Shown here: positions 1 through 64,000 of the stretch, piece by piece | How the letters are laid out: every line of letters begins with the position of its first letter | Position numbering within the stretch: position 1 is the first letter of the stretch | Source of the DNA: an uncultured Spirochaetaceae bacterium | Lineage (GTDB): Bacteria > Spirochaetota > Spirochaetia > Treponematales > Treponemataceae | Reading direction: 5' to 3' | NCBI GenBank assembly: GCA_902797305.1 | Contig: CADBSK010000138.1 | Span: 18,185-82,184 of the forward strand | Length of the DNA: 64,000 bases | The notes under the pieces: generated by a model | The model's database searches: none | Seen by the model: the letters and a program-made list of their open reading frames with translations, nothing else | Told to the model about the DNA's origin: nothing | Program-made: the position numbers and the translations under genes

Positions 1-7
1 GCCGTGT

Positions 8-475
8 TTAAGCCATTTCTTCGATAGCTTTTAACAATTCGGCTTCGGATACCCGTTCATCCAAAAGCTTTTTAAACTGAGCTTTTTGGAAAAGTCCAAC
101 AAGTTTAGATAAAACCTGCAAGTGAGTCTGCGAATTTTGAGTAAGAATAATAAACATAGTTTTAACAGGAATTCCGTCTGGAGCATGCATGTCTATAGGT
201 TTATTCAAATAGACAATACAGATTCTCTGATCAACTTCATCCTTGATAACAGGAGTACGAGCATGTGGAAGTGCAATACTATTACCAACAGCAGTACTCA
301 TAATTCTTTCTCGAGCACAAAGTGCTTCGCAAACTGTCTCAGACGACACACCCTCAGGAAGCTGCATCTTTTCCGAAACGATTTTATAAACTTCTTCTGG
401 AGAAGAAGCATCTACATTTATAAAGATTCCACCTTTTTTAACGAGCTCAACAACATTTACACTCATTTTCCCCAT
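8..475 (-). CDS. PTS IIA component (fructose/mannitol/nitrogen-regulatory family)
   Basis: RERIMSTAVGNSIALPHAR phospho-His motif and C-terminal HLQVLSKL, typical of PTS_EIIA_2. Confidence 0.85.
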   Translation of the reverse strand: MGKMSVNVVELVKKGGIFINVDASSPEEVYKIVSEKMQLPEGVSSETVCEALCARERIMSTAVGNSIALPHARTPVIKDEVDQRICIVYLNKPIDMHAPDGIPVKTMFIILTQNSQTHLQVLSKLVGLFQKAQFKKLLDERVSEAELLKAIEEMA

Positions 476-476
476 C

Positions 477-1967
477 CTATTTTAAAACAACAAAACCATT
501 CTTTTTTTGTTGCTCGATTATTTCCTTTAAATCTCCTAAAATATATTCAAAATTATCCTGCATACCAGTCAAAGACATTGATACTTCTGCCAAATCCTTT
601 GGTAAAGTCATGGGTTCGACTTCTATAGCCTTGATAATCTGAATCAGGTGCGAATACAATTGCGAAAAAATCACCAGCGGTTGCTGCGGATAATTGCATA
701 TGTCTTCGCCCATAAAATCTAATGAATACACAATCTCAATGACATCTGAGTACAACTCAACCGCCTTATGCCTTATGGAAGTATATTCATTTTCAGCAAA
801 TCTATTGAATTTTGAACAAAGTATAGCATGGCGATTTTTTAAGTGCAATAACATCACTTTTCGCTCTGCCGCACTAATTTTATTAAAGTTTGGATAGATT
901 TTTTCTATAATTTGAGTCAGTTCATCAGCCGACTCAGGGCCATCTTTTGCAATGTAATCTTTTAAATAAGCATCGACTATATAATCAGGTGCATTCTCAA
1001 GACAACACTCTGCAGAAGAATTTTCAACATCCTTCAGCTCTTCTTTTAGATTTTTAAAGACACCGCAATTCCACTTACCAAAGGCAGGAACTTCTTTGCC
1101 GGCAAACCATATGCGGCTTTCTACACCATAAGGCTCAAAATCAATTTTTTTTGTGCGGGTAAAAAACTCTTCTATACTGCCGCACCACGGCACGCACAGC
1201 TGAAGACTATTATTGTACATGACAATCGCAAGCTGTTCTTCGATTGACTTGCGAGGTCCTATAGTCTCAAAACTTTCAAGAAGGTCCTTTTCAAGTTCAT
1301 TGTACCAGTTTTCTCGGGCAATATCCTTCTGGTTTATCTGAAATGGATTTGAATTAGCTTTATCAATAAATATTTCTATCTGATGGCTATCCCAGTCAAT
1401 CACTTTACAAAGAATTCTGTCTCCAAAGCAAAAGCCGTCTTTTAATAGCGGCTCAAGAGAAACACTTGTAATATTAATTTTTGGAGGAAGCTCAAAATCC
1501 GTATCAACCAGATCAACTCCGTAATTTGAAGGATCGCTTACGATATACTGATTTTCATATTCTTCGCCATACAAAAAGAAAAATTCAGAAGCGATGTGAC
1601 GGTCGTATTCTACAACAACTTTAGGAAGCAGATGATTCTTATAAATAAAACTGTAATGACAAGAAAGAACCTCATAATCAGCAAAAGGCATACATCTGTG
1701 CCCAACGACAAAAGCCTTATTCTCAACCTCTTTTCTTGTGGGTCTAAAACTAAAATACTTTTCACTAAAAGCAGCGCATCTGGTAATAAACATACCATTG
1801 TTAAGAGAAAAAACATAATCGTTTTGAATTAAAAAATCTTCACATTCTTCTATGCTGGCACTACGAATCCCTACGTGCTTTACAAAATCCAGAAACTCCC
1901 TGGAAGTAAAAGGCCTAGGAAACGTCCTCAAAAAGGAGTCCACCATATTCTCTGCACTAACTTTCAT
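477..1967 (-). CDS. Hypothetical protein, probably co-transcribed with PTS IIA
   Basis: 496 aa ORF whose stop lies 1 nt from the PTS IIA start; no motif recognised. Confidence 0.7.
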   Translation of the reverse strand: MKVSAENMVDSFLRTFPRPFTSREFLDFVKHVGIRSASIEECEDFLIQNDYVFSLNNGMFITRCAAFSEKYFSFRPTRKEVENKAFVVGHRCMPFADYEVLSCHYSFIYKNHLLPKVVVEYDRHIASEFFFLYGEEYENQYIVSDPSNYGVDLVDTDFELPPKINITSVSLEPLLKDGFCFGDRILCKVIDWDSHQIEIFIDKANSNPFQINQKDIARENWYNELEKDLLESFETIGPRKSIEEQLAIVMYNNSLQLCVPWCGSIEEFFTRTKKIDFEPYGVESRIWFAGKEVPAFGKWNCGVFKNLKEELKDVENSSAECCLENAPDYIVDAYLKDYIAKDGPESADELTQIIEKIYPNFNKISAAERKVMLLHLKNRHAILCSKFNRFAENEYTSIRHKAVELYSDVIEIVYSLDFMGEDICNYPQQPLVIFSQLYSHLIQIIKAIEVEPMTLPKDLAEVSMSLTGMQDNFEYILGDLKEIIEQQKKNGFVVLK

Positions 1968-2012
1968 CCCCTTAAATATAGCAAAATTTTACCGCTTTTT
2001 ACAGTACAAAAT

Positions 2013-2160
2013 AAAAAAAAGAGGGGGAAGTCTCCCCCTCGCTCTCAAGCAAGTCGCTACACGAATCGCCCCTGCAAGCAGTGCCGATTCTCTCCGCTTT
2101 GTTGCTTGTCCGCTACCCCTTCAAGCGGGCGCTCAAGCCGCCCCGCAACGCCCAGGCTAT
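2013..2160 (-). repeat. GC-rich structured intergenic element ending in a Rho-independent terminator
   Basis: Much more GC-rich than flanks; on the minus strand it ends in hairpin GAGGGGGAGACTTCCCCCTC (2021-2040) followed by a T8 tract (2013-2020). Confidence 0.55.
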
Positions 2161-4860
2161 TTATTTACCGATGCGGGCCTGGGCACTTGTAATATCGTCC
2201 TTATCTTCTTTTTCGTGAGAAGTAGACTCATCATCAGAACAAGGCTCTGTAGCATTATCAACCATGCTAACATCCCATGGAAGACAATCCATCAAAGAAC
2301 CTCCGTTTGGAGTAAGCTGACGAACACCGATTCCGTGGCTTGTGATATAAGCCTTGTCGATTCCAAGAGTTGCCAGTGGAATTGTATACCAGTAGCTCAT
2401 ATCAAGGTCATTTGTTTCAACCGAAGTATAAGTTTCGCTTTCCATCAAATCTTCTCCAGTCTGTCCGCTAGTTTCACGGTTATCTGTTGGAGTTGATTCA
2501 AAGTTCACAGTAGAACTTACCTGACACTGACGAATATAGCGTACGGAAATTCCAGAAGTTCCTAGTGTTTCACTTCCTGGAGCACCAGAATTTGCGCTCA
2601 AACAATATTCAGCATCATAGCTGAAATAGCCTGTAGAAGGATTAAGCTTAAAGAATCCAGGTGTTCCAACGCCCACAAAGGCAGCTTTATGATCTGCATA
2701 ACCATATTTTGAAGAACCGTAGAACAAGAAGTCAAAACCTTCGCTGTCTGTAAAGTTAATTGCATCCCAGATAGGTTTTCCGCTTGCAGAACCAACAAGA
2801 GGTGCTGTTGCTGTAGTCCCCTTACCAGTATTAATTATAAATCCAAGTGGACAGTCTCTGTTATCCCACCATGCATTGTCACTACCGGCATAGTTATGAT
2901 TCATAAATGTTGCTCGGCCATCTGGAAGGTTAGTAAGTTCAACCATTAAATAAAGATTTGTATCGTCGTAAGCTGCGTACAAAGCGTAAGCATCGTAAGA
3001 AGTTTCCTGAATACCCTTCCAGGTTCTTGGGTCATCGTAAGAAGCACCGCGGGCAATCTGCATATCTTCAGTCCAATCACTCCAGCTGGAAATAGTTTTG
3101 TTAACACCATAACCTTTATCATTTGTTCCATACTGTCCGCTTGAAACCTGTTTTGTATAACTAACTGTCAAAGTATAAGTTGCAGTATTAGTTCCATTTT
3201 TAACAGTAATTGTAAAGTTCTTGCTTGCGCCGTCAGCAACAGTTCCTGTCGTAGCAGAATATGTAACTGTGGCATTTGCATCCACTGGGGTAGCAATAAT
3301 ACTTGTAACCGAAAGATTATCTTCTTTACCTTTGATTGTTACAGAAGCTGTAGTTCCGCTGATTGCTGCAGATTTACCGTTTACACTGATAGAAGATAAA
3401 GTAGTATCATTTTCAACAGCTCGTTTTACTGTTACAGAATATGGCTTTACGGTTTCACCGTCCTCCGCTGTTACAGTAATTGTAAACAACTGTGATTCCC
3501 CTGATGAGATTTTTGTAGAACCACTTGGACTAATAGATACGCTTGCACCTGTATCATTGGCATTAGCAGTAACAATTGCGGTTGTAGTATCACTTGTTAT
3601 TGTTGTAGTATAACTTGTTGTTCCACTTGCAAAACCTTCCAGAGCCACTCCGTTTACACTGATAGATGATAAAGTTGCATCACTTGAAAGTTTACCAACA
3701 GTAGGATCTGAATCATATAGAGTCTTGGCTTGACCACAAAGACCTTTTGCATCGTACCAGAAAGTAGAAGTTTTTCCAGTAGCTACATTTTCACCGTCAT
3801 TAAGTTTGATATTAAATGCAATGCCTTCTGTGTATTTACAATTATTTTCTGTAAGGTCATACATATACCATCTGGAGTTATCCTTCATACCGTCAGCAGC
3901 AGACATTGTAGGTCGAGTATCCCATTCACAACCAAGGACAGTTGAACCATCTGTATAAGAACCGCTTACCTGCCAGATCCAAAGACGAGGAGCGCTATCA
4001 GCAGAAACATATACAACCATATGGCCGTTATAAGGGTTACCTATAGTTTCTGAGAAAGTTACATTTTCGGAGCTAACCGTTACAGTTCCTGCTTTTATAG
4101 TTGAGTTTCCATCATTTACATAAACATACCATGAGCCAGGGGCAACATTTTCAATAGTACCTGTAGTTGTTTCATCTGAGTTGATTACAAATTTAGAACT
4201 TAAAGGGTCACTAACCCAAACAGTATAACCAGAAGCTTTTATAATAGAAGAAAGCACAACTGATTTTGCGGCCGTATAATATGATGATGGACTTGTATTT
4301 GCATTAGTTTTATAAGCGCTTGCAAAACTATCAGCATCAAAATAATAAGACGACTTGCCTTCTGTAAAACCAGTAAGAGATACAGAAGAAATATTAATTC
4401 CTGCATTCATAAGTGCCAAATAAGCTTTTCCTTTACAAGATTCAGCACCTTCTTTTATTGTTTCTATTTTATTTATACCAGATTGTATATTGGTAACATA
4501 ATAAAGGCGTTTTCCTTCGACTCCATTTGCCTTATAACCAATAACTTCTATAACGCGGTTTGAGCCAGTAGGAATATTTTCAATTGTAACTTCCCCCTCG
4601 CCATCAAGAATGATTGTTTCCTTAGTAACAGACTCATTTTTACTTACCCATACCTTTACAGTAGCACTTTCAATTTCAGAAACATCCAGATATCTGTTCT
4701 GTGAATCTTTAGTCAAAACCACCTGCTGTACCACAGGTGAAGGAACAACAATCGAACCAAACTCCGTTTTTTCCGCTCCTCCCGACGTCATCGGACTCTC
4801 ACATCCGGCTAAGAACAAAGCCCCTAAAAAAGCGAGAGCTAGTCCTACCACTTTTTTCAT
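2161..4860 (-). CDS. Non-catalytic starch-binding lipoprotein: shared N-terminal module, CBM26-like domain, two cadherin-like beta-sandwich repeats, C-terminal CBM74-like domain
   Basis: Lipobox LAGC; VYVSADSAPRLWIW..WDTRPTM (CBM26-like); repeated DATLSSISVNG / DTTLSSISVNG; C-terminal SDWTEDMQIARGASYDDPR..DAYALYAAYDDTNLY..STSHEKED..ARIGK resembles CBM74; no GH13 catalytic motifs. Confidence 0.7.
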   Translation of the reverse strand: MKKVVGLALAFLGALFLAGCESPMTSGGAEKTEFGSIVVPSPVVQQVVLTKDSQNRYLDVSEIESATVKVWVSKNESVTKETIILDGEGEVTIENIPTGSNRVIEVIGYKANGVEGKRLYYVTNIQSGINKIETIKEGAESCKGKAYLALMNAGINISSVSLTGFTEGKSSYYFDADSFASAYKTNANTSPSSYYTAAKSVVLSSIIKASGYTVWVSDPLSSKFVINSDETTTGTIENVAPGSWYVYVNDGNSTIKAGTVTVSSENVTFSETIGNPYNGHMVVYVSADSAPRLWIWQVSGSYTDGSTVLGCEWDTRPTMSAADGMKDNSRWYMYDLTENNCKYTEGIAFNIKLNDGENVATGKTSTFWYDAKGLCGQAKTLYDSDPTVGKLSSDATLSSISVNGVALEGFASGTTSYTTTITSDTTTAIVTANANDTGASVSISPSGSTKISSGESQLFTITVTAEDGETVKPYSVTVKRAVENDTTLSSISVNGKSAAISGTTASVTIKGKEDNLSVTSIIATPVDANATVTYSATTGTVADGASKNFTITVKNGTNTATYTLTVSYTKQVSSGQYGTNDKGYGVNKTISSWSDWTEDMQIARGASYDDPRTWKGIQETSYDAYALYAAYDDTNLYLMVELTNLPDGRATFMNHNYAGSDNAWWDNRDCPLGFIINTGKGTTATAPLVGSASGKPIWDAINFTDSEGFDFLFYGSSKYGYADHKAAFVGVGTPGFFKLNPSTGYFSYDAEYCLSANSGAPGSETLGTSGISVRYIRQCQVSSTVNFESTPTDNRETSGQTGEDLMESETYTSVETNDLDMSYWYTIPLATLGIDKAYITSHGIGVRQLTPNGGSLMDCLPWDVSMVDNATEPCSDDESTSHEKEDKDDITSAQARIGK

Positions 4861-4875
4861 TTATTTTTCCTCCTG

Positions 4876-4907
4876 AAAAACGCCGCATTTCCCACGTGCG
4901 GCATTTT
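4876..4907 (-). terminator. Hairpin between the pullulanase and the starch-binding protein gene
   Basis: AAAACGCCGCA..TGCGGCATTTT imperfect inverted repeat flanked by A/T tracts. Confidence 0.5.
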
Positions 4908-4916
4908 ACTTTTTAA

Positions 4917-7900
4917 TTATTGTGCAAAAATTGTAACTCCAGTGCCTTCGCACTTCTTATCAGTTGTACTATTTACAGCACCTGTTTTGTTCATAACCAT
5001 GGTGTCGCTTCCGCCGTAATTAAAATTGTCATTTGGATTAATTACGATTGTAATAGTTTTGTTAGCATTGCTTGGAGAACTTGATGTATTCTGGACAGAA
5101 TAATAAATTACATTTCCGTCATTGCTAATGTTTCCAAGTCCATTTCTATTTCTAAGTCCGTCATTTGCTTTACGGAAGGCAATCATATCCTTATGGTATT
5201 TAAAACAACCGTTATTTGTTGCTTTATAACTCCAGTTAATCTGGTTCATTTCAATTCCCCACATATAAGAGTTATGAGCTTCGCTTGCAAAAGTTCCTAC
5301 TGCCTTGGTTCTAAGGAATTCATCTCCCGCATGAATAAAAGGAATACCCTGACTTGAAAGAAGAATACCGTGACCAAATTTTACAATTGCATCGGCATAA
5401 CTTGTATAAGTTGTACCTGCAGCAGCAATCTTATCGTAGAAACAAAGGTTATCGTGAGCCATAAGATAGTTTACAGCCTGTTCTGGATTTGCAGTAAAGT
5501 ATCGTGTCCATACGCCTTCGCTATCAGAACCCAGACTAGTACCAGAACCTCTAATACCAACCATAGTATTACCAAGTGTAGCAGAGCCATCTTTATCCTG
5601 GCGACCGCTAAAAATATAGCCCAAAGTATTACCGTCGTCACTGGAACCTTTTAAAGTTTCCCGGAACTTACCTGCAAAACAACCGATATGAGCATTTTTA
5701 AGGCCCGGTATGCTGGATGCATAGCCATAATTAGAAGATGAATTGTTATTACCCTGCCATGGTTCACCATACATCAAGAGGTTTCTATCGATAGTTTCTG
5801 GATTGGTATTGTTTAAATAATTTCCCCAGTCGTAAAGGGCATCTCGTGTAAAGATTGCCATAAGATCAAATCTAAAACCATCAATATTATAAACATCTGC
5901 CCAGTATTCAAGGGAATCCCGAACCATTCGGCTTACCATCGCGTTAGAAACATCAACGCTGTTTCCACAACCTGAAAGGTCCTTTGTTGTATAATACTTA
6001 CCAGTTATATTTTCAAACATTTCACCTGAGAAAGTGTGATTGTAGACAACGTCCATTACAACCCGGATTCCGTTTTTATGGAACTCGTTTATCATGTCTT
6101 TAACTTCACGGATTCGTTCAACATAGTCTCCAGGACAGGTTGAATAGCGGTCTTCAGGAATATTGTAGTTTACAGGATCGTATCCCCAGTTGTAATACTG
6201 ACCAGTAGAATTAACATATTTTGTTGCAAAGTCGTACATAGGCATAATCTGAACATGAGTTACGCCCAGTTCTTTTAAGTGATCAAGACCTGTTTTAACT
6301 GTAGTTGAACCACTTGTGTAAGTTGTTCCGCTTTCTACCATTCCAGGGAACTTACCGCGGTTAGACTCACTTCCGTTCCATGTTGAAGAAGAAGTAAAGT
6401 CCTGAACATGAACTTCGTATACGATAGCATCACATCGGGAATCCAGCGTTGGTCGAGTTGCCCAGCTTCCATCCGATGGCATAATATTTTCTGCATCAAC
6501 GACAATATTTACACTTGGACCTGCCCAGCTTGAACCTACAGGTCCGCCAGTATAAAAGGCTTTATTATCGCAAAGAGAATTTTCACTCTGAGGAATTACA
6601 TTTCCTCCGCAAGAGGCCACAGTATTTTCTACATATTTAACCATTCGTCCATAAGGGTCACGAACAGCCTTACCACCAATATAGAACTGGTATTCTGCAA
6701 GGTTACAGTCTCCCATTACAGTTACACCGTAGATGTTGCTTGTATCAGAGTATCCACCGTCAACTGTAAAGCCGGCAGTACATGGATATTCTGTAAAGTC
6801 TGATTCTCCCTGCTTTTTAACGGCAACTTTTACATTGCTTGAATCTGGAGACCAGATACTAAAACTTGTGGCACATTTTTCGTAGAAGGCACCAAGTCTA
6901 GTTGGAGTACTTGGATCAGGGATTTCTACAACAGTAAGAGAAATAGAAAGGTTGGCTATTCCTTGTGAGTTTGCAACGCTTGCCGAAACAGAAATTGTAT
7001 CTCCTGCTGATAAACCTGAAGAAAGGTCTACTTTATTTGTTCCTACAACAAGAGAACCTGTTTTGCTTCCGACTGTATAAGTACCGCTTGTGAGAGCTGC
7101 ATTTTTACTTGTTACTGTGAATGTAACTGAACCGTTAGCATAGATTTCATCACCGTCGTTGTAATCACAAGTTACAGTCGGTGGAAGAGGAATATTTGGT
7201 TCTGTTACCGAAATTTCAAGAACTTCTGGCTGTGTAACAGGTTCAAAGTTTTGGGCAATTTTAGTACCTGTTGTATCAGCAGTACCTGTTGCACCACCAA
7301 TATAATTCCATTCACCTTCTGTGATATAAAGGTCAGCAGTCTGGCCGTTTCCGGCAGAAGAATTTGCCTGATTTTTATTAAAGATGATACCTGCAGAAGT
7401 TTTTCCATCCAAGGTATAATCGTAATAAGAACCGTTTAAAGTCATTAATTTTCCAGGCCATTCACCACCTGTATAATTAGTTGTAGTTGAAGTCGGGTTC
7501 CATGCCCAAATATACTTATACCCCAACGAACTCGGCACATGAACAATAATCTTTCCAGTAACTGGAGTTCCGCCTTCTTCGTAATTGATATCAACTTGAG
7601 TAGTATATCCAGAAGCAATTACAATGTTCTGGATTTTATCTTCTCTCAAATTACCACTAGCATCGTAAACCCAGACTTTCCATGTTCCAGGGGTAGCATT
7701 TAACTCATAAGATTCAGAATTAGAAGTAATTTCTTTTACTTCACTTGCGATATCTGTAATCTGAACTTTCCAGCCGCTCAAACCATTTGTATTTACGGCT
7801 ACAGTTCCATGTTCAAGAATATAAGAATCAGCTGTTCCTAGTGAATTATTTTTATAGTCGCTGGCAATATTTGCTGCATTTACTAAACTTGAATGAACTT

Positions 7901-8357
7901 GAGGTATACAGGAATCAAAAGCTGTCTTAGAAATAGAAGAAACTGCAACATTCTGAGTTTTTATAAGTTCATAAAAAATATTTCCAACTGCAGTATCTTT
8001 CCAATTAACAGTACATTCTGTTGTAGTATCTGCAACAATATCAACCACGGCACGCATCACGGCACCATCAACATTGCTTTTTACAGTTACAACGCGATTT
8101 GTTCCTGCAGGGATTTTTGTGATTACAATAGAACCTTTTCCGGCAGTAACAGATACGCCAGTTTTGGTGATATCTTCCATTCCATAGCCGGAAACGACAA
8201 CATCAGCACTGGTGATTGTTGAAACATCCATTGCACGGGATTCGCTATTCTGAATAGAAATCGATCCGTACTGTTCTTTGGAATCATTTGAAAGTGGATT
8301 TACACAACTAATAAAAAACAATGAAAAAGAGGCTAAAAGAGCCAGCACTTTTTTCAT
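4917..8357 (-). CDS. Type I pullulanase (GH13), lipoprotein with shared N-terminal module, CBM26-like and CBM48 domains
   Basis: YNWGYDP signature, DVVYNH, GFRFDLM, YGEPW, AHDN; lipobox FISC; start moved to MKKVLALL (8357), which has a GGAG RBS. Confidence 0.9.
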   Translation of the reverse strand: MKKVLALLASFSLFFISCVNPLSNDSKEQYGSISIQNSESRAMDVSTITSADVVVSGYGMEDITKTGVSVTAGKGSIVITKIPAGTNRVVTVKSNVDGAVMRAVVDIVADTTTECTVNWKDTAVGNIFYELIKTQNVAVSSISKTAFDSCIPQVHSSLVNAANIASDYKNNSLGTADSYILEHGTVAVNTNGLSGWKVQITDIASEVKEITSNSESYELNATPGTWKVWVYDASGNLREDKIQNIVIASGYTTQVDINYEEGGTPVTGKIIVHVPSSLGYKYIWAWNPTSTTTNYTGGEWPGKLMTLNGSYYDYTLDGKTSAGIIFNKNQANSSAGNGQTADLYITEGEWNYIGGATGTADTTGTKIAQNFEPVTQPEVLEISVTEPNIPLPPTVTCDYNDGDEIYANGSVTFTVTSKNAALTSGTYTVGSKTGSLVVGTNKVDLSSGLSAGDTISVSASVANSQGIANLSISLTVVEIPDPSTPTRLGAFYEKCATSFSIWSPDSSNVKVAVKKQGESDFTEYPCTAGFTVDGGYSDTSNIYGVTVMGDCNLAEYQFYIGGKAVRDPYGRMVKYVENTVASCGGNVIPQSENSLCDNKAFYTGGPVGSSWAGPSVNIVVDAENIMPSDGSWATRPTLDSRCDAIVYEVHVQDFTSSSTWNGSESNRGKFPGMVESGTTYTSGSTTVKTGLDHLKELGVTHVQIMPMYDFATKYVNSTGQYYNWGYDPVNYNIPEDRYSTCPGDYVERIREVKDMINEFHKNGIRVVMDVVYNHTFSGEMFENITGKYYTTKDLSGCGNSVDVSNAMVSRMVRDSLEYWADVYNIDGFRFDLMAIFTRDALYDWGNYLNNTNPETIDRNLLMYGEPWQGNNNSSSNYGYASSIPGLKNAHIGCFAGKFRETLKGSSDDGNTLGYIFSGRQDKDGSATLGNTMVGIRGSGTSLGSDSEGVWTRYFTANPEQAVNYLMAHDNLCFYDKIAAAGTTYTSYADAIVKFGHGILLSSQGIPFIHAGDEFLRTKAVGTFASEAHNSYMWGIEMNQINWSYKATNNGCFKYHKDMIAFRKANDGLRNRNGLGNISNDGNVIYYSVQNTSSSPSNANKTITIVINPNDNFNYGGSDTMVMNKTGAVNSTTDKKCEGTGVTIFAQ

Positions 8358-8488
8358 AAAATTCTCCAAAACTTTTATTTTGAGACAGTTTCTCTCCTTT
8401 AATTGTAAGGCCAAATATGTAGAATGCAAGGGAAATTTTCTTCTATCATTTTAAAACACTGTTTTAAGTATAGCCAACTTAAAATATG

Positions 8489-8517
8489 TTGACTATACCA
8501 GGATAATAGATTAAATT
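8489..8517 (+). promoter_or_regulatory. Putative sigma70 promoter of the TA operon
   Basis: TTGACT-N17-TAAATT upstream of the AGGAGG RBS. Confidence 0.4.
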
Positions 8518-8555
8518 CTTTCTAGAAGACAATTGAAATCCAAGGAGGTCGCTTT

Positions 8556-8822
8556 ATGTGCAGAACTTCTATTTATAATGCAAGGAATAATTTTAGTGCT
8601 CTCGTTAAAGAAGCCGAAGAAGGCGAAGTTGTGGAGCTTACAAAATACGACAGACCGGTTGCGGTAATCATCAGCTATGAGGAATATGAAAAATTGAGAG
8701 GAACAAAACCAAATTGGCTCTCAGAATGGCGAGAAATGTACAAAGACTGTCTCGATGATGAAGGAATACCATTTGAGCGTTCAAGAGAATGCCCGGATCC
8801 AACTAAAAATCCATGGGACTAA
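8556..8822 (+). CDS. Phd/YefM-family antitoxin
   Basis: SIYNARNNFSALVKEAEEGEVVELTKYDRPVAVIISYEEY; AGGAGG RBS; lies upstream of a PIN toxin. Confidence 0.88.
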   Translation: MCRTSIYNARNNFSALVKEAEEGEVVELTKYDRPVAVIISYEEYEKLRGTKPNWLSEWREMYKDCLDDEGIPFERSRECPDPTKNPWD

Positions 8823-8844
8823 TTAAAAAAAAGAGAATTAAACA

Positions 8845-9270
8845 ATGAGACAAACCTATTTACTTGATACAAATATCATTTCAGAACTTACAAAACAAAA
8901 TCCTAACGAAAATGTTCTTTCTTTTTACATTAATAGAAAAGACTTATGTGCCATAAGCGCAATTACATGGCAAGAAATGATCAAAGGCTTTCACAGAATG
9001 CCAGAAGGAAAAAAGAAAGACAGCATCAACAATTTTATAAACAGACTTGAAGAAAACACCCTTATCATCCCCTACGACAAGTTTGCCTCACAAATCTGCG
9101 GAGAACTTCAAGCAAAAATGGAATCAAAAGGAATGCCTTTACCATTCAGCGATAGTCAGATTGCAGCAACCGCACTTTCAAACGGAATGATTTTAGTAAC
9201 ACACAACACAAAGGATTTTAAGGAAATTCAGGAAAATTCTTTTTTACAGATGGAAGACTGGTTCGCTTAA
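8845..9270 (+). CDS. vapC: VapC-family PIN domain toxin
   Basis: YLLDTNIISE, SAITWQE, DSQIAATA, LVTHNTKDF PIN motifs. Confidence 0.88.
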   Translation: MRQTYLLDTNIISELTKQNPNENVLSFYINRKDLCAISAITWQEMIKGFHRMPEGKKKDSINNFINRLEENTLIIPYDKFASQICGELQAKMESKGMPLPFSDSQIAATALSNGMILVTHNTKDFKEIQENSFLQMEDWFA

Positions 9271-10403
9271 AATCCTTTTAACTTGAGAATCCGACGAACA
9301 CTTTCGTCCAATCGAGCAATACTGATACGATTAGACTGAACCGCAGAAAGCACTGCTTTATATGCTGCGTTAAAATCATTCGGCATAAGAAGAATATCAT
9401 TTCCGGCCTCAAAAGCAAGAACACAAGCCTCCCCAGAACCGTAATTCTTTTCGATTGCGCCCATATTTAATCCGTCAGTTACGATTACACCTTGATAATC
9501 TAGTTCCTGTCGGAGTTTTGCGGTAATCAATTCATAAGAAAGAGAAGCAGGAACCTCATCATCAATCGCAAGGCAAGTTACATGAGCAACCATAACACAA
9601 TCGGCTTGTTTTAAATTATCAACAAAAGGAATTAACTCGCAAGTTTTGAGTTCTTCCCAGTCTTTGGTGACAGAAACATAATCAAGGTGAGTATCCCCTT
9701 TTGTATCCCCATGCCCCGGAAAATGCTTTAAGCAGCCTTTTATTCCTATGGAGTGAAGCCCATTCAAAAACGCCCCGGACATTTCCGAAACCAGAACAGG
9801 ATCGCTTCCAAACGCACGGTCACCAATTACAATATTTTCAGGATTAGTATTTACATCACATACCGGAGCAAAATCCAGGTCAAAGCCATAATCATAAAGG
9901 TAGCCGCCAATTGTCTGGCCGGCAGAAAAAGCATTTTGAGAGAGGCCAGTCTCACCCACCGCCTGCATACTATTGTACTTTGGAAGCGAAAAATGCTTGG
10001 AACGCGCAAGACGAGCAACACGCCCACCTTCTTCATCAACAGCAAGAATCGGCGGAACCACCGATACATTCTTTAATCTCGAAGTAAACTTTTTAAGCTG
10101 TTTAGGATTTTTGATATTTTTATAAAAAAGAATAAAACCACCCACCGGGCACTTTTCAAAATCTCTGTAATATTTATTAGGAACACTTTTAACACAACTC
10201 TTTGTAAGCTGCTCCGGAGTAATAATAAAAAGCTGAGCAACTTTCTGTTCGGTAGACATAGAATAAAGAATTGATTCTGCATCGTTTAATTCAATTTGGG
10301 GAGAAGTATCTTTAGGAGTTAAAACACAAGAAGAAAGAATACTCGCAAGGATAAGCAAAACTGAAAAGAAAATTATTTTTTGAAAAAGGATTTTTTTATT
10401 CAT
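9267..10403 (-). CDS. GH3 beta-N-acetylhexosaminidase (NagZ-like) lipoprotein
   Basis: AVDEEGGRV, KHFPGHGDTKGDTH (NagZ-type KHFPGHG-x4-D-x-H), VTDGLNM; lipobox LSSC. Confidence 0.85.
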   Translation of the reverse strand: MNKKILFQKIIFFSVLLILASILSSCVLTPKDTSPQIELNDAESILYSMSTEQKVAQLFIITPEQLTKSCVKSVPNKYYRDFEKCPVGGFILFYKNIKNPKQLKKFTSRLKNVSVVPPILAVDEEGGRVARLARSKHFSLPKYNSMQAVGETGLSQNAFSAGQTIGGYLYDYGFDLDFAPVCDVNTNPENIVIGDRAFGSDPVLVSEMSGAFLNGLHSIGIKGCLKHFPGHGDTKGDTHLDYVSVTKDWEELKTCELIPFVDNLKQADCVMVAHVTCLAIDDEVPASLSYELITAKLRQELDYQGVIVTDGLNMGAIEKNYGSGEACVLAFEAGNDILLMPNDFNAAYKAVLSAVQSNRISIARLDESVRRILKLKGF

Positions 10404-10481
10404 GATTTTATTCTAAACGATTAACTAATATAAAAAAAAGGTTGTCTAAAAGAAGAATGACCTGTAACCGCACTATAGCGG

Positions 10482-10570
10482 AGGTTTCGACAAGCTCAAC
10501 CACCGCCATAGAAGCCGGTGATTAAGCTCATCGAAGTACCAACCACCGCCATTATTCAAAGCGGTGGTTA
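10482..10570. repeat. REP-like palindromic repeat cluster (TTTCGACAAGCTCAACCACCG family)
   Basis: GGTTTCGACAAGCTCAACCACCG followed by a degenerate inverted copy CGGTGATTAAGCTCATCGAAG; related unit at 25907-25941. Confidence 0.55.
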
Positions 10571-10593
10571 AACAGACCTCAGATATTATCTAA

Positions 10594-10752
10594 AATACGT
10601 CGAGTCAAGGCACGCGTACGCTTAAAGCCTTGACTTCGCCGGTATTTAGGGTTTGTAATAAACCCTAAATACCGGCGAGTTTTCGATAGAAAACTCGGTA
10701 AGTACGCGCAGCGTACGACTTGAGTAGACCGAAGGTCGTATCGAAATCACCG
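10594..10752. repeat. Multi-hairpin repeated element, copy 1
   Basis: Serial inverted repeats including a perfect 19-bp stem TCGCCGGTATTTAGGGTTT/AAACCCTAAATACCGGCGA; the first ~78 bp recur at 52985-53061. Confidence 0.75.
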
Positions 10753-10781
10753 GTAATGCTATTCTTTTTTTAAGCAAGTAA

Positions 10782-13712
10782 TTACTGAGCAAGAATGTAA
10801 ACAGCACTTAAAGCAGGGACAGTTACAGTTCCGCTGTAAGTCTGACCACTGATTAAGTCAATTCCGCTTGCAGAGAAGGTCTTTGAAGAAGAAGAGTTGT
10901 AGTTAAAGGCAATATAAATTGTCTCTCCACCACCCTGTTTCTTTGCAACATAGAAGTCGCTTTGTCCGGTAATCTGAGTATTTGTACCGTTCCACAAAGC
11001 TTCGTGATCAGCACGGGCTTCAAGACATTTTTGCGTCCAGTCGTGAACCTGCTGTTCATAAGTTGTAAAACCAGAAATCTTACCGCTTGAACGGGCTACG
11101 TTATCAGAATACCAGCCAGTTCCGTTTGAGTTATCAGCAGAGCGGGCACCAATTTCATCACCATAGTAAATTGTAATTGGACCAGAATATGCACACTGAG
11201 CAGCTAGAAGAACCTTGTTTCGTCCTACATATTCATCGCTTTCGTATCCACAAGACCACTTCTTATTAATAAGGTCTCCAATACGATAAAGGTCATGATT
11301 AGAAAGCATGAAGTTTGGATAATAAATATCATAAGTTCCGTCAGAATCCAGACAAGAATAGCCTTTGTCTGTGTATGTCTTATAAAGATAGCTCAAACCA
11401 GTTGTAATATTACCTGTTGTAGTACCACCCCATTCCTGAGCAAATCCCTGAACGACCTGATAATATGCAGGGAAATCAAAACATGAATTTAAGCCATAAC
11501 CGGCAGAACTCCAGCTGTCAACTACACATGCCTGAATTCTACTAGCATCTCCGTCCCAGTCTTCACCAACCATATAGCCTAATGTTCCCCAGTCAGTTCC
11601 CTTTGTACCGTTAGAGGCTGCAGCAGCTTCAATTACATTACGAATTTCATACCAGTAGTTATGTCCACCAGTATTACAATTAGAACCACTATTATATTCT
11701 CCATGAGATAACTGGTAACACTGATCAAAGCGCCAACCGTCAATTTTATGTTCTGTAATCCAGTAACGGGCAACATCTGAATAATATTTAAGGGAATTTT
11801 CATTTGTTGCGTAGTTTACAGGATTATTTGTATCTGGAGTTATGCCAGGATTCAAAATTCCATTTCTGCTTGGAGACTGTGCAACAGAGCCTCCATTATG
11901 ACCAAATACACCATCAAGAATGACCGCAATACCACGATTATGGCACTCTTCTACAAGCTCATCAAACACTTCATTTGTTCCAAAATGATTGTCGATATTA
12001 AAGTAGTCATAAGCAAAGTAACCTGTTGAAGACATCTGACTATTATCTCCGCCAGAAGACTGGAAGATTGGAGTCATCCAAAGGGCATTACAACCAAGGC
12101 CCTGAATATAATCCAATGCGTTGATAATTCCTCTAAGGTCACCACCTTTTGTAGCATTACTTGGCCCGTAAGCAGCCGTATAACCTATAGAAGGATCTCC
12201 ATCCTGGAAAGAAGAAACCATTACCTGATAGATACGTAATTCATTTGGATTTGTTACGAGCTTACTTGGCTCTTTTGTAGTCAAACTTGCGCTGTCACTT
12301 CCTGTACCTACGCTGTTTGTAACACTTGCAGATACAGTTACAGTCGCACCTTCAGAAGTAATTCCCAGCTCACTAAGAGATTTTGACCAGGTTCCGGCAG
12401 CAGTACCCATATCGTATTCTGTGCCGTTTACAGTAACCTTTGCAGAAGTGATTGTATCGTTTCCATCGTCAAAATTTACAGAGATACTTCCATTCAAAGC
12501 AATTTTACTTCCATTGGAAGGAGAAATTTTTACAGTTGGAGCAGTTGGCTCAGGTGGAAGGTCTGGATTATAATCATACCAGGTTCCTATAGGCTTTGTT
12601 CCACTATCTCCAATAAACCACCATTCACCAGCTGTTCTTGTAAGATTTCCAGTCTGCCCATCCCAGGAATCTTTTGTAGTCTTAAATATAAGTTTTGCGC
12701 TTGTTACATTCAAAGTATAAGTGTACCAGTCATTACCTTCAGAAGTCATATCATAAGAATTTGTTGTAATTCCTGTAGTTTCATAAATATAAATACCCTT
12801 GTATCCCTTGGCATGCACAATAATCCTATCATCAACAACCTTACTTCCCACAGTTACGCTTGCAGTTCCGCCACTTGTTACGGTTACGGTTTTGCTTGTC
12901 TTTACAGTGCTTCCATCCAGAACATAAAGTGTCCAGGTTCCTGGAGCAACGTCTGAAATTGTTACAGGACTATCAGCAACATCTGCAGTTGCAGTTGAAC
13001 TCAACGGATCGTTAATCTGCAAAGTACATCCGTCGTATTCGTAACAAGTTACATTTACAGAACCTGCGGTCAATTTATAGCTGGCTGCTTCACCCAAAGA
13101 ATCGTTTTTATAATCGCTGGCAATCTGAGTTGCATTAATCAAACATGCATGTGTATCAGTTGGAATTGCATTCTCTATAGAAGAAACTTTATCTGCAGTT
13201 ATAGCATTTGTATTTACATTTGCTGCAAAAAGGGCTTCAAAAACAATTCCTGTCTTTGTTGATTCCCAGTTTACATTTACCGAATTTGTTGTATCGGCTT
13301 TAATATCTGTAATCGCACTGATTCTAATTCCATCTATCAGAGTATTTCCGGTACCGCTATAGGCTTGAACAACAACTACTGCATTTTTACATACAGGTAT
13401 ACTTTCAATCGTAATTCCAGAAGCTTTTCCTGCAGAAACGGCTGTTAATTCGCTGGTTTTAGTAAACTTTTCACCTTTTGAACTATAACCTGTTATAGTT
13501 GCCTGCGCATAAGTAATTTCTTTATTGTAAATTGCGCGAGAATTTTCAGAAACTTCACTGGATTTTTCAGAAATTTCACTGTATTTTACAGAAAGCGTTC
13601 CATATTCCAATGAGTTCGGATTAATATCAGATTTACAGCCAGTAAAAACAATGCCTACAATAGCTGCAAACAATAAAAACATCTTAAAGAAAGATTTCCC
13701 ATTTTTTTTCAT
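10782..13712 (-). CDS. GH13 alpha-amylase-family lipoprotein with shared N-terminal module and CBM26-like domain
   Basis: DGVFGH, GWRFDQ, VGEDW, SNHD; lipobox FTGC; start moved to MKKNGKSFF with a GAGGAG RBS. Confidence 0.88.
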   Translation of the reverse strand: MKKNGKSFFKMFLLFAAIVGIVFTGCKSDINPNSLEYGTLSVKYSEISEKSSEVSENSRAIYNKEITYAQATITGYSSKGEKFTKTSELTAVSAGKASGITIESIPVCKNAVVVVQAYSGTGNTLIDGIRISAITDIKADTTNSVNVNWESTKTGIVFEALFAANVNTNAITADKVSSIENAIPTDTHACLINATQIASDYKNDSLGEAASYKLTAGSVNVTCYEYDGCTLQINDPLSSTATADVADSPVTISDVAPGTWTLYVLDGSTVKTSKTVTVTSGGTASVTVGSKVVDDRIIVHAKGYKGIYIYETTGITTNSYDMTSEGNDWYTYTLNVTSAKLIFKTTKDSWDGQTGNLTRTAGEWWFIGDSGTKPIGTWYDYNPDLPPEPTAPTVKISPSNGSKIALNGSISVNFDDGNDTITSAKVTVNGTEYDMGTAAGTWSKSLSELGITSEGATVTVSASVTNSVGTGSDSASLTTKEPSKLVTNPNELRIYQVMVSSFQDGDPSIGYTAAYGPSNATKGGDLRGIINALDYIQGLGCNALWMTPIFQSSGGDNSQMSSTGYFAYDYFNIDNHFGTNEVFDELVEECHNRGIAVILDGVFGHNGGSVAQSPSRNGILNPGITPDTNNPVNYATNENSLKYYSDVARYWITEHKIDGWRFDQCYQLSHGEYNSGSNCNTGGHNYWYEIRNVIEAAAASNGTKGTDWGTLGYMVGEDWDGDASRIQACVVDSWSSAGYGLNSCFDFPAYYQVVQGFAQEWGGTTTGNITTGLSYLYKTYTDKGYSCLDSDGTYDIYYPNFMLSNHDLYRIGDLINKKWSCGYESDEYVGRNKVLLAAQCAYSGPITIYYGDEIGARSADNSNGTGWYSDNVARSSGKISGFTTYEQQVHDWTQKCLEARADHEALWNGTNTQITGQSDFYVAKKQGGGETIYIAFNYNSSSSKTFSASGIDLISGQTYSGTVTVPALSAVYILAQ

Positions 13713-13855
13713 GAAGTATCTCCTCACTTTTTCTATTAACTTCAATCTTCTTATTCTATTTTGCTTTTTAAAATAAAGCAAACTAATTTCGAGCATCTAT
13801 ATTTTTGATATCATCGCTCCATATGGCATCATGAATGTCAGTTCCTAAATTAATT

Positions 13856-16800
13856 CTATTGAGGATCCAGAACCGCAAAACCGTTTGCAGGAGCCGAAAG
13901 ACTATAGTTACCGCTTACAGTTACGGTGCTAGTGTTTAGAGTGCCGTCCCCAGAACTAGTGTATAGGGTATAGGTACCACTTGGAAGCTCTGAGAAAGAA
14001 TAACTTCCTTCACTGTCCTGATGGTTCAAAAGAACTGCAGCAGTTTTTCCGTTCCAGGTGCGGGTAAAGGCAGCAGGTATTGTATTAATACTTACATTGT
14101 TCTGAGCCCCTTTCTGAATGCACTCACTTGCGTGGTAAACCTGGTTAAGAACCTTTAGATGTTTGTACATTGCAGGTTTATTATTCTTAACATAATTTAT
14201 ACCAACATCTCCAAGCATCCATCTTGAAACTACATCATCCTTGTTTGTTGAAGGATGTGTTCCACTCCATGAATACATTGCTTCTGTTCCATAATAAACA
14301 ATTGGAACCCCGCGGAATAGATAGATGTAGTTGAGTGCATTTTTATAACGAGTTTCGCTGAACAAACCTTCACAACGGTAACAGTCGTGATTATCCACGA
14401 ACATAGCGGTTTTAGTGTATTCGTCTTCTGTCATACAAGAGAACTGAACATCACCTTGAGAAATAACGTTACTGTAAACAGCACCAATTGAATCAGAACC
14501 GTTAAATACCTTCTGCATATTTCCTGGATAATCAAGACAACTCAAATGCATATCCAGCATATGAAGGGAATCTGTTGTGTCCTTTGAATGACGAGCAACT
14601 GCATCATAGCGACCGCACCAGGCTTCACCAATCATATAGAAATAGTCATTTCCTTTTTCTTTTGCATAGTTGTACATTGCATCGGCAAATTCACCAGCAA
14701 ATTCATTTGGAATATAAGCCACTGTATCAATACGGAAGGCATCAACACCTGCATCAATAAATTTCTTATAAACATTGATTAAGTGGTGTCGGCTGTCTTT
14801 TCCATCTTCACCGAGATGACCAAAGTCAATCAAATCTGCACACTGACCAAATCCGTAATAAGAATAGAAACCATTCTTACTTGGAGTTTTTCCTTCTGCA
14901 ACCGGTTCATAGTATGGATCAAGAGTCTGCCATGCCCATTGTTTACCGTCCATAATTGTCTGAACAGGATTAGAAGCCCACAAAGTTGGAGCAGAACCGG
15001 CACCATGATTTCCGTGGTTTATTACAATATCCTGCATTACGCGGATTCCTTTTGCGTGGCAGGCATCAATAAAGTCCTTGTAATCATCCCAACCATCGCT
15101 ATACTTTCCACTTGAATGCAAGTGAGGATCAATCTGGTCAAAATCGTAGCCCCAGTATCCATGGAAGGCAGAAGCCTGATATGCGTCTCCTCCGCTTGAA
15201 CCATCATAGAAGTAGCGACCTTCCGGCTGTTTTACGCTTGGTGTAATCCAAATTGCTGTAAAGCCCATATCTTTAATGTAATCGAGATTATTTATAATTC
15301 CCTTAAAGTCGCCACCGTGATAATAGCTAAGGACACCACACTTATCTTCACTGTAATCATAAATACTTGTTCCGTCAGGCATGTATTCATCGCCCCAGAT
15401 ATTATTATTTGTGCTGTCACCATCTGCAAAACGGTCGGTCATCATAAAATAAACTGTTTCTTCCCTGAAGTCTCGATGAATAAAGTCGGATTTTTTTGTA
15501 ACAGTGATTTTCTGTGACTGAGTAGCATTTGAACCGTCTGTACCAGTTACAGTTAAAGTTACAGTATATGAACCGACACTTTCATAAGTATGAGTTGGTT
15601 TAGCACCTGTTCCGGTTGTTCCATCACCAAAATCCCAGCTGTAACTTGCAATATCACCTTTAGAACTAGAACCATCAAAAGTCTTTTCTACAGTCGCCAT
15701 TGCACTAGAAGTAGAAGAAATTACGGCTGTGAGAATAATTGTGTTTTTAATAGTCAAACTTACAATGCTAGAGTTTACACTATTATTTGCGTTATCATAA
15801 GCAACAGCCTGAACCTGATATGTTCCATTATCAATCGTTGTTGTATCCCAAATAAAAGCACTTGTTCCATCTGTTGAACCAAGCAAAATACTGTCTGCAT
15901 AATAAGATACTTTAGAAATACCACCTTCATCTTTTGCAAAAGCAAAAAGTTCGGCAGTTTCACTCAAAACAGAACTTGATGAAGGGCGAACCCAGGTAAC
16001 AATAGGAGCTGTTGTATCAGTACTTGAAGACCCTGTAAATCCACTTCCTTCGTAATACCATACGCCAGCTTTACAAGACATATCAGCTGTCTGACTTCCG
16101 TTCCAATCTTCTTGAGTCTTAAACAGCAAATTAATTGAAGAATAATCTAAAGTACCTGTATACCAGTCCTCACCTTTTTCTTCATCATCTTTCATAGTGA
16201 GAAGAGAACCTGAACCATTACCTTCCCAATACCAGCAATATTTATACCCCTTTACATGCAAAACAATATTACTGGCCACAGTCTCCTGAATTACATATTC
16301 TGAATTATCTTTAAGACCTGCAGTTCCGCCAGCCATATAATCCTTTGCGATTTGAGCAGAATTGATTTTTGTAAAATCATAAGAAGTGTCAATTGCGTTT
16401 TCTAAAGCTGCTTTGTCTGCACTCAAAATCGAAGACAGACTCGTTCCAAGTTCCCAAAGAAAATAAAAGACATTACCAAGAGAAGTGGTTGTTTTTGTAA
16501 TCGTACATGAATTGTCTCCACTCTTTATGTCCATTACAGTACGAATAGCCCCGCCAAAAAGCACATTGCCATCTGCATCGTAGGCATAAGCCGAAATAAC
16601 ACGATTATTACCAACAGGAATGTTTTCTACTATAATATTAGAAGAATTCTTTCCATTAGAAACATTTGCAACAGTAGAAGGCTCACTACCAAGCTCTATA
16701 CCAGTACCAGAAACAACAACCTTTGCTGTCGCAATCTGAGATACATCAAGTTTTCGGGAACCAGATGACATGGAGGCATCGTTCATTGATACTGAAAGAT

Positions 16801-16927
16801 TTGCATACTGTTCAGAAGCAGAATCGTTCTTACCAAGTAAACCATTACCGCAGCTACTAAAAAGAGCGATACACAATAAAAAATAAACTTTAACAAGATT
16901 TTTGTTCACTTTAATTCTCCCATCCAC
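13856..16927 (-). CDS. GH13 alpha-amylase-family lipoprotein with shared N-terminal module, CBM-like, Ig-like and PKD domains
   Basis: DIVINH, AFRIDTV, IGEAW, FVDNHD; PKD motif SYSWDFGDG; lipobox FSSC; start may be GTG at 16909. Confidence 0.88.
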   Translation of the reverse strand: MDGRIKVNKNLVKVYFLLCIALFSSCGNGLLGKNDSASEQYANLSVSMNDASMSSGSRKLDVSQIATAKVVVSGTGIELGSEPSTVANVSNGKNSSNIIVENIPVGNNRVISAYAYDADGNVLFGGAIRTVMDIKSGDNSCTITKTTTSLGNVFYFLWELGTSLSSILSADKAALENAIDTSYDFTKINSAQIAKDYMAGGTAGLKDNSEYVIQETVASNIVLHVKGYKYCWYWEGNGSGSLLTMKDDEEKGEDWYTGTLDYSSINLLFKTQEDWNGSQTADMSCKAGVWYYEGSGFTGSSSTDTTAPIVTWVRPSSSSVLSETAELFAFAKDEGGISKVSYYADSILLGSTDGTSAFIWDTTTIDNGTYQVQAVAYDNANNSVNSSIVSLTIKNTIILTAVISSTSSAMATVEKTFDGSSSKGDIASYSWDFGDGTTGTGAKPTHTYESVGSYTVTLTVTGTDGSNATQSQKITVTKKSDFIHRDFREETVYFMMTDRFADGDSTNNNIWGDEYMPDGTSIYDYSEDKCGVLSYYHGGDFKGIINNLDYIKDMGFTAIWITPSVKQPEGRYFYDGSSGGDAYQASAFHGYWGYDFDQIDPHLHSSGKYSDGWDDYKDFIDACHAKGIRVMQDIVINHGNHGAGSAPTLWASNPVQTIMDGKQWAWQTLDPYYEPVAEGKTPSKNGFYSYYGFGQCADLIDFGHLGEDGKDSRHHLINVYKKFIDAGVDAFRIDTVAYIPNEFAGEFADAMYNYAKEKGNDYFYMIGEAWCGRYDAVARHSKDTTDSLHMLDMHLSCLDYPGNMQKVFNGSDSIGAVYSNVISQGDVQFSCMTEDEYTKTAMFVDNHDCYRCEGLFSETRYKNALNYIYLFRGVPIVYYGTEAMYSWSGTHPSTNKDDVVSRWMLGDVGINYVKNNKPAMYKHLKVLNQVYHASECIQKGAQNNVSINTIPAAFTRTWNGKTAAVLLNHQDSEGSYSFSELPSGTYTLYTSSGDGTLNTSTVTVSGNYSLSAPANGFAVLDPQ

Positions 16928-16928
16928 C

Positions 16929-19900
16929 TTACTTCAACCAGTCGGTATCTTCACCGATTTTTCCATCTGCACCTTTTTCTGTTGCAGTAGCATTTTTCAG
17001 AACGTAGATTCTTGCATTTCCCTGACCGCTGCAAGTTGCTGTTAAACTATCACCTTCGTTTACAGTCTTAGTATCCCCTGTTATAACATCAACATATGTT
17101 CCACCCGGAATACCGCTAAAGGTTGAATCTCCGCTTATTGTCACAAGAACAAAGCTGTCAATGCTTTTTGCTGCATCTGTAAATCTTCGTTTAAAACTCA
17201 TGGAACCAGAACAATTTTCTGTTGAATACTGACCTTTCTGTAATGCAGGAATTGCACGGCGAATCTTATTGAGACGCATAATATGTTTACATAACGGCTG
17301 TTCCAGAGTATCTGCGACTGTTCCTGATGCAGTATAAACAGAAAAATCACTGGCAGTAACAGTTCCTTCAAGAGACTCGCCAAAATATGCTCGTCCTGTT
17401 TCACATAAAGGAATATTCGGTCCTTCATCGATTACTTTTCCTGCCATAAATTCAACTTCGCTACCATAATACAGACAAGGAATGCCTCGGAAGGTGAACA
17501 TGAGAGAAATATTCTCTGCCCAGGCATCTGTTCCACCATCATAACGATATTTATCTTTATTGCTTGGACCATAATCATGGCTGTCTACATAAACTACATT
17601 CCAGGTAGCATCATTGTATAAATTATCAGAACCATGAACACCGAATGCCCCTGAAGCATTGTTAAAATTCCAGTGCATAGGAAAATCGATTACATTAAGT
17701 CCACTGAACCTTGTGTAATCAGGTGTATGATAGTTATTTCCTACCAATTGATGATTTGTGCTGGTAGGGCGACTTGCTGATACATCCGTTGTATCAATTC
17801 CCTGTCTTTGAGCTGCAAGAGCATTACGTGGAGTTGCTGTACAACCACCTTCAACTTCTCTTGTAAAATACGTTAAATCAGTCTTTATCCTTTCTTCATC
17901 TTTTCCGCTTTCTTCTGTTTCTGGATAAATAATTACATTTTCAAACTGTTCTGTATCCGAGTTACTCCAACCGTAAGTTTCATCGTCTTTCCAGGTATAA
18001 AAATACGGAGAAGCGTTCCAGACATTACCACGATAAGTTACATCATTAGAACGGGCACAAATTTCACTGAACATGTAAAAACCATCGTTTCCGGCATCGG
18101 CCGCAGCTTCTATAAATGCGTCGTTCAGTACCTGATTAAAACTAAGTCTGCTTATGTGTTTACCTGTATCAATTCTAAAAGCATCAACGCCCATCTCGAT
18201 ATATTTTGAATATGCCTTAACGATATAATTAAGAACCTTTGGATTTTCTGTATTAAGGTCTACACAGTCTCCTGCAATCTGCATAAACTGTGCGGTAAAA
18301 TCATCCCAGTTACCAAAACCAAAATGATGATAATAGTTATGAATATCATGGTTTACATAGTCTGTGTTTTTCATCATTGCAAGGCGTTTTGCATACTGTG
18401 CGCCAGCTGTAAGGTTATAATAACTATCGTCCAGTAAAGAACCCGGGCACAACTTTAGGCAGGCATTTATGTCTTCCAAATCCGCAGAATAATCTTTTTC
18501 GAACATTGGACAAAGAGTTGCTTCGCCAAAGTTTCCGGTATGATTAAATACAACGTCAAGGACAAGTTTCATATCCCGAGAATGAACTTCATCAATCAAA
18601 GTTTGAAAATCTACATCATCAGATTCATAGCGTGGGTCAACCTTGCTAAAGTTCATAGCATGATATCCGTGATAGTCCAGCCCGGAACAGTTTTCTACTA
18701 CAGGAGTAATCCAAACGGCACTAAAACCAAGGGCCTTGATATAATCAAGTTTTTGAATCAAGCCCTTAAAATCACCGCGCCAGGCAGGATCGTCAGCTGG
18801 AGTATTAGCGTTTTCATCCCAGCAGTGCACATTGTTACTAGTATCCCCGTCATAAAAACGAGTAGTCATCGCAAAATAAATAGTTTCTTCACGGAAGTCT
18901 ACACCTTTTAATTCTTTAACTTTTATTATCTTTGAAGTTGTTGAGCTTTCTCCGTCATCATCCGTAACGGTAAGTGTCAAAGTACATTCCGCCTCGCTAG
19001 AAGGAAATTTAACAGATATGGTGTCACAATTATCAGGTGAACATAATTCAGCATTATTTGAAACGGTCCATTTATAAGAAACAACCGAGCCGTTCAAGTC
19101 ATAAGAGTTTAGCGCTGAGTAAGACTTGGTCTTTCCCAAAGCAACTTGAGACGAACCTGTAATGACTGCCACAGGCTTAAGATTTTCATTCAAAGTTGTC
19201 TGAGATAGTTCATAAGTTTCGCTTTTATTTTTCTGTGCATCGTAAACTGTAATCAAAATCGTATACGTATTATTTTTATACACTGTGGAATCCCAGTCGT
19301 AAGTAAGCACTTCGGTTAATTCAGAAAAATATATTCTTTTTAAGAATTTTTCTTCTGTTATTGTTCCACCCTTAATATAAAAATCTGCATGAGAGAGCTT
19401 AAGATTATCAGAAGCTTTTACGGTTATACGGTTAATACCAGTTACAGTTTGTCCTGTTTGACTTGTAATTACATTTTCAATCTTCGGAGGGGTTGTATCC
19501 GAAGGATCTTCTGAATACCAGGTTCTGTCTTTATACCACCATTCCCCGGCAGTGATTAAATCACCATTAGAACTCTGACTACTTCCACCATAACTAAAAA
19601 TAATATTCGATTCCGAATAGTTTAAAGTATAAGTATACCAGCCAGGAAGAATATCTTCTTCCATTTTATCTCCTGGCCAATCAGATGTATATTTATTACT
19701 TTCTGACTCATATGCATAAATGTGAGTGTATTCATAAACATGAACAATAATCTTATCGGTTATCGTTGTTAATTTTTTTTCAGTTTCCGCGCCGGAAGTA
19801 AATTTACAAAGAAACTGGGCTACAACTTCATCTCCATTAAACACATATACAGGCCAGATTCCAGGGGCAATATTTTCTACAATATTTGTTTCCCCGGTAC

Positions 19901-20603
19901 ATCCAGTCTTTACAGCCGAAATTGGATCACAAACCTGAATACTATAAGACGGATATTTATCATAAGTCAGTTTTAGAGTTGCAGGAGTTAAAACATAAGA
20001 AGAAGATTCTTTTAAATTGCCTTCCTTATAATCGATTGCAATCTGCTCGGCATCAACGAGACAAGAGTGAACTGCTGGAATTGCATTTTTTATTTTTTGA
20101 ATATCTGAGGCAGAAATAAGGCTGATATTAACATTTTGACTTGAATACAAATAGTAAAAAACGTTTCCAAGAGCGGTAGATTCCCAGTTAACATAAACCT
20201 CGGTATTTTCGCCTGCCTTTACATCTGCAATTGCACGAATAATTGTTGTTCCAATTTTATTCTTTTCAGAATCCATTGCGTAAACAGTAATAATTCGATT
20301 ATTACCCGCTTTTATACCCTTAATTGTTACGGATTCCGATTTACCGTCTGACACAACATCTGTAGAAGAAGGTTCCTTTCCAAGGGTAATACCATCACCA
20401 CTAACATAGGAATAGCAGTATTTAATAGAAGAAATATCCAGAGCGCGGGAGCCGTCTGAGTTAACTACGGTTACTGAACCACACAGCGAACTATCAGGTT
20501 CAAAATCGGTACCATTTGTTGAAGAATTTTTTACAATAATCGGAGAACAACTTGCAAGTAGAATTGAACTCAAAATTGAAAAAAACAGGCTTTTTACTTT
20601 CAT
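16929..20603 (-). CDS. GH13 alpha-amylase-family lipoprotein with shared N-terminal module, CBM26-like, Ig-like and PKD-like domains
   Basis: DVVFNH, AFRIDTG, FSEIC, YVDSHD; lipobox LASC; start taken as MKVKSLFF. Confidence 0.88.
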   Translation of the reverse strand: MKVKSLFFSILSSILLASCSPIIVKNSSTNGTDFEPDSSLCGSVTVVNSDGSRALDISSIKYCYSYVSGDGITLGKEPSSTDVVSDGKSESVTIKGIKAGNNRIITVYAMDSEKNKIGTTIIRAIADVKAGENTEVYVNWESTALGNVFYYLYSSQNVNISLISASDIQKIKNAIPAVHSCLVDAEQIAIDYKEGNLKESSSYVLTPATLKLTYDKYPSYSIQVCDPISAVKTGCTGETNIVENIAPGIWPVYVFNGDEVVAQFLCKFTSGAETEKKLTTITDKIIVHVYEYTHIYAYESESNKYTSDWPGDKMEEDILPGWYTYTLNYSESNIIFSYGGSSQSSNGDLITAGEWWYKDRTWYSEDPSDTTPPKIENVITSQTGQTVTGINRITVKASDNLKLSHADFYIKGGTITEEKFLKRIYFSELTEVLTYDWDSTVYKNNTYTILITVYDAQKNKSETYELSQTTLNENLKPVAVITGSSQVALGKTKSYSALNSYDLNGSVVSYKWTVSNNAELCSPDNCDTISVKFPSSEAECTLTLTVTDDDGESSTTSKIIKVKELKGVDFREETIYFAMTTRFYDGDTSNNVHCWDENANTPADDPAWRGDFKGLIQKLDYIKALGFSAVWITPVVENCSGLDYHGYHAMNFSKVDPRYESDDVDFQTLIDEVHSRDMKLVLDVVFNHTGNFGEATLCPMFEKDYSADLEDINACLKLCPGSLLDDSYYNLTAGAQYAKRLAMMKNTDYVNHDIHNYYHHFGFGNWDDFTAQFMQIAGDCVDLNTENPKVLNYIVKAYSKYIEMGVDAFRIDTGKHISRLSFNQVLNDAFIEAAADAGNDGFYMFSEICARSNDVTYRGNVWNASPYFYTWKDDETYGWSNSDTEQFENVIIYPETEESGKDEERIKTDLTYFTREVEGGCTATPRNALAAQRQGIDTTDVSASRPTSTNHQLVGNNYHTPDYTRFSGLNVIDFPMHWNFNNASGAFGVHGSDNLYNDATWNVVYVDSHDYGPSNKDKYRYDGGTDAWAENISLMFTFRGIPCLYYGSEVEFMAGKVIDEGPNIPLCETGRAYFGESLEGTVTASDFSVYTASGTVADTLEQPLCKHIMRLNKIRRAIPALQKGQYSTENCSGSMSFKRRFTDAAKSIDSFVLVTISGDSTFSGIPGGTYVDVITGDTKTVNEGDSLTATCSGQGNARIYVLKNATATEKGADGKIGEDTDWLK

Positions 20604-20858
20604 AATAACCAACTTTAAATAAAAAATATGATTAGATATAAACTTTTATACGCAATCATTAATTGTAGTTCACATATTTTCTGTAGTCAAATTTATTTAA
20701 AAACAAAACAAAAAAAAAGACCGAAAACTAACTCCGATTAATTATTTTTTGAATATGAGTTCTGTCATTCTTAGGAAATATTTCTTCACGAAGAATCTTT
20801 ATCGTCTTATATTGACAAAATACACCAAAAATGACATATTTCACCTAGAGGGTGTTTT

Positions 20859-21692
20859 GTGTTATTTCAAAAAAGTAGAATATTTTTTATATATATTATT
20901 TTAGTAGTTTTATTTATTTCATTATTATTTAATTCTTGCCTGACTACATCCCAATCAGAACTTATTGGAGAATCTAAAAAAAGCATAGTAGTACAGAATG
21001 AGAGAGAATTAATTCAATATGGCAATATATACATCGGCTCTCAAAAAAAAGATACACGTACAAAGAACTCCTTACAAATAATTGGATTTTCAGGAATAAC
21101 AAAATACTGTACGTCATTTTTAACTTTTATTAATGAATACGGAAGTTCTGGATATACAATTTATAATGGAGAAAAAAATAGAAGAAGTTTAAGTTTTGCA
21201 TTTGATGAACGAATAAGCAATAGAGGATATTACGATTCTCCAGACGATTATAGTGATTCAAAAGGCTCCTTTACAAATATAAAAATAAAAAAATTCCCTC
21301 AAAAGCATTATAAATTTGAAATTATAGATAATTATGGAATGATACAAATAGGATCTCAACTAGAAAAGACAAATATATTACCTTCTGACTTACCCGTATA
21401 TTTTACTAGTTTTTACATTGACGAGAAAAAATATTCCATTTTGCTCACTAAAATAAAAGTCGATTATCCTTTAATTACAAATATGCCAAAAGAATCATTT
21501 GGTTCTAGTGTTCGAAAAATGATTCGTTTACCAGACCAGGAATATTTAGTTATAGATTCAGATAATAAGATTTGTGCAAGTTTCTCTTATAACAACTATA
21601 AAATCTATGAAGATGCAAACTTCAACTCTTATGATATGATACAGGCGATAGGTATCTATCTTGGGATTTTTAAGTTATTAAATAGTCATTAA
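20859..21692 (+). CDS. Hypothetical lipoprotein (AT-rich)
   Basis: Hydrophobic N-terminus with FNSC lipobox; TTGACA-N17-CATATT at 20812-20840 upstream. Confidence 0.6.
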   Translation: MLFQKSRIFFIYIILVVLFISLLFNSCLTTSQSELIGESKKSIVVQNERELIQYGNIYIGSQKKDTRTKNSLQIIGFSGITKYCTSFLTFINEYGSSGYTIYNGEKNRRSLSFAFDERISNRGYYDSPDDYSDSKGSFTNIKIKKFPQKHYKFEIIDNYGMIQIGSQLEKTNILPSDLPVYFTSFYIDEKKYSILLTKIKVDYPLITNMPKESFGSSVRKMIRLPDQEYLVIDSDNKICASFSYNNYKIYEDANFNSYDMIQAIGIYLGIFKLLNSH

Positions 21693-21703
21693 TTCTATTT
21701 CCA

Positions 21704-21760
21704 CAACAAAAAAGACTGGTTCTACATATAAAAATGTAAAACCAGTCTTTTTTGTTGGTT
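21704..21760. terminator. Bidirectional terminator between convergent genes
   Basis: CAACAAAAAAGACTGGTTT...AAACCAGTCTTTTTTGTTG inverted repeat. Confidence 0.7.
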
Positions 21761-21780
21761 ATATATCCTTATTGCTCTAA

Positions 21781-23562
21781 TTAGTTAGCATTGCGAGCAA
21801 GGCGTAAACCTGTTGAACTTGAGTAACCACCTGTTACTTCGTGGCGGGCATATACTGTAAAGTATTCATCACCGTAGAAATTGAATCCACCACCGCGAGT
21901 AAGGTGATTTGTTCCTTGTTCTACAACTGGATCATATACAGAATCTGTTGAGTATGGAGCATAGAAATCCCAAACCCATTCCTCTGCGTTTCCGCTCATA
22001 TCATAAATTCCGTACCAGTTAGCCTTTAATGAACCAACAGGTAAAGCCTTGAACGAATTAGCAGTAAGTGTGTTTGCTACTTCTGTAATATCGTAGCTAC
22101 CAGAGTAAGGCATGTCAGAATCCTGAGGATCACGAGCAGCAAATTCCCATTCAGCTTCAGTTGGAAGACGATATCCGTTAGCTTCCTTGTTCCAAGTTGG
22201 ATTGTTCCACTTTACCCTATCTTCTGCAGATAGATTTCTTAAGTAGTCAAAATCAACATCTGCAAAATCAACACCCTCTACAGAGTAAACTGGTGTTAAA
22301 CCTTCTGCTACTGAGCGCAAGTTACAATATGCAATTGCAAATGGGAAGCTCAAAGCAATAGCAGGATCATCATCTGTAAGATATACCTTATATGCAAGGT
22401 TTGCACTTGAAACACCAAAGATTTCCTTAAATTCTGCATCTGTTACTTCGTATTTGCTCAAGAAATATTTGTTGTACAAAGTTACACGATGTTCTGCATT
22501 GTTTTCATCAGTATCACTGTCTGAACCCATAGTAAAACTTGCATAGTTAAATCTTACCATTGTTGGTGAAAATTCTACGTCATATGGACAACCGAGGTCG
22601 CCAAAGATAGAAACAGGAATTACACGAGCTGTGTAGATTGAATAGTCAATTCTGTTAAATGTAAGTTCTACACCGTTTTCGCGAACATCATTGTAGTTTG
22701 CTTCGTAGATAACTTCACCATTCTTAAGAATCTGGAAAATTGTTTCTGAATCATTCTGATAAGAACTGTTGATTCCATAAACCAAACCAGTACCGTTAAG
22801 ACGAAGTTTACCAGTATCTTCGTTGTACCAAGCATTAAAGTAGTCAACTTTTGCATATTCTGCCCAATATTCAGCAAATGTAAGAGCATCGTCCTGTGTA
22901 AAGTTATCACCTTCGCACCAGTTATAAGAATATGGAGCTGCAATTGGTGAACCAGAAGAACCAAAACCTGTAAGGTACTTCCATTCAAAGTTACCAGTTG
23001 AACTTGATACAATGATAAACCATTTATAAGTTGTCCAGTTAAATCCGTCATTTATATAAGCATTCTGCCAGTTATTAGCACCATCAAAAGTACCTGTGAA
23101 ATAGCAGGTTGCACCATATTTAGCATATCCAGGAGCAGTAAGAACATACAAATTGCTGTTCTCCAGTTCCTGTACGTGATTTTCACCAGATTCCCATGTT
23201 AACTGAGCAGAAATTCCAACTACTTCTCCAAGATCATAAGAACCAGTAAGAGCTTTCCATTCAAAAGAATTTGTTGAAGAAACATCTGCATACCAACCGT
23301 TATCATATGTACCACGAATTGCGTAAGACCAGTTATTACCTTCATAGAAAGTACCAGTAAAATATACAGCCTGTCCGTATCCTGGATTTAAGTCTGAATA
23401 GATTCTTACAGTATTACCTGTAATTGCAGATCTTGAAACCTGAGTAGAAGCATCAAATTCCTTATTAGAGTCATAATTAGAAACTCCGTTACAAGAAACT
23501 AATGCAAAAGCGATTACACTAACAAAAGCCAGTGAAACAACTTTAGTCATGAACTTTTTCAT
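21781..23562 (-). CDS. Lipoprotein with two CBM20-like domains and a C-terminal FGE-sulfatase (SUMF1/CLec-fold) domain
   Basis: Lipobox LVSC; duplicated YG..(V/C)YFTGTF...NNW..A...W......FEWK.LTG...W..G.N; FTMGS, YEVT, GYRLPTEAEWEFAAR, GIYDMSGNAEEWVWD, RGGG, GLRLAR. Confidence 0.75.
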   Translation of the reverse strand: MKKFMTKVVSLAFVSVIAFALVSCNGVSNYDSNKEFDASTQVSRSAITGNTVRIYSDLNPGYGQAVYFTGTFYEGNNWSYAIRGTYDNGWYADVSSTNSFEWKALTGSYDLGEVVGISAQLTWESGENHVQELENSNLYVLTAPGYAKYGATCYFTGTFDGANNWQNAYINDGFNWTTYKWFIIVSSSTGNFEWKYLTGFGSSGSPIAAPYSYNWCEGDNFTQDDALTFAEYWAEYAKVDYFNAWYNEDTGKLRLNGTGLVYGINSSYQNDSETIFQILKNGEVIYEANYNDVRENGVELTFNRIDYSIYTARVIPVSIFGDLGCPYDVEFSPTMVRFNYASFTMGSDSDTDENNAEHRVTLYNKYFLSKYEVTDAEFKEIFGVSSANLAYKVYLTDDDPAIALSFPFAIAYCNLRSVAEGLTPVYSVEGVDFADVDFDYLRNLSAEDRVKWNNPTWNKEANGYRLPTEAEWEFAARDPQDSDMPYSGSYDITEVANTLTANSFKALPVGSLKANWYGIYDMSGNAEEWVWDFYAPYSTDSVYDPVVEQGTNHLTRGGGFNFYGDEYFTVYARHEVTGGYSSSTGLRLARNAN

Positions 23563-23759
23563 AATGTTCTCCTTTATTTGTTAATTTTGTCAAAGTTTAT
23601 CAATATTTGGTAAGTTCTTCAACTATTTTCATAACAATTCGTTAATTTTCATAGTTTTTTTGTTATATTTTTTCTCAATAATGGGGCTTTTTTTTCAGCC
23701 ACTATACCCCAAACCATTTTTTGTGTAATATATGCCTATCATTATTCATGGAGAAATAA

Positions 23760-24476
23760 ATGAAAACCGTAAGCTTAAAAGATGAATTAGTTAATAACTC
23801 TTATCCTGGGAGAGGTATTGTTGCAGGACTTTCTGAAGATGGAAAATATGCTGTAAGCGCTTATTGGACTATGGGTCGCAGTGCAGGCAGCCGTAACCGA
23901 GTATTTGTTACCGACGGAGAAGGAATCCGAACCCAGGCTTTTGATCCAAGCCTCATCGCCGGAGACCCAAGCCTTATAATTTACGCCGCTGTACGCGTTC
24001 TCGGAAACAAAACAATCGTAACAAACGGGGACCAGACAGATACTATTTATGATGGTTTAAAAGCAGGCCTTACTTTTGAACAGAGTCTCAGAAGCCGTAA
24101 ATATGAACACGATGCACCTAACTACACTCCACGTATTTCAAGTCTATTAGATTTTGAAGGTGGAAAATATAACTATTCAATTTCTATCTTAAAGAGCGAT
24201 AACGGTAATCCAGACAATACATTACGTTTTACATTTAACTATGATGCACCACAGAAAGGTAAAGGACACTTTATTCATACTTACATGGGAGACGGTAATC
24301 CTCTTCCAAGTTATGAAGGCGAGCCAACTCCTGTAGAAATCTCTGGAGATATTGATACTTTTGCAAACAATATCTGGTCATGGCTAAATAAAGATAATAA
24401 AGTTTCTTTGTTTGTACGCTACATCGACATTGCTACAGGCAAATATGAAACCCGCATTATCAATGCAAACAAATAG
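23760..24476 (+). CDS. IMP cyclohydrolase-like protein (stand-alone, PurO-like)
   Basis: YPGRGI, MGRSAGSRNR, TNGDQTD, EHDAPNYTPRIS motifs. Confidence 0.8.
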   Translation: MKTVSLKDELVNNSYPGRGIVAGLSEDGKYAVSAYWTMGRSAGSRNRVFVTDGEGIRTQAFDPSLIAGDPSLIIYAAVRVLGNKTIVTNGDQTDTIYDGLKAGLTFEQSLRSRKYEHDAPNYTPRISSLLDFEGGKYNYSISILKSDNGNPDNTLRFTFNYDAPQKGKGHFIHTYMGDGNPLPSYEGEPTPVEISGDIDTFANNIWSWLNKDNKVSLFVRYIDIATGKYETRIINANK

Positions 24477-24512
24477 TACGCAAACTTTATAAATTGAAAT
24501 ATCAAACCAAAA

Positions 24513-24647
24513 CAGGGCAACCGCATTATAAACTGTTCTGCCTACAAAAATGGCTCACAGTCGCAAAAACGGCTTATCAAAACCGTAAGCCAGTTTGCTC
24601 CTTCGCGCCATTTTTGATACAAAGTCAAATATAATGCGTTTGCCCTG
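24513..24647. repeat. Long nested inverted-repeat element (MITE-like or structured RNA)
   Basis: CAGGGCAA/TTGCCCTG, CGCATTATA/TATAATGCG, CAAAAATGGC/GCCATTTTTG and GGCTTA/TAAGCC fold as one rod. Confidence 0.6.
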
Positions 24648-24653
24648 CAAGCT

Positions 24654-24687
24654 AAAAGCCCGTTTATTGATATAAACGGGCTTTTTT
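24654..24687 (+). terminator. Rho-independent terminator
   Basis: AAAAGCCCGTTTAT-TGAT-ATAAACGGGCTTTTTT. Confidence 0.7.
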
Positions 24688-24702
24688 AGTATATTCTATC
24701 CT

Positions 24703-25785
24703 ATGGATTTACTTAAAAAACTAGAAGAGTGTGAAGCTCGCTACAAGGTTGTTCAGGAATTGATCATGGATCCAAACCTTGTAAAAGACCAGAAAAAATA
24801 CAAAGACACAATGCGCGAAAACGGCTACCTTGCCGAACTTAGCGAACTTTATGCTGAATACAAGAAAGTTCTTCAGGGCATTCAAGATGCAAAAGAAATG
24901 ATTACCGCCGAAGATGATGTAGAAATGAAAGAAATGGCCCGAGAAGAGCTCAAAGAATTAGAAGAACAGCAGCCAAAACTTGAAGAACAAATCAAACTTA
25001 AATTAGTTCCTCCTGATCCTTTGGATGAAAAGAATATTATTCTTGAAATCCGTTCAGCTGCAGGTGGAGACGAAGCAAGTCTTTTTGCCCGCGACCTCTG
25101 GGAAATGTACTGCCATCTTGCAGAACGCCGCGGCTGGAAGTGCGAAATAATGGAACAGCAGGAAACAGAAGTTGGCGGTTTTAACAAAATCGTAACTAGT
25201 ATGTCCGGAAAATTTGTTTACGGTACCCTGCGCTGGGAATCTGGAGTACACCGCGTACAGCGCGTACCAGCAACAGAAAGCCAGGGTCGCCTTCAGACTT
25301 CTACCGTAACTGTTGCAGTTTTACCAGAAGCAGAAGAAACCGAAATCGAAATCAAACCAGGCGATGTTCGTATCGATGTTATGCGTGCCGGCGGTCCTGG
25401 TGGACAGTGTGTAAACACAACCGACTCTGCCGTTCGCTTAACACATATTCCAACCGGACTTGTAGTAATCCAGCAGGATGAAAAAAGCCAGATTAAGAAT
25501 AAAGAAAAGGCCTTTCGCGTATTGCGAGCCCGCCTTTTTGACCTTGAAGAAAGCAAAAAGCAGGCAGAACGTGCAAATGCCCGCTCAAGCATGGTAGGTA
25601 GTGGTGCACGCTCAGAAAAAATCCGCACTTACAACTATCCTCAGGACCGTGTAACAGACCACCGTATCAATTACAGCCAGCACAATTTGCCAGGATTTAT
25701 GATGGGCGACATGGACGATATGCTGGACGCCTTAAACGTATATGCAAAAGAAGAACAGCTTGCAGCCGATGTAACATCGCTATAA
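24703..25785 (+). CDS. prfA: Peptide chain release factor 1
   Basis: GPGGQ motif, VQRVPATE (PxT RF1 tripeptide), KIRTYNYPQDRVTDHRI. Confidence 0.96.
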   Translation: MDLLKKLEECEARYKVVQELIMDPNLVKDQKKYKDTMRENGYLAELSELYAEYKKVLQGIQDAKEMITAEDDVEMKEMAREELKELEEQQPKLEEQIKLKLVPPDPLDEKNIILEIRSAAGGDEASLFARDLWEMYCHLAERRGWKCEIMEQQETEVGGFNKIVTSMSGKFVYGTLRWESGVHRVQRVPATESQGRLQTSTVTVAVLPEAEETEIEIKPGDVRIDVMRAGGPGGQCVNTTDSAVRLTHIPTGLVVIQQDEKSQIKNKEKAFRVLRARLFDLEESKKQAERANARSSMVGSGARSEKIRTYNYPQDRVTDHRINYSQHNLPGFMMGDMDDMLDALNVYAKEEQLAADVTSL

Positions 25786-25890
25786 TCGAAGAACCGTTAA
25801 AAAATAAACCGCAAGGTTTATTTTAGGTTCATCGATAAAAACGCGTTGCCGAGATTCATCGAGGCCCACTATAATCGAAGAACCGTTAAA
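25780..25890 (+). repeat. 22-bp direct repeat duplicating the prfA stop region around a 67-bp insert
   Basis: CTATAATCGAAGAACCGTTAAA at 25780-25801 and 25869-25890. Confidence 0.8.
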
Positions 25891-26010
25891 CCGCTGGTTG
25901 ACCCCGCGGTTACTGAGCCTGTCGAAGTACCGAAACCACCGCGATATTACAAACGGGGCTGTCAGCAAAATAAAGTTGACAGCCCTTATTTTTTTTATTA
26001 CGGTTCTTTT

Positions 26011-26925
26011 ATGACAATTCAGGAATTTAAATCTTCTGCGATAAAAAAACTTTCTACATCCCCTAGTCCTGCCCTGGATGTTTCTGTATTACTGGAACAT
26101 TGCCTGAAACTGAATAAAACACAAATTCTTTTGAATGCAGGAAAAGAACTCTCTCAAGAAGAAGCTGACTGGCTTGAAAAGGCAATTTCCTTGCGCAATA
26201 CAGGGCTTCCAATTGCCTATATAACGGGGAACAAAGAGTTTTACGGATATGACTTTATTGTAAGTCCTGCAGTTTTAATTCCAAAACCTGATACAGAAAT
26301 TCTTGTAGAAAAAGCCATTGATGCAATAATAGCAAAAATGGAAGCCAGACCAGACATTGTTCTTTCTATATGTGATATGTGCACCGGAAGCGGCTGTATC
26401 GGCCTAAGTGTTTTAAAACAGTTGATAGAAGAATACAAAATTCCAAGCGGCGCTCTGCCAAAACTTACAATGTGCGACATTAGCCCGGATGCTCTGCAAA
26501 TTGCCCGTCAAAATGCAATGCAACTATTACCTCGTGAAGAAGCCGAAGAAATCCGCTTTATACAGACAAATCTCTTTAGTGAAGTTGAATATACTTTTGA
26601 TGTAATTCTTTCAAATCCGCCGTATATTCCTGTAAAAATGGTAGACGAACTTTTAAAAGATGGAAGAAACGAACCTCGTCTGGCCCTGGACGGAGATGTT
26701 GGAATTTTTGGAGAAGCAACAAAAAGCAACGACGGCCTTGATTTAATCCGCCGCCTTTTACCAGAAAGTTATGAGCACCTCTCAGGGAACGGCATTCTCC
26801 TCATGGAAACCGGAGAATACAACGCACAAGAAGCATCCCGCCTCGCAAGCGAAACAGGATTCAGAAACGTAAAAATCTATAAAGATTTAGAAGGACAACT
26901 CAGAGTTACAGAAGGGGTGAAATAG
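26011..26925 (+). CDS. prmC: Release factor glutamine methyltransferase
   Basis: PIAYITGNKEFYG, VLIPKPDTE, DMCTGSGCI, SNPPYI; follows prfA; start moved to MTIQEF at 26011. Confidence 0.92.
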   Translation: MTIQEFKSSAIKKLSTSPSPALDVSVLLEHCLKLNKTQILLNAGKELSQEEADWLEKAISLRNTGLPIAYITGNKEFYGYDFIVSPAVLIPKPDTEILVEKAIDAIIAKMEARPDIVLSICDMCTGSGCIGLSVLKQLIEEYKIPSGALPKLTMCDISPDALQIARQNAMQLLPREEAEEIRFIQTNLFSEVEYTFDVILSNPPYIPVKMVDELLKDGRNEPRLALDGDVGIFGEATKSNDGLDLIRRLLPESYEHLSGNGILLMETGEYNAQEASRLASETGFRNVKIYKDLEGQLRVTEGVK

Positions 26926-26928
26926 AAA

Positions 26929-28446
26929 CTATTTTAAGCGTGTTTCTATGCCTTTCAATTTTTGCTTCATTTCTTCATCTTGAGTAACAAGAAATATTGT
27001 TTCATTTAAGTCTTGACCTGTGGACCAGTAATCAGGATAAATACCTATGCCTTCGCCGTGCCAATTAGAAGACAGTGAAGGAAGAAGGTCCTTTTTAGCA
27101 CCTAATTGTAAACTAATTTTCGAATTTGGAAGAACATATTTACATATATCCATATAGGTACAACACCCAGCTGTATTTTCACCGATAACAATAACTTTAT
27201 CACTACCTAAGAATCTCTTTGCATTAAATATCAAATCTTCACTTACGCTTGCAGATTGCTTATCAACTATAATCAATAATTTACCATCAAATCCTTTTTG
27301 TTTATCTCTTAAATTAATTTTTATATTTTCAAAAAATTTTATTTGTGGATTCTCTTTCTGTTTTTTCAATTCCTTACAAATCTTTTTATAATAATATTTA
27401 TTCTGTTCTCCAGTTGATTGCAAATATGAAACTGTAGATTGAAAGTATCCAGGAGATTCCAGTTCTCTTCTCCTCACCATTTTTTTATTAAACCATTTAT
27501 CAATTCTTTTCTCATCCCTTATAAGATTTACTTTTCCACTCTCCTTAAACAGCGAATAAATAAACCCATTAGCGATATATGCTCTTCCGCCAAGATTAGA
27601 ACGTAAATCAATTATCACATTCTTTTTATCTCTCCAAGTAATACCTAAATTTGCAAATTTCTCAAAAACTATTTCGGCACCTTTTCTATACATTGATTTT
27701 TGTTCTGGTAAAACAAAACTAGATAAACTTGCATACCCTGTATTTTTAGTTTCAATTTCATGATACTTAATTAATGTAGAGCTTAAAAAATGCTTCTCTG
27801 CAGAAACATCTAGCTTCTGTTTTGTATTTTCAAATGAAAAATCAAAACAATTTATATCATTTTTACTTATAATACCTAAGCGATAAATATTTATTCCTTT
27901 TGAAGGGTAATAAAATAAATTATCCTTATCACCTGTATACATTTTCCCAAGACTTATATTTTCTCCGCCATTATCGACAACAAAGAAATAGCTATCATCT
28001 CTTTTTACATATACATTTGAAAAATAAACATTACTTTCCTTAAATAAATTATCGAATTCTTTTCCAGATTTTTTTTCTATACAAAAATGACCGTCTTCTG
28101 GATACGGACGCAAATAATCTGAAAGTTTTTTGTAAAAATCTCTAATGTTAATCTGAGTCTGAGCTCTATATAATTCTTCAAAATAAATTCGTAAATTATC
28201 AGGATTAAAACCTTTTTCAACAAAAATATCATATCCAATATACGATGTTTGAAGATAATATAATAATGCATCTATATCCTGCCCCATCTCATCAAATGTA
28301 ATAAAATTTTTCCGCTGTTCTGACTCCGTAGCAGATGGAATGTTTTTATATTCAACAGACTGGGAGAAAATTAGTCGTCGATTATCACCTGAAAAAACAA
28401 AATTATTTAAATACAAGGCTAATATAATGATAAAAAACTTTTTCAT
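26929..28446 (-). CDS. Secreted S41-family peptidase (paralog 4)
   Basis: Signal peptide; IIDLRSNLGG, DKQSASVSE, IGENTAG, GIYPD. Confidence 0.85.
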   Translation of the reverse strand: MKKFFIIILALYLNNFVFSGDNRRLIFSQSVEYKNIPSATESEQRKNFITFDEMGQDIDALLYYLQTSYIGYDIFVEKGFNPDNLRIYFEELYRAQTQINIRDFYKKLSDYLRPYPEDGHFCIEKKSGKEFDNLFKESNVYFSNVYVKRDDSYFFVVDNGGENISLGKMYTGDKDNLFYYPSKGINIYRLGIISKNDINCFDFSFENTKQKLDVSAEKHFLSSTLIKYHEIETKNTGYASLSSFVLPEQKSMYRKGAEIVFEKFANLGITWRDKKNVIIDLRSNLGGRAYIANGFIYSLFKESGKVNLIRDEKRIDKWFNKKMVRRRELESPGYFQSTVSYLQSTGEQNKYYYKKICKELKKQKENPQIKFFENIKINLRDKQKGFDGKLLIIVDKQSASVSEDLIFNAKRFLGSDKVIVIGENTAGCCTYMDICKYVLPNSKISLQLGAKKDLLPSLSSNWHGEGIGIYPDYWSTGQDLNETIFLVTQDEEMKQKLKGIETRLK

Positions 28447-28470
28447 ATGCTCCTCTCCATATTTTTATCT

Positions 28471-28659
28471 GTGCACTTTTTTTATAAACTTCAACGAAGC
28501 TATTTTCAGAGTTGATCAGACTCTGAGTATTTACATAAGTCTAGAAGAAATACCTTTCAATTTTTGCTTCATTTCTTCATCTTGTGTAACAAGAAAAATT
28601 GTTTCATTTAAGTCTTGACCTGTGGACCAGTAATCAGGATAAATACCTATGCCTTCGCC
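28471..28659. repeat. Cassette-junction repeat (S41 3' end, hairpin and conserved upstream motif)
   Basis: 28471-28638 is nearly identical to 30193-30359; its coding part also matches 26951-27057 and 35520-35626. Confidence 0.85.
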
Positions 28660-30018
28660 ATTCCAATAATCATATTTTTCTATCATTTTGTTTTTTGCAA
28701 AAGCAGTATTAATACCTGCTTTACTATTTGGCAAACAAATCGTAGCTACATCCCAATACATTGCTGAACCACTAGTATTCTCACCAATTACGGAAACACT
28801 TTCAGAACCAAAAATTTCTTTAGCCAGAGGAATTATAATTTCTCCTGCACTAGCAGAATTTCTGTCTGTCAAAATAATTATTTTTCCCTTAAATTTTGAC
28901 TCTTTTGAAAAGAGCTTTGATTTTTTATATCCTGCGGTTTCAATTACCTTTTCTGGATTTTCTATTTGACTGCTTAACAACGACACTTCTTTTTTTGAAG
29001 GTTTCTGGTTTCGATTATTTTTTAATAAGTATTTTGTCTTACAGCTCACTGGCGAAATTAAGTTTTCCCTCAGAGAAAAGGAATCAACAAACCATGAACT
29101 CATATTTGGTATCAACTTCGAAAAATCATTATTGTTCTTTCCAGAATACAAGACATAGAACATCGCTGCAGTATAAGCGGCATCTCCTCCTTCATTGGAT
29201 CTCATATCTAGAATAAGATTTTTTTTATTACCATACTTATATCCACACTCGATGAATTTATTAAAAATAATTTCCTTAGATTTCCGATCAGGAGAATCTA
29301 AATATGGAAGAAAAAATGTATTTAAAGCAATATACGCCGAATCCTTAGAGTCAAATGCTTTATATTTTGCATTTGTTTTTTCAATTGCTCCATCATTAAA
29401 AACTTCTAAACAATAGCTCTTATTATCAAAACTTACATCAATACTATTTAAAGGCTCTTTAGACAACTTAGCAATTCTATATACAGAAGAACCTTTTGAT
29501 GGGTAATAATACAAATTTTGTTGATCATCACAATATTTCAAATCAGGATTAATTCCCACAGTATTCGAAATAGAATAAAAATCCTCCCCTCTTTTTTCAA
29601 CATAACAATCTGTCCAATAACAGGTATATTTTTCAATCATTGTATAAATTTGTTTTTTTCCAATTAATTGAAAATGAGAATCTTTTATATAAGGTTTTAA
29701 GTTATCATTAAAAACTCGAATTAAATCATCTGTATAGATTACCTCTTTTCCTTCAAAATGAGTCATAACTGCATCTTTAAAAGATTTTTCATCAAAACCT
29801 TTATCAAGCATTTTATCATTTCCAGCATAACCCATATTTAAAACATACGACGTAAACTCTAAATCTTCTTTTAATTGTTCATACGAAATTTGCTCTTTGA
29901 CATATTTTTGATCTATAAAGAGTTCAATCTTATCATTAAAACTAATAATTTTCTGAGCCTGTAAAAAAAAACTGCTAGATAAACCTATAAAAACTAAAGC
30001 AACTAATCTCCTTTTCAT
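28531..30018 (-). CDS. Secreted S41-family peptidase (paralog 3)
   Basis: Signal peptide; ILDMRSNEGG, DRNSASAGE, IGENTSG, GIYPD. Confidence 0.85.
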   Translation of the reverse strand: MKRRLVALVFIGLSSSFFLQAQKIISFNDKIELFIDQKYVKEQISYEQLKEDLEFTSYVLNMGYAGNDKMLDKGFDEKSFKDAVMTHFEGKEVIYTDDLIRVFNDNLKPYIKDSHFQLIGKKQIYTMIEKYTCYWTDCYVEKRGEDFYSISNTVGINPDLKYCDDQQNLYYYPSKGSSVYRIAKLSKEPLNSIDVSFDNKSYCLEVFNDGAIEKTNAKYKAFDSKDSAYIALNTFFLPYLDSPDRKSKEIIFNKFIECGYKYGNKKNLILDMRSNEGGDAAYTAAMFYVLYSGKNNNDFSKLIPNMSSWFVDSFSLRENLISPVSCKTKYLLKNNRNQKPSKKEVSLLSSQIENPEKVIETAGYKKSKLFSKESKFKGKIIILTDRNSASAGEIIIPLAKEIFGSESVSVIGENTSGSAMYWDVATICLPNSKAGINTAFAKNKMIEKYDYWNGEGIGIYPDYWSTGQDLNETIFLVTQDEEMKQKLKGISSRLM

Positions 30019-30080
30019 TTCATCCCCACTCTAATTAAACCTCAGAAAGAATTAATTCAATCTGAGGTATTTTTTAAAAC

Positions 30081-30167
30081 TTATCTGCCGCCACCATAAA
30101 CGTGACCATCATCCCCACCTACTACAAGGTCAAGAACTTCTTCAGAAACTTCCAACAAAGTATTCAT
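30081..30167 (-). CDS. Double-glycine RiPP precursor F (28 aa): MNTLLEVSEEVLDLVVGG-DDGHVYGGGR
   Basis: Hand-translated; GGAGG RBS; leader matches the other five; downstream hairpin 30039-30068. Confidence 0.85.
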   Translation of the reverse strand: MNTLLEVSEEVLDLVVGGDDGHVYGGGR

Positions 30168-30192
30168 AGACACCCTCCATATAATTAATTTT

Positions 30193-30359
30193 GTGCACTT
30201 TTTTATAAACTTCAACGAAGCTTTATTCAGAGTTGATCAGACTCTGAGCATTTACATAAGTCTAGAAGAAATACCTTTCAATTTTTGCTTCATTTCTTCA
30301 TCTTGAGTAACAAGAAAAATTGTTTCATTCAAGTCTTGACCTGTGGACCAGTAATCAGG
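30193..30359. repeat. Cassette-junction repeat, second copy
   Basis: Near-identical to 28471-28638. Confidence 0.85.
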
Positions 30360-31760
30360 GAAGATACCAGCGCCCTCACCATACCAACAAGGATTATTTT
30401 CAAGATAATCATTTTTAGAAGAACATAAACTAATAGAAATACCTGTGTTAGGTAAATAATAATCCATCACATCCCAATATTTTGCACAACCACCTGAGTT
30501 CTCACCAATAACTATAACCTTATCAGGACCTATAATTTTTTTTGCTATAAGAACCATTGTCTCGCTTGCACTTAAAGTATTTCTATCTATTAGGAAAACA
30601 AGTTTGCCGTCATAGTTTGAAGAAAATTCAGTAGTTTTATTTTCAAGTGTTTGCGCAAAAGTATTTTTCTGCGGATTTTTCTGCATTTTTTTCATTTTCG
30701 TAACAAAAATTTTACCGTATGTAGTATTTAATTCATCTGTTATTTCAAATAATTTTAAATGTGCAAGAACTGTTGCTGGGGATTCTATTGTCGTAGTTTC
30801 AAAGTATGTAGAATCAAGAAATTTATACATTGTATTCTGTGTTTTATATGAAAATGCAGAATGCTTTTTATCATATAAAGACCAAATTGCATATTCCCCA
30901 TAAACAGCACGCCCCCCAACATTACTTCGTAAATCGATTATTATATTTTGCTTTTTATACCATTTGCTACCAATATTTGAAAATTTCTCAAGTACTAAAT
31001 CCGCCCCCTTTCTATATTTTGAATCTTCAGGAGGTAAAACAAAAGAAGAAAGACTCACATACACAGAACCTTTTGTTTCAATATCATGATATTTAATTGT
31101 AGGCGAATACTGAATAACACCATCGTCGTAAAGCTTTAAAGATATATTACCTTTGTTAAAAAGAAAGTCTTCATTACTTAACTCAGAACTTACAAATTTA
31201 CCTATTCGATATATAGAAGTACCTTTTGATGGATAATAAAACAAACATTTTTTATCACCTATGTATTCATCACCAACTTTTAAGTAAGAAGAATCTGTTT
31301 CACAGACATAATATTTGTTTTCATATTCGTTAACAAAGGTATTTGTTAATAAACAACTCAGATTTTTACAAGCAGATATTGCAAGCAATGCATTATGATC
31401 ATAAATTGTAAAATGACGATCTATTATATATTTAAACAGTACCTTATAAATATCCTCATATACATCTTTAGTAAAAATATTTTCTTGATTCTGGTACTTA
31501 TTCTTTATAAAACTGTCAATTTTTTCTTCATCATAACCATTTAATTTCATCTCTTCATATCCGACATAGGCTTGAGAAATATAATAAAAAAGAAAGTCTA
31601 GGTCATTTTCTAATTCCTTATAAGTTATGGTATTTTTTATATTCTTTGGCCAAACATAAATTTCTTTTAGCTGTGTCATTTCAGAATTTATTAGTTTTGA
31701 TGAAGAATAACTGTTAAACAAAGCTAGAGAAAATACAAAATATAAAATAATTTTTTTCAT
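30252..31760 (-). CDS. Secreted S41-family peptidase (paralog 2)
   Basis: Signal peptide; IIDLRSNVGG, DRNTLSASE, IGENSGG, GIFPD. Confidence 0.85.
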   Translation of the reverse strand: MKKIILYFVFSLALFNSYSSSKLINSEMTQLKEIYVWPKNIKNTITYKELENDLDFLFYYISQAYVGYEEMKLNGYDEEKIDSFIKNKYQNQENIFTKDVYEDIYKVLFKYIIDRHFTIYDHNALLAISACKNLSCLLTNTFVNEYENKYYVCETDSSYLKVGDEYIGDKKCLFYYPSKGTSIYRIGKFVSSELSNEDFLFNKGNISLKLYDDGVIQYSPTIKYHDIETKGSVYVSLSSFVLPPEDSKYRKGADLVLEKFSNIGSKWYKKQNIIIDLRSNVGGRAVYGEYAIWSLYDKKHSAFSYKTQNTMYKFLDSTYFETTTIESPATVLAHLKLFEITDELNTTYGKIFVTKMKKMQKNPQKNTFAQTLENKTTEFSSNYDGKLVFLIDRNTLSASETMVLIAKKIIGPDKVIVIGENSGGCAKYWDVMDYYLPNTGISISLCSSKNDYLENNPCWYGEGAGIFPDYWSTGQDLNETIFLVTQDEEMKQKLKGISSRLM

Positions 31761-31833
31761 ATATAAATGCCTAAAAGTATCTGACTGTTAAAAACAGCCA
31801 GATACTTATCTTTTGTCCTATAAAATTATAAGA

Positions 31834-32028
31834 TTAAAATCCTCCACAAAATACAGGAGTACCACCACCTGCAATAGTAGAACCAGTTCCTTGAAAACCT
31901 GTACCACTTTGATATCCATGACCAGCAGATGGATCTCCTCCAACAACATTCAATAATTCTTCTTCAGATAATTCAAACAGATTTCCGAATAAATTATTAA
32001 AACTTTCTTTTTTTAATGTTTTATTCAT
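31834..32028 (-). CDS. Double-glycine RiPP precursor E (64 aa): leader ..LFELSEEELLNVVGG, core DPSAGHGYQSGTGFQGTGSTIAGGGTPVFCGGF
   Basis: Classic ELSEEEL..VVGG leader; AAAGGA RBS before ATG 32028; downstream hairpin 31775-31807. Confidence 0.88.
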   Translation of the reverse strand: MNKTLKKESFNNLFGNLFELSEEELLNVVGGDPSAGHGYQSGTGFQGTGSTIAGGGTPVFCGGF

Positions 32029-32041
32029 TTTAATTCCTTTC

Positions 32042-32069
32042 ATAATTTAGAAGGCGCCTTCTAAATTAT
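32042..32069. promoter_or_regulatory. Perfect 28-bp palindrome upstream of precursor E
   Basis: ATAATTTAGAAGGC|GCCTTCTAAATTAT. Confidence 0.5.
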
Positions 32070-32152
32070 TTTCTTATTTTTTTTACTTTCATCCGAAAGC
32101 ATATTAAAAGACTCTGCGCAATAGTCTTTAATAATCTCATTTATTTATATTC

Positions 32153-33340
32153 TTACTTATTAATTAAACCCAGTTTAGTTAAAACAAAAATATACATTGG
32201 CTCTGTTCTAGAGATAATCTTACACTCTGCATTCATACCATTTATAAGTTCTATTTTTCTTTTATTACGTTTTTGTACAAAATACGACACGCTCAATTTC
32301 CCCTTTACAATATAACTCGTACTATCAAAATATTGGGAATCTTTTGAAATTTCAGAAACGACACCACCAATTCTTGAATACTCAGAAGATGGATATTTTG
32401 TAAAACTAATCGTAAAATTTTGCCCGCTTTTAATTTCTGCAATATCATCTGATGAAATATAAATATCAATATTTGGATTTTCAGTAGATTCAGGAATTAT
32501 TTTTGCTAGTATAGTATCCTCTAAAACAGAATCACCAATAACAGTCTTTTGAATTTCATCAATATACCCAGACACAGAAGCTCGGATTATAGTCTTTTCT
32601 AATTCATATTGATAATTTAATAAAGAAGACTTCTCATTTTGTATACTTTGATTTAGAGAAATTAATTTTTCAGAAACATCTTTCTTACTAGTAAAAACAT
32701 AATTTTTTAACTCCAATGAATCATCAAGCATTATTTTTTCATATTTTTCTAACTCCGCTTTACTTGTAAAACCTGGATATAGTTTTAATTCCCGTTCATA
32801 ATCCATTTTTGATTTTTCAGCACTTGCCTTTAATTGTTGTACTTTAGAAGAAAATGACTGTATTGCTGCATTACCTGATAATATGGCATCATTAACTTTA
32901 TTGTGCGTAATATAACTATCGATTATTGTTAGTAACTCATTATTATTATTGATTTCCGTGCTTAAACTCGCTATTCTTTTTTCAATAGAAATTATATTTT
33001 GCTTGATAGATTCATTCTTTAGCACATATAAAACTTGACCTTTTAAAACTTTTTGATTAGAAACAAATAACTTTTCTTCCAATACACCACTCGTAATAGG
33101 TACTATTTTTGAGATTTCTTCAGAAGGTCTTATCACCCCTTTTGCCCTTATTACAACATCATATGGCAAAAATATTACTAATAAAAATGAGAAAAGAACA
33201 ATTAATAAAACTGCGATAAATGATGATTTTATTATATCTGGTAACGACATCTCATAATATATTTTCGAAGCTGTTAATTCTTCTATACCAACAAACTTAA
33301 AAGAACAATTATCTTTATCTTTTTTAACCGAATCACTCAT
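32153..33340 (-). CDS. HlyD-family membrane fusion protein for peptide export
   Basis: N-terminal TM, VLKGQVLY, coiled coil, IRASVSGYI, GMNAECKII; adjacent to the C39 ABC exporter. Confidence 0.88.
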   Translation of the reverse strand: MSDSVKKDKDNCSFKFVGIEELTASKIYYEMSLPDIIKSSFIAVLLIVLFSFLLVIFLPYDVVIRAKGVIRPSEEISKIVPITSGVLEEKLFVSNQKVLKGQVLYVLKNESIKQNIISIEKRIASLSTEINNNNELLTIIDSYITHNKVNDAILSGNAAIQSFSSKVQQLKASAEKSKMDYERELKLYPGFTSKAELEKYEKIMLDDSLELKNYVFTSKKDVSEKLISLNQSIQNEKSSLLNYQYELEKTIIRASVSGYIDEIQKTVIGDSVLEDTILAKIIPESTENPNIDIYISSDDIAEIKSGQNFTISFTKYPSSEYSRIGGVVSEISKDSQYFDSTSYIVKGKLSVSYFVQKRNKRKIELINGMNAECKIISRTEPMYIFVLTKLGLINK

Positions 33341-33352
33341 ATTAATATCCTG

Positions 33353-35491
33353 CTACATATTCCAAAGTTTGTAATATAAACCTTTCAACCTTAAAAGTTC
33401 CTCATGAGTTCCTTTTTCCTCTATCTGCCCATTATTCATTACAAAAATTAAATCACTATTTACAATTGTCGAAAGCCTGTGAGCAACTGTAATTGTAATA
33501 ATCTTATTATCACCCAGCTCATCCACGACTTTTTGAAATTCTCTTTCACTAACAGTATCCAAAGCACTTGTGGCTTCATCTAACAAAAGAATTTTCGGAC
33601 AAGATAACAATGCTCTTGCAAGAGCAATACGCTGTCGTTCCCCACCACTTAAAGAAGAACCTCTTTCACTTATTTTTGAAAAATATTTATCTGGAAGATT
33701 TTCTATAAAAGTTGACGCTTGAGCTTTTTCACAGGCATTTTTTACATCTTCCAAAGAATATTCTGATCTACCCATTGTAATATTTTCATATATTGTTCCA
33801 CTAAACAAATACACTTCTTGAGGTACATAGCCTATAGAACTTCTTAAATAATCCGCTGATATATCATTCAAGTTTTGTCCCGATATTGTTATTGAACCAT
33901 TCTCAATTGAGTAAAATTTTAAAAGTAATTTCATAATAGTAGACTTACCACAGCCTGATGCTCCAACAAAAGCAATTTTATGATTATTATCTGTTGTAAA
34001 AGATAAATTTTCAAAAACAGGGTGTCTTACTCCATATCTGAAAGTCACATTATTAAATTCTATCGGTACTGATATATCTTGATTATCCACCGAAATCTGC
34101 TGATCACTATTTAATTTTTCTTTTTCTAGTTCAAAAATCTCACCAATTCTCTCTGCAGAAACCACAGCTTCTTGAATTTGCGGTTGAAAATCAATAAAAC
34201 GATTTAATGGGCCTGTAAAAAATGCTGATAAAGTATTAAAACTTATTAATTGTCCAAGGCTAAGTTTATCTTTTAAGATTAAATATCCACCAATCCAGAA
34301 AATTAAATTTACACTCAAGCCTGAAAGAAAATTTGTAAATAACTCTTTTATATTACCTTTATTCCAAGCCTCCTGTTGCAAATCTACATATTGAACAAGA
34401 TTCTCTTCATATTTTTGGGCAGAATATTCATGAGCATTTAAGCTTTTAATTACATGAAGTCCTGAAAACATTTCTATAAGGAAGGAATTTATTGAAGCTT
34501 TATGTCTTAACTGTTCTCTATAATTTTTAATAAAAAACTTTGAAAAACAATAAATAATTATGCTTGATAGAACAAATATAGAAATTAAAATCAAAAATAA
34601 GCTTAAATTTGAAATTGCTAAATAGATTCCAATAAAAAACATTATTACGAAATCCAAAATCGTACCAAACGCAATATTCGAAAATGCCAATCGAATTTTT
34701 TCACTATCATCAAAACGGCTTATTATTTCACCTGTTTGTCTCGAATCAAAGAAATCCACCGGTAATCTTAAAATATGCTTAATATAAGACATTGATAAAG
34801 AAATATCAGTCTTTAAGGAAAACAATCTTAAAAATTGAGAGCGTATAATCGTTAAAACACTTGTAAAAAAAGACAAAAAGACCGCTATCAAACTCAATGA
34901 ATGTAACGTTGTTATCGCTTTTGCACCTACCACATCATCAATAAAAAACTGAAAATATAATCCGCTACAAATGCCAATCAGACTTAAAAGTAAAGATGCA
35001 ACAAACATTAAAATCACAAATCTAATATGCGGTTTTATTAATGGTAAAAATTTTAATAATTTATTCTGTCCTTTGTTTATCTTAAAATCAGGTGTGGGTG
35101 ATACAAGTACAGAATAACCACTCCAAATCTTAAGAAAATCTTCCCTTCTATATTTGATTTTACTTCCTGCAGGATCAGCCACGTATACTTTTTTTTCTGA
35201 AATTTTATAAACTACAACAAAATGATTCCAACCAGCCTCATAAACAACATGAGCTATAAAAGGCACAGGAAATTCTCCATTTAATACTTCAGAATTTCCT
35301 TTAACTGCCTTTGCATCAAGACTTAAATTCTTACAAGCTTGTAATATGCCTCTTAAAGACGTACCGTTTCTGTCAGTACCAGCTATTTTTCGTATTTGAG
35401 TAATTGAATTATAACTTTTATAATATCGGCAAATCATTGCGATGCAAGCCGCACCACAATCGTTACCGTCAAATTGTTTTATTAATTTCAT
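33353..35491 (-). CDS. Peptidase-containing ABC transporter (C39 peptidase, TMD, ATPase)
   Basis: QFDGNDCGAAC, HFVVV, ADP (Cys-His-Asp); Walker A GASGCGKST; LSGGERQR; DEATSALD. Confidence 0.95.
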   Translation of the reverse strand: MKLIKQFDGNDCGAACIAMICRYYKSYNSITQIRKIAGTDRNGTSLRGILQACKNLSLDAKAVKGNSEVLNGEFPVPFIAHVVYEAGWNHFVVVYKISEKKVYVADPAGSKIKYRREDFLKIWSGYSVLVSPTPDFKINKGQNKLLKFLPLIKPHIRFVILMFVASLLLSLIGICSGLYFQFFIDDVVGAKAITTLHSLSLIAVFLSFFTSVLTIIRSQFLRLFSLKTDISLSMSYIKHILRLPVDFFDSRQTGEIISRFDDSEKIRLAFSNIAFGTILDFVIMFFIGIYLAISNLSLFLILISIFVLSSIIIYCFSKFFIKNYREQLRHKASINSFLIEMFSGLHVIKSLNAHEYSAQKYEENLVQYVDLQQEAWNKGNIKELFTNFLSGLSVNLIFWIGGYLILKDKLSLGQLISFNTLSAFFTGPLNRFIDFQPQIQEAVVSAERIGEIFELEKEKLNSDQQISVDNQDISVPIEFNNVTFRYGVRHPVFENLSFTTDNNHKIAFVGASGCGKSTIMKLLLKFYSIENGSITISGQNLNDISADYLRSSIGYVPQEVYLFSGTIYENITMGRSEYSLEDVKNACEKAQASTFIENLPDKYFSKISERGSSLSGGERQRIALARALLSCPKILLLDEATSALDTVSEREFQKVVDELGDNKIITITVAHRLSTIVNSDLIFVMNNGQIEEKGTHEELLRLKGLYYKLWNM

Positions 35492-35497
35492 TTTAAT

Positions 35498-37006
35498 TTA
35501 CTTTAAGCTAAATTCTATGCCTTTCAATTTTTGCTTCATTTCTTCATCTTGAGTAACAAGAAATATTGTTTCATTTAAGTCTTGACCTGTGGTCCAATAA
35601 TCAGGATAAATACCTACACCTTCACCATGCCAAATTGAGCAACTACTTAAAAATTTTAAATGTTCAGAACCTAAGTGTAATCTTAATTTACTTTCTGGCA
35701 GTAGATAATCATATATCTCACCATATTCCAAACTACCATACGAATTTTCCCCAATTATAATAATGCATTCATTACCAAAAATTTTCTTAGCAAAGACAGG
35801 AAACAATTCTGCCGCGCTAATAGAATTTCTATCTATCAAAAAAATTAACTGTTTGTCCCTTAATGGTGATGATATCCATTTACTTTCCGTATTACGATAC
35901 CAATAATTTATCTTTGGATTTTTCTTATGTTCTTTTAATATTCTTAAAGCATCTCTTTTATGATATTTTGAATTTTCTACTTCGTAGTTATTTATAAAAT
36001 TAAATTTAGCAGTAGCGATAACTGGAGAATCTATAAATTGTTTTTCGAAAAAATTATCTTCAAAAAACAAGTCCATCTTCTTTGTAAATTTTTCAAATTT
36101 CTTTTCGCTTATAAATGTGTTATATAAAAAAGTTTCTATACTATTTAGTTCTCCTCCCTTATTTCCTCTTAAATCAATTACAATATTTTTTTTATTTTTC
36201 CATTCTTGTGAAAGATTTTCAAATTTACTAAAAATAATTTCTGCACCCTTTCTTGTATTTGATTTTTTATGTGGAAACAAAAAACTAGAAATACTCACAT
36301 ACCCAGTCCTATCAGTTTCTATTTGATGATATTTAATTCCAAAACCTGAATCAATGTTTCCATCATCATACACTGGCATTTTTATTTTATTACCATTAAT
36401 TTCAAATTCAGCAGAGTCAATCCGCTTATCAGAAAGCACACCCAAACGATATACATTTTTTCCTTTTGCAGGATAATAAAATACATTTTCCTCTGATAAA
36501 GAAAATGAAGCCCCTTTATAAAATTTATCAAAATCTGATTCAATCAAATAATATTCATTATTCTTCTTTTCAAAAAAAGTATTAGTCCACAAAATTAACC
36601 TTTTTTTAGTTATGTAGTAATTTTCATTTGAAAGATTAGCCGAAATTGAAAAATGTCCATCTTTCACATAAAAAGCTAAATATTCAGAAATATCTTTCAT
36701 TAATTGTCTGGTATTTACGTTTTCTACACCAGTATATTTTTCTGTCAAAAAAATCTTAAATTTTTCTTCTTCAAATCCTTTCTGCCTCATTGAGTCATAA
36801 CCTGCATATGCAGATTTAAGGTAATAACAAATATAATCAATATCCTTCAATAATTGTTCATATGTTATTTCAGAAAGGCCTTTACTAAATTCATTCGGGA
36901 AATAACATTCTTTGATTTCACATTGTTCAGAATATAGAAGAGTATCATTTGCAAAAGTATTAAAACTCACGAAAAGCAATAAAAAAATTGAAATTACTTT
37001 TTTCAT
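35498..37006 (-). CDS. Secreted S41-family peptidase (paralog 1)
   Basis: Signal peptide; VIDLRGNKGG, DRNSISAAE, IGENSYG, GIYPD. Confidence 0.85.
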   Translation of the reverse strand: MKKVISIFLLLFVSFNTFANDTLLYSEQCEIKECYFPNEFSKGLSEITYEQLLKDIDYICYYLKSAYAGYDSMRQKGFEEEKFKIFLTEKYTGVENVNTRQLMKDISEYLAFYVKDGHFSISANLSNENYYITKKRLILWTNTFFEKKNNEYYLIESDFDKFYKGASFSLSEENVFYYPAKGKNVYRLGVLSDKRIDSAEFEINGNKIKMPVYDDGNIDSGFGIKYHQIETDRTGYVSISSFLFPHKKSNTRKGAEIIFSKFENLSQEWKNKKNIVIDLRGNKGGELNSIETFLYNTFISEKKFEKFTKKMDLFFEDNFFEKQFIDSPVIATAKFNFINNYEVENSKYHKRDALRILKEHKKNPKINYWYRNTESKWISSPLRDKQLIFLIDRNSISAAELFPVFAKKIFGNECIIIIGENSYGSLEYGEIYDYLLPESKLRLHLGSEHLKFLSSCSIWHGEGVGIYPDYWTTGQDLNETIFLVTQDEEMKQKLKGIEFSLK

Positions 37007-37070
37007 AAAAACCCCATAACAGTCGGAATGAAAAGGGCCCGTTTCATTCCGACAATATTAAATATTATTT

Positions 37071-37166
37071 TTAGTTACCAGCGTGGCAATAAGGAGCGCA
37101 ACATCCGCCCATAACTTCATCAAGCATCTCTTCAGATACTTCAAGAATAGCAACTGTATTTTTCAT
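37071..37166 (-). CDS. Double-glycine RiPP precursor A (31 aa): MKNTVAILEVSEEMLDEVMGG-CCAPYCHAGN
   Basis: Hand-translated; GGAG RBS; downstream hairpin 37022-37053. Confidence 0.85.
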   Translation of the reverse strand: MKNTVAILEVSEEMLDEVMGGCCAPYCHAGN

Positions 37167-37275
37167 TTTTTCTCCATAGTATTTAATATAAAGTACTTTT
37201 TACTGAATCAACGATTCATTTTTATATTGATCATGATCTCAATAATTTTTGAATTATTGATTATATTTTTTATAT

Positions 37276-37377
37276 TTATCTTCCGAATGGACCCGCATAT
37301 GGTCCAAAATAAATACCACCAGAAATTTCATCCAAACATTCTTCAGAAACTTCCAATAGTAAACTATTTTCAAGCAT
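37276..37377 (-). CDS. Double-glycine RiPP precursor B (33 aa): MLENSLLLEVSEECLDEISGG-IYFGPYAGPFGR
   Basis: Hand-translated; GGAGGT RBS; downstream hairpin 37239-37260. Confidence 0.85.
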   Translation of the reverse strand: MLENSLLLEVSEECLDEISGGIYFGPYAGPFGR

Positions 37378-37531
37378 AAAAACTACCTCCCTTTTTATTA
37401 TCTTGTGCACATTTTTATAAACTTCAACGAAGTTATTCATGAAGTTACACAAACTTCTCGTATCAATTAATAAATATTTTTAACAAGTAGAATTTAATCT
37501 TTCTTGTTAAAAGACCAATAAGAATATTTAT

Positions 37532-37657
37532 TTACCGTGCTGGAAGTCCGCCGTAACCGACACAATAACCTCCGGTAATTTCATCCAAATCTTCTCCTGT
37601 TACTTCTAACAAAAGATTAATTATACAACTATTAATCTTCTCTTTTAATTCTTTCAT
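37532..37657 (-). CDS. Double-glycine RiPP precursor C (41 aa): MKELKEKINSCIINLLLEVTGEDLDEITGG-YCVGYGGLPAR
   Basis: Hand-translated; GGAG RBS (alternative ATG at 37672); downstream hairpin 37477-37512. Confidence 0.85.
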   Translation of the reverse strand: MKELKEKINSCIINLLLEVTGEDLDEITGGYCVGYGGLPAR

Positions 37658-37740
37658 TTCATCGTTCTCCATTTTTTCAAAATTCTCAAGAAAGTTATAC
37701 AGTTCTCAGGTAATTAGAGAACTGTATATTTCACAAACAA

Positions 37741-37869
37741 TTATCGGCTCGGACAACCATAACAAGGCCCCAAACCTAATCCACCAGAAACTTCATCCAA
37801 ATCTTCTCCGGTTACTTCTAACAAAAGATTTATAACGTAATCATTAATCTTCTCTTTTAGTTCTTTCAT
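37741..37869 (-). CDS. Double-glycine RiPP precursor D (42 aa): MKELKEKINDYVINLLLEVTGEDLDEVSGG-LGLGPCYGCPSR
   Basis: Hand-translated; starts 1 nt after the rSAM stop with an AGGAGG RBS; downstream hairpin 37696-37728. Confidence 0.87.
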   Translation of the reverse strand: MKELKEKINDYVINLLLEVTGEDLDEVSGGLGLGPCYGCPSR

Positions 37870-37870
37870 C

Positions 37871-38992
37871 CTATTTTCCTCCTTTAATTAATCTATAATG
37901 ACACCTGCAAGGTTCTGATTTCATATCAGAATGCAAATGAATACCATTACCTAAACAACTCTTCCACTGTTTACAATGCTTACACTGCCCAACCTTTGCC
38001 CATTCACGATTACGCATATTTGTAAATTGATTTTCCCATATATCAGAAAAGTACTCAGTATAAATATTGCCTTGAATAAAATCCTTATTTCTAATGCTTA
38101 AACACCCCGTTACATCCCCATTACACATAACAGAAGCCACATGAACACCCGCTATACAGAAAAAGAAATTCTTTCTTACTTTTCGTTCATATCTTCCTAA
38201 ATATCCTTCACATGAGTATGAACAAGAAATCTTTTTATCATTGCTGTTTTTAAATGTATTTGTTTCAGCAATAAAATCTAGTAGTTGTGTATATTTTTCA
38301 AAAGATAATTTAATACCAGTTTTTGACGCACGCCCTTCTGGCCAAATGGAAAAAATCCTCCAAAATTCTACATTTTTATCAAATAAATAATTTCGTATTT
38401 TTTCCAAATTTTTAAAATTTTCATCATGCACACATGTAATCACATCATATAAAAACTTTGGATTCTTTTTACTTTGTTTAACAATAAAATCAATAGCCTT
38501 ACTAACATTTTCAAAACTTTTCGGATTTCGTCGCAAATAATTATGGTCTTCTTCCAAACCATCTAGAGAAACACTTATTGATAACATTCCTGCAGATACT
38601 AACGAATTAAACCTTTCCTCTGTTAAAAAAAGCCCATTAGTAACAATACCCCATGAAAAACCTCTTTTAACAATCTCTCTTCCTACATCTTCCAAATCTT
38701 TTCGTAAAAGAGGTTCCCCTCCCGTGATACAAACAAAAAGTTTCTTGTCGGGATTATTCTTTTTTATATCATCCAAAACTTTAATAAAGTCCTCTTTTGG
38801 CATATCTTTAACAGAAGAATCAGAAAGACAATCACTACCACAATGCAAACAAGAAAGATTACATCTCAAAGTACATTCCCAAAACAAATAAGTTAATTCA
38901 TGTTCTTTTATAGCTTTATCTCTTAGTTTAAAAAATAATCTTTTAGTCAAATACTCTTTAATAATTGTATTACTCACTTTTTTACACCTCAT
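37871..38992 (-). CDS. Radical SAM/SPASM peptide maturase (TIGR04133-like, splicease-related)
   Basis: LFWECTLRCNLSCLHCGSDC (CxxxCxxC), TGGEPL, SLDG; SPASM CIAG..NGDVTGCLSIR..QGNIY..CKHCKQWKSCLGNG. Confidence 0.85.
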   Translation of the reverse strand: MRCKKVSNTIIKEYLTKRLFFKLRDKAIKEHELTYLFWECTLRCNLSCLHCGSDCLSDSSVKDMPKEDFIKVLDDIKKNNPDKKLFVCITGGEPLLRKDLEDVGREIVKRGFSWGIVTNGLFLTEERFNSLVSAGMLSISVSLDGLEEDHNYLRRNPKSFENVSKAIDFIVKQSKKNPKFLYDVITCVHDENFKNLEKIRNYLFDKNVEFWRIFSIWPEGRASKTGIKLSFEKYTQLLDFIAETNTFKNSNDKKISCSYSCEGYLGRYERKVRKNFFFCIAGVHVASVMCNGDVTGCLSIRNKDFIQGNIYTEYFSDIWENQFTNMRNREWAKVGQCKHCKQWKSCLGNGIHLHSDMKSEPCRCHYRLIKGGK

Positions 38993-38997
38993 TATTT

Positions 38998-40209
38998 TTA
39001 TATTTCAAAATAGTTTTGTTTTCTTTTTAATAATTTATATGAATTCTCTATTCTTTCAGTGAAATCACAGCTTTTTTTATTATCATGAACACACCCCCCA
39101 TTACATTGATTCTTAATACAACATTTATCACATTTTTTATTTGAATACGAATCAGAAGTCAAATAAAAGTATTCAACTTCAGGGTTTATATTTTTCATTT
39201 TTTTCAAATCAAAAACTGATTTTTCAGCTTGCCCTAAATCATTCCAGCATTTTAGCATGTTACCATACCAATCAACTATATAAGTCTGTGCTTTTTGCGC
39301 ACTACACATAAAACAACTAGAAACTTTTTTCAAATAGTCCCTTTCATAAAAATTAAGTTGATTATCATATTTTAGTATTTCGAGGAATGATTCTTCATCC
39401 GATACTTCATTACTAATCTTATTCTGACAAGAAAAGAGATCAGTTTCTTTGGTAATATCCACCTTAAAAAAACTCCCATATCTTTGCAGGAAATAATTTC
39501 TCAGCTTTTGAATATCTTTAATATTGTTATCATTGACCTCAAATAAAATAGTAATAACGGGCGTATAAAAATTTGTCTTAAAGAAATTAAAAATTAATTC
39601 GCACTTATCCAAAAGTTTAATTAACTCAGATTTATTAGAAAAAATTGTTGCATGTATTAAAAATTGTAGATTATTTACACGCAAATCTTTAGTTATTCTT
39701 AATTCGCCTTCGCTTAATCCTAAGGTATTAGTTATAATTCCGTTATATACAATAATTCTTTTTGACTCTAATTCTTTTGTTAATTTTTCAATTAATAACG
39801 CTGTCTTATCAAAGTCTAATATATTCCAGTAGAATCTTATAATTTTTTGATTTTTTCGTTCACAAAATAGAACAAGTCTATCTAAGAACTCCTCACTAAT
39901 AATTATTCCACTTTTATTTTCAGGACAAACATAAATAGTTAAAACACTACTAAGCTGTTTTTTTAGCATTCGATAATTTCTGATTCTCTCAAAATCATCA
40001 GTTGTTTTATCTGATACAACTTCTATATTTTGTAGTTTTTCTAATAAACTATGATTTAAGTCTTCCTTTGAAGCTATAAAGTTTTCGATATTATTTCTTT
40101 CATCTTCAGTTATCTCAATAAATACACCCGTCTCTCCGGCATATAACACCCAAGACTTGTCCGAAGCAAATACTTTATTATGTTTATTCCACCAATATTT
40201 CGCACTCAT
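38998..40209 (-). CDS. Pseudo-radical SAM protein: RRE-like N-terminus, no CxxxCxxC, retained SPASM
   Basis: LTIYVCPENKSG sits where CxxxCxxC is expected; C-terminal CSA..YIVDWYGNMLKCW..KCDKCCIKNQCNGGC..C. Confidence 0.72.
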   Translation of the reverse strand: MSAKYWWNKHNKVFASDKSWVLYAGETGVFIEITEDERNNIENFIASKEDLNHSLLEKLQNIEVVSDKTTDDFERIRNYRMLKKQLSSVLTIYVCPENKSGIIISEEFLDRLVLFCERKNQKIIRFYWNILDFDKTALLIEKLTKELESKRIIVYNGIITNTLGLSEGELRITKDLRVNNLQFLIHATIFSNKSELIKLLDKCELIFNFFKTNFYTPVITILFEVNDNNIKDIQKLRNYFLQRYGSFFKVDITKETDLFSCQNKISNEVSDEESFLEILKYDNQLNFYERDYLKKVSSCFMCSAQKAQTYIVDWYGNMLKCWNDLGQAEKSVFDLKKMKNINPEVEYFYLTSDSYSNKKCDKCCIKNQCNGGCVHDNKKSCDFTERIENSYKLLKRKQNYFEI

Positions 40210-41671
40210 TTTCTAACTCTCTCTTCATGTATAAACTTGTAAATATATTATTTGAAAATCCAAGTATATAATCTTGTTCTGTTTTATAATAAGAATCAAT
40301 TTTTAATTCAGGACTATTTATCCAGAATTTTTCATACAAATCCTCATCAAAACTTGAAATCTTTGATAATTTTACAGGTATTTCAGAAATATCAATATCT
40401 TTATAGATATTTTGACCATAAGGCCATGCCGTTTTTTCATTTAATTTTCTATCATATAATGGAATTATCGAAGATATTTTTTCTACAAAAATATCAAAGA
40501 TCTTTTTATTTATCTGATTCGATTGTTCAGAAGTTATTATTTTCATTTCAACTGCACATAGCAAGCATGCATGAACAAGACTTCCGATAAATTGTGCAAA
40601 GAAATTTTTACCACTTTCTTCTCTTGCTGATAAATTAGAGTATAAAGAAGTTCTATCTAACCTATTCCTACAATATTCTTTCCAATCTTCCGGAAACAAA
40701 AATGGAAAACGCGCACGATCTAAGCTAGTTATATCAAAATCTCGATATACAACACGCCCTGTAAATTTCCAGTCCTTTGAAATTTCAATTAAAGTATTCT
40801 GACAATGACATTCAAGAGATATACCAAATCGAGAAAAAATCTCAAAAAACTTTTCAAAAATTGGCATTATAAAATCATTTATAAAAAAATCCTCAAATTC
40901 TTTACCTGAAGCCAAATATATTTTTTGAAAATAACAATCATTTTTGTCAACAACAGAAGTTAACGATACAATACTATAAATTGCAGTTCCTTCATTATCA
41001 TCAAAAATATTATCAAGACGTCTGATTACATTACCAAAACTTTTAATCTTATTAGGACCATAAGTGATATTATACTTTTTAGAAAAATGAATTGGATAAT
41101 CACCTGTTATTCCAAAAGCACCAATATCTTTTAATATAGAAAAATCATCTATCTTACTAACAATGTTTGCAGTACATTTTGAAAAGAAAAACTGACCATC
41201 TGCAGAAGTCCAGTCAATCTGGCGGGCACCATTAGCAACATTACCAAAAATGGAAACCTTAACAATAAAATATTCACTTGTATAAATATTTTTTACAACT
41301 AAAGATCTATAAGATGACGTTGGTGTAGCCTCAAATATAGATTTCTCTGGAGATATAAATTCATACTTATCCGCAATCCAATCTGTAAATATTTTTTCTG
41401 AAGTTGGATGAACAAAAAATGGATAATAAACAGAACCTTTTCGCTCTATAAAAATATGCTTCTCAAAAAATCCTTTTTGAGTTTCATCAATTTGTATTTT
41501 ATCTTTGCCAAAAGGGATCAAAAAATATCCAATTTTAAATACATTTTGACTTGATGGTTTATATTCTTCTGGAATATCCAATATAAATGAAATAGAATTG
41601 TCATTCTTATAAAGAGAATAATTATTTTTTACTTGCTCTGAATAAATAAACTTTTCTAATTTAACTCTCAT
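40184..41671 (-). CDS. IucA/IucC (NRPS-independent siderophore synthetase)-like protein
   Basis: FFVHP, ATPTSSYRSL, VKVSI..VANGAR, GISLECHCQNTLI, VVYRDFD resemble NIS synthetase motifs. Confidence 0.72.
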   Translation of the reverse strand: MRVKLEKFIYSEQVKNNYSLYKNDNSISFILDIPEEYKPSSQNVFKIGYFLIPFGKDKIQIDETQKGFFEKHIFIERKGSVYYPFFVHPTSEKIFTDWIADKYEFISPEKSIFEATPTSSYRSLVVKNIYTSEYFIVKVSIFGNVANGARQIDWTSADGQFFFSKCTANIVSKIDDFSILKDIGAFGITGDYPIHFSKKYNITYGPNKIKSFGNVIRRLDNIFDDNEGTAIYSIVSLTSVVDKNDCYFQKIYLASGKEFEDFFINDFIMPIFEKFFEIFSRFGISLECHCQNTLIEISKDWKFTGRVVYRDFDITSLDRARFPFLFPEDWKEYCRNRLDRTSLYSNLSAREESGKNFFAQFIGSLVHACLLCAVEMKIITSEQSNQINKKIFDIFVEKISSIIPLYDRKLNEKTAWPYGQNIYKDIDISEIPVKLSKISSFDEDLYEKFWINSPELKIDSYYKTEQDYILGFSNNIFTSLYMKRELENECEILVE

Positions 41672-41705
41672 CTTATACTACTTTAAAATAATCTACTTTA
41701 TATTA

Positions 41706-41737
41706 AATATGATATAAGACTATATCATATTCGTCAA
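41706..41737 (-). promoter_or_regulatory. Sigma70-type promoter of the RiPP operon overlapped by an 11-bp inverted repeat (candidate operator)
   Basis: Minus strand TTGACG(41737-41732)-N17-TATCAT(41714-41709); AATATGATATA-agac-TATATCATATT at 41706-41731. Confidence 0.62.
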
Positions 41738-41750
41738 TAACAATTATTAT

Positions 41751-41926
41751 AAAAATATACCTAAATTTATAGAAAAAATTGCAGAAGCTCTTGAAATAGA
41801 TCCTATTTTATTATTTAAAGATTCAAATACAAATGCAAAACTCAAAAAAAACAAAAAAAAATAACAAACGAATTAACAAACATTCTTGAAAAAGATATCG
41901 AGAGAGTTTTGTATAATTACTTATAA
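41751..41926 (+). pseudogene. Remnant of an XRE/HTH transcriptional regulator (C-terminal half, no start, frameshift in A-run)
   Basis: Translates KNIPKFIEKIAEALEIDPILLFKDS.., resembling the last helices of XRE proteins; upstream in-frame stop and no ATG. Confidence 0.5.
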
Positions 41927-42114
41927 AAAAAACTACCCCAGCACATCACACTCCGCGTAGAAATCTCCGCGATAAAGTTTCCAGTCAAGCTCTGCCCAGT
42001 CATCTTCATTAGACGGACTGGGCTCGGAGTCTTGTATAGAATATTCTCGGCGAGGCTCATCATAGGGACCGTAGCCGTATTTGTCAGCAAAACTACAATC
42101 ATTTTTCTGGCTTT

Positions 42115-43704
42115 CTAATTAGTCTTTTTCCAGATATTAAAGTTTGTTCCACTTGTAAACAGCTCATATGAAGAAGCGTTCTGATTAGCGCTCATATCGT
42201 AAGTTGCACCGAGATTTACGACAAGGCTACCATTTGTGCCAGTAACTTCTGCAAGATACATTGAAGAATCAGTTTCACCCCAAATTGTTACAGCACTTGT
42301 ATCACTGATGCCAATTTCTTTACGAAGCTCTATAAGTTTTTTTATGTAATTACGATAAGTCATGCTGGTTCCAGGAACGGTATTACCACCAATGTACTGA
42401 CTTGCATTATTACTTACGGTTGTGTCATAACTTTCTTGAGCGGTAAAATAATGCTGCCATGCAACACATGGAACGCCAGGATGAGTCATAATAAAGGCAT
42501 AAGCTGTACCAACATCCTCAGGATCCAGATACCAAAGCGCTTGAGTCGAACCTGTATCGTGATTATCAACAAAAGTTACTACACTTTCTGGCATTTTTAT
42601 ATAACCGCAGTATTCATTTTTAAGAAGATCGTAATTATTGTTACTAACTCCAGAAGCACTGCAACCAAAAACTGTGTTCAACATACCTTTTGTAACAAAG
42701 TCAAATACTCGTGAACCACTTGGAGTATAAGTACGCCCATCAATTTTATTATCTTCACTTGAAGTAGCTTGAACCCAGGCTTCAAACTGATCACTCCATG
42801 CTTTAGGATTTTCAGAAGAAAAACCATCTGTCGGCCAGTGTTCACCTACAGAAAATTCTGCTTCTGTCTTTGCATTGTAATACCCAATATAGCGGCCATT
42901 AAATCCCTTTACAAAATCATAACGCCACCCCACAAATCCGCAGGCCTTAAGCTTGTCTGTCATCCAGGTTACAATACCATCCTGAACATCAAAATTGGTG
43001 TGATCAAGATCTCGTGCAGAAGTATAATTTTCTCCAGTATCAGCATTTCCCTTATTTGACGAACCGTACATATCGCTTGAACTATCTGTAAAGCCTTCAT
43101 CATCTGAACAGATTGCATAATAATCTGCACAGAAAGAAGGATTTGTAAAAGTTCCCCAGTTACTTGTTCCTACACGATGATTAATTACAATATCGCAAAT
43201 GGCTTTTGCCGGACTAATACTAGAAATTGCAGTTTTAAGTTCATCAGGAGTTCCATAGAATGAATATAAATTGTTAAGTTCTCGAGGCATATAACCATTA
43301 TCAGAACCACTATCCTCTGCAGGAGGAAACCATACATATGTAAAAGTATCTTTAATTTCTGATGCATTCGCCGTTACAACATCATACCAGTCTTTGCTAC
43401 CAGATGGAGAATTATTGTCATAGGTTCCCTTTATCCAGTTAGCCTCTGCTTCATCCCCATAATATCTGTCATGAAAATTAGAAGACCAATTAAATCCCTG
43501 GAGCAGAACTATTGTATCTGTAGTATCAGTTGTATCAGTAGTATCACCTGTATCTGTAGTATCACCATTATCAGTTGTATCACCTGTATCAGTTGTATCT
43601 GTTGTTTGGTCTGTTCCTGTAGAATTGGGATTCTGTGTATCTCCTACACAACCCGCAAAAATAAAAGCTAATGAACACAGCAGAGTCAAAATAATCTTCT
43701 TCAT
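42115..43704 (-). CDS. GH13 alpha-amylase lipoprotein with Asp/Thr repeat tether
   Basis: Lipobox FAGC; LLQGFNW, DIVINHR, GWRYDFVKG, VGEHW, FVDNHDTG. Confidence 0.88.
   Translation of the reverse strand: MKKIILTLLCSLAFIFAGCVGDTQNPNSTGTDQTTDTTDTGDTTDNGDTTDTGDTTDTTDTTDTIVLLQGFNWSSNFHDRYYGDEAEANWIKGTYDNNSPSGSKDWYDVVTANASEIKDTFTYVWFPPAEDSGSDNGYMPRELNNLYSFYGTPDELKTAISSISPAKAICDIVINHRVGTSNWGTFTNPSFCADYYAICSDDEGFTDSSSDMYGSSNKGNADTGENYTSARDLDHTNFDVQDGIVTWMTDKLKACGFVGWRYDFVKGFNGRYIGYYNAKTEAEFSVGEHWPTDGFSSENPKAWSDQFEAWVQATSSEDNKIDGRTYTPSGSRVFDFVTKGMLNTVFGCSASGVSNNNYDLLKNEYCGYIKMPESVVTFVDNHDTGSTQALWYLDPEDVGTAYAFIMTHPGVPCVAWQHYFTAQESYDTTVSNNASQYIGGNTVPGTSMTYRNYIKKLIELRKEIGISDTSAVTIWGETDSSMYLAEVTGTNGSLVVNLGATYDMSANQNASSYELFTSGTNFNIWKKTN
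43513..43606 (-). repeat. Coding tandem 9-bp repeats encoding a DTT/DTG/DNG linker
   Basis: TTDTTDTGDTTDNGDTTDTGDTTDTTDTTDT. Confidence 0.8.
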
Positions 43705-43845
43705 ACTTCCTCCAAATTAAAGAATATGAGACTACAACTATTTTAGACTATTTTTAATTTGTGTAAAGAAAAAAGCGGCTTAAAGGATTACTTCTAAAAT
43801 GCATCCCTAAACCGCCTTTAATATTATTCAGTCTTTTATTCTAAT

Positions 43846-44139
43846 TTACAGTTCTGCTTCCTGTACACAGAAAAAAGAAATTCCTTCTCTTGGAAACTTT
43901 AGCTGTACTTCTTCTACAGCCTTTTTTATTTTTTGTGCAACCGGCTTTTCTACGTAACAGAAAAATAAAAAGTTCTGTTCCGGCCAGGTAGAAGTTCCTA
44001 ATTTTTTTGCACGACGACCTTTTCCGTGAACGGTTGGTAACAGTGTGTATTCCAAATCAGGAATTGTTTCCTCTAAAAGTTCGATAATGTCTTCTTCTAC
44101 AGACTGATTCGAAATTATTTCGACTCTATATTTTTCCAT
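43846..44139 (-). CDS. P-II-like small protein associated with RND transporters (PG0541-like)
   Basis: YTLLPTVHGKGRRAKKLGTSTWPEQN; overlaps the RND permease stop. Confidence 0.7.
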   Translation of the reverse strand: MEKYRVEIISNQSVEEDIIELLEETIPDLEYTLLPTVHGKGRRAKKLGTSTWPEQNFLFFCYVEKPVAQKIKKAVEEVQLKFPREGISFFCVQEAEL

Positions 44140-47100
44140 TACTCACCACCTTCTTCTTTTTCTTCTGTACCTTCAAGTGCAAGCTGCAGCTTAGATTTAG
44201 GGCTACGCTTTTTCATTACAATACTGTACAAAACAGGAATAACAAGCAAAGTAACAAAGGTAGAAGATGTTAAACCACCAACAACTGCAACACCAATTGG
44301 CTGAACCATGGCACTCTGTCCTTCACTTGTAAAGCACATAGGAAGCATACCCAAAATTGTTGTAAGAGTTGTCATCAATACAGGTCTAAGACGGCTTGCA
44401 CCCGCCTCAAGACATGCATCAAACATATCAAGACCTCTGTCTCTTAATAGGTTTGTATAGTCAACCAGAAGAATACCGTTATTAACTACGATACCTACAA
44501 GCATAATCATTCCGACCATAGACATAATCGAAAGCGGTTGTCCCAAAAGTTTATAGATGAATACAACCCCAATTATAAGGAATGGAATTGTTGCAAGGTT
44601 GATCAATGGCGCCTTAAAGGATTCATAAGTTGCAGCCATAACACCAAATACCAGAATTATAGCCATGATGATGATAGAAACATAAAGAACCATCTGTTCC
44701 TGTGTATCCTGCCATGAACCTTCAAAGGAAACGCTTACATTGTCAGGAACGATGTAACTTTCTGCAACCTTTTCTTTGATAGCCTGTTCTACAAGGTTTG
44801 CATTATCCTTAGAAAGAATACTTGCTGTAACATGAACGATTCGGCTCTGATTTTCACGTTTAATAGAAACCGGACCTAAGCCTCGTCTAATACTTGCAAC
44901 ATTACTTAAAGCAACTTTTCCATTTGTTCCAAGGACATACATAGTTTCAAGATCTACAACATTCTGTCTGTCTTCTGGACGGTACATTACTTCTACGCTG
45001 TATTCCTTTCCGTCTTTACGGTATGTTGTCGCTGTTACACCATTAATAGCATAGTTAATTTCTTTTGCAACCGTTGTAATATCTACACCAAAGTTATAGG
45101 CTCGTTCTCGATCTACCACAACTTCTACCTGAGGAAGCCCCCTTTCAGTATCAATTGTCGTATCACCGATTACTGCTATCTGATCCATTGCAGCTGCATA
45201 GGCATCGGCAACTTCCAGAGCCTTATCAAGGTCATCAGAACGAATTGCAATATCAAGATCTGAACCCATCATTTGACCACGGAAGCCCGCCTGGAAACTG
45301 AACTTTGCGCCGGCAAAATCGTTAAAATGAGTTCTAAGCATTGCCTGAATCTCACTTGCGCTCTCTACCTGCTCACTTGTTTCTGGCAAAGTTATTTCTA
45401 CCGATGCTTTATATGAACTTGCACCACTACGACCAGAAGAACCGATTGTAGTTGTCAGATTTTTGTATGTAGTAACATTTTCTCTTAAGATATCTTCAAA
45501 AGCCAGGGCAACGTTCTTAGTTTCGCTAAGAGGAGTTCCAATTGGCATTGTAATGTTTAAGGTTACGCTGTCATCGTTTCCGGCTGGCATCATGTTCAAC
45601 CCTAATGTTGGAAGCATAACAATCGAAATTACAAGAATACAAACTGCAATCACGAGTGTTATAGCCTTATTTTCAAGGGCAGCTTTTAAAATCTTTCTGT
45701 ACACTTTTGTGATAGCCTGAATGCCTTTTTCAAAACTGCCATAAAGGAACTTTAACACTGGATTTGTAACAGGTTTTTCTGCACGATTAGAAAGAGGAAG
45801 GAATTTTCCGGCAAGAACAGGAACAAGGAAAATCGCAACCAGCAAAGAAGAAATCAAAGCAATTACAATTGTAAAGATAATTCCCTTAAACATCTGTCCC
45901 ATCATACCAAGCTGCTTCATATAAAGAAGGAATGGAATGAATACACAGATGGTTGTAAGGTTTCCGGATATTACAGAAGTTACCATTTCTTGAGAACCGA
46001 GAATCGCAGAAATCTTTGGTTTTGCACCGCGGCTTCGATAGCTGTAGATATTATCAATCATAACGATGGACGCATCTACAATCATACCAACTCCGAGAAT
46101 TAAACCGGTAAGAGTCATCATATTAAGGGTAAGGCCAGCAAAATTCATACACAACAGTGTAATTATCATTGATAAAGGAATTGAAATAGCAATGATGATT
46201 GTGGACTTAAAGTTTTGTAAGAAAATAAAGAGTACGATAACCGCAAGAATTAAACCCTGCCATGCAGAATCTAAAAGGGTTTTAATTGTGTCGCGAATCG
46301 ATTCTGTAGAGTCAGAGATAATTTCCATTGTAATATCAGATGGAAGAGTTCTTTTTAACTGATCCATTTTTTCGTAGACATTATTAGCTACAGTTACAGA
46401 GTTAGAACCTGACTGCTTGGTTACAGACACATAAACTCCATGTTCACCGTTGATAAATACCTCTCGGGTTGCGTCCTCATAGCCCAAAAAAGCTCTACCA
46501 ATATCACTGAGTTTTATGTCATAGCCGTTTTTAGTGGCAATTACTGTATTGTTAATATCTTCTATGCTTGAAAACTCACCGGTAGTACGAACTACATAAT
46601 CTTTTTGACCTTCGTTAAGTTTACCGCCGCCAAGTTCGAGATTTTGTTTAGCAAGAGCTGCAGAAACCTGAGTTACGGTAAATCCGTAGGCTGCAAGACG
46701 GTTCTGTTCAAGTTCAACGCGAACACATTTTGTTTTACCACCGTTTACACTTGCTTCTGCAACACCATCTGCCTGTTCAAGAATATCAACGATTGAATCT
46801 TCTGCAATCTGTTTAATATCGTCTACAGATCTGTTTCCTCGAACTGCAATACGCATAATCGGCATTGAGTCTGCACTCATTCTGAATATTGTTGGTGAAC
46901 CCGCATTATCAGGAAGATTTCGGGTTACACGTCCTAGTTTATCCCGGACATCATTTACGGCAGATTCAATATCCGTTCCGTAATTAAATTCGAGAGTAAT
47001 AAGAGAAGTACTTTCAGAAGAAGTAGATGTTAAATTTTTAAGACCATTAACGCTGACTAAAGCCGGTTCCAGAATCTTTGTAACAGTTTTTTCAACCGCT

Positions 47101-47270
47101 TCTGGACCTGCATTTGTATAGGTTGTCATAACCATTACATAGGGAGAATCAACTTCCGGAAAAAGACCAATCGCTACATTTTTTAAGGTGAATAAACCTA
47201 CTGCGGCAAGCAGAGTAAAAACAATTAAAACTAAAACAGGATGGTCAAGGATTTTTCTTGATAAGGTCAT
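44139..47270 (-). CDS. RND efflux permease (AcrB/HAE1 family)
   Basis: GMIVDASIVMIDNI, GIVVNNGILLVD, RLRPVLMTTLTTILGMLP; 1043 aa. Confidence 0.93.
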   Translation of the reverse strand: MTLSRKILDHPVLVLIVFTLLAAVGLFTLKNVAIGLFPEVDSPYVMVMTTYTNAGPEAVEKTVTKILEPALVSVNGLKNLTSTSSESTSLITLEFNYGTDIESAVNDVRDKLGRVTRNLPDNAGSPTIFRMSADSMPIMRIAVRGNRSVDDIKQIAEDSIVDILEQADGVAEASVNGGKTKCVRVELEQNRLAAYGFTVTQVSAALAKQNLELGGGKLNEGQKDYVVRTTGEFSSIEDINNTVIATKNGYDIKLSDIGRAFLGYEDATREVFINGEHGVYVSVTKQSGSNSVTVANNVYEKMDQLKRTLPSDITMEIISDSTESIRDTIKTLLDSAWQGLILAVIVLFIFLQNFKSTIIIAISIPLSMIITLLCMNFAGLTLNMMTLTGLILGVGMIVDASIVMIDNIYSYRSRGAKPKISAILGSQEMVTSVISGNLTTICVFIPFLLYMKQLGMMGQMFKGIIFTIVIALISSLLVAIFLVPVLAGKFLPLSNRAEKPVTNPVLKFLYGSFEKGIQAITKVYRKILKAALENKAITLVIAVCILVISIVMLPTLGLNMMPAGNDDSVTLNITMPIGTPLSETKNVALAFEDILRENVTTYKNLTTTIGSSGRSGASSYKASVEITLPETSEQVESASEIQAMLRTHFNDFAGAKFSFQAGFRGQMMGSDLDIAIRSDDLDKALEVADAYAAAMDQIAVIGDTTIDTERGLPQVEVVVDRERAYNFGVDITTVAKEINYAINGVTATTYRKDGKEYSVEVMYRPEDRQNVVDLETMYVLGTNGKVALSNVASIRRGLGPVSIKRENQSRIVHVTASILSKDNANLVEQAIKEKVAESYIVPDNVSVSFEGSWQDTQEQMVLYVSIIIMAIILVFGVMAATYESFKAPLINLATIPFLIIGVVFIYKLLGQPLSIMSMVGMIMLVGIVVNNGILLVDYTNLLRDRGLDMFDACLEAGASRLRPVLMTTLTTILGMLPMCFTSEGQSAMVQPIGVAVVGGLTSSTFVTLLVIPVLYSIVMKKRSPKSKLQLALEGTEEKEEGGE

Positions 47271-47273
47271 TGG

Positions 47274-48272
47274 CTACTCCTTAACTTCTTTTGTTTTTTC
47301 TTCAGCAGGTGGTGTTTCAACAGGTTTTGTCTCAACCGGTTTTGGATTAGCTACATCATTTACATTTGCACCGTCGCTAAGAGAAAGCATTCCTTCTATA
47401 ACAACCCTTTCTCCTGGCATAAGATTATCTGTAATCTGAATATATGAATCTACTGACTTACCAAGTTCAACAGTTCTCTTAGAAACTGTATAATCATCAT
47501 TTACTACATAAAGATAAGATTTATCGTCATCCTGAACTACGGCATCTTTTGCCACAACGAGTTTACCTGCATAATCAGTTGTATAAAGCTTTACCTTTGC
47601 AAACATACCTGCGTTTACGCGGCTGTCTTTTTTATCAAAGTTCAATATAACTTCCTTTGTACGACTAGTTTTATCTACAACCGGGCTTACACGACTTACA
47701 GTTGCATTAAACACTATTCCCGGATAAGCCTCAAGACCGACTTCTGCTTTTAAGCCTGTTTTTAATTCTGCAATATAGCGTTCAGGAACAGATGCTGTTA
47801 TCTGAAGGTTTTCTATATCGCCAATCATTGTTACTGCAGTAGATGTACTTACTTTTGTACCTACTTTTAGAGGTGTAGAAACGATACTTCCACTTATTGG
47901 AGCAAGAACAGGGCTTTTTGCGTAGTTGGAACCAGGTTCACTTGGGTCGACATAGGCAATTACATCACCCTTGTTTACATGAGAACCTAGCATTACATTT
48001 ACATTACTGATTTTACCACTCATAGAAGGATAAACTTCTACTGCACTCTGACTTTCTACTTCGCCATTTGTCAGAACATAATCCTTTAATGTCTGAACGA
48101 CTGCTTCCTGAGAGCGAACTGTTACAACAGTTGTTCCGGCAGGGCCTTTACCTTTACCAAACATTCCAGAAGTATCTTTTTTGCTAGTTACTTTAATTAA
48201 ACCGATTACTAATATTGTTACCAGCAAAGCAGAACCAATAATTATCAAGTTTCGTTTTTTATTTTTCATCAT
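47274..48272 (-). CDS. RND periplasmic adaptor (membrane fusion protein)
   Basis: VNKGDVIA, APISG, SPVVDKTSRT, GMFAKV. Confidence 0.9.
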   Translation of the reverse strand: MMKNKKRNLIIIGSALLVTILVIGLIKVTSKKDTSGMFGKGKGPAGTTVVTVRSQEAVVQTLKDYVLTNGEVESQSAVEVYPSMSGKISNVNVMLGSHVNKGDVIAYVDPSEPGSNYAKSPVLAPISGSIVSTPLKVGTKVSTSTAVTMIGDIENLQITASVPERYIAELKTGLKAEVGLEAYPGIVFNATVSRVSPVVDKTSRTKEVILNFDKKDSRVNAGMFAKVKLYTTDYAGKLVVAKDAVVQDDDKSYLYVVNDDYTVSKRTVELGKSVDSYIQITDNLMPGERVVIEGMLSLSDGANVNDVANPKPVETKPVETPPAEEKTKEVKE

Positions 48273-48289
48273 TTTCTCCAGTTAAAAGT

Positions 48290-49594
48290 CTATTTTGTAA
48301 GAGTCCCATATGGGAGCCCAAGAAGATATTCTAGATTTAAGATTGTGCTGATAAGAGAATAAGCTTGATTCTGCAAGCTAACCTGACTTGAAAGTACATT
48401 GTCACTTGCACTCTGCAAAGTCAAAAAATCCGCCTTACCGTAATTGTATGCTGTTTTTGTCATGTTGTAAGACTGCTTTGCCAAATCTGCTGTCGCTTGT
48501 AAAGAAGCAACCTGTGCAATTCCCTGATTTATTTTACGAATGTAATTTTCTGTCTGGATTGCTACCGTTGTCTTAGTATTTTCTAACTGCATTTTTGCGT
48601 TTTCTACATTTACTTTGCTACTGGCAATTGAAGCAGCACCTGTAGACCATGGAAGATATCCGTCTAAGGGAATTGAAACTCCAATAGAAAGACTGTTTGT
48701 TGTGGAATCCGTAGTTGAATCTACAGCTCCAACGTAAGTTTGATTTTTTCCGTAATTATAAGTAGCACTTATTACCGGACCGTAAGCACTAAAACGACTT
48801 GCCAAAAGATTGTTCTGGGCAGTCTGAACATCGTATTCTGCAGAAACTACATCTGGAGCGGGAGTTGAACTTTCAGGGAGAGTAATCTTTTTTATCTTCA
48901 AGATTTCTTCAAGAGAACCATCGAGAACCAATTCTGTTTTCTGATCCAAACCAATCAACTGCTTAAAGGTCGCAAGGTCATTATTAAACTGTAATTCTAT
49001 ACTCTGAACCGTAGGAATTTTTTGTTCATAATTTACGCGACTCTGCATTACATCGAGTTCGCTGATCTGTCCGTTTTTGAACTTTTCCTGGTTCTGTTCG
49101 TACTGGCTTTTTGCTGTAGAAAGATTCTGTTTCTGAAGGCGGAGATTTTCCTGTTCATACAAAAGTGCGTAAAAACTTGTTCGTACAGATAATTCAATTT
49201 TGCGGCAGGTCTGTTCATAAGTTAACTTACCAGATTCATAAGCAATCTTTGCCCCGTTAATTGATGAAATAAGATTAGTAGATAGAGCCATGCTTACAGT
49301 TCCGGTAATTCCATAAGTCATACTATCATTTTCAAAATCGTCCATAAAAGAACCTTTTACTGAAACTGATGGACTTACACTATTCCATGAAAACGTATTT
49401 TTGGCTTTTAATAAATTCAGGGAGCCTTGAGAAGTTTTGATTGTAATATTGTTTTGATTGGCAAGGTTGACGGCGTCTTCAATTGTCAAAGTCTGTTTTT
49501 GCCCTTCCTGTGATACACAAAAAAAACCTGTCACCAGCATTATTGAAATGCTAAATAATTTCTTTAAAATTTTCATCGTATTTCCTTTAGTCAC
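48290..49594 (-). CDS. TolC-family outer membrane efflux protein
   Basis: LTIEDAVNLANQNN, FKNGQISELDV, YNYGKADFLTL; first gene of the RND operon; start may be MKILKK. Confidence 0.85.
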   Translation of the reverse strand: MTKGNTMKILKKLFSISIMLVTGFFCVSQEGQKQTLTIEDAVNLANQNNITIKTSQGSLNLLKAKNTFSWNSVSPSVSVKGSFMDDFENDSMTYGITGTVSMALSTNLISSINGAKIAYESGKLTYEQTCRKIELSVRTSFYALLYEQENLRLQKQNLSTAKSQYEQNQEKFKNGQISELDVMQSRVNYEQKIPTVQSIELQFNNDLATFKQLIGLDQKTELVLDGSLEEILKIKKITLPESSTPAPDVVSAEYDVQTAQNNLLASRFSAYGPVISATYNYGKNQTYVGAVDSTTDSTTNSLSIGVSIPLDGYLPWSTGAASIASSKVNVENAKMQLENTKTTVAIQTENYIRKINQGIAQVASLQATADLAKQSYNMTKTAYNYGKADFLTLQSASDNVLSSQVSLQNQAYSLISTILNLEYLLGLPYGTLTK

Positions 49595-49735
49595 TTTAAA
49601 AATAATAAAAAAAATGCAATGTTACAACGATTAAAAAGAAAAAAATGTTATAATAAATTTCTTCTTTTCATTTAATATCTTTTACCTAAACTAAGTTTAT
49701 TGTCTATCTACCTACTTTTATAGTATATTAAAAAT

Positions 49736-51547
49736 ATGAGCAGAGATGTTGTTTTTTCATGCGACGAAAATAATCCAGACGAACTCATAAAAGAATTCTT
49801 TGAAAAGTTTCCGTATTTTGAGGAACAGGACAAACAAAGAATACGGGAAGCCTGGGCTTATCTACTGCAAAAAAGCGACGGTGTTTCTCATTCCAGCGGT
49901 TCATCCTTTTTTGTACATGCCATGAGAGTTGCTTTTATCATTGCTCAGAACGAATTTGACACTGACTGCGTAATTGCTTCATTTTTTCATAATTATTATC
50001 TATTAAATATTTCAGATCAGGAAATAGAAGAAAAACTCGGGCCAACAGTAAAGCAGATAGTTACAGGAATAAGCAAAATCCGAACAATTTCTGTTAACAG
50101 CAAAACTCTTGTACAGGCTGATGCAATCCGCAAAATGCTTTTTGCCATGTCCGACGATATTCGCATCATTTTTATAAAAATCGCAGACCGTTTGGACCAC
50201 ATCAGAAACATCCGTAACCTTGAAAACGAAAAACAACGAGCTCTTGCAGCAGAGGTTATCGATATCTGGGCACCTCTTGCAGACCGTCTCGGTATGCAGC
50301 AGGTTAAAAACGAATTTGAAGACCTTAGTCTTAAATACACAAATCCTGCTGCCTTTCAACAAATAAAAGCTGTAATCAGCCAGAAAAAAGACGAAAGAGC
50401 TTCTTATTTGAATAATGCCGTTCAAAAAATACAGGATGAAGCTGATAAGGCAGGACTAAAAGTTACAATTACAAGTCGCGCCAAACATTTTTATTCAATT
50501 TATCAGAAGATGCGAAAACGCAATAAAGAACCTGGTGAACTTTATGACCTTCTTGCTTTAAGAATAATCTGTCAAAAAAATCAGGATTGCTACACCTTAA
50601 TTGGTATTGTACATTCCCTCTGGAAGCCTCTGGATGGTCGATTTAAGGACTATATCGCAATGCCAAAAGCCAACGGCTACCAGTCCCTGCACACTACTGT
50701 TATGTGTATTGACCGTCCCCTTGAGATACAGATTCGTACTCAAAAAATGCACGATATTGCAGAACACGGAGTTGCTTCTCACTGGCTCTATAAAAAAGGA
50801 ACAAATCATGATTTTGTAAATGCAAGTCAGCTGGGTATTTTTAATCAGCTTCAGCAGTTAAAAGACAAGCAGATGGAAGATGAAAGTTCGTTTAAGCAAT
50901 TTAAGGACGAACTTTTGGCCGATGAAATTGTTGTGTTTACTCCAAAAGGCGATGTTAAAAAACTTCCAATCGGCTCTACCGCCATTGACTTTGCATACTC
51001 CATTCACTCTGCAGTTGGAGAAAAAATCGTAGGTGCAAAGGCAGACGGAAAAATCATTCCCCTTACTCAAGAACTCAAAAATACTCAGATAATCGAGATT
51101 CTTACAAACCCTCAGGCTCATCCAACAGAAAACCAGTTAAAATACTGCAAAACCGGACGGGCAAGAAATAGAATTAACGCCTGGCTTGCTGCAAACGACC
51201 CAAACTTTATCGACAAAGCAGCTCAACAGCGTGAAAACGATTTAAATGCTGAAAAAAACGGAACTCACCAGACAGCCCCTATAGAGAAAAAAGGTCACCA
51301 TAAAGGTAATGGACAGAACAACGCCCTGCAGCAGCCTAAGGTTGAAAAAGTAAAGATTGGAAACACATCAAACTTTATGATTACCTTTGCCCAATGCTGC
51401 CATCCAACTTACCCGGACCCAATCGTAGGTTACGTAAGCCGCTACAAAGGCATCACCGTACATAAAGCAACCTGTCTCACTTTCCAGCGCATCCAGAACG
51501 TAGAAAAACGCACTGTTGAAATTGAATGGGATGAAACGAAAAACTAA
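49736..51547 (+). CDS. RelA/SpoT-family (p)ppGpp synthetase with degenerate HD motif and no ACT domain
   Basis: RAKHFYSIYQKM, RFKDYIAMPKANGYQSLHT, EIQIRT, TGS domain, CC..P..PIVGY..HKATC. Confidence 0.9.
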   Translation: MSRDVVFSCDENNPDELIKEFFEKFPYFEEQDKQRIREAWAYLLQKSDGVSHSSGSSFFVHAMRVAFIIAQNEFDTDCVIASFFHNYYLLNISDQEIEEKLGPTVKQIVTGISKIRTISVNSKTLVQADAIRKMLFAMSDDIRIIFIKIADRLDHIRNIRNLENEKQRALAAEVIDIWAPLADRLGMQQVKNEFEDLSLKYTNPAAFQQIKAVISQKKDERASYLNNAVQKIQDEADKAGLKVTITSRAKHFYSIYQKMRKRNKEPGELYDLLALRIICQKNQDCYTLIGIVHSLWKPLDGRFKDYIAMPKANGYQSLHTTVMCIDRPLEIQIRTQKMHDIAEHGVASHWLYKKGTNHDFVNASQLGIFNQLQQLKDKQMEDESSFKQFKDELLADEIVVFTPKGDVKKLPIGSTAIDFAYSIHSAVGEKIVGAKADGKIIPLTQELKNTQIIEILTNPQAHPTENQLKYCKTGRARNRINAWLAANDPNFIDKAAQQRENDLNAEKNGTHQTAPIEKKGHHKGNGQNNALQQPKVEKVKIGNTSNFMITFAQCCHPTYPDPIVGYVSRYKGITVHKATCLTFQRIQNVEKRTVEIEWDETKN

Positions 51548-51552
51548 TTTAT

Positions 51553-52161
51553 TTACATGTTGAAGTCTTTTATATATAAGTATAATCGATTAGCAATTTC
51601 TTTTGACAAACTTTCATTAGGATGGAAGAAATCAACTTTTTTTTCTAATTTTGAGAACTCTCCTTTCCAATATGAATCAAATAAATGAACATTTTCTTGA
51701 TTCGCTAAAGATTCATACATTTGTTTATACTCGATTAATAAATCCTTATTAAAACCTGAATTATTAATTTCAAACATTGAATCATCAATAAATGAGACAA
51801 TAATAATTGATTTGCACTTATTTTTTAGTATATCTATAATCTTTTGTAAATTTACAATAGTATCAGAAGCATCTTGATTCATTAAATAATCATTAGCACC
51901 CAATTCTAACAAAACACAATCATAATACTGAGTTAATTCTATTGAGGTAAATTCAAATAAAAATCGTTTTGATGTCAAACCAACATCAACATATGTATCA
52001 ATTATAAAATCAGATTTTTTTGATAAAATATTTTTGACAGATTCTTCTTTATCAATACCATAACCAGAAAGCAAACTATCACCTATGCATAATACATGCA
52101 TAGGCTTCGTCCTACAAGATGTTATAAATACCAGCAAAAATAAAAATAAATACTTTTTCAT
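51553..52161 (-). CDS. SGNH/GDSL hydrolase lipoprotein (AT-rich)
   Basis: GDSLLSG, LGAND, DFFHPN; lipobox ITSC. Confidence 0.8.
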   Translation of the reverse strand: MKKYLFLFLLVFITSCRTKPMHVLCIGDSLLSGYGIDKEESVKNILSKKSDFIIDTYVDVGLTSKRFLFEFTSIELTQYYDCVLLELGANDYLMNQDASDTIVNLQKIIDILKNKCKSIIIVSFIDDSMFEINNSGFNKDLLIEYKQMYESLANQENVHLFDSYWKGEFSKLEKKVDFFHPNESLSKEIANRLYLYIKDFNM

Positions 52162-52916
52162 TAATCTAATGGAATAAATTTTGCAGATGTATTTTTTAAA
52201 TTTCTTACATAGACTTCATTTGTTTCCAATTTGTATAATCTATGATTATAATTAAATTTTGAAAAATATGCATTTTTATTACTGATCGACTTTTCATCCG
52301 ATTCAATTCCAACATTTATCCAAGGATCTACAAATATACATTCACTTATCTTTAAATCTCGCGCTGATTTTGAACAAGAATTACTTTCAGAAGCACAGTA
52401 TTTCCAACTATACACCAATGATGAATTTTCCACTGTTCCATCATTATAATATACAGGATAAATATCATTTACTTCATAACCTTGAGTTTGTAAATAGTTT
52501 TTACATTCATTAGGAGTCATAATTACCAACTTATCTGATTTCTCTGATAATAAATTTGCACCTTCCCTAAATTTTCCTGTTTTGGCATCAATTGTTGCTA
52601 ATGCAACAACTTGACCACTAGGTAAAACTCCAGAAACTAAATAATAATCCATGTTCCCATTATTATGTTCTCCAGCAGAAATATCTTCTACTAAAAACAC
52701 ATCGCCCCATGTTACATCCTTAACTCTCTCATCATATTTTGGAGAATCTATCACATAAAACTGCTGATAGTACTCAGATTCCATTATTTCTTTTGAAACA
52801 ATTTCTTTTACGCTTTCAACAGAAATATAATCATTTATTGTACTTTTTTTATTATTTACACTATGGCATGATAAAAAAATTAAACAGAATAATAGTAAAA
52901 CAGAAAAATTACGCAT
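52161..52916 (-). CDS. Hypothetical lipoprotein (AT-rich)
   Basis: Start moved to MRNFSVLL with a GGAG RBS; lipobox FLSC. Confidence 0.65.
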   Translation of the reverse strand: MRNFSVLLLFCLIFLSCHSVNNKKSTINDYISVESVKEIVSKEIMESEYYQQFYVIDSPKYDERVKDVTWGDVFLVEDISAGEHNNGNMDYYLVSGVLPSGQVVALATIDAKTGKFREGANLLSEKSDKLVIMTPNECKNYLQTQGYEVNDIYPVYYNDGTVENSSLVYSWKYCASESNSCSKSARDLKISECIFVDPWINVGIESDEKSISNKNAYFSKFNYNHRLYKLETNEVYVRNLKNTSAKFIPLD

Positions 52917-52984
52917 TAGTATTCTCCAAAATAAATATTTAAGAACAAAACACATTAGAACAGAAGCAGGCACGCACCAAGTCG

Positions 52985-53061
52985 AATACGTCGAGTCAAG
53001 GCACGCGTACGCTTAAAGCCTTGACCTCGCCGTTTTTAGGGTTTGTAATAAACCCTAAATA
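52985..53061. repeat. Multi-hairpin repeated element, truncated copy 2
   Basis: Near-identical to 10594-10671. Confidence 0.75.
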
Positions 53062-53113
53062 AGCCTGGTATACCAATGGTATATCAGAGGTAAAAAATCA
53101 AGATAGCAAATTC

Positions 53114-54019
53114 CTAATAATACACAACTTTGATGCTGCAATCTTTTGTTTTTTCATTTACATGAAGAACAGCATATCCGTATTTTTCGAGAAAACCGGG
53201 AACATTGCGTTCAATAAAATAGCCAAAGTCTGAAGTTCTATCTTTATGCGTATGACCGTCTACAAAAAGAACTGTATTCGTTCGGGCACAGGTGGAAATC
53301 AACAGGTTTCGCTCTTCTGTATTCTGCATTACAAAATACAGATTATCTTCTGCGTATACAGGAATATGAGTAAACACTAATTTCTGCTTGTCATCGTGAA
53401 TCATTTTTGAACGAAGTTCATCGTATTGATATCCACCCAAGGTTCCACTTGCAGAATCCAAAAAATACCAGCTGAAAGAAGGAGTTTCAAACTTGTAAAA
53501 ACTTGTATTAGGATAATTGTAATAAGCCCAGTGATACCAGCCGGAATTATAAAGGTCATGATTACCAACTACGCTATAAAGTTTAATATTGTAATCGTTT
53601 TCAAAACGATCTTTTACAAGCTCATTAAACCTGATAAATTCATCCTCATAGCCGTGTTCTGCAACATCTCCAAGGCATAAAGCAAATTTTGTAGTATCGG
53701 CAAGAGATTTACCTGTTTCCGAATTCACTTTTTCTATCTGCGCAAAAAAATCGTCTTCCCGTCGTGGACCATTTTTTCCTTTATTTTCGTTTCCAATATG
53801 TACATCGGTAATTATGATTACATCGTATTCATCATCTTCTGTAACAGAGTTTATTACTTCTTCATTATCTAAAAGTTTGATATTGGTTGCCCGTGACTCA
53901 ACTTTCATAAGGCGGGCAAAACCTTCATTCAAACTATACTTTTCAATGCCACATCCCATAAAGACTGATGTTACCACAGATATAATTAAAACCTGAAATA
54001 AAAATGCAAACTTTTTCAA
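53114..54019 (-). CDS. Calcineurin-like metallophosphoesterase lipoprotein
   Basis: TDVHIG, LGDVA, VGNHD, FTHIP, DGHTH; lipobox FMGC. Confidence 0.85.
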   Translation of the reverse strand: MKKFAFLFQVLIISVVTSVFMGCGIEKYSLNEGFARLMKVESRATNIKLLDNEEVINSVTEDDEYDVIIITDVHIGNENKGKNGPRREDDFFAQIEKVNSETGKSLADTTKFALCLGDVAEHGYEDEFIRFNELVKDRFENDYNIKLYSVVGNHDLYNSGWYHWAYYNYPNTSFYKFETPSFSWYFLDSASGTLGGYQYDELRSKMIHDDKQKLVFTHIPVYAEDNLYFVMQNTEERNLLISTCARTNTVLFVDGHTHKDRTSDFGYFIERNVPGFLEKYGYAVLHVNEKTKDCSIKVVYY

Positions 54020-54889
54020 TTAAAACCTCCAGCAAATAGATGCGCCCGTTGTAAAACGGTTAAGATTTGCACTCAAAGTAAACATATCTACATACTGAAT
54101 TTCTGCAAATAACCTTGCATCATAGTGCTCATTGGCACTGTATTTTAATCCAAGAGTCATGTTTGGGCTAAAAAATAAGTAATACTTAAAAAAGTTATAA
54201 CTGGAAAATGTTAAATCAATAGATAATTCCGGGATAATATGAAAATTAAAGGTCAGATTAAATGCAGGACAATTACTTATAACCGATGGAACTTTATCAG
54301 CAATTGCGTATATTGTAGTCGATTTAAACTGGTACATAAAATCAAAGAAAAAATCTAACCAGTTAAATGGCTTATAGGCAATGTGAGGACCTACAAGAAA
54401 ATCAAACTCAAGATACTCATCATAATAAAAGCTCAAGTGATTGATTAGCGTAATGCCTGGACTGAATCTGTTCCATAAGGTAGGTGCATACACACCCCAG
54501 TATGTTAAATCAAACTTCTTAAAGTCAAAACGTAAACCAGCGATATTCTGCAATTCTTTCATATCAGACTTTAGAATTATATCCAGCCCGATAGTGTACT
54601 GAACAAAATTGTGGTAGTTAGTGATAATTGCCTGACCTAAAAGGCTCCATTCAGCTTTTGGTGTAAACCAGTTAATTATTGAGTCATTCTTGCTTACTTC
54701 TGATAACACAGTTTCATTAAATGAAATTGTGTTATCTACTGAAACAGTTTCATTTAATGAAACTGTTTCAGTAGATAACACTTTTTCTTTGTTAACCGAG
54801 GTATCGTCAGTAAAAGCAGAAACTTCCTGTGAATATCCATTCCATACTAGAAATAAAAATAATAAAAAAACAGATACGCTCTTTTTCAT
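54020..54889 (-). CDS. Hypothetical secreted protein, possible outer-membrane beta-barrel
   Basis: Signal peptide, alternating aromatic strands, C-terminal CWRF. Confidence 0.55.
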   Translation of the reverse strand: MKKSVSVFLLFLFLVWNGYSQEVSAFTDDTSVNKEKVLSTETVSLNETVSVDNTISFNETVLSEVSKNDSIINWFTPKAEWSLLGQAIITNYHNFVQYTIGLDIILKSDMKELQNIAGLRFDFKKFDLTYWGVYAPTLWNRFSPGITLINHLSFYYDEYLEFDFLVGPHIAYKPFNWLDFFFDFMYQFKSTTIYAIADKVPSVISNCPAFNLTFNFHIIPELSIDLTFSSYNFFKYYLFFSPNMTLGLKYSANEHYDARLFAEIQYVDMFTLSANLNRFTTGASICWRF

Positions 54890-54916
54890 GAAAACCTCTA
54901 TTTTCTTAAGCCAAAA

Positions 54917-56380
54917 TTATCTTCCAGAGTCTCTTATTATTCCCGACTGGTACTCAGGGTCTTCAATACGAATTAGAGCTCCGTCCTGCAATGGTTCTTT
55001 TGTGTATAGAACGCAAGGATGACTGTCACAAACCCAGGTGCGTACACAGCCTGTTTCCGGTTCTACCAGCATCCAGTCTCCAGCCTTAGCTTTTGTTGCA
55101 ACAACGTCAGGAGAAATAAACTCTATCGGGTCTCCCTGATTTATCATATTTAATGCTACAAGATTATACATCGACCAGCCATCCTTTGGTTCTACGGCAG
55201 GTGGATTTCTATCTGGATGAATTTCAAAATCCTTAAGACGGGCTTCGCGAGCTTTTGGATGCATAGCTTCTAATTCATCATTGATTTTTTTGGTGGAGTC
55301 TTTTCCGTTTTGTATTACCTGCGCCACTTCTTCATCAGAAAGTTTGTGAGTCAATTCTGCGGCGAGAATATAGCGGCTGTCAGTTGCGCCACTAACAGTT
55401 TTATCAGCTTCACTGGCATTGTAATAAAAACCGGTACAGCTTTCGCGATGGCTTACATTTTCAAGTTCTGCGATAAAAGGATCTGCTTCTGCCTGAGAGA
55501 TTTTTCCCTGAACGGCGTCGAGAGCTTTGCGGTATGCACGGGTTACGAGAGCAACATAATAAACACTCTTCATTCTTCCTTCTATTTTCAAGGAATCTAC
55601 TCCGGCATCAACCATATCTTTAAGGTGCTCAATCATTCTAAGGTCTTTGCTGGATAGAACAGCTGTAAAATCGTCGCCTTCAAAGATCGGAAAATATTCT
55701 CCAGGACGTTTTTTCTCCTGAAGAACAAGAGCCCCAGATTTAGCAATTTCTTTTGCCTTGGTTGGGTCAACAAGAACATCGTAATCCCATCTGCAGCTGT
55801 GACTGCATGCTCCTAGCTGGGCACTTCGGCCAGACATATATGCACTCATCAAACAGCGGCCGGCATAGGCGATACACATTGCTCCGTGACAAAAGGCCTC
55901 AAGTTCCATATCAGGAACGGCATCCTTTATCTCTCGAATTTCTTTGATGCTTATTTCACGGCCAAGAACAACTCTCTTAAAGCCCATTGATTTATACATC
56001 TTTACAGCTTCACGGTTTACACAACTTGCCTGGGTACTAACATGAAGTTCTGCTTCTGGAAAATGCTTTTGCAAAATTGGAACCATTCCAATATCCTGAA
56101 CGATAAACGCATCAATGGGATACTGCTTAAAGTAATCCAAATTTGCTAAAAAGTTGTCTATGTCGCGGTTATGAAAAGAAATATTTAAGGCACAGTGAAG
56201 TCTCTTTCCAGGAAACTGTTTTTTTAGTTCAATTACTTTCTTATATTCATCATCGTAAAAGTTATCAGCCTTTACACGAAGTGAAAAACGTTTTAGACCA
56301 ATATAGGCTGCATCTGCCCCATAAGCCCATGCGTAATATAATTTTTCAACATTTCCTGCTGGAGAAAGAAGTTCTATCAT
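54917..56380 (-). CDS. U32-family protein (TrhP/YegQ-like tRNA hydroxylase)
   Basis: ELLSPAG, HVSTQA, HGAMCIAYAGRCLMS..GACSHSCRW, SLKIEGRMKS. Confidence 0.88.
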   Translation of the reverse strand: MIELLSPAGNVEKLYYAWAYGADAAYIGLKRFSLRVKADNFYDDEYKKVIELKKQFPGKRLHCALNISFHNRDIDNFLANLDYFKQYPIDAFIVQDIGMVPILQKHFPEAELHVSTQASCVNREAVKMYKSMGFKRVVLGREISIKEIREIKDAVPDMELEAFCHGAMCIAYAGRCLMSAYMSGRSAQLGACSHSCRWDYDVLVDPTKAKEIAKSGALVLQEKKRPGEYFPIFEGDDFTAVLSSKDLRMIEHLKDMVDAGVDSLKIEGRMKSVYYVALVTRAYRKALDAVQGKISQAEADPFIAELENVSHRESCTGFYYNASEADKTVSGATDSRYILAAELTHKLSDEEVAQVIQNGKDSTKKINDELEAMHPKAREARLKDFEIHPDRNPPAVEPKDGWSMYNLVALNMINQGDPIEFISPDVVATKAKAGDWMLVEPETGCVRTWVCDSHPCVLYTKEPLQDGALIRIEDPEYQSGIIRDSGR

Positions 56381-57396
56381 GCCTCTGCCCTTAAACTATG
56401 TTCCAAAATCGGTTTATTTTCAAAACTCTGTCTCTCTACATTTTGATTATCTATACCACTGATTACAGAGCTAAATTTATCTAAAGCCTTATGCGCATCA
56501 GCAAGATATTCTTCTGCCATCTGAAAAAAATGAGGCATATCAGGCCACAAATCGATTTCGCATTCTGCACCGTTTTCCAAAAGGCGTTTCTTAAATGTAT
56601 TAGCATCGTCCACAAGGATTTCTTTCTGTCCCATCTGAATATAAACCGGAGGAAAGCCTTTTAAAAACTCATCCGCTGCAAACACCGGCGAAATGAGCGG
56701 GTTTTCCAGGTTAGATTCGTAGGTATATACCTGACCGGAACTGGCAAGAATTTCGCCAGAAAGGACTTCGTCCTGAACTTTTTTTCCAGTTATCACAGGA
56801 CTTTGAGAACTCAAATTAAGCCACGGAGAAAACAAAACAATCTTTTTTATGCAGGCCCGGTATCTTTCCCGCAAATTCAAAATAAGCGAAAGAGCAATGC
56901 TTGCACCGGCACCATCTGCAGCGATAATAACTTCTGGCATTGTTGTTACAGAATTGCCGTCTTCATCTACATCACCATCCAGCGAGCGCTGAATCTGTTC
57001 TTCTGTAAAAAGAGCTCTAAAAGAAGCCTGAATATCTTCTACAGCTGATGGAAAAGCATAGGTCGGAGCTAAACGGTATTCCGGAACAACAGTTCGGCTG
57101 TATGCCTTATTTGCCAGCATAGAACAAAAGCAACGATAGCTTGCTCTGGATCCGCCAACAAAACTTCCTCCATGCACATAGAACAAAATCCTTTTAGAAG
57201 AATAAATCTCTGGAGTCAAAACATCACATTTTACACCACCATAGTCGTGTTCCGAGCGTTCTACATGATTAGGCAAAAAAGAAATATTATATTCGTCTTC
57301 TATTTTCTTTCTAAAAACATTTGCATTTACTTTTGAATTATAAGCGAGTAATCGTAATTTTTTTATTGCGGCTTTGCGGTTATCATTTGCTGACAT
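56377..57396 (-). CDS. Alpha/beta hydrolase (HSL-like) lacking the catalytic Ser
   Basis: HGGSF, EYRLAP..FP, ADGAG instead of GDSAG, LFSPW; start taken as MSANDNRK. Confidence 0.75.
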   Translation of the reverse strand: MSANDNRKAAIKKLRLLAYNSKVNANVFRKKIEDEYNISFLPNHVERSEHDYGGVKCDVLTPEIYSSKRILFYVHGGSFVGGSRASYRCFCSMLANKAYSRTVVPEYRLAPTYAFPSAVEDIQASFRALFTEEQIQRSLDGDVDEDGNSVTTMPEVIIAADGAGASIALSLILNLRERYRACIKKIVLFSPWLNLSSQSPVITGKKVQDEVLSGEILASSGQVYTYESNLENPLISPVFAADEFLKGFPPVYIQMGQKEILVDDANTFKKRLLENGAECEIDLWPDMPHFFQMAEEYLADAHKALDKFSSVISGIDNQNVERQSFENKPILEHSLRAEA

Positions 57397-57472
57397 ATTG
57401 TAAGTATAGCAACTAAAGCTTTTTTTTGCTATATTAGAACAAATCATCTCTCGTTGTAGAAAAGGTGTACTT

Positions 57473-58384
57473 ATGCCAATTAAAATTCATTCAGATTTAC
57501 CTGCAAGAGGAATCCTCGAACAAGAAAACATTTTTATAATGACAGAAACCCGGGCAGAAACTCAGGAAATCAGACCTCTTAGAGTTGCAATTGTAAATCT
57601 AATGCCTACCCGAGAAACAACAGAGACTCAAATACTCAGACTTTTAAGTAACACACCTCTCCAGATAGAAATCAGTCTTATCAGAATGGAACATCACGAC
57701 TACAAAAATACAGGAACCGACTATCTGGACAAGTTTTATATTCCTTCAAGCGAATTATTAAAAAGAAATTACGATGGAATGATTGTTACAGGAGCACCTG
57801 TTGAGCAGCTTCCGTTTGAACAAGTTGATTATTGGGAAGAATTATGCAAAATCATGGACTACGCAGATAAGCATGTTTTCTCTTCTCTGTATCTTTGCTG
57901 GGGTGCTTTTGCAGGTTTGTACCATCTTCATGGAGTAAAAAAACATCCAACAAATCAAAAAATCTTTGGAATATATCCAAACCAGCGTAGTGTTCCTTCT
58001 GACCCTCTTTTAAGAGGCTTTGATGATGTTTTTCCTATTCCACAGAGCAGACATACAACTATTATAGAAGAAGAAATTCTTGCAAAACCGGAATTAACTG
58101 TTCTTGCTCATAACAAAGACATTGGACCTACTTTGATTAAGTCCAACGATAACCGCGAGATTTTTATGACTGGCCATCTCGAGTACGATTCTACAACTCT
58201 TGGAACAGAATACTGGAGAGATAAATCAAAGGATTTACCGATTAACATTCCTTGCAATTACTATCCGGAAAACAATCCTGAAAAACAACCGGTTTCAACC
58301 TGGCGAAGTACAGCTCACCTTTTCTTTAGCAACTGGCTCAACTATTATGTATACCAGGAAACCCCTTACAACTTTACAAACTAA
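57473..58384 (+). CDS. metA: Homoserine O-acyltransferase (MetA family; GAPVE suggests acetyltransferase)
   Basis: NLMP, DGMIVTGAPVE, CWGA, PQSRHT, GHLEY, FSNWLNYYVYQETPY. Confidence 0.93.
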   Translation: MPIKIHSDLPARGILEQENIFIMTETRAETQEIRPLRVAIVNLMPTRETTETQILRLLSNTPLQIEISLIRMEHHDYKNTGTDYLDKFYIPSSELLKRNYDGMIVTGAPVEQLPFEQVDYWEELCKIMDYADKHVFSSLYLCWGAFAGLYHLHGVKKHPTNQKIFGIYPNQRSVPSDPLLRGFDDVFPIPQSRHTTIIEEEILAKPELTVLAHNKDIGPTLIKSNDNREIFMTGHLEYDSTTLGTEYWRDKSKDLPINIPCNYYPENNPEKQPVSTWRSTAHLFFSNWLNYYVYQETPYNFTN

Positions 58385-58390
58385 TCAAAT

Positions 58391-59371
58391 CTAAACTGTA
58401 TGAATCCAGGTAAGTTCATGTTTATTATAATTTAAGTGAACAATGCGACTTCCGGGAATTTGTGCAAACTGATTAATCACAGACCAGTCCGGCTCCCCCT
58501 GCATTTTTATCGTGCAAATCATATTTTTGCATAATCCGCTGTCGAGCCATTCCTTTACCCATTTTAAAAGCCGCTCTGGATAGCAGATAACATCGCTAAA
58601 AACCCAGTCGCAATAACCAATATCCTGAGGTTTGAGAGTAAATGCATCGTGAGCCATAAACTTTACAAGGGGATTTGACATGAATTCGGGAGCTAATTCT
58701 GCTCTGTCAACGGCAAAAACACTTGCTCCTAATCCAACTAAAACCCATGTCCATCCACCAGGACAGGCGCCTGCTTCAAAACAGCGGTCCCCCGCCTTTG
58801 GTAATTCAGTTCCGTTAAGGAGATTTGCCATCGTTAAACTTTCCTGAATTTTTAGGTAAGCACGGCTTGGAGGATTTTCATGATCTTCTTCAAAAACAAT
58901 CTGACCTGCCGGAATAAACGAAGTAGTTTTTGCAGAACATATCATAGTATTTTCATCTATAAGGGTATAAAGACCAATGGGACTATTTGGAATTTTAACA
59001 GGAAACTTGCGGACTTTTAAATTTACATAAGGCAATTTTTCCTGAATTAGATTTGCCCGTCTGAAAAACTGATACTGATAAGGAGCCCAGCTGCGCTGAA
59101 TATTTTTAAGTGAAGCAGCGGCTTCTCCAATTGATTTGAATTGAATTATTTCTGGTTCAAGCATTGTACAGCGGGACCAGTAAGGAAAAGAATCAGCATT
59201 ATTTACGTCAGAGGGAACAAAATCATCGTAATATATTAAATCGCCGTATTGAGCAGTTGGTTTTGAATCAAATCCCAATCGCCCTGATAATTCTGTTTTG
59301 AGCATACCAGACATTTCTGGATATGCTAAAAATGCACAACCTTTTAATTTTTTTGTTAAATTATCTGACAT
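58391..59371 (-). CDS. SAM-dependent rRNA 2'-O-methyltransferase (RlmM-like)
   Basis: PPSRAYLKIQE, EAGACPGGWT, AVDRA, SDVICYP. Confidence 0.75.
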   Translation of the reverse strand: MSDNLTKKLKGCAFLAYPEMSGMLKTELSGRLGFDSKPTAQYGDLIYYDDFVPSDVNNADSFPYWSRCTMLEPEIIQFKSIGEAAASLKNIQRSWAPYQYQFFRRANLIQEKLPYVNLKVRKFPVKIPNSPIGLYTLIDENTMICSAKTTSFIPAGQIVFEEDHENPPSRAYLKIQESLTMANLLNGTELPKAGDRCFEAGACPGGWTWVLVGLGASVFAVDRAELAPEFMSNPLVKFMAHDAFTLKPQDIGYCDWVFSDVICYPERLLKWVKEWLDSGLCKNMICTIKMQGEPDWSVINQFAQIPGSRIVHLNYNKHELTWIHTV

Positions 59372-59739
59372 GAAGAATCCTTAATCTGATCTTCTAAATT
59401 AGAATCGTTTTCTTCTAAGTGGAGGTGTTCTACATATTCTCCAAGCCGTGCAAAATCCTTAGAAGGAAGAATCATAAATCCAATAATAGTACAGCCGTTT
59501 TCTTCTTTGCTCCACTGAGGCTTACATAAAAGAGACAGACTACCCTCACTGGCAGAACGAGCAAAAGTAATTTTTGCCTCATAATCGTTATCCAAATCTA
59601 AATTCACAGGAAAACGAAATCTAACTCGGCAACCATTCTTGCTGATGTTCTCTAAAGAAGCGGGTAATGCACAAATTTCTGAAGATTCAAAGCGACCTAT
59701 ATCGTCAAAGCGCTTTGAAAGTCTTTCTTCTAATGACAT
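59356..59739 (-). CDS. PilZ-domain protein
   Basis: RLSKRF (RxxxR) and NISKNG (D/NxSxxG). Confidence 0.78.
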   Translation of the reverse strand: MSLEERLSKRFDDIGRFESSEICALPASLENISKNGCRVRFRFPVNLDLDNDYEAKITFARSASEGSLSLLCKPQWSKEENGCTIIGFMILPSKDFARLGEYVEHLHLEENDSNLEDQIKDSSCQII

Positions 59740-59763
59740 AGTTACAAGAGTATAAAGATTTTA

Positions 59764-62700
59764 TCAATCTTTAACAAGCATAACCTTTCTAGTTTCATCA
59801 ATTCCCCCTCCGAACACCCTCACAAAGTACAAACCTCTTGCGCACAGTTTACCAGATTTTGATTTTCCATTCCAGGTAAAGGAGTGTGTGCCTGCCGATA
59901 AGGTTCCGTGCTGTAAATATTGAACAACATCTCCGTCCAAAGTCATTACAACAACGCTGACATTTGAACTTTCTTTTACATCCACCTGAATTACAGTCTT
60001 TTCACCCTGGCTTGCATTAATAACATTATTTACAATGCTCACGCCTCCACGCTGGCGACTTACAGATTTTAACTTGAATGACCACAAATCCAAAGTGGTT
60101 AAATCGCTTTCGTCTTTAAGTCTTAGAGAATACAAAGGTTCTGTTTTTGGATTTGAATAAGTTCCACCACCAGTTGAATCGTTTTCATCTAAAGTAAATA
60201 TTGGATGGCGGCAAATAGTCAAATCTTGTCCTGCACTATCTTTTAACTTAAAGAGGAAACTTACCTGATCTCCGCTGAGCCAGTTTTGAACATTTTCATA
60301 AGGAATTTCAAAATCCAGTAAATCATTCTGAACTTCTACTACCTGTTGATAATAATCCTGGTTTGCCTCATAGGCCAGTGTAGTCAATTCTGTGGGAAGC
60401 CAAATTCTCCAGCTTGAAACAAGGCTTTCTCCTGTAGTTTCATCTGTAATATTCCCGTTATATTCAGTACTCAAACTGTCAGCATCCGGGCTATTATCAA
60501 ACATCGCCTCTACTTTTCCTATTCCGTCATCGGAATAAACAGACGCCTGCATTGTAATATCATATCCAGCATTTAATGAACCATAATTATTCTGTTCTTC
60601 GTTCCAGTCATGTACCGCAATAGAATCCTCTGTATAAATATCGTACATAAAGTTTTCATCGGTATTCTCTGCAACACGATTGTCATAGGCATAATTCATT
60701 TCTACCGCATTTACGGCAAAGTCACTGATACAATGAGCTTCGCCATGAGGCATAAATGTTGAGTTTGCACCATCTTCATACCCTTGAATATAGGTTACAG
60801 AAACACCTGGAATACCTGTTGCAGGGTCGATACTGTCTTTTATAAATGGAGAATAACACTGCAAATAATAATTCTGCAGCTGATACAAGTTTAATTTATC
60901 AGATAATTTGTAAATAATGCCTGTAAAGTGTTCATTTGAGAAGACAACTTTCTTTTGAGACTCTACATAAAGATCAGAAACAACATTATAGGTGCCGTCA
61001 TCATTAATCGTAACAAATCTAAGCGAAGCCGCTGTATCGTTCTTATGCTCTACATAATCATCTGTAGTTACGATGACATTTTCTGTTTTTATTTTTTTAT
61101 TGAAAACAACATAAAGTTCTTCCCCATCGAGTTTTGCAACAGTAATTTCAAATTTAGGATCTACAGAGTCTGTTGTATAAATTGTATTTGCGTACAGAAC
61201 GTTACCAGCAAGGTCTGTAATATATCCCTGACCGTCATAAGAAACTGTAAAGGTTTCTTTTAGCGAATGATTGGTATTTGCTTCAAATGCAATTGAAAAA
61301 TACAGCCCGTCATAAGAACCTGTAGAGTTATAACTTGCAGATGCATCTGCCGGATAGAATTTTGTACTTGTTGCTCCCGGAATAATATTCCTGTCTGCAA
61401 AGCTTTTTCCAGTATGACTCTGTTTTACACCAGTTGCGTAGGTAAAATTACCGGAACAGTTATACAACGAGGAATAACGCACTCCACCGCTGGTTCGTCG
61501 ATTAGTATCCTCATCAAACGCCCTTGAACCACCAAAAATATCTGCTGCATAACTGTTGCTCGTTGTATAATCCCGACTGGTATTCTGCCAACCGATTTGA
61601 GTATACCAAAAGTTTTCTTCTGTAGATGATGAAGAAAAATCATAATCGTTATCCCAGATATGGAACTCTATAGCATTTAATACGGTGATACCGTCTTCGT
61701 GGACTCCAAAAAGTTCCGAAGCATCATCTGTGTTAACTCCGTCATAAGAAATATACGCTGCAAAACCAGGAGACTTTGTATCCCATGAGCCGTACAGTTC
61801 TGTATTAGAAACAGAATCCCAGGAACCAACTGATATCTGTGGTAAAATATGGGCATCATCTAAATCAGAAGAACAAAGAACATTTACACCCCTGGTAGAT
61901 TCAGATACATCTTTTATATTTGAATTAGAAATCCTTGTTACCCTGCCAGAAGGAGCTTTTGCACCGTCGATATAGCCCTTCCAGTGTTTATAGTTTACTC
62001 CGTCAACTGTAACAGTGTCGTCAACATAAGAACAGATTCCAACTCGTATTCTGTGTGTCTGTTCTTCATAACTCTGATTTTTTGCATCAGAAGCTGTAAG
62101 GGCAAACTTTCTATAAAGAGAATGAACTGTGCTGTTATCCTCTACGCCCCGCACATAGGTGTTTACAATTCCACTCTCAAAAGAACTTAAGCCGGAAATG
62201 GAGAATCCAGTATCTCCAGCAGAATTATTACTAATTCCCCCAAGATCAACCGTACTCTCGTAATTTGTCGAATCTAGGTCCACCCCTTCAAGAGTGATTT
62301 CTTCTGAATACTGATACTCAACAAAGTTGTGGCTGTCATAATCAGCCTGAGTTGAGGCATCTGAAGAATGAAGTTCCTGCCCGATACGAACCGCCACAAG
62401 AACAGGAGGACAGTTATCAAGAACAGAAACGATTTTATTACCACTGGTGTAATGAGCAATTCTGTTTTTATGTTCGTCTCTTAATGTTTCAAAAAGGTCA
62501 CTTGTTGCCTTTGGAACGTCAATATACGGAATCGTTGTCTTATGACTTGCCTTTACAGCTCCACTTGTGTCAGTTGTACCTTCCCCACGTCCCATATCGG
62601 TAGACTGTTCATCCCCTGAAGTTTGTCCCGTAGCATCGGTATTCCAGGTTTCCTGTGACTTTAGATAGAAAGAAGAAAGATCTGACTTTCCATCAGTGCT

Positions 62701-64000
62701 GATCGTACATTCTTTATCATACCAGGTAGAATAAGAGCAGCTGGAATTTGTAATCTTTTCACCTGCACGGCTTATTTCGTTATTTGAGTTTTCGATTTTT
62801 ATAGATTCTCCTGAAATTGAATCCTTAAACTCAACATAAATAACATCATCGTAAACCGTATAGGCAATTTTAACCTGAGGCCTGCTAAAATAAACTCCAC
62901 TGTTATTTCCACTGTCCACTCCACCTTCCGAAGCAGAAAGAGAGGCCGTTGCAGAAGCTGTTGAACACTCAACTGAACAATAAGAAATCTCTGCATTATA
63001 CAATTCTGCAAAAGAGTCAGTTGCAAGATCGTTTTTCTTAAGTCGTAATGTCCACAGAGCATCACCTTTTAAATCAACACCATTATTGTAAAAGTTCTGT
63101 CCTACGCTTAAAACCTGACCGTTAAGGCTTGCTTCTCCGCTTTGACCTTTTAGCACACTTGAATAGGTGCCGTCGTGGTCAATAGAAGTTCCATCTGGCA
63201 TTTGAGCCGGCAAAGAAGTTAACGAAGGCTCTGCAGTAAAGGAAGTTCTAAGACTTTCGGGAGTTGTGATATATCGATAAAGCCCCGATACTCCGCTTGG
63301 CGCTCCCTGATTTACAGAATTATCCTCATACATAGAAGAAGTATTTCCGTTTAAGAGAACAAAATCTTTTCCTGTTGCAAAGCTTATACCATCGTTTAGA
63401 ATTACATTTCCATTAAATAATGCAAAGTTCTGTGCTACATATGTATCATTAATAAAATTACAATCACGGGATGGAGCATTTATATATAAATTTTTGCTAA
63501 AGGTAACTGGATTAGAAGATGCCCCTGCACTAAATCCCGCTTTACCATCAACATAAACATCGCTTACAAAGCTAATCTGATTTACACAAGAAATTATTCC
63601 CTTTAGCTGAACACTGCCTTCTCCATTCTGCACAAAGTTTCTTGCAACAAAGTTTGGATTCAAATCAGAAATAGTTCCCGGATTAAGAGTTAATACTCCG
63701 CTGTTTGTTATGGTAATACTTGTAGTAGCGGGAGAAGCATCACTTGAAATATTATTATTAAAAGTAAGATTATCACCATTAAATATTGTATCTACATAAT
63801 GAGTTATGCTGCCATTATAAATCTGGTCTTCTGCAGTAATTATGCTTATTGAACTAACTAAATGCTCAGAACCGGTCAAAAGTGTACCATTTAACTTAAT
63901 TAAATTAAGTCTTGATGTCGCTCCTATTGATTTTTGAAGGTTGAAAGAGCCTACCGCTCCGTCCGCCTGGATAAGAGAATATTCGCCATCAGTATTAGAA
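59764..64000 (-). CDS. Very large putative surface protein, 5' partial, with C-terminal FlgD-Ig-like domain
   Basis: The frame stays open to the window end; C-terminus VVVMTLDGDVVQYL..FTWNGKSKSGKLCARGLYFVRV..ETRKVMLVKD. Confidence 0.75.
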   Translation of the reverse strand, partial: SNTDGEYSLIQADGAVGSFNLQKSIGATSRLNLIKLNGTLLTGSEHLVSSISIITAEDQIYNGSITHYVDTIFNGDNLTFNNNISSDASPATTSITITNSGVLTLNPGTISDLNPNFVARNFVQNGEGSVQLKGIISCVNQISFVSDVYVDGKAGFSAGASSNPVTFSKNLYINAPSRDCNFINDTYVAQNFALFNGNVILNDGISFATGKDFVLLNGNTSSMYEDNSVNQGAPSGVSGLYRYITTPESLRTSFTAEPSLTSLPAQMPDGTSIDHDGTYSSVLKGQSGEASLNGQVLSVGQNFYNNGVDLKGDALWTLRLKKNDLATDSFAELYNAEISYCSVECSTASATASLSASEGGVDSGNNSGVYFSRPQVKIAYTVYDDVIYVEFKDSISGESIKIENSNNEISRAGEKITNSSCSYSTWYDKECTISTDGKSDLSSFYLKSQETWNTDATGQTSGDEQSTDMGRGEGTTDTSGAVKASHKTTIPYIDVPKATSDLFETLRDEHKNRIAHYTSGNKIVSVLDNCPPVLVAVRIGQELHSSDASTQADYDSHNFVEYQYSEEITLEGVDLDSTNYESTVDLGGISNNSAGDTGFSISGLSSFESGIVNTYVRGVEDNSTVHSLYRKFALTASDAKNQSYEEQTHRIRVGICSYVDDTVTVDGVNYKHWKGYIDGAKAPSGRVTRISNSNIKDVSESTRGVNVLCSSDLDDAHILPQISVGSWDSVSNTELYGSWDTKSPGFAAYISYDGVNTDDASELFGVHEDGITVLNAIEFHIWDNDYDFSSSSTEENFWYTQIGWQNTSRDYTTSNSYAADIFGGSRAFDEDTNRRTSGGVRYSSLYNCSGNFTYATGVKQSHTGKSFADRNIIPGATSTKFYPADASASYNSTGSYDGLYFSIAFEANTNHSLKETFTVSYDGQGYITDLAGNVLYANTIYTTDSVDPKFEITVAKLDGEELYVVFNKKIKTENVIVTTDDYVEHKNDTAASLRFVTINDDGTYNVVSDLYVESQKKVVFSNEHFTGIIYKLSDKLNLYQLQNYYLQCYSPFIKDSIDPATGIPGVSVTYIQGYEDGANSTFMPHGEAHCISDFAVNAVEMNYAYDNRVAENTDENFMYDIYTEDSIAVHDWNEEQNNYGSLNAGYDITMQASVYSDDGIGKVEAMFDNSPDADSLSTEYNGNITDETTGESLVSSWRIWLPTELTTLAYEANQDYYQQVVEVQNDLLDFEIPYENVQNWLSGDQVSFLFKLKDSAGQDLTICRHPIFTLDENDSTGGGTYSNPKTEPLYSLRLKDESDLTTLDLWSFKLKSVSRQRGGVSIVNNVINASQGEKTVIQVDVKESSNVSVVVMTLDGDVVQYLQHGTLSAGTHSFTWNGKSKSGKLCARGLYFVRVFGGGIDETRKVMLVKD

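Follow-up and report, generated by a model that had tools for sequence, protein, structure and literature searches.

The window analysed here, a 64,000-nucleotide stretch of DNA from an uncultured Spirochaetaceae bacterium, contains a block of about 15 kb with 15 ORFs, all on the minus strand. In the direction of transcription, they encode an NIS (IucA/IucC)-like ligase, a pseudo-rSAM/SPASM protein, an rSAM/SPASM enzyme of the TIGR04133 family, precursors P1 to P4, an S41 peptidase, a C39 peptidase-containing ABC transporter (PCAT), an HlyD-type adaptor, P5, a second S41 peptidase, P6, and two further S41 peptidases (Table 1), which confirms gene for gene the order given in a preliminary description of this DNA. 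The block is AT-rich, with a GC content of 28.4% compared with 38.2% and 37.2% in the flanks and 36.0% genome-wide. The promoter previously placed ahead of the first gene is a consensus match (10/12) at 41737-41709; the match exists, but such sites are not more numerous than in shuffled sequences (83 versus 89.7).

Table 1. Features of the block. P1 to P6 were labeled D, C, B, A, E, and F, respectively, in the preliminary description.
Feature	Position	Strand	Remarks
NIS (IucA/IucC)-like ATP-dependent ligase, proposed class-defining enzyme	40184..41671	-	495 aa; AF2 model, Foldseek, structural alignment
Pseudo-rSAM/SPASM	38998..40209	-	403 aa; 26-nt overlap with NIS gene
TIGR04133-family rSAM/SPASM	37871..38992	-	Intact CxxxCxxC; 457.9 bits (cut-off 425)
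Precursor P1	37741..37869	-	Core LGLGPCYGCPSR; CYG site; add-on module
Precursor P2	37532..37657	-	Core YCVGYGGLPAR; GYG site; add-on module
Palindromic element ahead of P3, first of 3 copies	37419..37432	-	Recurring
Precursor P3	37276..37377	-	Core IYFGPYAGPFGR
Precursor P4	37071..37166	-	Core CCAPYCHAGN; same core in L001
S41a peptidase	35498..37006	-	Signal peptide; PF03572 54 bits
PCAT	33353..35491	-	TIGR01193 576.2 bits (cut-off 523.85); Cys, His, Asp motifs
HlyD-type adaptor	32153..33340	-	TIGR01843 107.8 bits, below cut-off 208.65
Precursor P5	31834..32028	-	Gly-rich core of 33 residues with CGGF at its end; L001 has a homologous core
S41b peptidase	30252..31760	-	Sister of S41 behind P5-like core in L001
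203-nt repeat before P6	30199..30401	-	Made up of an S41 3' end with two small hairpins and the palindromic element
Precursor P6	30081..30167	-	Core DDGHVYGGGR; VYG site
S41c peptidase	28531..30018	-	Behind P6
203-nt repeat before S41d, second copy	28478..28680	-	91% identity to 30199-30401
S41d peptidase	26929..28446	-	No precursor beside it here

All six precursors have the double-glycine (GG) leaders ascribed to them, and when the whole genome was scanned for the leader motif, six ORFs were found, every one inside the block. A purine-rich ribosome-binding stretch lies ahead of each precursor, and contigs assembled from RNA libraries span them; parts that these contigs leave uncovered were not counted as absence, and genes were not ranked by depth. 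In the P4 core shared with the related locus L001, 7 of the 10 codons are synonymously changed and none is changed non-synonymously. The precursors are real genes under selection. These translated precursors, taken with an NIS-like enzyme, an rSAM that has degenerated, and export by a PCAT, support a RiPP-type cluster.

The first gene had been called IucA/IucC-like, and that call holds by predicted fold and not by Pfam score: PF04183 gave no match at an E value of 0.1, although some homologues of the ligase carry it, and FhuF reached 16.4 bits (cut-off 25.2). Sequence searches of the PDB gave no significant match either. The AF2 model (pLDDT 87.5) matched IucC, NcdF, and AcsD in Foldseek at an E value of 1e-13 and superimposed on AcsD with Z 27.0 and rmsd 3.6 over 370 aligned residues, starting at AcsD residue 157; Z was 27 for both AcsD and AsbB and 12 for the next unrelated fold. 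By its modeled fold, that of AcsD and AsbB, the ligase belongs to the NIS synthetase superfamily. AcsD R305, E442, and H444 align with R150, E287, and H289 of the ligase, which, with the D311 region, are invariant in 31/31 sequences, so that the adenylation residues are kept. In AcsD, according to the accessible part of the report, R305 is critical to forming the adenylate and E442 is the general base (PMC3323832). The likeness to AcsD, AsbB, SbnC, IucA/IucC, and DesD lies in the fold (Z 20.5-27) and in the ATP/adenylation residues. The ligase differs from them in sequence (11-16% identity), in lacking their N-terminal thumb region, in an extra C-terminal beta domain (no Atlas match), and in lying beside peptide precursors and a PCAT instead of siderophore genes; no gene for a siderophore's precursor, export, or uptake was found in the block or among 31 flanking proteins tested. 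To our knowledge, all characterized NIS enzymes activate a small acid and not a peptide, and our literature search found no NIS-family enzyme acting on ribosomal peptides. Searches of plasmids and of 400 additional genomes sampled from the phylum gave no match to the ligase.

Synteny with other genomes bears out the gene set. We compared 16 related NIS loci, of which L009 duplicates L005 and L012, L013, and L015 end too soon. Conserved across these relatives are the NIS-like ligase, an rSAM/SPASM gene, a GG-leader precursor, an S41 peptidase, and a C39 exporter/HlyD pair, while the flanking genes vary. In all 13 loci with downstream DNA, the ORF following the NIS gene is an rSAM/SPASM gene or its remnant; GG precursors and S41 genes occur in every sufficiently long locus, and the PCAT likewise except in L008.

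As the preliminary description had it, the second protein is a pseudo-rSAM: CxxxCxxC and GGEP are lost, while the SPASM cysteines and an N-terminal RRE-like unit of three strands and three helices are kept. Its best fold match is CteB (5WHY, E value 3e-9), and with CteB, PapB, and the TIGR04334 Clo7bot enzymes it shares an RRE-rSAM-SPASM architecture whose SAM cluster is lost in the window's clade. Among ten aligned homologues, CxxxCxxC is present in seven and absent from three, the window's protein included; the pseudo-rSAMs form a monophyletic clade (97% support) nested among intact rSAMs. Comparison with L001 gave dN 0.46 and dS 1.97 (dN/dS about 0.23), indicating that the protein is under purifying selection despite the loss of its SAM cluster. 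The RRE-like head (46% identity) is no more conserved than the dead barrel (41%), so the head is not singled out as the selected part. A leader-binding adaptor is nevertheless its likely role: the ligase itself lacks an RRE, and the adaptor would bind the leader and pass the peptide on to it. The sister clade has an intact version of this gene (194-234 bits on TIGR04334, cut-off 600), which lies beside Cys-rich cores and would add thioether cross-links to them. Enzymes of this rSAM/SPASM lineage fall under every equivalog cut-off. An active rSAM with Cys donors, which defines ranthipeptides and sactipeptides, is present in the sister clade only; here the enzyme is dead, and P3 and P6 have no Cys. 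GG-leader clusters of Bacteroidales combine an rSAM, a pseudo-rSAM, and a PCAT, and the accessible part of the source assigns no function to the pseudo-rSAM (IPR026418; PMC10352776). As described there, that pseudo-rSAM stands beside an active rSAM, whereas the one here derives from the cluster's own rSAM and stands beside an NIS-like ligase.

The NIS-like gene might make a small molecule and merely travel beside a bacteriocin cluster whose peptides are unmodified or modified by the rSAM alone; its distant relatives (E value about 1e-50 and weaker) are indeed IucA-domain proteins of unknown context. We consider this highly improbable, since adjacency to and overlap with the rSAM gene are fixed in 13/13 informative loci and since the rSAM of the window's clade is catalytically dead, so that no core enzyme but the ligase is left. 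We are confident that the RiPP cluster is real and that the ligase acts on its peptides.

Where it acts may be read from the cores. We collected 18 distinct cores of 10 to 63 residues (one Ser-rich minus-strand precursor of L002 escaped the search pattern and was left out). They hold a single Lys overall, six have no Asp or Glu, and no side chain is common to all. The penultimate residue is Gly, Ser, or Ala in 18/18, which none of 20,000 random draws equaled, a statistic picked after the cores had been viewed and computed on related, G/S-rich cores; in the native cores of the pseudo-rSAM clade (P1 and P2 left out), it is Gly in 6/6 (p 0.0003). P1 and P2 end in PSR and PAR. Because the cores have no common side chain and always carry G, S, or A next to last, activation of the C-terminal carboxylate is likely, and we favor it by a modest degree: the ligase would adenylate the C terminus, which is G-X here and rich in S/A in the sister clade, and the adenylate would then be captured by a small amine. 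A counterpoint is that none of the clusters contains an amine-supplying gene. A weak candidate for the amine is 1,3-diaminopropane; a ddc gene is present in 6/6 NIS genomes, which are kin, but also in 117/338 genomes of the genus.

The adenylate might instead be caught within the peptide, by a backbone nitrogen or by the side chain of a Cys, Tyr, Ser, or His, and a macrocycle would result. The ThiF-like enzymes GrcB, EnfB, and IndF work in this way, for which the accessible parts of two papers offer precedent (PMC12250964; PMC12596934). Such a reaction needs no amine gene, and Cys, Tyr, His, and Ser are abundant in the cores, but no nucleophile lies at a common distance from the end, core length varies widely, and several cores have long Ser/Gly/Asn tails, which makes this unlikely. 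Canonical NIS chemistry, in which citrate or a similar small acid would acylate Ser, Thr, or Tyr to give metal-binding peptides with the Trojan-horse logic of class IIb microcins, seems quite improbable to us. The poly-Ser tails that end the sister-clade cores and one TonB-dependent receptor in the genome fit it, as does the formation of O-citryl-serine by AcsD described in the accessible part of PMC3323832. Ser and Thr, however, are missing from P3, P4, and P6, Lys hardly occurs, the thumb domain preceding AcsD residue 157 is missing, and iron-uptake genes flank none of the loci tested.

The TIGR04133 enzyme, whose family assignment passed its cut-off, had been taken as one of three enzymes defining a class that makes a library of Tyr-containing peptides. 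The comparisons do not support this: the enzyme is missing from 16/16 related NIS loci and from 4/5 other NIS-bearing genomes, Tyr is lacking from 8/18 distinct cores, and only 3/18 contain YG, all three in the window. One contig of a related strain (run X2) joins across the TIGR04133 gene and the first two precursors, whose leaders share 81% DNA identity. Judged from these gene comparisons, the TIGR04133 enzyme with the YG precursors P1 and P2 is a strain-level add-on, apparently borrowed from a YG-lipoprotein system: a small YG protein lies near 27/29 other TIGR04133 loci of the genus, compared with 27/300 random windows. No TIGR04134 lipoprotein is adjacent, nor was one found elsewhere in the genome (87% complete); tblastn with two such lipoproteins against G000 gave E values of 0.36 and 0.49 only. 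Whereas the usual neighbors in the TIGR04133/TIGR04134 pair are lipoproteins carrying XYG, the neighbors here are secreted GG-leader peptides. We rejected a hybrid leader, with P1 and P2 N termini taken from TIGR04134 signal regions: against a profile of 20 lipoprotein N termini, P1 gave 4/300 shuffles, a result owed to CYG alone, and P2 gave 59/300.

The description of this enzyme as splicease-like stands as regards its substrate motif but is not based on a family match. XYG sites, the point of likeness to spliceotides (PlpXYA, RhaXA), occur in 3/6 cores of the window (P1, P2, and P6) and in 0/12 others. The enzyme scores 113 bits with NirJ-like models, 97.4 with TIGR03913, and 94.4 with TIGR04103, the latter two far below cut-offs, and the literature search found no report of splicing by TIGR04133. 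We predict that it acts on the XYG sites; that it splices there, excising tyramine from P1, P2, and perhaps P6, is to us an evenly balanced proposition.

The C39 exporter was borne out by PF03412 and TIGR01193, with the HlyD adaptor under its cut-off, and the four S41 peptidases by the Ser motif and PF03572 in 4/4. A PCAT and HlyD protein together with TolC cleave GG leaders and secrete the core, and with a TolC encoded elsewhere the same is expected here. S41a, which matched nothing in the PDB by sequence at an E value of 0.1, is sister to the S41 behind the same core in L001 (tree support 100/98). S41c and the P6 core are both missing from contigs of runs X2 and X5. S41d follows a DST-type core in run X2, as does its sister in L002, matching the predicted partner. 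Altogether, S41 sister pairs lie behind like cores three times in the window's clade and twice in the sister clade; in a counter-example, the L006 core resembles those of L005 and L016, yet its S41 is of another lineage. S41a is preceded by four precursors, against one-to-one pairing. Neither the precursor-S41 pairing nor the sister clade with an intact rSAM figured in the preliminary description.

S41 genes also occur alone. They were found in 69/338 genomes of the genus, compared with 6/338 for NIS, and at 26/29 fetched S41 loci neither an enzyme of the cluster nor an ORF with the leader lay within 1.5 kb. The fabG site of G000 holds a sister-clade S41 (95% DNA identity) where L016 has the whole cluster. 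Because S41 lineages track core types and occur solo, cognate immunity is suggested, and the periplasmic S41s are probably immunity peptidases, while the solo ones could be general periplasmic peptidases. The nisin resistance protein NSR likewise belongs to S41, is exported, and has been proposed to degrade a RiPP; the S41s here differ in their size (about 500 aa) and in their lineages matched to core types in arrays. The peptides of the block are likely antimicrobials neutralized by the paired proteases. We are doubtful that they are instead strain-specific signals with S41s as maturation or signal-clearing enzymes; cores of 10-12 residues are pheromone-like and cognate pairing suits both roles, but the block contains no regulator or sensor kinase, and S41s remain solo, also where the cluster was lost.

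Repeats suggest how pairing and solo genes may arise. The 203-nt repeat is a likely seam for cassette exchange, and [core + S41] cassettes may recombine where S41 3' ends are repeated in this way, which would leave some S41s as orphans. The palindromic 15-mer has three exact copies in the genome, all in the block, and L001 has two before precursors. As a structured RNA the upstream element was rejected (z -1.65 to +0.52 in 5/5 folds, no Rfam match), and it stays a plain repeat.

The explanation as a whole, an island for modifying peptides in a gut Treponema in which a ligase with a predicted siderophore-synthetase fold activates the C termini of GG precursors and S41s guard against each peptide type, has in our judgment an even chance of being right. 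Tentatively, and short of that, we propose a new class of RiPPs: their NIS synthetase would have become a peptide C-terminal ligase, with a dead radical-SAM enzyme as its leader-binding subunit; polymorphic cassettes of modified core and cognate S41 immunity protease would be shuffled among gut treponemes; and a captured lipoprotein splicease would yield hybrid keto-amide peptides. The literature search matched no described RiPP class of this make-up, in line with the preliminary description. The proposed C-terminal carboxylate activation is shared with the ThiF-like enzymes above and with the asparagine-synthetase-like FzmA and PesC, which, in the accessible parts of the reports, add hydrazine to a peptide C terminus and yield a nitrile, respectively; in the GRC system, an adenylating enzyme likewise comes together with rSAMs and with an RRE that is separate, in the part of its description accessible to us (PMC12250964). 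From these enzymes the ligase differs by an unrelated fold, the lack of a fused RRE, variable cores, and paired S41s.

If the proposal is true, this would be a third fold, after the ThiF-like and asparagine-synthetase-like ones, for ATP-dependent chemistry at the end of a ribosomal peptide, and a ligase tolerant of cores of such different lengths would be useful in peptide engineering. Intact and dead rSAMs with the same ligase form a natural before/after pair for the role of pseudo-rSAMs, and peptides of the P1, P2, and P6 type are short soluble candidate substrates for TIGR04133 enzymes, whose usual substrates are lipoproteins. For the organisms themselves, the cluster hints that gut spirochetes compete by means of peptides, with cognate immunity provided by proteolysis.

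The block at 26929-41671 holds 15 co-oriented genes, exactly those listed in the preliminary description. We refer to its NIS (IucA/IucC)-like enzyme as the ligase, to the pseudo-rSAM/SPASM protein as its partner rSAM, to the six GG-leader precursors in order of transcription as P1 to P6, and to the four S41 peptidases as S41a to S41d. The GC content is 28.4%, versus 37 to 38% in the flanking DNA, and the neighbors in the window are prmC on one side and an alpha-amylase gene on the other. When the 2.5-Mb genome was scanned with the leader pattern, six ORFs matched, every one inside the block. The P4 core is the same in the related ligase locus L001, with 7 of 10 codons differing, all silently, while the adjoining enzymes are only 46 to 75% identical, so the small ORFs are true genes. 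Metatranscriptome contigs (two runs, one study) span P3-P4, P5, and P6 as well as parts of P1-P2 and of the enzyme genes, although contig cover alone does not prove transcription.

The ligase has 34 close homologues, and a further search gave 40 representatives with E ≤ 1e-30. The related records are titled Treponema, and their genomes belong to the genus of the window; L004 is titled Paratractidigestivibacter, yet its matching genome is from this genus, and the record is probably mislabelled. We retrieved 16 related ligase loci, among which L009 duplicates L005, and L012, L013, and L015 stop too early. The next ORF 3' of the ligase is an rSAM/SPASM gene or its remnant in all 13 loci with downstream DNA. 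S41, GG precursor, C39 peptidase-containing ABC transporter (PCAT), and HlyD genes come next wherever the contig extends far enough, except that PCAT was not seen in L008. The flanks vary (HipA, IS66, and methyltransferase genes are among them), and none of the 31 flanking proteins tested was a siderophore gene product. The ligase is present in 6 of the 338 genomes of the genus set and absent from 400 further genomes sampled across the phylum. The TIGR04133 rSAM is found in none of the 16 related loci and in one of five other ligase-bearing genomes, there on a separate contig. What defines the class is the ligase together with the partner rSAM, not the three-enzyme set proposed earlier, which was not borne out. 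Split or truncated genes in L016, L001, and L007 point to frequent decay of producer genes, unless they are assembly errors.

Coordinates of block genes and of further loci (G000, the window's own genome; other G, genomes of the genus; L001 to L016, ligase loci; L062 to L078, S41 loci)
Location	Feature	Remarks
40184..41671 (-)	Ligase
38998..40209 (-)	Partner rSAM
37871..38992 (-)	TIGR04133 rSAM
21781-23562 (window)	593-aa lipoprotein	Small repeated N-terminal modules; C-terminal FGE-sulfatase domain
G000:C33:2592-6920 (L062)	dat/ddc pair (1,3-diaminopropane synthesis)	Solo S41 of the cluster's S41 family immediately after the pair; dat/ddc next to solo S41 recurs in G255 (L078)
G000:C84:7089-10751 (L063)	Two S41 genes and transglutaminase-like gene after fabG	Ligase, rSAM, precursors, and PCAT lost; one S41 with 95% DNA identity to cluster S41 of L016
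L070:23-295 (G257)	GG-leader ORF, Ser/Gly-rich core	Near S41; genome without ligase
G000:C65:8409-14384	Additional C39-ABC/HlyD set	Then putative TolC gene (439-462 aa in the two sets); runs on into rSAM gene interrupted by contig end
G000:C97:2408-7032	Additional C39-ABC/HlyD set	Then putative TolC gene, as for C65
L003:7290-21432	Two complete ligase + intact rSAM units in tandem	Cores differ; genome (G403) also carries pseudo-rSAM cluster L001
L003:7290-7889; L006:1514-2206	Remnant genes: first 60-85 ligase residues fused to rSAM SPASM end	Same deletion type in two genomes; downstream S41 retained
L016:1410-3509	Ligase and rSAM	Split
L001:16284-18422	PCAT	Split
L007:11450-11700	Pseudo-rSAM	Truncated

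The ligase was not matched in a Pfam search; an Atlas feature search assigned it to IucA/FhuF clusters (0.97). Its structural model (pLDDT 87.5) matched NIS synthetases at an E value of 1e-13, with a Z score of 27.0 for AcsD and AsbB and only 12 for the next fold. The match begins at AcsD residue 157, so the ligase is without the N-terminal part, and residues 420 to 490 form an additional beta-rich unit for which the Atlas search found no match. In a profile alignment, the invariant R150, E287, and H289 align to AcsD R305, E442, and H444; according to PMC3323832, adenylation depends crucially on R305, and E442 serves as the base. Fold and aligned residues make it likely that the ligase adenylates a carboxylate. 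Distant relatives (P0183, P0206, P0207, P0212, P0243, and P0244) are fused to TIR-like, zeta-toxin-like kinase, cytidylyltransferase, or SelO domains.

No side chain is common to the 18 distinct cores: Lys occurs in one, Asp/Glu are lacking in six, and Tyr is lacking in eight. As the C terminus is the sole carboxylate that all 18 share, we infer that it is the ligase target. The penultimate residue is Gly, Ser, or Ala in 18 of 18 cores, a post hoc statistic on related sequences, and a G-X end is found in all six native cores of the window's clade (P1 and P2 left out; likewise post hoc and related). Diaminobutyrate decarboxylase is encoded in all six ligase genomes but also in 117 of the 338 of the genus.

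CxxxCxxC and GGEP are retained in 7 of 10 aligned partner-rSAM homologues, which adjoin Cys-rich cores, many with poly-Ser tails. In the window, L001, and L002, both motifs are lost and the SPASM cysteines kept. The loss is derived, since the ligases of this clade form one group (97%) nested within those with intact partners. Between the window and L001, the dN/dS of the partner rSAM is approximately 0.23. The N-terminal head of its model has the layout of an RRE (three strands, then three helices), and CteB is the best match; this head is no better conserved than the barrel (46% versus 41%). The simplest reading is that the dead partner rSAM would act as an adaptor.

All four S41s of the block have a signal peptide and the Ser motif, and we take them to resemble the nisin resistance protein. 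S41a is sister to the L001 S41 that follows an identical core (tree support, 100/98), S41b to an S41 that follows a P5-like core (100/99), and S41d to the L002 S41 that follows DSTSGNMTGGQ (97/95). Two further S41-core pairs hold within the sister clade, the loci with an intact partner rSAM; L006 is a counterexample. S41d is without its own precursor in the window. Contigs from the metatranscriptome runs X2 and X5 retain the P6 leader, followed by 86 different letters and then directly by S41d; in X2, the first 30 of these translate as a core starting with DSTQG, with SGGN inside, the type predicted for S41d from L002. The probable exchange seam falls within a 203-nt repeat (copies 91% identical) that comprises S41 3' ends.

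The cluster-type S41 family occurs in 69 of the 338 genus genomes. Among 29 S41 loci retrieved, 2 are ligase clusters, 1 is near another GG ORF, and 26 are alone, and solo S41s interleave with cluster S41s in the tree. G000 retains a sister-clade S41 at the site where L016 carries a full cluster. Such a distribution is what cognate and orphan immunity genes would show; alternatively, the S41s may serve maturation or signal clearing. The GG-leader ORF of L070 may be part of another peptide system that shares the S41 family of the cluster. No precursor was seen near the C39-ABC/HlyD sets on C65 and C97.

The second rSAM, an add-on to the conserved core set, passed the TIGR04133 cutoff in the HMM check proposed for it, and the family occurs in 60 of the 338 genus genomes. 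A small protein with YG near the N terminus lies within 1.5 kb of the TIGR04133 gene in 27 of 29 other loci, versus 27 of 300 random windows; both loci without it are at contig edges. A lipobox-like motif is present in 25 of these proteins, and four of six tested matched TIGR04134 at E < 1e-6, one above the cutoff. In these loci (L032 to L060), YG mostly follows the lipobox cysteine directly, with T/V-S-C-Y-G in 20. No TIGR04134-type YG lipoprotein was found for the window's enzyme, which is followed by P1 (CYG) and P2 (GYG). The splicease site is described as XYG (PMC11414181, PMC9811515, PMC10849128, PMC11002830, PMC11626197), and YG occurs in 3 of the 18 cores, all from the window. An X2 contig joins 37390 to 38996, leaving out the TIGR04133 rSAM, P1, and P2 (a single contig; letters between not known). 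Our literature search found no paper naming TIGR04133, a family that a published splicease classification or supplement may already cover.

C-terminal adenylation, as proposed here for the NIS-like ligase, is described in RiPP pathways for ThiF-like enzymes (PMC12250964, PMC12596934) and for asparagine-synthetase-like enzymes; the accessible part of PMC12596934 does not mention NIS or IucA. The accessible part of PMC10352776 assigns no function to pseudo-rSAMs of GG clusters, and the PCAT logic follows PMC10885120. The search, which covered few subscription papers or bioRxiv supplements, returned no NIS enzyme in a RiPP pathway and no account of this Treponema system, in keeping with the preliminary description, which knew of no described RiPP class with this enzyme combination. 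The cluster is real and recurrent, its logic is that of a RiPP system, and it is apparently undescribed; the ligase appears to be an undescribed candidate class-defining enzyme. We give an even chance to the mechanism as a whole, in which the ligase would activate the precursor C-terminal carboxyl for an amine, C39 would cut and export, and the paired S41s would protect. More tentatively, and somewhat short of even, a NIS synthetase may have become a peptide C-terminal ligase, with a dead rSAM as leader-binding subunit, shuffled core/S41 cassettes, and a captured splicease.

Follow-up and report, generated by a model that had tools for sequence, protein, structure and literature searches.

The 64,000-nucleotide stretch of DNA analyzed here (the window), from an uncultured Spirochaetaceae bacterium of the gut, holds a hybrid cluster in which a radical SAM enzyme of the TIGR04133 family has come into the backbone of a recurrent Treponema peptide cassette. 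The explanation that we favor, with somewhat better than even confidence, is that the recruited enzyme splices those precursor peptides that carry a Tyr-Gly (YG) site in a cassette built around a NIS-synthetase-fold protein and peptide export. TIGR04133 is a large gut-bacterial family (2,364 proteins at E <= 1e-100, with 7,998 candidates scored) whose usual partners are membrane lipoproteins, and the cluster supplies soluble candidate substrates of 28-42 residues for it, so that its chemistry becomes testable by a single co-expression experiment. The cluster may also record how an enzyme that modifies proteins came, in nature, to serve a peptide-export pathway, and it suggests a maturase role for a NIS-fold protein in a recurrent Treponema cassette, a case that we did not encounter in the literature.

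Six double-glycine-leader precursors

Six small open reading frames, all on the minus strand, are genuine double-glycine-leader precursors with the cores that an earlier note had read from the sequence. Precursor A (37741-37869) has a 30-aa leader and the core LGLGPCYGCPSR, with a C-Y-G site (Tyr codon 37759-37761). Precursor B (37532-37657), for which we take the second Met, with GGAG upstream, as the start (the ORF finder starts at 37672), has a 30-aa leader and the core YCVGYGGLPAR, with a G-Y-G site (Tyr codon 37553-37555), and precursor F (30081-30167) has the core DDGHVYGGGR, with a V-Y-G site (Tyr codon 30096-30098). YG is absent from precursors C (37276-37377; core IYFGPYAGPFGR), D (37071-37166; core CCAPYCHAGN) and E (31834-32028; 33-aa core DPSAGHGYQSG...CGGF). 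C fits poorly into a tidy splicing picture: it is grouped with A and B and has their terminal Arg, yet has no YG.

Each of the six leaders has the terminal GG, preceded by V/L at -12, L at -7 and V/I at -4, in keeping with the double-glycine leader rule (PMC10885120) of a GG end with hydrophobic residues at these three positions. A profile built from the six leaders retrieved the same six from the whole genome, the next match having an E of 1.06; ten further genomes of the genus with matches were set aside as weak (E > 8e-4, in open frames of 86-292 aa). The ribosome-binding sites and downstream hairpins that had been described are both present: a GGAG- or AGGA-type Shine-Dalgarno sequence precedes every precursor, and the hairpins give z values of -5.1, -2.1, -2.9, -2.1, -6.4 and -2.2 for A-F relative to shuffles (0-7 of 200 shuffles matched the native fold), those of A and E being strong and the others modest. 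A terminator scan flagged none of these six hairpins, promoter-like sites showed no excess (83 vs 90 in shuffles), and an Rfam search of the window gave zero structured RNA matches.

The proposed origin by duplication is supported, since the A and B leaders form a 105-nt repeat that is 81% identical and C and F have a common upstream spacer. Counted from the enzyme end, the leader identity of 25/30 that had been assigned to C and D belongs to A and B, C and D being identical at 12/21 positions. The idea of hypervariable cores is not upheld, as orthologous cores are more conserved than their leaders: core D is identical at 10/10 positions in a second genome, G328, where its leader is identical at 10/20. 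In a related strain, represented by two RNA runs from a single study, core residues 1 and 2 of A and B are changed and Tyr1 of B is lost, with no change listed in CYGCPSR or CVGYGGLPAR.

A TIGR04133 enzyme beside precursor A

The gene at 37871..38992 (minus strand) encodes a TIGR04133 radical SAM/SPASM enzyme (457.9 bits vs a cut-off of 425) with an intact CxxxCxxC motif and all catalytic and SPASM cysteines, which we regard as a candidate tyramine splicease. Precursor A lies downstream, its start 1 bp from the enzyme stop codon, and this junction is spanned by contigs of two other studies (X19 record, 37791-38028; X6 record, from 37780). Of the RNA runs with a small share, X3, X19 and X20 were compared with the window, and stretches left uncovered in X2 were not counted as missing. 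The pairing of TIGR04133 with GG leaders was seen in 1 of the 338 genomes of the genus and otherwise only in partial contigs of related strains; one genome (G377) has both systems on different contigs, and no second enzyme-precursor block turned up when the DNA of 40 relatives was searched.

The enzyme groups among Treponema family members (55-62% identical) that flank lipoproteins. Across 110 TIGR04133 loci, 98 have a gene for an X-Tyr-Gly lipoprotein-like protein within 1.6 kb (30/34 in Treponema; 68/76 in others, mostly Bacteroidales), and the GG-leader profile matched at none of the 110, nor in 17 further regions. The partner consensus is [CME]-Y-G-[MTVC]-P, and the PCYGCP site of precursor A fits it, ranking in the top 0.06% of the 1,587 YG sites of the genome; [CMEA]YG[CMTV]P occurs in five genome segments, among which A is the sole small ORF. 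The flanks of B and F fit the partners only as well as an average site does (43% and 40% of genome YG sites, respectively, score as high), and V-Y-G-G partners resembling F adjoin some Treponema TIGR04133 enzymes (loci L186 and L187). No TIGR04134-type lipoprotein is adjacent or exceeds the cut-off in this genome, which is 87% complete, and custom Treponema lipoprotein profiles also found no match in it. The notion that A joins the N-terminus of a lipoprotein to a GG leader was rejected: only the CYGxP site matches, and A is absent from the 20 best genome matches of a profile built on the N-termini of 23 Treponema lipoproteins.

Spliceases act at XYG (PMC11414181), and PlpXY takes GYG (PMC10533398). 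PlpX sites are MYG/LYG, and a precursor adjoining a TIGR04103 gene carries ALYGLPP, with the same X-Y-G-x-P pattern as the TIGR04133 partners. TIGR04133 proteins have HCGS and GYxGxYE motifs in common with TIGR04103 and TIGR03913 proteins (the latter counted as splicease-related from their YG/YA-bearing neighbors), and these motifs are absent from MftC and three other outgroups. The relationship is distant, with about 25% identity to proven spliceases, scores far under the splicease-family cut-offs (94 vs 725 for TIGR04103; 97 vs 592 for TIGR03913), higher scores against NirJ2 and TIGR04053 (113 and 112), and a weak join in the tree (support 84/38, long branches). Among the papers within reach of our literature search, none shows TIGR04133 to be a splicease. 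At 17 conserved sites the window enzyme deviates from the consensus of its family, where 44 homologues do so at 1-14; it is the most divergent of 45 and has the longest end branch within its clade; this would be expected after a change of substrate, and AT drift or decay could also account for faster evolution.

The recurrent Treponema cassette

The backbone of the cluster recurs in Treponema as a cassette of a NIS-fold protein, a radical SAM protein, precursors, secreted S41 proteases, a C39 exporter and an HlyD protein. Here the first of these is a 495-aa protein (40184..41671, minus strand), assigned to the NIS-synthetase (IucA/IucC, AcsD) fold from profile matches to AcsD/IucC (E 1e-4), an AlphaFold model (pLDDT 88; Foldseek matches to IucC/AcsD/DesD at E 5e-13, TM about 0.5) and the motifs HP, TSSxRS, ExHxQN and RDFD. 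Pfam IucA_IucC did not rise above threshold for it, and the only Pfam match was FhuF (E 0.013, below cut-off). A kinase identity was dropped in favor of the NIS fold, the single-sequence PDB matches having E >= 0.16. No siderophore genes were seen around it, and its neighborhood is a peptide-export cassette.

The 403-aa protein next to it (38998..40209, minus strand) is a pseudo-radical SAM protein. Its model has an N-terminal RRE-like domain of three strands and three helices and finds its best Foldseek matches in 5why/5wgg, structures of thioether-forming RiPP radical SAM enzymes. Aligned with intact orthologues, which accompany Cys-rich cores, it has kept the SPASM cysteines and lost CxxxCxxC and GGEP, so that it is unable to cleave SAM in the usual way. 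Neither this protein (7 families listed) nor the precursors matched TIGR04148-TIGR04150, which we take to be the GG-Bacteroidales system, at E <= 0.01.

The export genes, all on the minus strand, include a C39 peptidase-containing ABC transporter (33353..35491; TIGR01193, 576 bits vs a cut-off of 524; PF03412), predicted to cleave leaders at GG and export the cores, and an HlyD-type adaptor (32153..33340; TIGR01843 at E 6e-31, under the cut-off). Four S41 peptidases, also on the minus strand, accompany them. G328 holds orthologues of precursors D and E (D' and E'), and the peptidases at 35498..37006, with a signal-peptide-like N-terminus, and 30252..31760 are orthologues of the S41 genes after D' and E' there, respectively; a third (28531..30018) follows F, and no precursor was seen in front of the fourth (26929..28446).

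A proposed shared tyrosine

Every core has a Tyr 5-8 residues past GG, as had been noticed (position 7 in A, 1 and 5 in B, 2 and 6 in C, 5 in D, 8 in E and 6 in F), and Arg is the last residue of four (A, B, C and F). At the genome Tyr frequency of 4.2%, P is about 0.005 for at least one Tyr in each of the six cores and about 1.5e-5 for each having one at 5-8, values that are too optimistic because the range was picked post hoc and the genes are paralogues. Among 15 precursors from homologous cassettes, ten have no Tyr, two have one at 5-8 and none has Tyr-Gly; YG is thus found in 3/6 cores here vs 0/15 in cassettes without a TIGR04133 enzyme. The earlier note had named lack of Tyr conservation in homologous clusters as grounds for giving up its proposal, and Tyr is indeed not conserved across the family, although this does not reach A, B and F. 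An enzyme that modifies Tyr is plausible, but a single Tyr site common to all six cores is not supported: of the six, A, B and F alone show the Tyr-Gly context that goes with the TIGR04133 family.

That a single enzyme nevertheless modifies the Tyr of all six, for example by an aryl cross-link, while the cores diversify freely, seems to us improbable. It would account for the 6/6 count at 5-8, for the Tyr of D and E being kept in G328 and for the Y-A-G-P of C, with its Pro spaced as in the partner motif. However, D' and E' are present in G328, yet the sole radical SAM enzyme whose motif is intact was not found there; the radical SAM protein common to both genomes lacks CxxxCxxC; two other precursors of the dead-enzyme lineage (G377 and L155) have no Tyr; and the residue after Tyr varies (G, G, A, C, Q and G in A-F).

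Proposed mechanism and alternatives

We can outline a scheme in which the NIS-fold enzyme would be a leader-directed maturase with new RiPP chemistry, the dead radical SAM protein an adaptor retained solely for leader binding, the TIGR04133 enzyme a lipoprotein-splicing enzyme re-targeted in one lineage to short secreted peptides, and the products ketoamide protease inhibitors each matched with an S41 protease; in this full form the scheme is tentative, and we think it rather doubtful. In the explanation that we favor, the dead radical SAM protein would use its RRE-like domain to bind the leader common to the precursors, and the NIS-fold protein would then adenylate a core carboxylate and join it to an amine or hydroxyl. 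The C-terminal carboxylate is our guess for the target, as the penultimate residue is Gly, Ala or Ser in all six cores, and with no NIS-fold RiPP enzyme found in print this step is drawn from fold, motifs and gene context. TIGR04133 would splice the YG sites, with loss of tyramine to a ketoamide likely on A and probable on B and F; D and E would likely be handled by the NIS-fold enzyme, which likely adds a second modification beside splicing. The C39 transporter would cleave at GG and export the cores, and each co-inherited secreted S41 protease may be the cognate partner of its peptide, for immunity or trimming. Ketoamide peptides are protease inhibitors (PMC11414181, PMC9811515), which makes a part in gut competition a reasonable guess for these products.

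The enzyme might instead act at the YG of A, B and F by other chemistry, such as a Tyr/Gly cross-link or epimerization. This we consider unlikely; it draws on the distance of the family from proven spliceases, with its weak tree support, and on the lack of any TIGR04133 characterization found in print, against which stand the X-Y-G-x-P target, matching ALYGLPP and the PlpX sites, and the HCGS and GYxGxYE motifs common with the splicease families. Still somewhat less likely, in our judgment, is that the enzyme is a passenger, is a decaying insertion or serves a lipoprotein elsewhere that was not assembled, with all six peptides modified by the NIS-fold protein only or exported unmodified in the manner of class II bacteriocins or pheromones. 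The incompleteness of the genome, the divergence of the enzyme and the separate contigs of G377 would suit such a reading, which is hard to square with the retention of every catalytic and SPASM cysteine, the 1-bp spacing to A, the top-ranking family site in A and the bridging of the enzyme-A junction in two other studies.

Comparison with known systems

Spliceotides are recognized by a loss of C8H9NO (135 Da) at XYG. They include the type I systems PlpX/PlpY/PlpA and PcpXYA (TIGR04103/IPR026482) and the binary systems RhaX/RhaA, RcsX and RasX (PMC11414181, PMC11626197, PMC11002830), and some are exported by PCAT (PMC10885120). In the cluster, too, XYG precursors adjoin a radical SAM/SPASM enzyme that carries HCGS and GYxGxYE. 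Unlike them, its enzyme belongs to TIGR04133, far under the TIGR04103/TIGR03913 cut-offs, with no adjacent Y protein gene; its leaders are short GG leaders rather than Nif11, with YG in only three of six precursors; and it adds a NIS-fold protein, a dead radical SAM protein and four S41 proteases.

The lah system (LahA/LahT; PMC10885120) likewise has several precursors with conserved leaders, diverse cores and one C39 transporter, whereas the cluster here has other maturases and no lanthipeptide synthetase. The protein at 38998-40209 has the RRE, barrel and SPASM of RRE-containing thioether-forming maturases (5why/5wgg; TIGR04334-/TIGR04463-like), but not their CxxxCxxC and GGEP. The NIS-fold protein has the fold and the ExHxQN, RDF and TSSxR motifs of the siderophore synthetases AcsD, IucA/IucC and DesD, but is about 100 aa shorter, 11-14% identical to them and located in a peptide-export cassette beside precursors. 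Finally, the TIGR04133/TIGR04134 system of T. saccharophilum (WP_141607155.1/WP_002703396.1) has an enzyme of the same family (58% identity) and the C-Y-G-x-P target pattern that is found here in precursor A; in place of its lipoprotein partner, for which no counterpart was found here, the candidate substrates of the cluster are secreted GG-leader peptides.

Results

The six short genes that the earlier note had recognized, each encoding a precursor with a GG leader, are present on the minus strand as described: A (37741-37869), B (37532-37657), C (37276-37377), D (37071-37166), E (31834-32028) and F (30081-30167). A purine-rich Shine-Dalgarno sequence precedes, and a hairpin follows, all six (hairpin z -2.1 to -6.4), as had been claimed, and the 25/30 leader identity that had been ascribed to C and D in fact belongs to A and B, the C/D figure being 12/21. 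Every leader ends in GG and has hydrophobic residues at -4, -7 and -12, which is the leader rule for C39 transporters according to PMC10885120; a profile built from A-F retrieves only these six from the 2.5-Mb assembly. The penultimate core residue is Gly, Ala or Ser throughout (30084-37779), as it is in four precursors of other cassettes with a dead enzyme (L118, L120, L155). The C-terminus may be a common site for the NIS-fold enzyme or the S41 proteases, although the cores are Gly-rich and chance is possible.

The precursors lie within a 14.7-kb AT-rich block (27-30% GC vs 36% for the genome). The closest named homologues come from Treponema, which makes a gut treponeme the probable host. 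In the direction of transcription it encodes a 495-aa protein (40184-41671), a 403-aa protein (38998-40209) and a 373-aa protein (37871-38992), all on the minus strand, then A, B, C, D, an S41 protease, a C39 transporter, HlyD, E, S41, F and two further S41 proteases. The 495-aa protein folds like the NIS siderophore synthetases and carries their adenylation motifs. The 403-aa protein combines an RRE-like N-terminal unit of three strands and three helices with SPASM cysteines and has lost CxxxCxxC and GGEP, both of which are kept in three of five aligned homologues. The 373-aa radical SAM/SPASM enzyme scores above the cut-off for TIGR04133. At 24703-26925 the end of the cassette meets the release factor/prmC genes head-on, which suggests that the cassette was inserted there. 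The interval separating the alpha-amylase gene from the cassette includes a segment of higher GC (41940-42100) in which an inverted repeat was noted by eye; the segment has no Rfam match at gathering score. Three neighbouring minus-strand ORFs of 1,004-1,227 aa occupy 10782-20612.

All six precursor genes are spanned by contigs from related strains (about 93-97% identity) in RNA run X19, and portions of A-D by such contigs in X20; the two runs belong to one study. As contigs carry no strand or level information, this cover fits transcription and does not prove it. Seventeen of 32 codon differences between strains decoded from the matches listed (for E and F, the best-supported only) are synonymous and none alters a Tyr-Gly (YG) site. 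Core residues 1-2 of A and B are changed in the X19/X20 strain, with loss of Tyr1 from B, and no change is listed in their YG-bearing parts. Runs X2 and X3 place the terminal part of an S41 gene, not B, ahead of C (37411/28479 and 37437), and C and F have a common upstream spacer; precursor-S41 modules seem to have been shuffled among strains.

Of 400 other genomes in the family, 43 carry TIGR04133-like genes. Among the 110 loci fetched, 30/34 from Treponema and 68/76 others have, within 1.6 kb, a lipoprotein-like ORF whose YG lies at most 31 residues from the lipobox Cys, counts for which the filter itself required YG, with no random-locus control behind them, some Treponema loci being near-duplicates and two picks resembling bystanders. 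The flanks of these sites, not forced by the filter, converge on [CME]-Y-G-[MTVC]-P. By eye, a signal-peptide-led XYG protein was present in 12 of 17 further regions (15 new, two wider cuts), and one partner was confirmed as TIGR04134. In the Treponema TIGR04134-type partners (L082-L110, L167), YG directly follows the lipobox Cys at 23 of 37 sites, where splicing would therefore change the lipidated residue itself. More than one TIGR04133 copy (two or three) is present in some Treponema genomes, the partners differing in type (CYG, VYGG, VYGP), and some V-Y-G-G partners have no clear lipobox Cys (G312:C18, G312:C44, G295:C8).

Four genomes among 400 others in the family were found to have the NIS-fold gene, and a metagenome scan gave 18 loci, 12 of them close homologues (33-61% identity). 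Where contigs extend far enough, it stands first in the same cassette, followed by a radical SAM gene, whether intact or dead, a GG precursor, S41, the transporter and HlyD. The closest (G328:C14; NIS-fold protein, 72%) carries orthologues D' and E', the D' core being identical to that of D with leaders matching at 10/20. The S41 proteases after D and D' are orthologous, as are those after E and E' (SH-aLRT 98 each, quick tree), and the precursor-protease pairs were therefore co-inherited. In a sister lineage of the cassette (G328:C9, G335:C88, L149-L152, L157, L158), the RRE-radical SAM enzyme beside the NIS-fold gene is intact and most resembles TIGR04334/TIGR04463, though under cut-offs; cores there contain Cys, often with long terminal Gly/Ser/Asn tails, and this is likely an undescribed thioether-plus-ligase RiPP family.

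Discussion

On balance we lean towards a scheme in which the dead radical SAM protein would hold the leader common to the precursors and the NIS-fold protein would adenylate a core carboxylate to form an amide or ester; in D, E and their relatives this would be the ancestral modification. At the C-Y-G of A, and probably at the YG of B and F, the TIGR04133 enzyme would produce a ketoamide; the C39 transporter would cleave at GG and export the product, and the paired S41 proteases could serve in immunity or trimming. The scheme does not account for C, which has Y-A-G-P instead of Y-G despite its place with A and B and its Arg end. That one Tyr modification is common to all six cores, as the earlier note had proposed, is the least probable alternative: among 15 precursors of homologous cassettes (kin rather than independent, one duplicate locus omitted, one from a neighbouring second cassette), any Tyr is present in five, a Tyr at positions 5-8 only in D' and E', and YG in none.

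Spliceases remove tyramine at XYG, and PlpXY accepts GYG (PMC11414181, PMC11626197, PMC9811515, PMC11002830, PMC10849128 and PMC10533398 for the former, and PMC10533398 for the latter). HCGS and GYxGxYE are common to TIGR04133 proteins, including this one, and to a Nostoc TIGR04103 protein, an Azospirillum TIGR03913 protein and an Aureibacter homologue, and not to MftC, TIGR04347 or two other outgroups; C-terminal profile scores rank alike (29-56 bits vs at most 22). We infer splicing rather than assert it, since identity to splicease families is about 25%, the enzyme falls far short of their cut-offs (its scores against NirJ2-like models are slightly higher), the tree join is weak (84/38, long branches) and no characterization of TIGR04133 was found in the literature searched, though the main 2022 splicease survey, outside that coverage, may already include the family in its supplement (27 tested and 939 predicted systems, as reported in PMC10849128 and PMC10533398). 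Other chemistry at YG seems unlikely though conceivable. It is slightly less plausible that the enzyme is a passenger: its stop codon lies 1 bp from the start of A, whose PCYGCPS scores within the top 0.06% of the genome's 1,587 YG sites, and no TIGR04134-type lipoprotein was found in this genome (87% complete). The enzyme seems rather to have been recruited into an older, recurrent cassette: the GG-leader profile matched at none of the 110 TIGR04133 loci, none of the 17 further regions had a GG leader, no TIGR04133 gene was seen within the fetched DNA of homologous NIS-fold cassettes, and G328 (90% complete) gave no match at 1e-60. B (GYGG) and F (VYGG) have average YG flanks, and V-Y-G-G partners do exist beside TIGR04133 enzymes.

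A TIGR04133 enzyme beside GG-leader precursors was seen in this genome only, of the 338 in the genus that were screened for the leader, and we found no published example of a RiPP-type cassette that contains an NIS-fold protein. Multi-precursor GG clusters and spliceotides are already known kinds; what this cassette may add to them, a joint reading that we consider less likely than not, is a NIS-fold enzyme acting as a leader-directed maturase with a dead radical SAM adaptor, together with a TIGR04133 enzyme re-targeted to secreted peptides.

Follow-up and report, generated by a model that had tools for sequence, protein, structure and literature searches.

Does a radical SAM enzyme whose family ordinarily accompanies lipoproteins, and which here lies among genes for small exported peptides, excise tyramine from those peptides? 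The locus that raises this question lies in a window of 64,000 nucleotides (the whole stretch of DNA that was analysed) from an uncultured Spirochaetaceae bacterium. A sequence-only reading had likened the enzyme, encoded at 37871..38992 on the minus strand, to tyramine-excising spliceases and had pointed to three neighbouring peptide cores with X-Tyr-Gly.

Family and phylogenetic position of the enzyme

The enzyme gene is an intact open reading frame (ORF) for 373 aa, and both motifs claimed for it are found there: residues 37-53 are FWECTLRCNLSCLHCGS and the SPASM region holds FCIAGVHVASVMCNGDVTGCLS. Cysteines 40/44/48, 261, 279, 297, 337, 340, 346 and 364 are invariant throughout our alignment, and the hallmark of spliceases, CxxxCxxC (C40/44/48) together with SPASM cysteines 279, 297, 337, 340, 346 and 364, is present. 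The Pfam domains are PF04055 and PF13186. Over its whole length the protein scores 457.9 bits for TIGR04133 (rSAM_w_lipo; curated cut-off 425) and is a full member of a family that it had been said to resemble. The runner-up scores are 113 bits for NirJ2, 112 for TIGR04053, 106 for AhbD, 104 for MftC, 97 for TIGR03913 and 94 for TIGR04103; that the two splicease-side families come last in this ranking tells against the splicease reading. It falls short of the cut-offs for TIGR04103, the type I or PlpX family (94.4 versus 725 bits), for TIGR03913, the GDL motif maturases (97.4 versus 591.75), and for sactipeptide and ranthipeptide maturases (PapB 66.6 versus 340, StsB 64.5 versus 625). From family score, domains, predicted structure and trees we regard it as a TIGR04133 radical SAM/SPASM enzyme and a candidate splicease.

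In a 52-row tree the enzyme falls inside a 16-row clade of same-genus TIGR04133 copies (support 100/99), which are 53-62% identical to it; in a 36-row tree its nearest relative is the enzyme of genome G073 (98/89), whose partner protein has ACYGVP. TIGR04133 was sister to the TIGR04103/TIGR03913 side in all three trees: at 95/90 with 52 rows, at SH-aLRT 95 in a quick 26-row tree under a mixture model, and at 97/94 with 36 rows that included AhbD, AhbC-like, NirJ, MftC, TIGR04053 and TIGR04347 sequences. The rows on that side were annotated members of TIGR04103 and TIGR03913, PlpX and RhaX themselves not being among them. The enzyme is ~25% identical to members of these two families, and in the alignment it has in common with the PlpX side HCGS and a Gx(Y)(L/Y)GxYE segment, both of which MftC and TIGR04053 are without. 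By the trees, it stands next to the known spliceases and not among them, in a sister position rather than nested. The kinship proposed by the sequence-only reading thus survives the phylogenetic check that it had asked for, since a sister position on the splicease side is not the grouping away from spliceases that it had named as contrary evidence.

The predicted structure (pLDDT 88.7) has an N-terminal helix, residues 6-30, that is absent from TIGR04103 and Agathobacter-type sequences. The activating helix of spliceases is described as being supplied by the Y protein or by the leader (PMC11414181); no PlpY-like gene was seen with this enzyme, and our guess from the model is that helix 6-30 might play this role. 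Profile and Foldseek searches of the PDB returned generic SPASM enzymes only, with no splicease among the matches. A predicted complex with the precursor A1 scored 0.07 against a mark of 0.32, which is evidence neither way. Of 150 alignment columns that at least 90% of 61 relatives conserve, the enzyme departs from consensus at 14 (the median relative at 3, and one relative at more), and these changes may reflect new specificity, new chemistry or decay. It sits on a long branch in the trees, and the GC content of its gene, 30.2%, is the lowest among 62 same-genus copies (median 42.8%). That the frame and its cysteines are intact despite this fits long retention within an AT-rich cassette, and the low GC and long branch suggest that the acquisition was not recent.

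Our literature search found no paper on TIGR04133 by name and no member with a tested reaction, the key survey by Scott 2022 lying outside its reach; TIGR04134 was named once in the literature found, in a review of type IX secretion. Among the substrates in that survey (Scott et al. 2022, Chem 8:2659) there are reportedly proteins of Bacteroidota. Should TIGR04133 belong to its types, the splicease chemistry becomes likelier and the novelty at family level lower, and recruitment still stands. The papers covered by the search give five splicease types with 27 confirmed and 939 predicted systems, all taken from that survey (PMC11414181, PMC11626197, PMC10533398, PMC9811515, PMC10849128, PMC11002830, PMC10885120, PMC8326336).

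Lipoprotein partners of the family and precursors at this locus

The best argument for the family's reaction, absent from the sequence-only reading, is that its normal lipoprotein partners bear a conserved XYG(x)P. In three scans, 75/79, 55/62 and 52/70 TIGR04133 genes were flanked by a lipoprotein-like ORF in which YG lies no more than 40 residues from the Cys (182 of 211 when pooled), counts that overstate independence because the loci are akin and the search pattern lets in some shadow ORFs, while it also overlooks some real partners. Among control lipobox-like ORFs more than 2.5 kb from TIGR04133 genes, 5 of 49 had YG. Seven same-genus genes were scored as lacking a partner; L164 and L160 do have one on inspection, L084, L155, L179 and L188 lie at contig ends, and L165 has none. 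Over 175 distinct partner motifs the residue before Tyr is Met in 33%, Cys in 23% and Glu in 23%, Pro stands at +3 in 65%, and no second conserved residue suited to a crosslink was found. Cys leads in this genus, at 54% of 46 motifs.

The family, a large one in gut Bacteroidota and spirochaetes, exceeds its cut-off in 60 of 338 genomes of this genus and occurs in an estimated 5,700 or so stored metagenome stretches. The earlier statement that these enzymes normally pair with Bacteroidetes lipoproteins is right about the pairing and too narrow about the hosts. In most same-genus partners (L001, L059 and L102 among the loci) the predicted lipobox Cys is itself the residue X of XYG (LTS-C-YG), so that one residue would serve as both lipid anchor and splice site. 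At L103 (G022:C8) and L159-L160 (G143:C44) two TIGR04133 genes lie in tandem or close together, one of them having as partner a secreted protein with XYG and no lipobox Cys. In the natural fusion P0250 a TIGR04133-related domain is preceded by three Val-Tyr-Gly repeats; this counts in favour of splicing, and the protein is, from its sequence, possibly a self-modifying enzyme. DUF1843 precursors beside TIGR03913-side enzymes (L275, L280, L281) keep Tyr, often without Gly, and LYA, MYA and MYM occur there alongside PYG and LYG.

At our locus six double-glycine precursors, A1 to A6, all lie in 30081-37869 on the minus strand, and a six-frame scan found their leader pattern nowhere else in the 2.53-Mb assembly. 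The leaders, of 18-37 aa, follow LxE(V/L)(S/T)xExLxx(V/I)xGG, and the cores have 10-12 aa except that of A5, with 33. The ATG of A1 (37741..37869) lies 2 bases past the stop of the enzyme gene, and its core, LGLGPCYGCPSR, contains Cys-Tyr-Gly-Cys-Pro. A2 (37532..37672) has the core YCVGYGGLPAR, with Gly-Tyr-Gly, behind a leader copied from that of A1 (81% DNA identity). The remaining cores are IYFGPYAGPFGR in A3 (37276..37377), with Pro-Tyr-Ala-Gly-Pro; CCAPYCHAGN (PYC) in A4 (37071..37166); a GYQ core in A5 (31834..32043); and DDGHVYGGGR (VYG) in A6 (30081..30167). Tyr is thus in 6/6 cores and Tyr-Gly in 3/6.

The three X-Tyr-Gly cores on which the sequence-only reading relied are indeed present, yet their number is no more than chance would give and its own argument is therefore weak: shuffled Gly-rich cores contained a mean of 2.04 YG cores, with P(≥3)=0.33, and A1 and A2 both had YG with P=0.12 (A4 was entered one residue short in this test). 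We dropped the count as evidence. Among the precursors A1 is the most likely substrate and A2 a likely one. A1 carries the commonest same-genus partner site, Cys-Tyr-Gly-x-Pro, and its five residues Cys-Tyr-Gly-Cys-Pro are the same as in the partners at L162 and L164; CYGxP arose in shuffles of the A1 core with P 0.008, for a pattern picked after seeing the data. A search of the 338 genomes with A1 returned this genome and one weak match inside a 284-aa frame only. The Pro of A2 stands at +4 instead of +3, and A6 lacks one. PlpXY is reported to accept GYG when engineered (PMC10533398), and known spliceases to skip some XYG sites, such as DYG of RcsA (PMC11626197).

Of the non-YG sites that the enzyme had been thought possibly to accept, PYC and GYQ do not hold up: G342, a genome without TIGR04133, has a homologue of A5 and a core identical to that of A4, so these cores are probably not substrates and were set aside. 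They are best assigned to the NIS-fold protein and pseudo radical SAM of the base cassette described below. Cores from enzyme-free cassettes, a small sample, contained YG in 0/7 cases against 1.6 expected. The one credible non-YG candidate is A3, whose Pro-Tyr-Ala-Gly-Pro is possibly the family motif with Ala for Gly; the LYA and MYA of TIGR03913-side precursors, whether modified or not, offer a parallel. For A6 as a substrate linked to the enzyme the results are mixed: in run X3 its leader is followed by 30 loose letters, ten residues without Tyr, and in run X13 a contig aligns over 29700-30105, a stretch of 406 bases that takes in the VYG codons and has 10 differences, mostly at unlisted places, where cover over the enzyme is almost nil, which is no proof of absence.

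The base cassette and the module within it

The whole cluster (26929-41671, minus strand) has a GC content of 28.6%, against 37-38% in its flanks and 36% in the genome, and is transcribed in the order NIS-fold protein, pseudo radical SAM, enzyme, A1-A4, S41 peptidase, transporter, HlyD, A5, S41, A6, S41, S41. The first gene (40184..41671) encodes a 495-aa protein with an IucA/IucC (NIS synthetase) fold (Atlas 0.97; Foldseek matches to NcdF, DesD and AcsD at E 2e-13 to 2e-12 and TM 0.50-0.58; model pLDDT 90) and no Pfam or NCBIfam match. It shares its fold with the NIS synthetases IucA/IucC, DesD, AcsD and NcdF; unlike them it sits in peptide-export cassettes, being 10-16% identical to solved enzymes, and inspection of the neighbours, rather than a family scan, recognised no siderophore gene near these cassettes. 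From the model it is likely an ATP-dependent peptide ligase of the base cassette; among the titles and abstract starts covered by our literature search, no NIS-fold enzyme acting on GG peptides was found. The second gene (38998..40209) encodes a 403-aa pseudo radical SAM, a likely scaffold, in which the CxxxCxxC loop is deleted and the SPASM cysteines are kept (SPASM TIGR04085 33.9 versus 27; radical SAM fold in Atlas). Its homologues in G342:C9 and G020 retain CxxxCxxC, and a metagenome scan with it as query gave no matches.

Export is provided for by a C39 peptidase-containing ABC transporter, or PCAT (33353..35491; TIGR01193 576 versus 524; PF03412), and an HlyD-type adaptor (32153..33340; TIGR01843 108 bits, under the cut-off of 209). 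A C39-ABC transporter with GG leaders hydrophobic at -4, -7 and -12 agrees with the double-glycine leader rule given for PCATs (PMC10885120). Four S41 peptidases complete the cluster, after A4 (35498..37006; PF03572, serine motif, hydrophobic N-terminus), after A5 (30252..31760; PF03572), after A6 (28531..30018; PF03572) and at its end (26929..28446; the motif, and repeat families D1-D5 common to the other three). The nisin resistance protein is likewise an S41 peptidase (PMC4698656), and the serine motif in the cassette resembles TASSAE; unlike that protein's gene, the S41 genes here alternate with precursor genes. By this analogy they may be immunity or processing enzymes; they are older than the enzyme's arrival with A1 and A2, and their being targets of a ketoamide product is speculation.

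This RiPP-like cassette of NIS-fold protein, radical SAM, GG precursors, S41, PCAT and HlyD recurs at L126, L128, L130-L132 and L135, its radical SAM being active in G342:C9 and G020 and without CxxxCxxC in the window, G342:C14 and G354. The literature search found no description of a cassette with an NIS-fold protein, dead radical SAM, S41 and PCAT. Short ORFs at L131 (4237-4836) and L135 (1514-2206) have a beginning that resembles the NIS-fold protein and an end that resembles the pseudo radical SAM, which suggests internal deletions fusing both genes in decaying copies of the cassette. In the window a 47-nt element stands before A3 and A6 and, in part, before S41 gene 4 (37386-37432, 30174-30220, 28452-28482), S41 3' ends (28478-28680, 30199-30401) are up to 91% alike, and an X13 contig joins these places; precursor-S41 units thus seem to be shuffled by recombination. 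A promoter scan gave 28 sites against 32 in shuffles, and no terminator-like site was found. RNA run X18, a library that may contain DNA, has contigs over A6, A5, A4-A3-A2, A1 and the 3' end of the enzyme gene, and the run that holds 0.99 of the window is labelled bovine gut metagenome. Going by the names borne by the nearest homologues, the host is probably a Treponema-like gut spirochaete. Nearby, on the same strand, a run of very large lipoprotein-like genes (2161-20612) encodes proteins of 900-1230 aa, one or more of them with an alpha-amylase-like region, and a lipoprotein alpha-amylase (42115-43704) lies just upstream of the cluster; together these probably make up a locus for surface starch use.

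The enzyme, A1 and A2 occupy a swappable module of 1605 bp (37391..38995). A sister strain has 275 other bases instead: the X3 contig (3579 bp) aligns to 36784-37390 and to 38996-41689, with 275 bases replacing the 1605. Because the three genes are skipped jointly, they were gained or lost together; given the tree, gain is the simpler reading, and the X3 arrangement may have arisen by a secondary exchange. Parts of the enzyme gene were also found in three further studies: those from X6 (2 differences in 238 bases) and X18 (15 differences) reach across into A1, and that from X8 covers 225 bases of the gene. Outside this assembly's own study, a copy that is 94% identical carries the leader of A1. 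In X3 and X13 the A3 core has five listed single-base gaps, which affect both of its Tyr codons, and in X18 it is ungapped; one X13 contig passes from A3 into an S41 3' end. These comparisons cover 7 of the 22 listed runs.

No lipoprotein partner is adjacent to the enzyme, so the locus does not show the TIGR04133/TIGR04134 pairing. The best TIGR04134 score in the genome is 13.9 bits against a cut-off of 39.8, and neither a profile of 60 same-genus partners nor a lipobox-XYGxP pattern found anything relevant in the assembly, which is 87% complete, so that a distant partner could be missing. Conversely, none of 237 other retrieved TIGR04133 loci, some of which overlap and which total 2.25 Mb with a median length of 9.2 kb, has a C39, HlyD, S41, NIS-fold, pseudo radical SAM or GG-leader ORF, and none of 80 metagenome loci holds another recruited copy. 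The NIS-fold protein matches 7 of the 338 genomes, that of the window included, and enzyme-free cassettes are found at G342:C14, G342:C9, G354:C25, G020:C88 and G344:C10. That at G342:C14 has an NIS-fold protein (72%), pseudo radical SAM (46%), A5 homologue, S41, core identical to A4, S41, PCAT and HlyD, in a genome (90% complete) where nothing exceeds 77 bits for TIGR04133. G354 has its cassette on one contig and an ordinary TIGR04133-lipoprotein pair on another. Clusters at 90% identity have five members for the NIS protein, three for the pseudo radical SAM and one for the enzyme.

The recruitment to exported GG peptides that had been suggested is thus supported by the missing lipoprotein partner, the joint module and the 0/237 other loci. 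Comparative sequence evidence, resting for this arrangement on one species-level lineage, indicates that the enzyme was recruited with A1 and A2 from a lipoprotein setting to a peptide-export cassette. With the TIGR04133/TIGR04134 pair (NCBIfam hypothetical equivalogs) it shares its place among same-genus copies and, in A1, the partners' site; it differs in having no lipoprotein partner and, as neighbours, GG peptides of 42-46 aa, PCAT, HlyD, S41, the pseudo radical SAM and the NIS-fold protein.

Proposed reaction and competing explanations

By analogy with PlpX, we put at roughly 60% the probability that the enzyme excises tyramine at the X-Tyr-Gly of A1 and A2. In the PlpX reaction the Tyr is removed except for C1, which is joined to the preceding carbonyl (PMC9811515, PMC11002830), and the mass change of spliceases is defined as a net loss of C8H9NO that gives an alpha-keto-beta-amide. 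We infer that TIGR04133 would perform this reaction with A1 (Cys-Tyr-Gly) and A2 (Gly-Tyr-Gly) as substrates. The enzyme would generate a 5'-deoxyadenosyl radical, as PlpX does, and all of the Tyr but C1 would be excised and C1 joined to the preceding carbonyl, with a predicted change of -135.068 Da (A1 core 1221.563 to 1086.495; A2 core 1154.554 to 1019.486). The A1 product would be a keto-beta-Cys and that of A2 an aminopyruvate unit. The C39 PCAT would then cut after GG and, with HlyD, export both as alpha-keto-beta-amide peptides, which would presumably inhibit serine or cysteine proteases; ketoamide spliceotides are reported to inhibit elastase, chymotrypsin and cathepsin B, their unspliced forms not (PMC11626197). 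PlpXY modifies its site without a leader (PMC11414181, PMC10533398), which makes the switch plausible: a borrowed GG leader followed by a short XYGxP core could suffice.

Known spliceotide systems offer partial likenesses. The type I systems PlpX/PlpY/PlpA and PcpXYA on the TIGR04103 side (PMC11414181, PMC10533398, PMC11002830, PMC9811515) have a radical SAM/SPASM enzyme of the sister clade and XYG in a leader-core precursor, and spliceotides also use PCATs (PMC10885120); our enzyme differs in its 94 bits against a cut-off of 725 and in having no PlpY and no Nif11 or NHLP leader. The type II binary spliceases RhaX, RcsX and RasX of Rheinheimera, whose ketoamide products inhibit serine and cysteine proteases (PMC11626197, PMC11414181), and the TIGR03913 GDL-motif maturases resemble ours in being two-component systems with no Y protein. 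From these it is set apart by clade and host phylum, by a TIGR03913 score of 97 bits against 592 and by the lack of a DUF1843/GDL precursor.

We consider it fairly unlikely, though likelier than the other rivals, that the enzyme targets the same Tyr with another chemistry, forming a C-C or C-S crosslink (-2 Da) or carrying out decarboxylative or side-chain cleavage, so that the splicease motif is shared and the reaction is not. TIGR04133 is, after all, a separate, long-branched clade at ~25% identity to the PlpX side in which our search found no tested reaction; 14 conserved columns are changed here, and A1 has Cys on both sides of its Tyr-Gly. Yet the partner motif (M/C/E-Tyr-Gly-x-Pro) is built like the tested splice sites, which include MYG and LYG with GYG accepted by PlpXY (PMC11414181 supplement, PMC10533398), the 175 motifs offer no second conserved residue for a crosslink, and HCGS and the Gx(Y)(L/Y)GxYE segment, common to the enzyme and the PlpX side, are missing from MftC and TIGR04053. 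It is very unlikely that the enzyme substitutes for the cassette's dead radical SAM by making thioether rings of the sacti or ranthi type on all Cys cores, whatever their Tyr context. The ancestral radical SAM is intact beside Cys-rich cores in G342:C9 and G020 and dead in the window, where A1, A2, A4 and A5 contain Cys; but the scores for such maturases are weak (PapB 67 versus 340, StsB 65 versus 625), A4 and A5 persist in G342:C14 beside a dead radical SAM with no replacement, and the residue before Tyr in most partner motifs is Met or Glu, not Cys.

The enzyme might also be a passenger that recombination brought into a shuffling cassette and that is now decaying, or else works on a lipoprotein whose gene is elsewhere, the YG of A1 and A2 being coincidence. 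This we hold to be unlikely. The shuffle probability of 0.12 for both cores, the long branch with its 14 changed columns, the dispensable module and the 87% completeness of the genome speak for it; they are countered by the intact frame with its cysteines, by A1 starting 2 bases after its stop and travelling with A2 and the enzyme, by the 94%-identical copy with the A1 leader elsewhere, and by the lack of any TIGR04134 over cut-off, partner-profile or lipobox-XYGxP match in the assembly. Tyramine excision at A1 and A2 is the reading that we prefer. An extended form of it, which we rate a long shot, is that a captured lipoprotein-splicing enzyme arms secreted peptides with a ketoamide against the S41 immunity proteases of rivals, with specificity widened to Tyr-Ala (A3, with a changed core in the two strains in which this site has no module), and that the hybrids are also modified by the NIS-fold ligase on a dead radical SAM scaffold. 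No description of RiPP chemistry by such a ligase and scaffold was found in the literature search.

What is new here is the recruitment of TIGR04133 to secreted GG peptides, in kinship with known splicease and lipoprotein systems. Lipoprotein precursors are awkward to assay, and with peptides of 42-46 aa that have no lipoprotein signal the TIGR04133 reaction would become testable. If the proposed reaction is true, A1 and A2 would serve as a natural splice tag of very small size, one of whose sites, Gly-Tyr-Gly, belongs to the type employed in bioorthogonal labelling (PMC10533398). The locus shows, at strain resolution, a modifying enzyme that has changed its substrate class, and the host cassette, with its NIS-fold protein and pseudo radical SAM, could be the site of a new RiPP reaction.

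Follow-up and report, generated by a model that had tools for sequence, protein, structure and literature searches.

A shortened NIS synthetase-like ligase in RiPP clusters of gut Treponema: a probable ATP-dependent enzyme for cyclising or conjugating small ribosomal peptides

What does a lone NIS synthetase-like gene do at the head of a RiPP operon? The question is raised by a 64,000-nucleotide stretch of DNA from an uncultured Spirochaetaceae bacterium (referred to below as the window), for which the original prediction, derived from the sequence without database searches, proposed a new RiPP tailoring ligase and, as an alternative, a siderophore-conjugate strategy of the class IIb microcin kind. 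Our analysis (including structure prediction, comparison of related loci and inspection of the precursor cores) indicates that this ligase of gut Treponema probably modifies small ribosomal peptides at the expense of ATP, by closing a ring in them or by attaching a chemical group. That it acts on the precursor peptide in some manner appears probable from its genomic context.

The ligase gene does stand first in what had been described as a RiPP operon, here delimited as a low-GC island (26929-41760, GC 0.285, with flanks of 0.43 and 0.38) that holds rSAM genes, six double-glycine precursors, a C39 exporter, a HlyD adaptor and four S41 peptidases, all on the minus strand. The ligase gene (40184..41671) is followed by a pseudo-rSAM/SPASM gene (38998..40209), a TIGR04133 radical SAM/SPASM gene (37871..38992, above cut-off), the double-glycine precursors A (37741..37869, core LGLGPCYGCPSR), B (37532..37672, core YCVGYGGLPAR), C (37276..37452, core IYFGPYAGPFGR, its likely start being an internal ATG, MLENS...) and D (37071..37166, core CCAPYCHAGN, identical in the related locus L001), an S41 peptidase (35498..37006), the C39 peptidase ABC exporter (33353..35491, TIGR01193 above cut-off) and the HlyD-type adaptor (32153..33340). 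Further along are precursor E, singled out by the original prediction and present at 31834..32043 (core DPSAGHGYQSGTGFQGTGSTIAGGGTPVFCGGF; its L001 homolog lies directly 3' of the pseudo-rSAM gene), a second S41 peptidase (30252..31760), precursor F (30081..30215, core DDGHVYGGGR, likely start MNTLL...), and a third (28531..30018) and a fourth S41 peptidase (26929..28446), with which the island ends. A pattern search of the whole genome recovered six double-glycine precursors, every one of them inside the island. A sequence search of the PDB with the S41 peptidase gave no match; a likeness to the nisin-resistance protease is possible.

The TIGR04133 gene, whose product we take to belong among the spliceases, is an insertion specific to the window with no linkage to the ligase in related loci. 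It was rejected as a constant ligase partner, as a match above cut-off occurs in 1 of 5 relatives, on a separate contig next to the gene of a lipoprotein that contains ACYG. This rSAM enzyme may have cores A, B and F as its substrates; a literature search for TIGR04133 found nothing. Upstream of the ligase, a promoter-like site (TTGACG-17-TATCAT, 41706..41737, minus strand) is overlapped by an 11-4-11 palindrome; it shows neither conservation in relatives nor a Fur-like match, and promoter counts do not exceed chance (83 against 89.7 in shuffled sequence). A single study of the bovine gut provides four metatranscriptomes with RNA contigs of related strains (shares 0.06-0.14) that span precursor genes and parts of the ligase gene, a coverage that neither shows transcription nor ranks the genes because the contigs come without a silent control.

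The ligase ORF encodes, from an ATG start, a protein of 495 residues. All four of the IucA/IucC-type motifs that had been read from it (HP, PTSSxR, ExHxQN and YRDFD) are present, as HP at 88-89, PTSSYR at 117-122, ECHCQN at 287-292 and YRDFD at 309-313, and none of 20,000 shuffled sequences carried them in order. The reported overlap with the pseudo-rSAM gene (38998-40209) measures 26 bp. Taken singly, the protein has no match to Pfam IucA_IucC and at best E=0.013 to FhuF, and its single-sequence search of the PDB returned only kinases, at a non-significant E of at least 0.16. A search of 5.8 billion proteins yielded 34 matches, of which 30 were combined with the query in an alignment (A1), two remote matches and two that were partial or fused being set aside. 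At E<=0.01, IucA_IucC is matched by 8 and FhuF by 27 of the 31 A1 members; the A1 profile gave five PDB matches, weak (E 0.04-0.17) and all to NIS synthetases, and a broader profile (A4) matched AsbB at E 9.5e-13. The ligase occurs in 6 of 301 genomes of the genus and in none of 400 other genomes sampled from the phylum. One further match (G804, E 3.7e-4) was dropped, as it falls inside an unrelated 630-aa gene.

Structure prediction and Foldseek, the check suggested at the outset, recovered the IucA-type fold. The AlphaFold2 model (pLDDT 87.5, pTM 0.88) retrieved NIS synthetases in all 25 Foldseek matches listed (best E 9.7e-14), and the structural comparison with VIA placed it closest to AcsD and AsbB (Z 27.0 each; rmsd 3.6 over 370 aligned residues for AcsD 2w02), the first non-NIS structure being SelO (Z 12.3). 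Both the finger and the palm domain of NIS enzymes are present in the predicted fold. Model residues 4-416 align with AcsD 157-560, with the same offset for all NIS chains; the ligase thus lacks the N-terminal ~150 residues of these enzymes, which we take to be their 'thumb' domain. On the other hand, it has an additional strand-rich domain of ~65 residues at the C-terminus (~424-486 in the predicted model), for which a comparison with the Atlas gave no match.

Counted along HMMER alignments, S279, R281, K293 and R305 of AcsD correspond to S120, R122, K138 and R150 of the ligase, and E442, H444, Q446, N447 and D464 to E287, H289, Q291, N292 and D311. All nine positions, which belong to the catalytic and ATP site of AcsD, are invariant in 31 of 31 A1 members and, together with the fold, bear out the NIS synthetase-like identity first assigned from motifs. 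According to the accessible part of the AcsD study (PMC3323832), R305 is crucial for adenylation and E442 has been proposed as the general base; the same part describes esters, amides and, tentatively, thioesters as products and a serine hydroxyl as the natural acceptor, while macrocyclisation by the NIS family appears there in reference titles. The window protein is thus predicted to be an active adenylating ligase.

Sixteen related loci were compared; one of them (L009) repeats another (L005) and was counted once, and the remaining 15 carry 17 ligase copies. Three loci (L012, L013 and L015) end in or just past the ligase and were excluded, leaving 14 copies with downstream DNA. In each of these 14 the next large gene belongs to the same rSAM family, mostly at a distance of -14 to +3 nt, and the ordinary siderophore clusters whose presence would have spoken against a RiPP role were not found. 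Nine of the 14 pairs are whole, one is cut by a contig end and four are broken. Of the 15 loci, 11 have S41 genes, 10 have double-glycine precursors and 9 have a C39 exporter gene, which is split in one locus and truncated in another. One genome (G180) contains two ligase-rSAM pairs in tandem with one precursor each. In two alleles the start of the ligase is fused in frame to the end of the rSAM gene, with different breakpoints, so that both genes are deleted jointly. The unit is mobile, as the flanks vary between loci. Most of these loci are close kin, with about four lineages at <=45% identity.

The rSAM partner retains the CNFRCSYC and GGEP motifs in 7 of the 10 whole pairs (window included), a point that the original prediction had no means of seeing. 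Both are lost in the remaining three (the window, L001 and L002), and the protein nevertheless stays whole; in the window it has lost CxxxCxxC and GGEP, has kept the SPASM cysteines and has a putative N-terminal RRE. These three loci form one clade in the ligase tree as well as in the rSAM tree, and the two trees have their main clades in common. Within the clade, identity between loci is 59-72% for the ligase and 35-46% for the pseudo-rSAM protein, and dN/dS amounts to about 0.17-0.28 and about 0.26-0.53, respectively, rough values because dS exceeds 1 and is saturated. Purifying selection acts on both the ligase and the rSAM-family genes. The best structural match of the pseudo-rSAM protein is CteB (5why), over the full length and including the N-terminal part, where residues 12-61 are predicted to form three strands followed by helices; Pfam RRE models gave no match to it. 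In the L001 and L002 clusters, the ligase and the pseudo-rSAM protein are the sole modifying enzymes. Kept under selection beside an intact ligase and, in these two clusters, without any other modifying enzyme, the dead rSAM protein is most simply seen as a scaffold that presents the peptide. Two observations run counter to this reading: the RRE region is conserved no better than the rest of the protein (46% vs 46% and 34% vs 35% for the whole; 54% and 43% for the SPASM part), and the leaders of L001 and L002 are short, without the xxSFGL-type stretch seen in longer leaders.

Relatives of the rSAM partner also occur without the ligase. Four related Treponema regions (G229, G186, G130 and G179) have an intact CxxxCxxC and candidate precursors with no ligase match; a C39 exporter is visible in three of them, the contig of G179 ending early. 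A fifth (G010) was not used as a control because its rSAM gene starts 142 nt from a contig end. The existence of four such rSAM/double-glycine clusters marks the ligase as an add-on. The ligase-free precursors of G229 and G186 have Ser/Gly-rich terminal tails, so these tails are not ligase-specific, and the C-termini of precursors in ligase-free clusters are not obviously different.

What the added chemistry might be is suggested by the cores. Among the 20 examined, 18 are without Lys and 8 without Asp/Glu, which makes the side-chain isopeptide form of macrocyclisation unlikely; the more general proposal of a new RiPP tailoring ligase gains from the NIS fold, the intact catalytic positions and the constant RiPP-type setting. 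The only acid common to all 20 cores is the C-terminal carboxylate. As AcsD makes esters, amides and tentative thioesters, we tentatively prefer a reaction in which the ligase adenylates the C-terminal carboxylate of the precursor, followed by ring closure or conjugation through an ester, amide or thioester bond, while the dead rSAM protein would present the peptide. The fold, the catalytic positions, the rSAM adjacency, the joint deletions, the tandem pairs of G180 and the shared tree clades support C-terminal ligation. The last residues of the window cores are R, R, R, N, F and R, never Ser. Core E and its L001 homolog have SAGHGYQS and QGTG in common and both finish with C-G-G-(G)-X; the single Cys of core E is at -4, and in the homolog the Cys is at -5; precursor D ends with C-H-A-G-N in both loci. 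Of the 4 window cores that contain Cys, 3 have one at -4 or -5, for which a post hoc test gave p about 0.045. A second test of a C-terminal pattern (6/9, p 3e-5) was discarded, as its residue classes had been picked after inspection of the cores. Precursors B and C have no nucleophile close to the C-terminus, which counts against C-terminal ligation. The Cys residues of the terminal region may also be remnants of rSAM thioether chemistry, and more distant NIS relatives of the shortened type are found outside RiPP contexts.

In the proposed sequence of events, the neighbouring (pseudo-)rSAM protein would bind the leader with its RRE-like domain and present the peptide, from which the ligase would form peptidyl-AMP and PPi. 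E287 would then activate a nucleophile. The simplest candidate is a Cys, Thr or Ser at the fourth or fifth position from the C-terminus, which would give a small (thio)lactone; alternatively, an external amine could serve. The C39 transporter would finally remove the leader and export the product, and the S41 peptidases might contribute to maturation or immunity.

The main rival to C-terminal adenylation is that the peptide is the nucleophile: as in AcsD, the adenylated substrate would be citrate or some other small acid, with which the ligase would acylate Ser, Thr, Tyr or Cys side chains of the precursor. The serine hydroxyl acceptor of AcsD (accessible part of PMC3323832) fits this reading, as do the 15-24 Ser/Thr residues per precursor in the intact-rSAM clade. 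Additional carboxylates could be bound by the arginines R319, R321 and R350, which are invariant in the close clade. Ser/Thr are, however, missing from cores B, C, D and F, Ser/Thr-rich precursors occur in ligase-free clusters too, and the position of AcsD T301, presumably a citrate contact, is Ala in 30 of 31 relatives. We consider this rival unlikely on balance.

Still less likely is a role apart from the peptide, whereby the ligase makes a separate small molecule (a rhizoferrin-like siderophore or another amide or ester metabolite) and merely travels in the island. Every solved homolog is a small-molecule ligase, and a remote shortened relative adjoins an MFS transporter on a Methylocystis plasmid. 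Rhizoferrin-type pathways require a single synthetase and neither hydroxylase nor acyltransferase, so a lack of these two would not by itself exclude a siderophore. The lysine hydroxylase, acyltransferase and siderophore receptor reported as absent from the window are also hard to find elsewhere: the own genome (87% complete) has no PF13434 (Lys/Orn hydroxylase), no PF13523 (siderophore acyltransferase) and no PF04183 match, and its one TonB receptor, on another contig, scores best with a B12-receptor model, below cut-off. In the six ligase-bearing genomes (84-98% complete), PF13434 is found in none and PF13523 above cut-off in none (below cut-off in 5 of 5 related ones). A loose search for enterobactin-type (catechol) genes gave only two generic isochorismatase-family matches. 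The 38 proteins scanned in the flanks of ligase loci include neither an exporter of the MFS type nor a hydroxylase, a receptor or an acyltransferase for siderophores (a 39th scanned protein, an MFS, belongs to the control locus L046), and none of 16 upstream promoter regions has a Fur-like match. A separate product would also leave the retention of the dead rSAM and the joint deletions unexplained.

We find it improbable, and slightly more so, that the ligase modifies a protein (the rSAM partner, a transporter or another) by carboxylate adenylation in a SidJ-like manner rather than the precursor. This possibility derives from the wider family. The ligase profile finds 731 representative proteins at E<=0.001 and 40 at 1e-30; most of 55 remote matches scanned give a weak IucA_IucC or FhuF match, and a zeta-toxin, TIR, SelO or nucleotidyltransferase domain is joined to some of these proteins. 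Kinase-like structures come next in the fold search, with SelO at their head, and 64 of 98 full-length remote matches look exported by a crude signal-peptide rule. The fusions, the apparent export and the one MFS neighbour indicate that NIS-like ligases of the shortened type form a wide group whose functions differ. A RiPP link is shown only for their close clade, of which 0 of 30 members look exported; there the ligase gene stays with precursor and exporter genes, and activating an rSAM protein would be pointless where it is dead.

The siderophore conjugation offered as an alternative by the original prediction, an MceIJ-like route that would couple a siderophore to a Ser-rich tail through the C-terminal carboxylate, has lost ground and is now very unlikely. 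Several precursors among the relatives terminate in Ser runs, as it would require, but no window core does, Ser/Gly tails occur also without the ligase, and the genomes show no siderophore pathway (in the scope of the PF13434, PF13523 and loose catechol searches above). That the ligase is a decaying or inactive passenger, as the 4 broken pairs of 14 and its rarity in the genus might suggest, is hardly tenable given catalytic residues that are invariant at 35-45% identity and dN/dS of 0.10-0.28.

Returning to C-terminal adenylation, the ligase is real and conserved and apparently undescribed in print, with a known fold and a probable RiPP role that would be new to its family; a literature search, to which subscription journals were mostly closed, found no NIS enzyme acting on a RiPP. 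It may, tentatively, define a RiPP class of its own, with a maturase of NIS fold that cyclises or conjugates the C-terminus and is recruited by an rSAM protein that has decayed here to a pure scaffold. The maturase would then belong to a large and overlooked family of NIS-like polypeptide ligases of shortened form, as one of its branches. If so, an enzyme family known only from siderophores has moved into RiPP chemistry, a new fold joins the few known routes to activating a ribosomal peptide carboxylate, with possible use in peptide cyclisation or conjugation, and many short 'IucA/IucC family' annotations (731 representatives at the threshold above) are misread as siderophore genes. Nature provides a series (intact rSAM, dead rSAM, ligase absent) that opens the question to a direct test, for which two genes and a peptide of 30-70 residues suffice.

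Among known systems, the class IIb microcins (MccE492, MceIJ) share the double-glycine precursor, the peptidase ABC exporter with adaptor, the modification of the C-terminal carboxylate (as proposed here) and, in some ligase-bearing relatives, the Ser-rich tails. They differ in the enzyme, in the siderophore, glycosyltransferase and MceCDIJ-like genes that the island lacks, and in cores that are Ser-terminated, unlike those of the window. A peptide carboxylate is activated also by MccB and in the formation of agr-type thiolactones. Graspetide ATP-grasp ligases and lasso cyclases likewise activate a peptide carboxylate, to form an ester or an amide (accessible part of PMC10373908). The folds of all these enzymes are unrelated to that of the ligase, and a graspetide- or lasso-type macrocyclase was rejected as its identity, since the fold is NIS rather than ATP-grasp/AsnB and the Asp/Glu side chains that those enzymes use are absent from 8 of 20 cores. 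The XYG motif of the spliceases (PlpX/PlpY; accessible part of PMC10849128), which need an accessory RRE protein, is found in window cores A, B and F. The CteB-type RRE-rSAM-SPASM maturases (TIGR04334 Clo7bot, TIGR04463, CefB and the PapB neighbourhood) resemble the ligase partner, which matches CteB 5why, and have Cys-containing precursors as well; intact partner relatives match TIGR04334 at E 4e-57 to 3e-69, with all scores below cut-off, whereas the window partner is without CxxxCxxC. We know of no ligase partner in these maturase families. As for the NIS synthetases (AcsD, AsbB, SbnC, IucA/IucC, DesD and AlcC), solved chains align with the ligase only from about residue 130-160, at 11-16% identity, and the ligase differs from them by its C-terminal beta-rich domain and a gene context free of siderophore genes; they are like it in fold (residues 4-416, Z 20-27), in the series of catalytic motifs and in profile match.

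Upstream of the ligase gene, a promoter-like spacer behind TTGAC consists of a TA repeat in L004 and L006, two related loci that carry the ligase, and lies ∼45–60 nt 5' of the ligase start. Comparison of the upstream regions showed that the length of this spacer differs between L004 and L006, which suggests that ligase expression in these two loci is phase-variable via slippage at the repeat. The pattern is weaker upstream of the ligase in the related loci L005 and L010. In the window, a perfect 11-4-11 palindrome (41706–41731) overlaps the predicted −10 box; it has no counterpart in the upstream regions of the relatives and is a possible operator. Beside the ligase, the remnant of a small divergent gene (KFIEKIAEALEIDPILLFK..., 41745–41935, plus strand), split by a frameshift, may be the end of an HTH regulator, which it resembles.

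Elsewhere, a TIGR04133 radical SAM gene adjoins the gene of an ACYG-containing lipoprotein (locus L033 of genome G272, 8531–10067). Because this lipoprotein has ACYG and precursor A of the window PCYG, the comparison suggests that the TIGR04133 enzyme may have been recruited from lipoprotein to peptides. Radical SAM clusters devoid of the ligase (L047, 5474–8093; L048, 6242–7779) encode several long double-glycine precursors composed of Thr runs and Ser/Gly tails, and in the ligase locus L003 a transglutaminase-like gene (12713–13561) sits between two ligase–radical SAM pairs. In the remote relatives P0063, P0086, P0092, P0124, P0123 and P0087, all of them multidomain proteins, a shortened NIS-like domain (in P0124 detected by profile alone) is combined with a ThsB-TIR, zeta-toxin, SelO or cytidylyltransferase domain.

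An S41 peptidase gene is often found directly 3' of a precursor gene, forming repeated peptide–peptidase cassettes (window 26929–37166; ligase loci L001, 12765–16275, and L002, 6217–7896). The four S41 proteins of the window are near-identical at their C-terminal end. Precursor and S41 neighbor are possible cognate immunity or maturation pairs. In two RNA-run contigs from related strains, precursor C/D DNA runs straight into the leader region of precursor A, and the intervening 215 nt (compare window 37564–37780) are left out; either the strain has fewer copies of the precursor, or the near-identical A and B leaders may have been mis-joined.

The core of precursor D, CCAPYCHAGN, is identical in the window (37071–37166) and L001 (14615–14707), the ligases of both loci being 72% identical. 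Its last residue is Asn, the same terminal residue as in microcin C precursors, which end in Asn.
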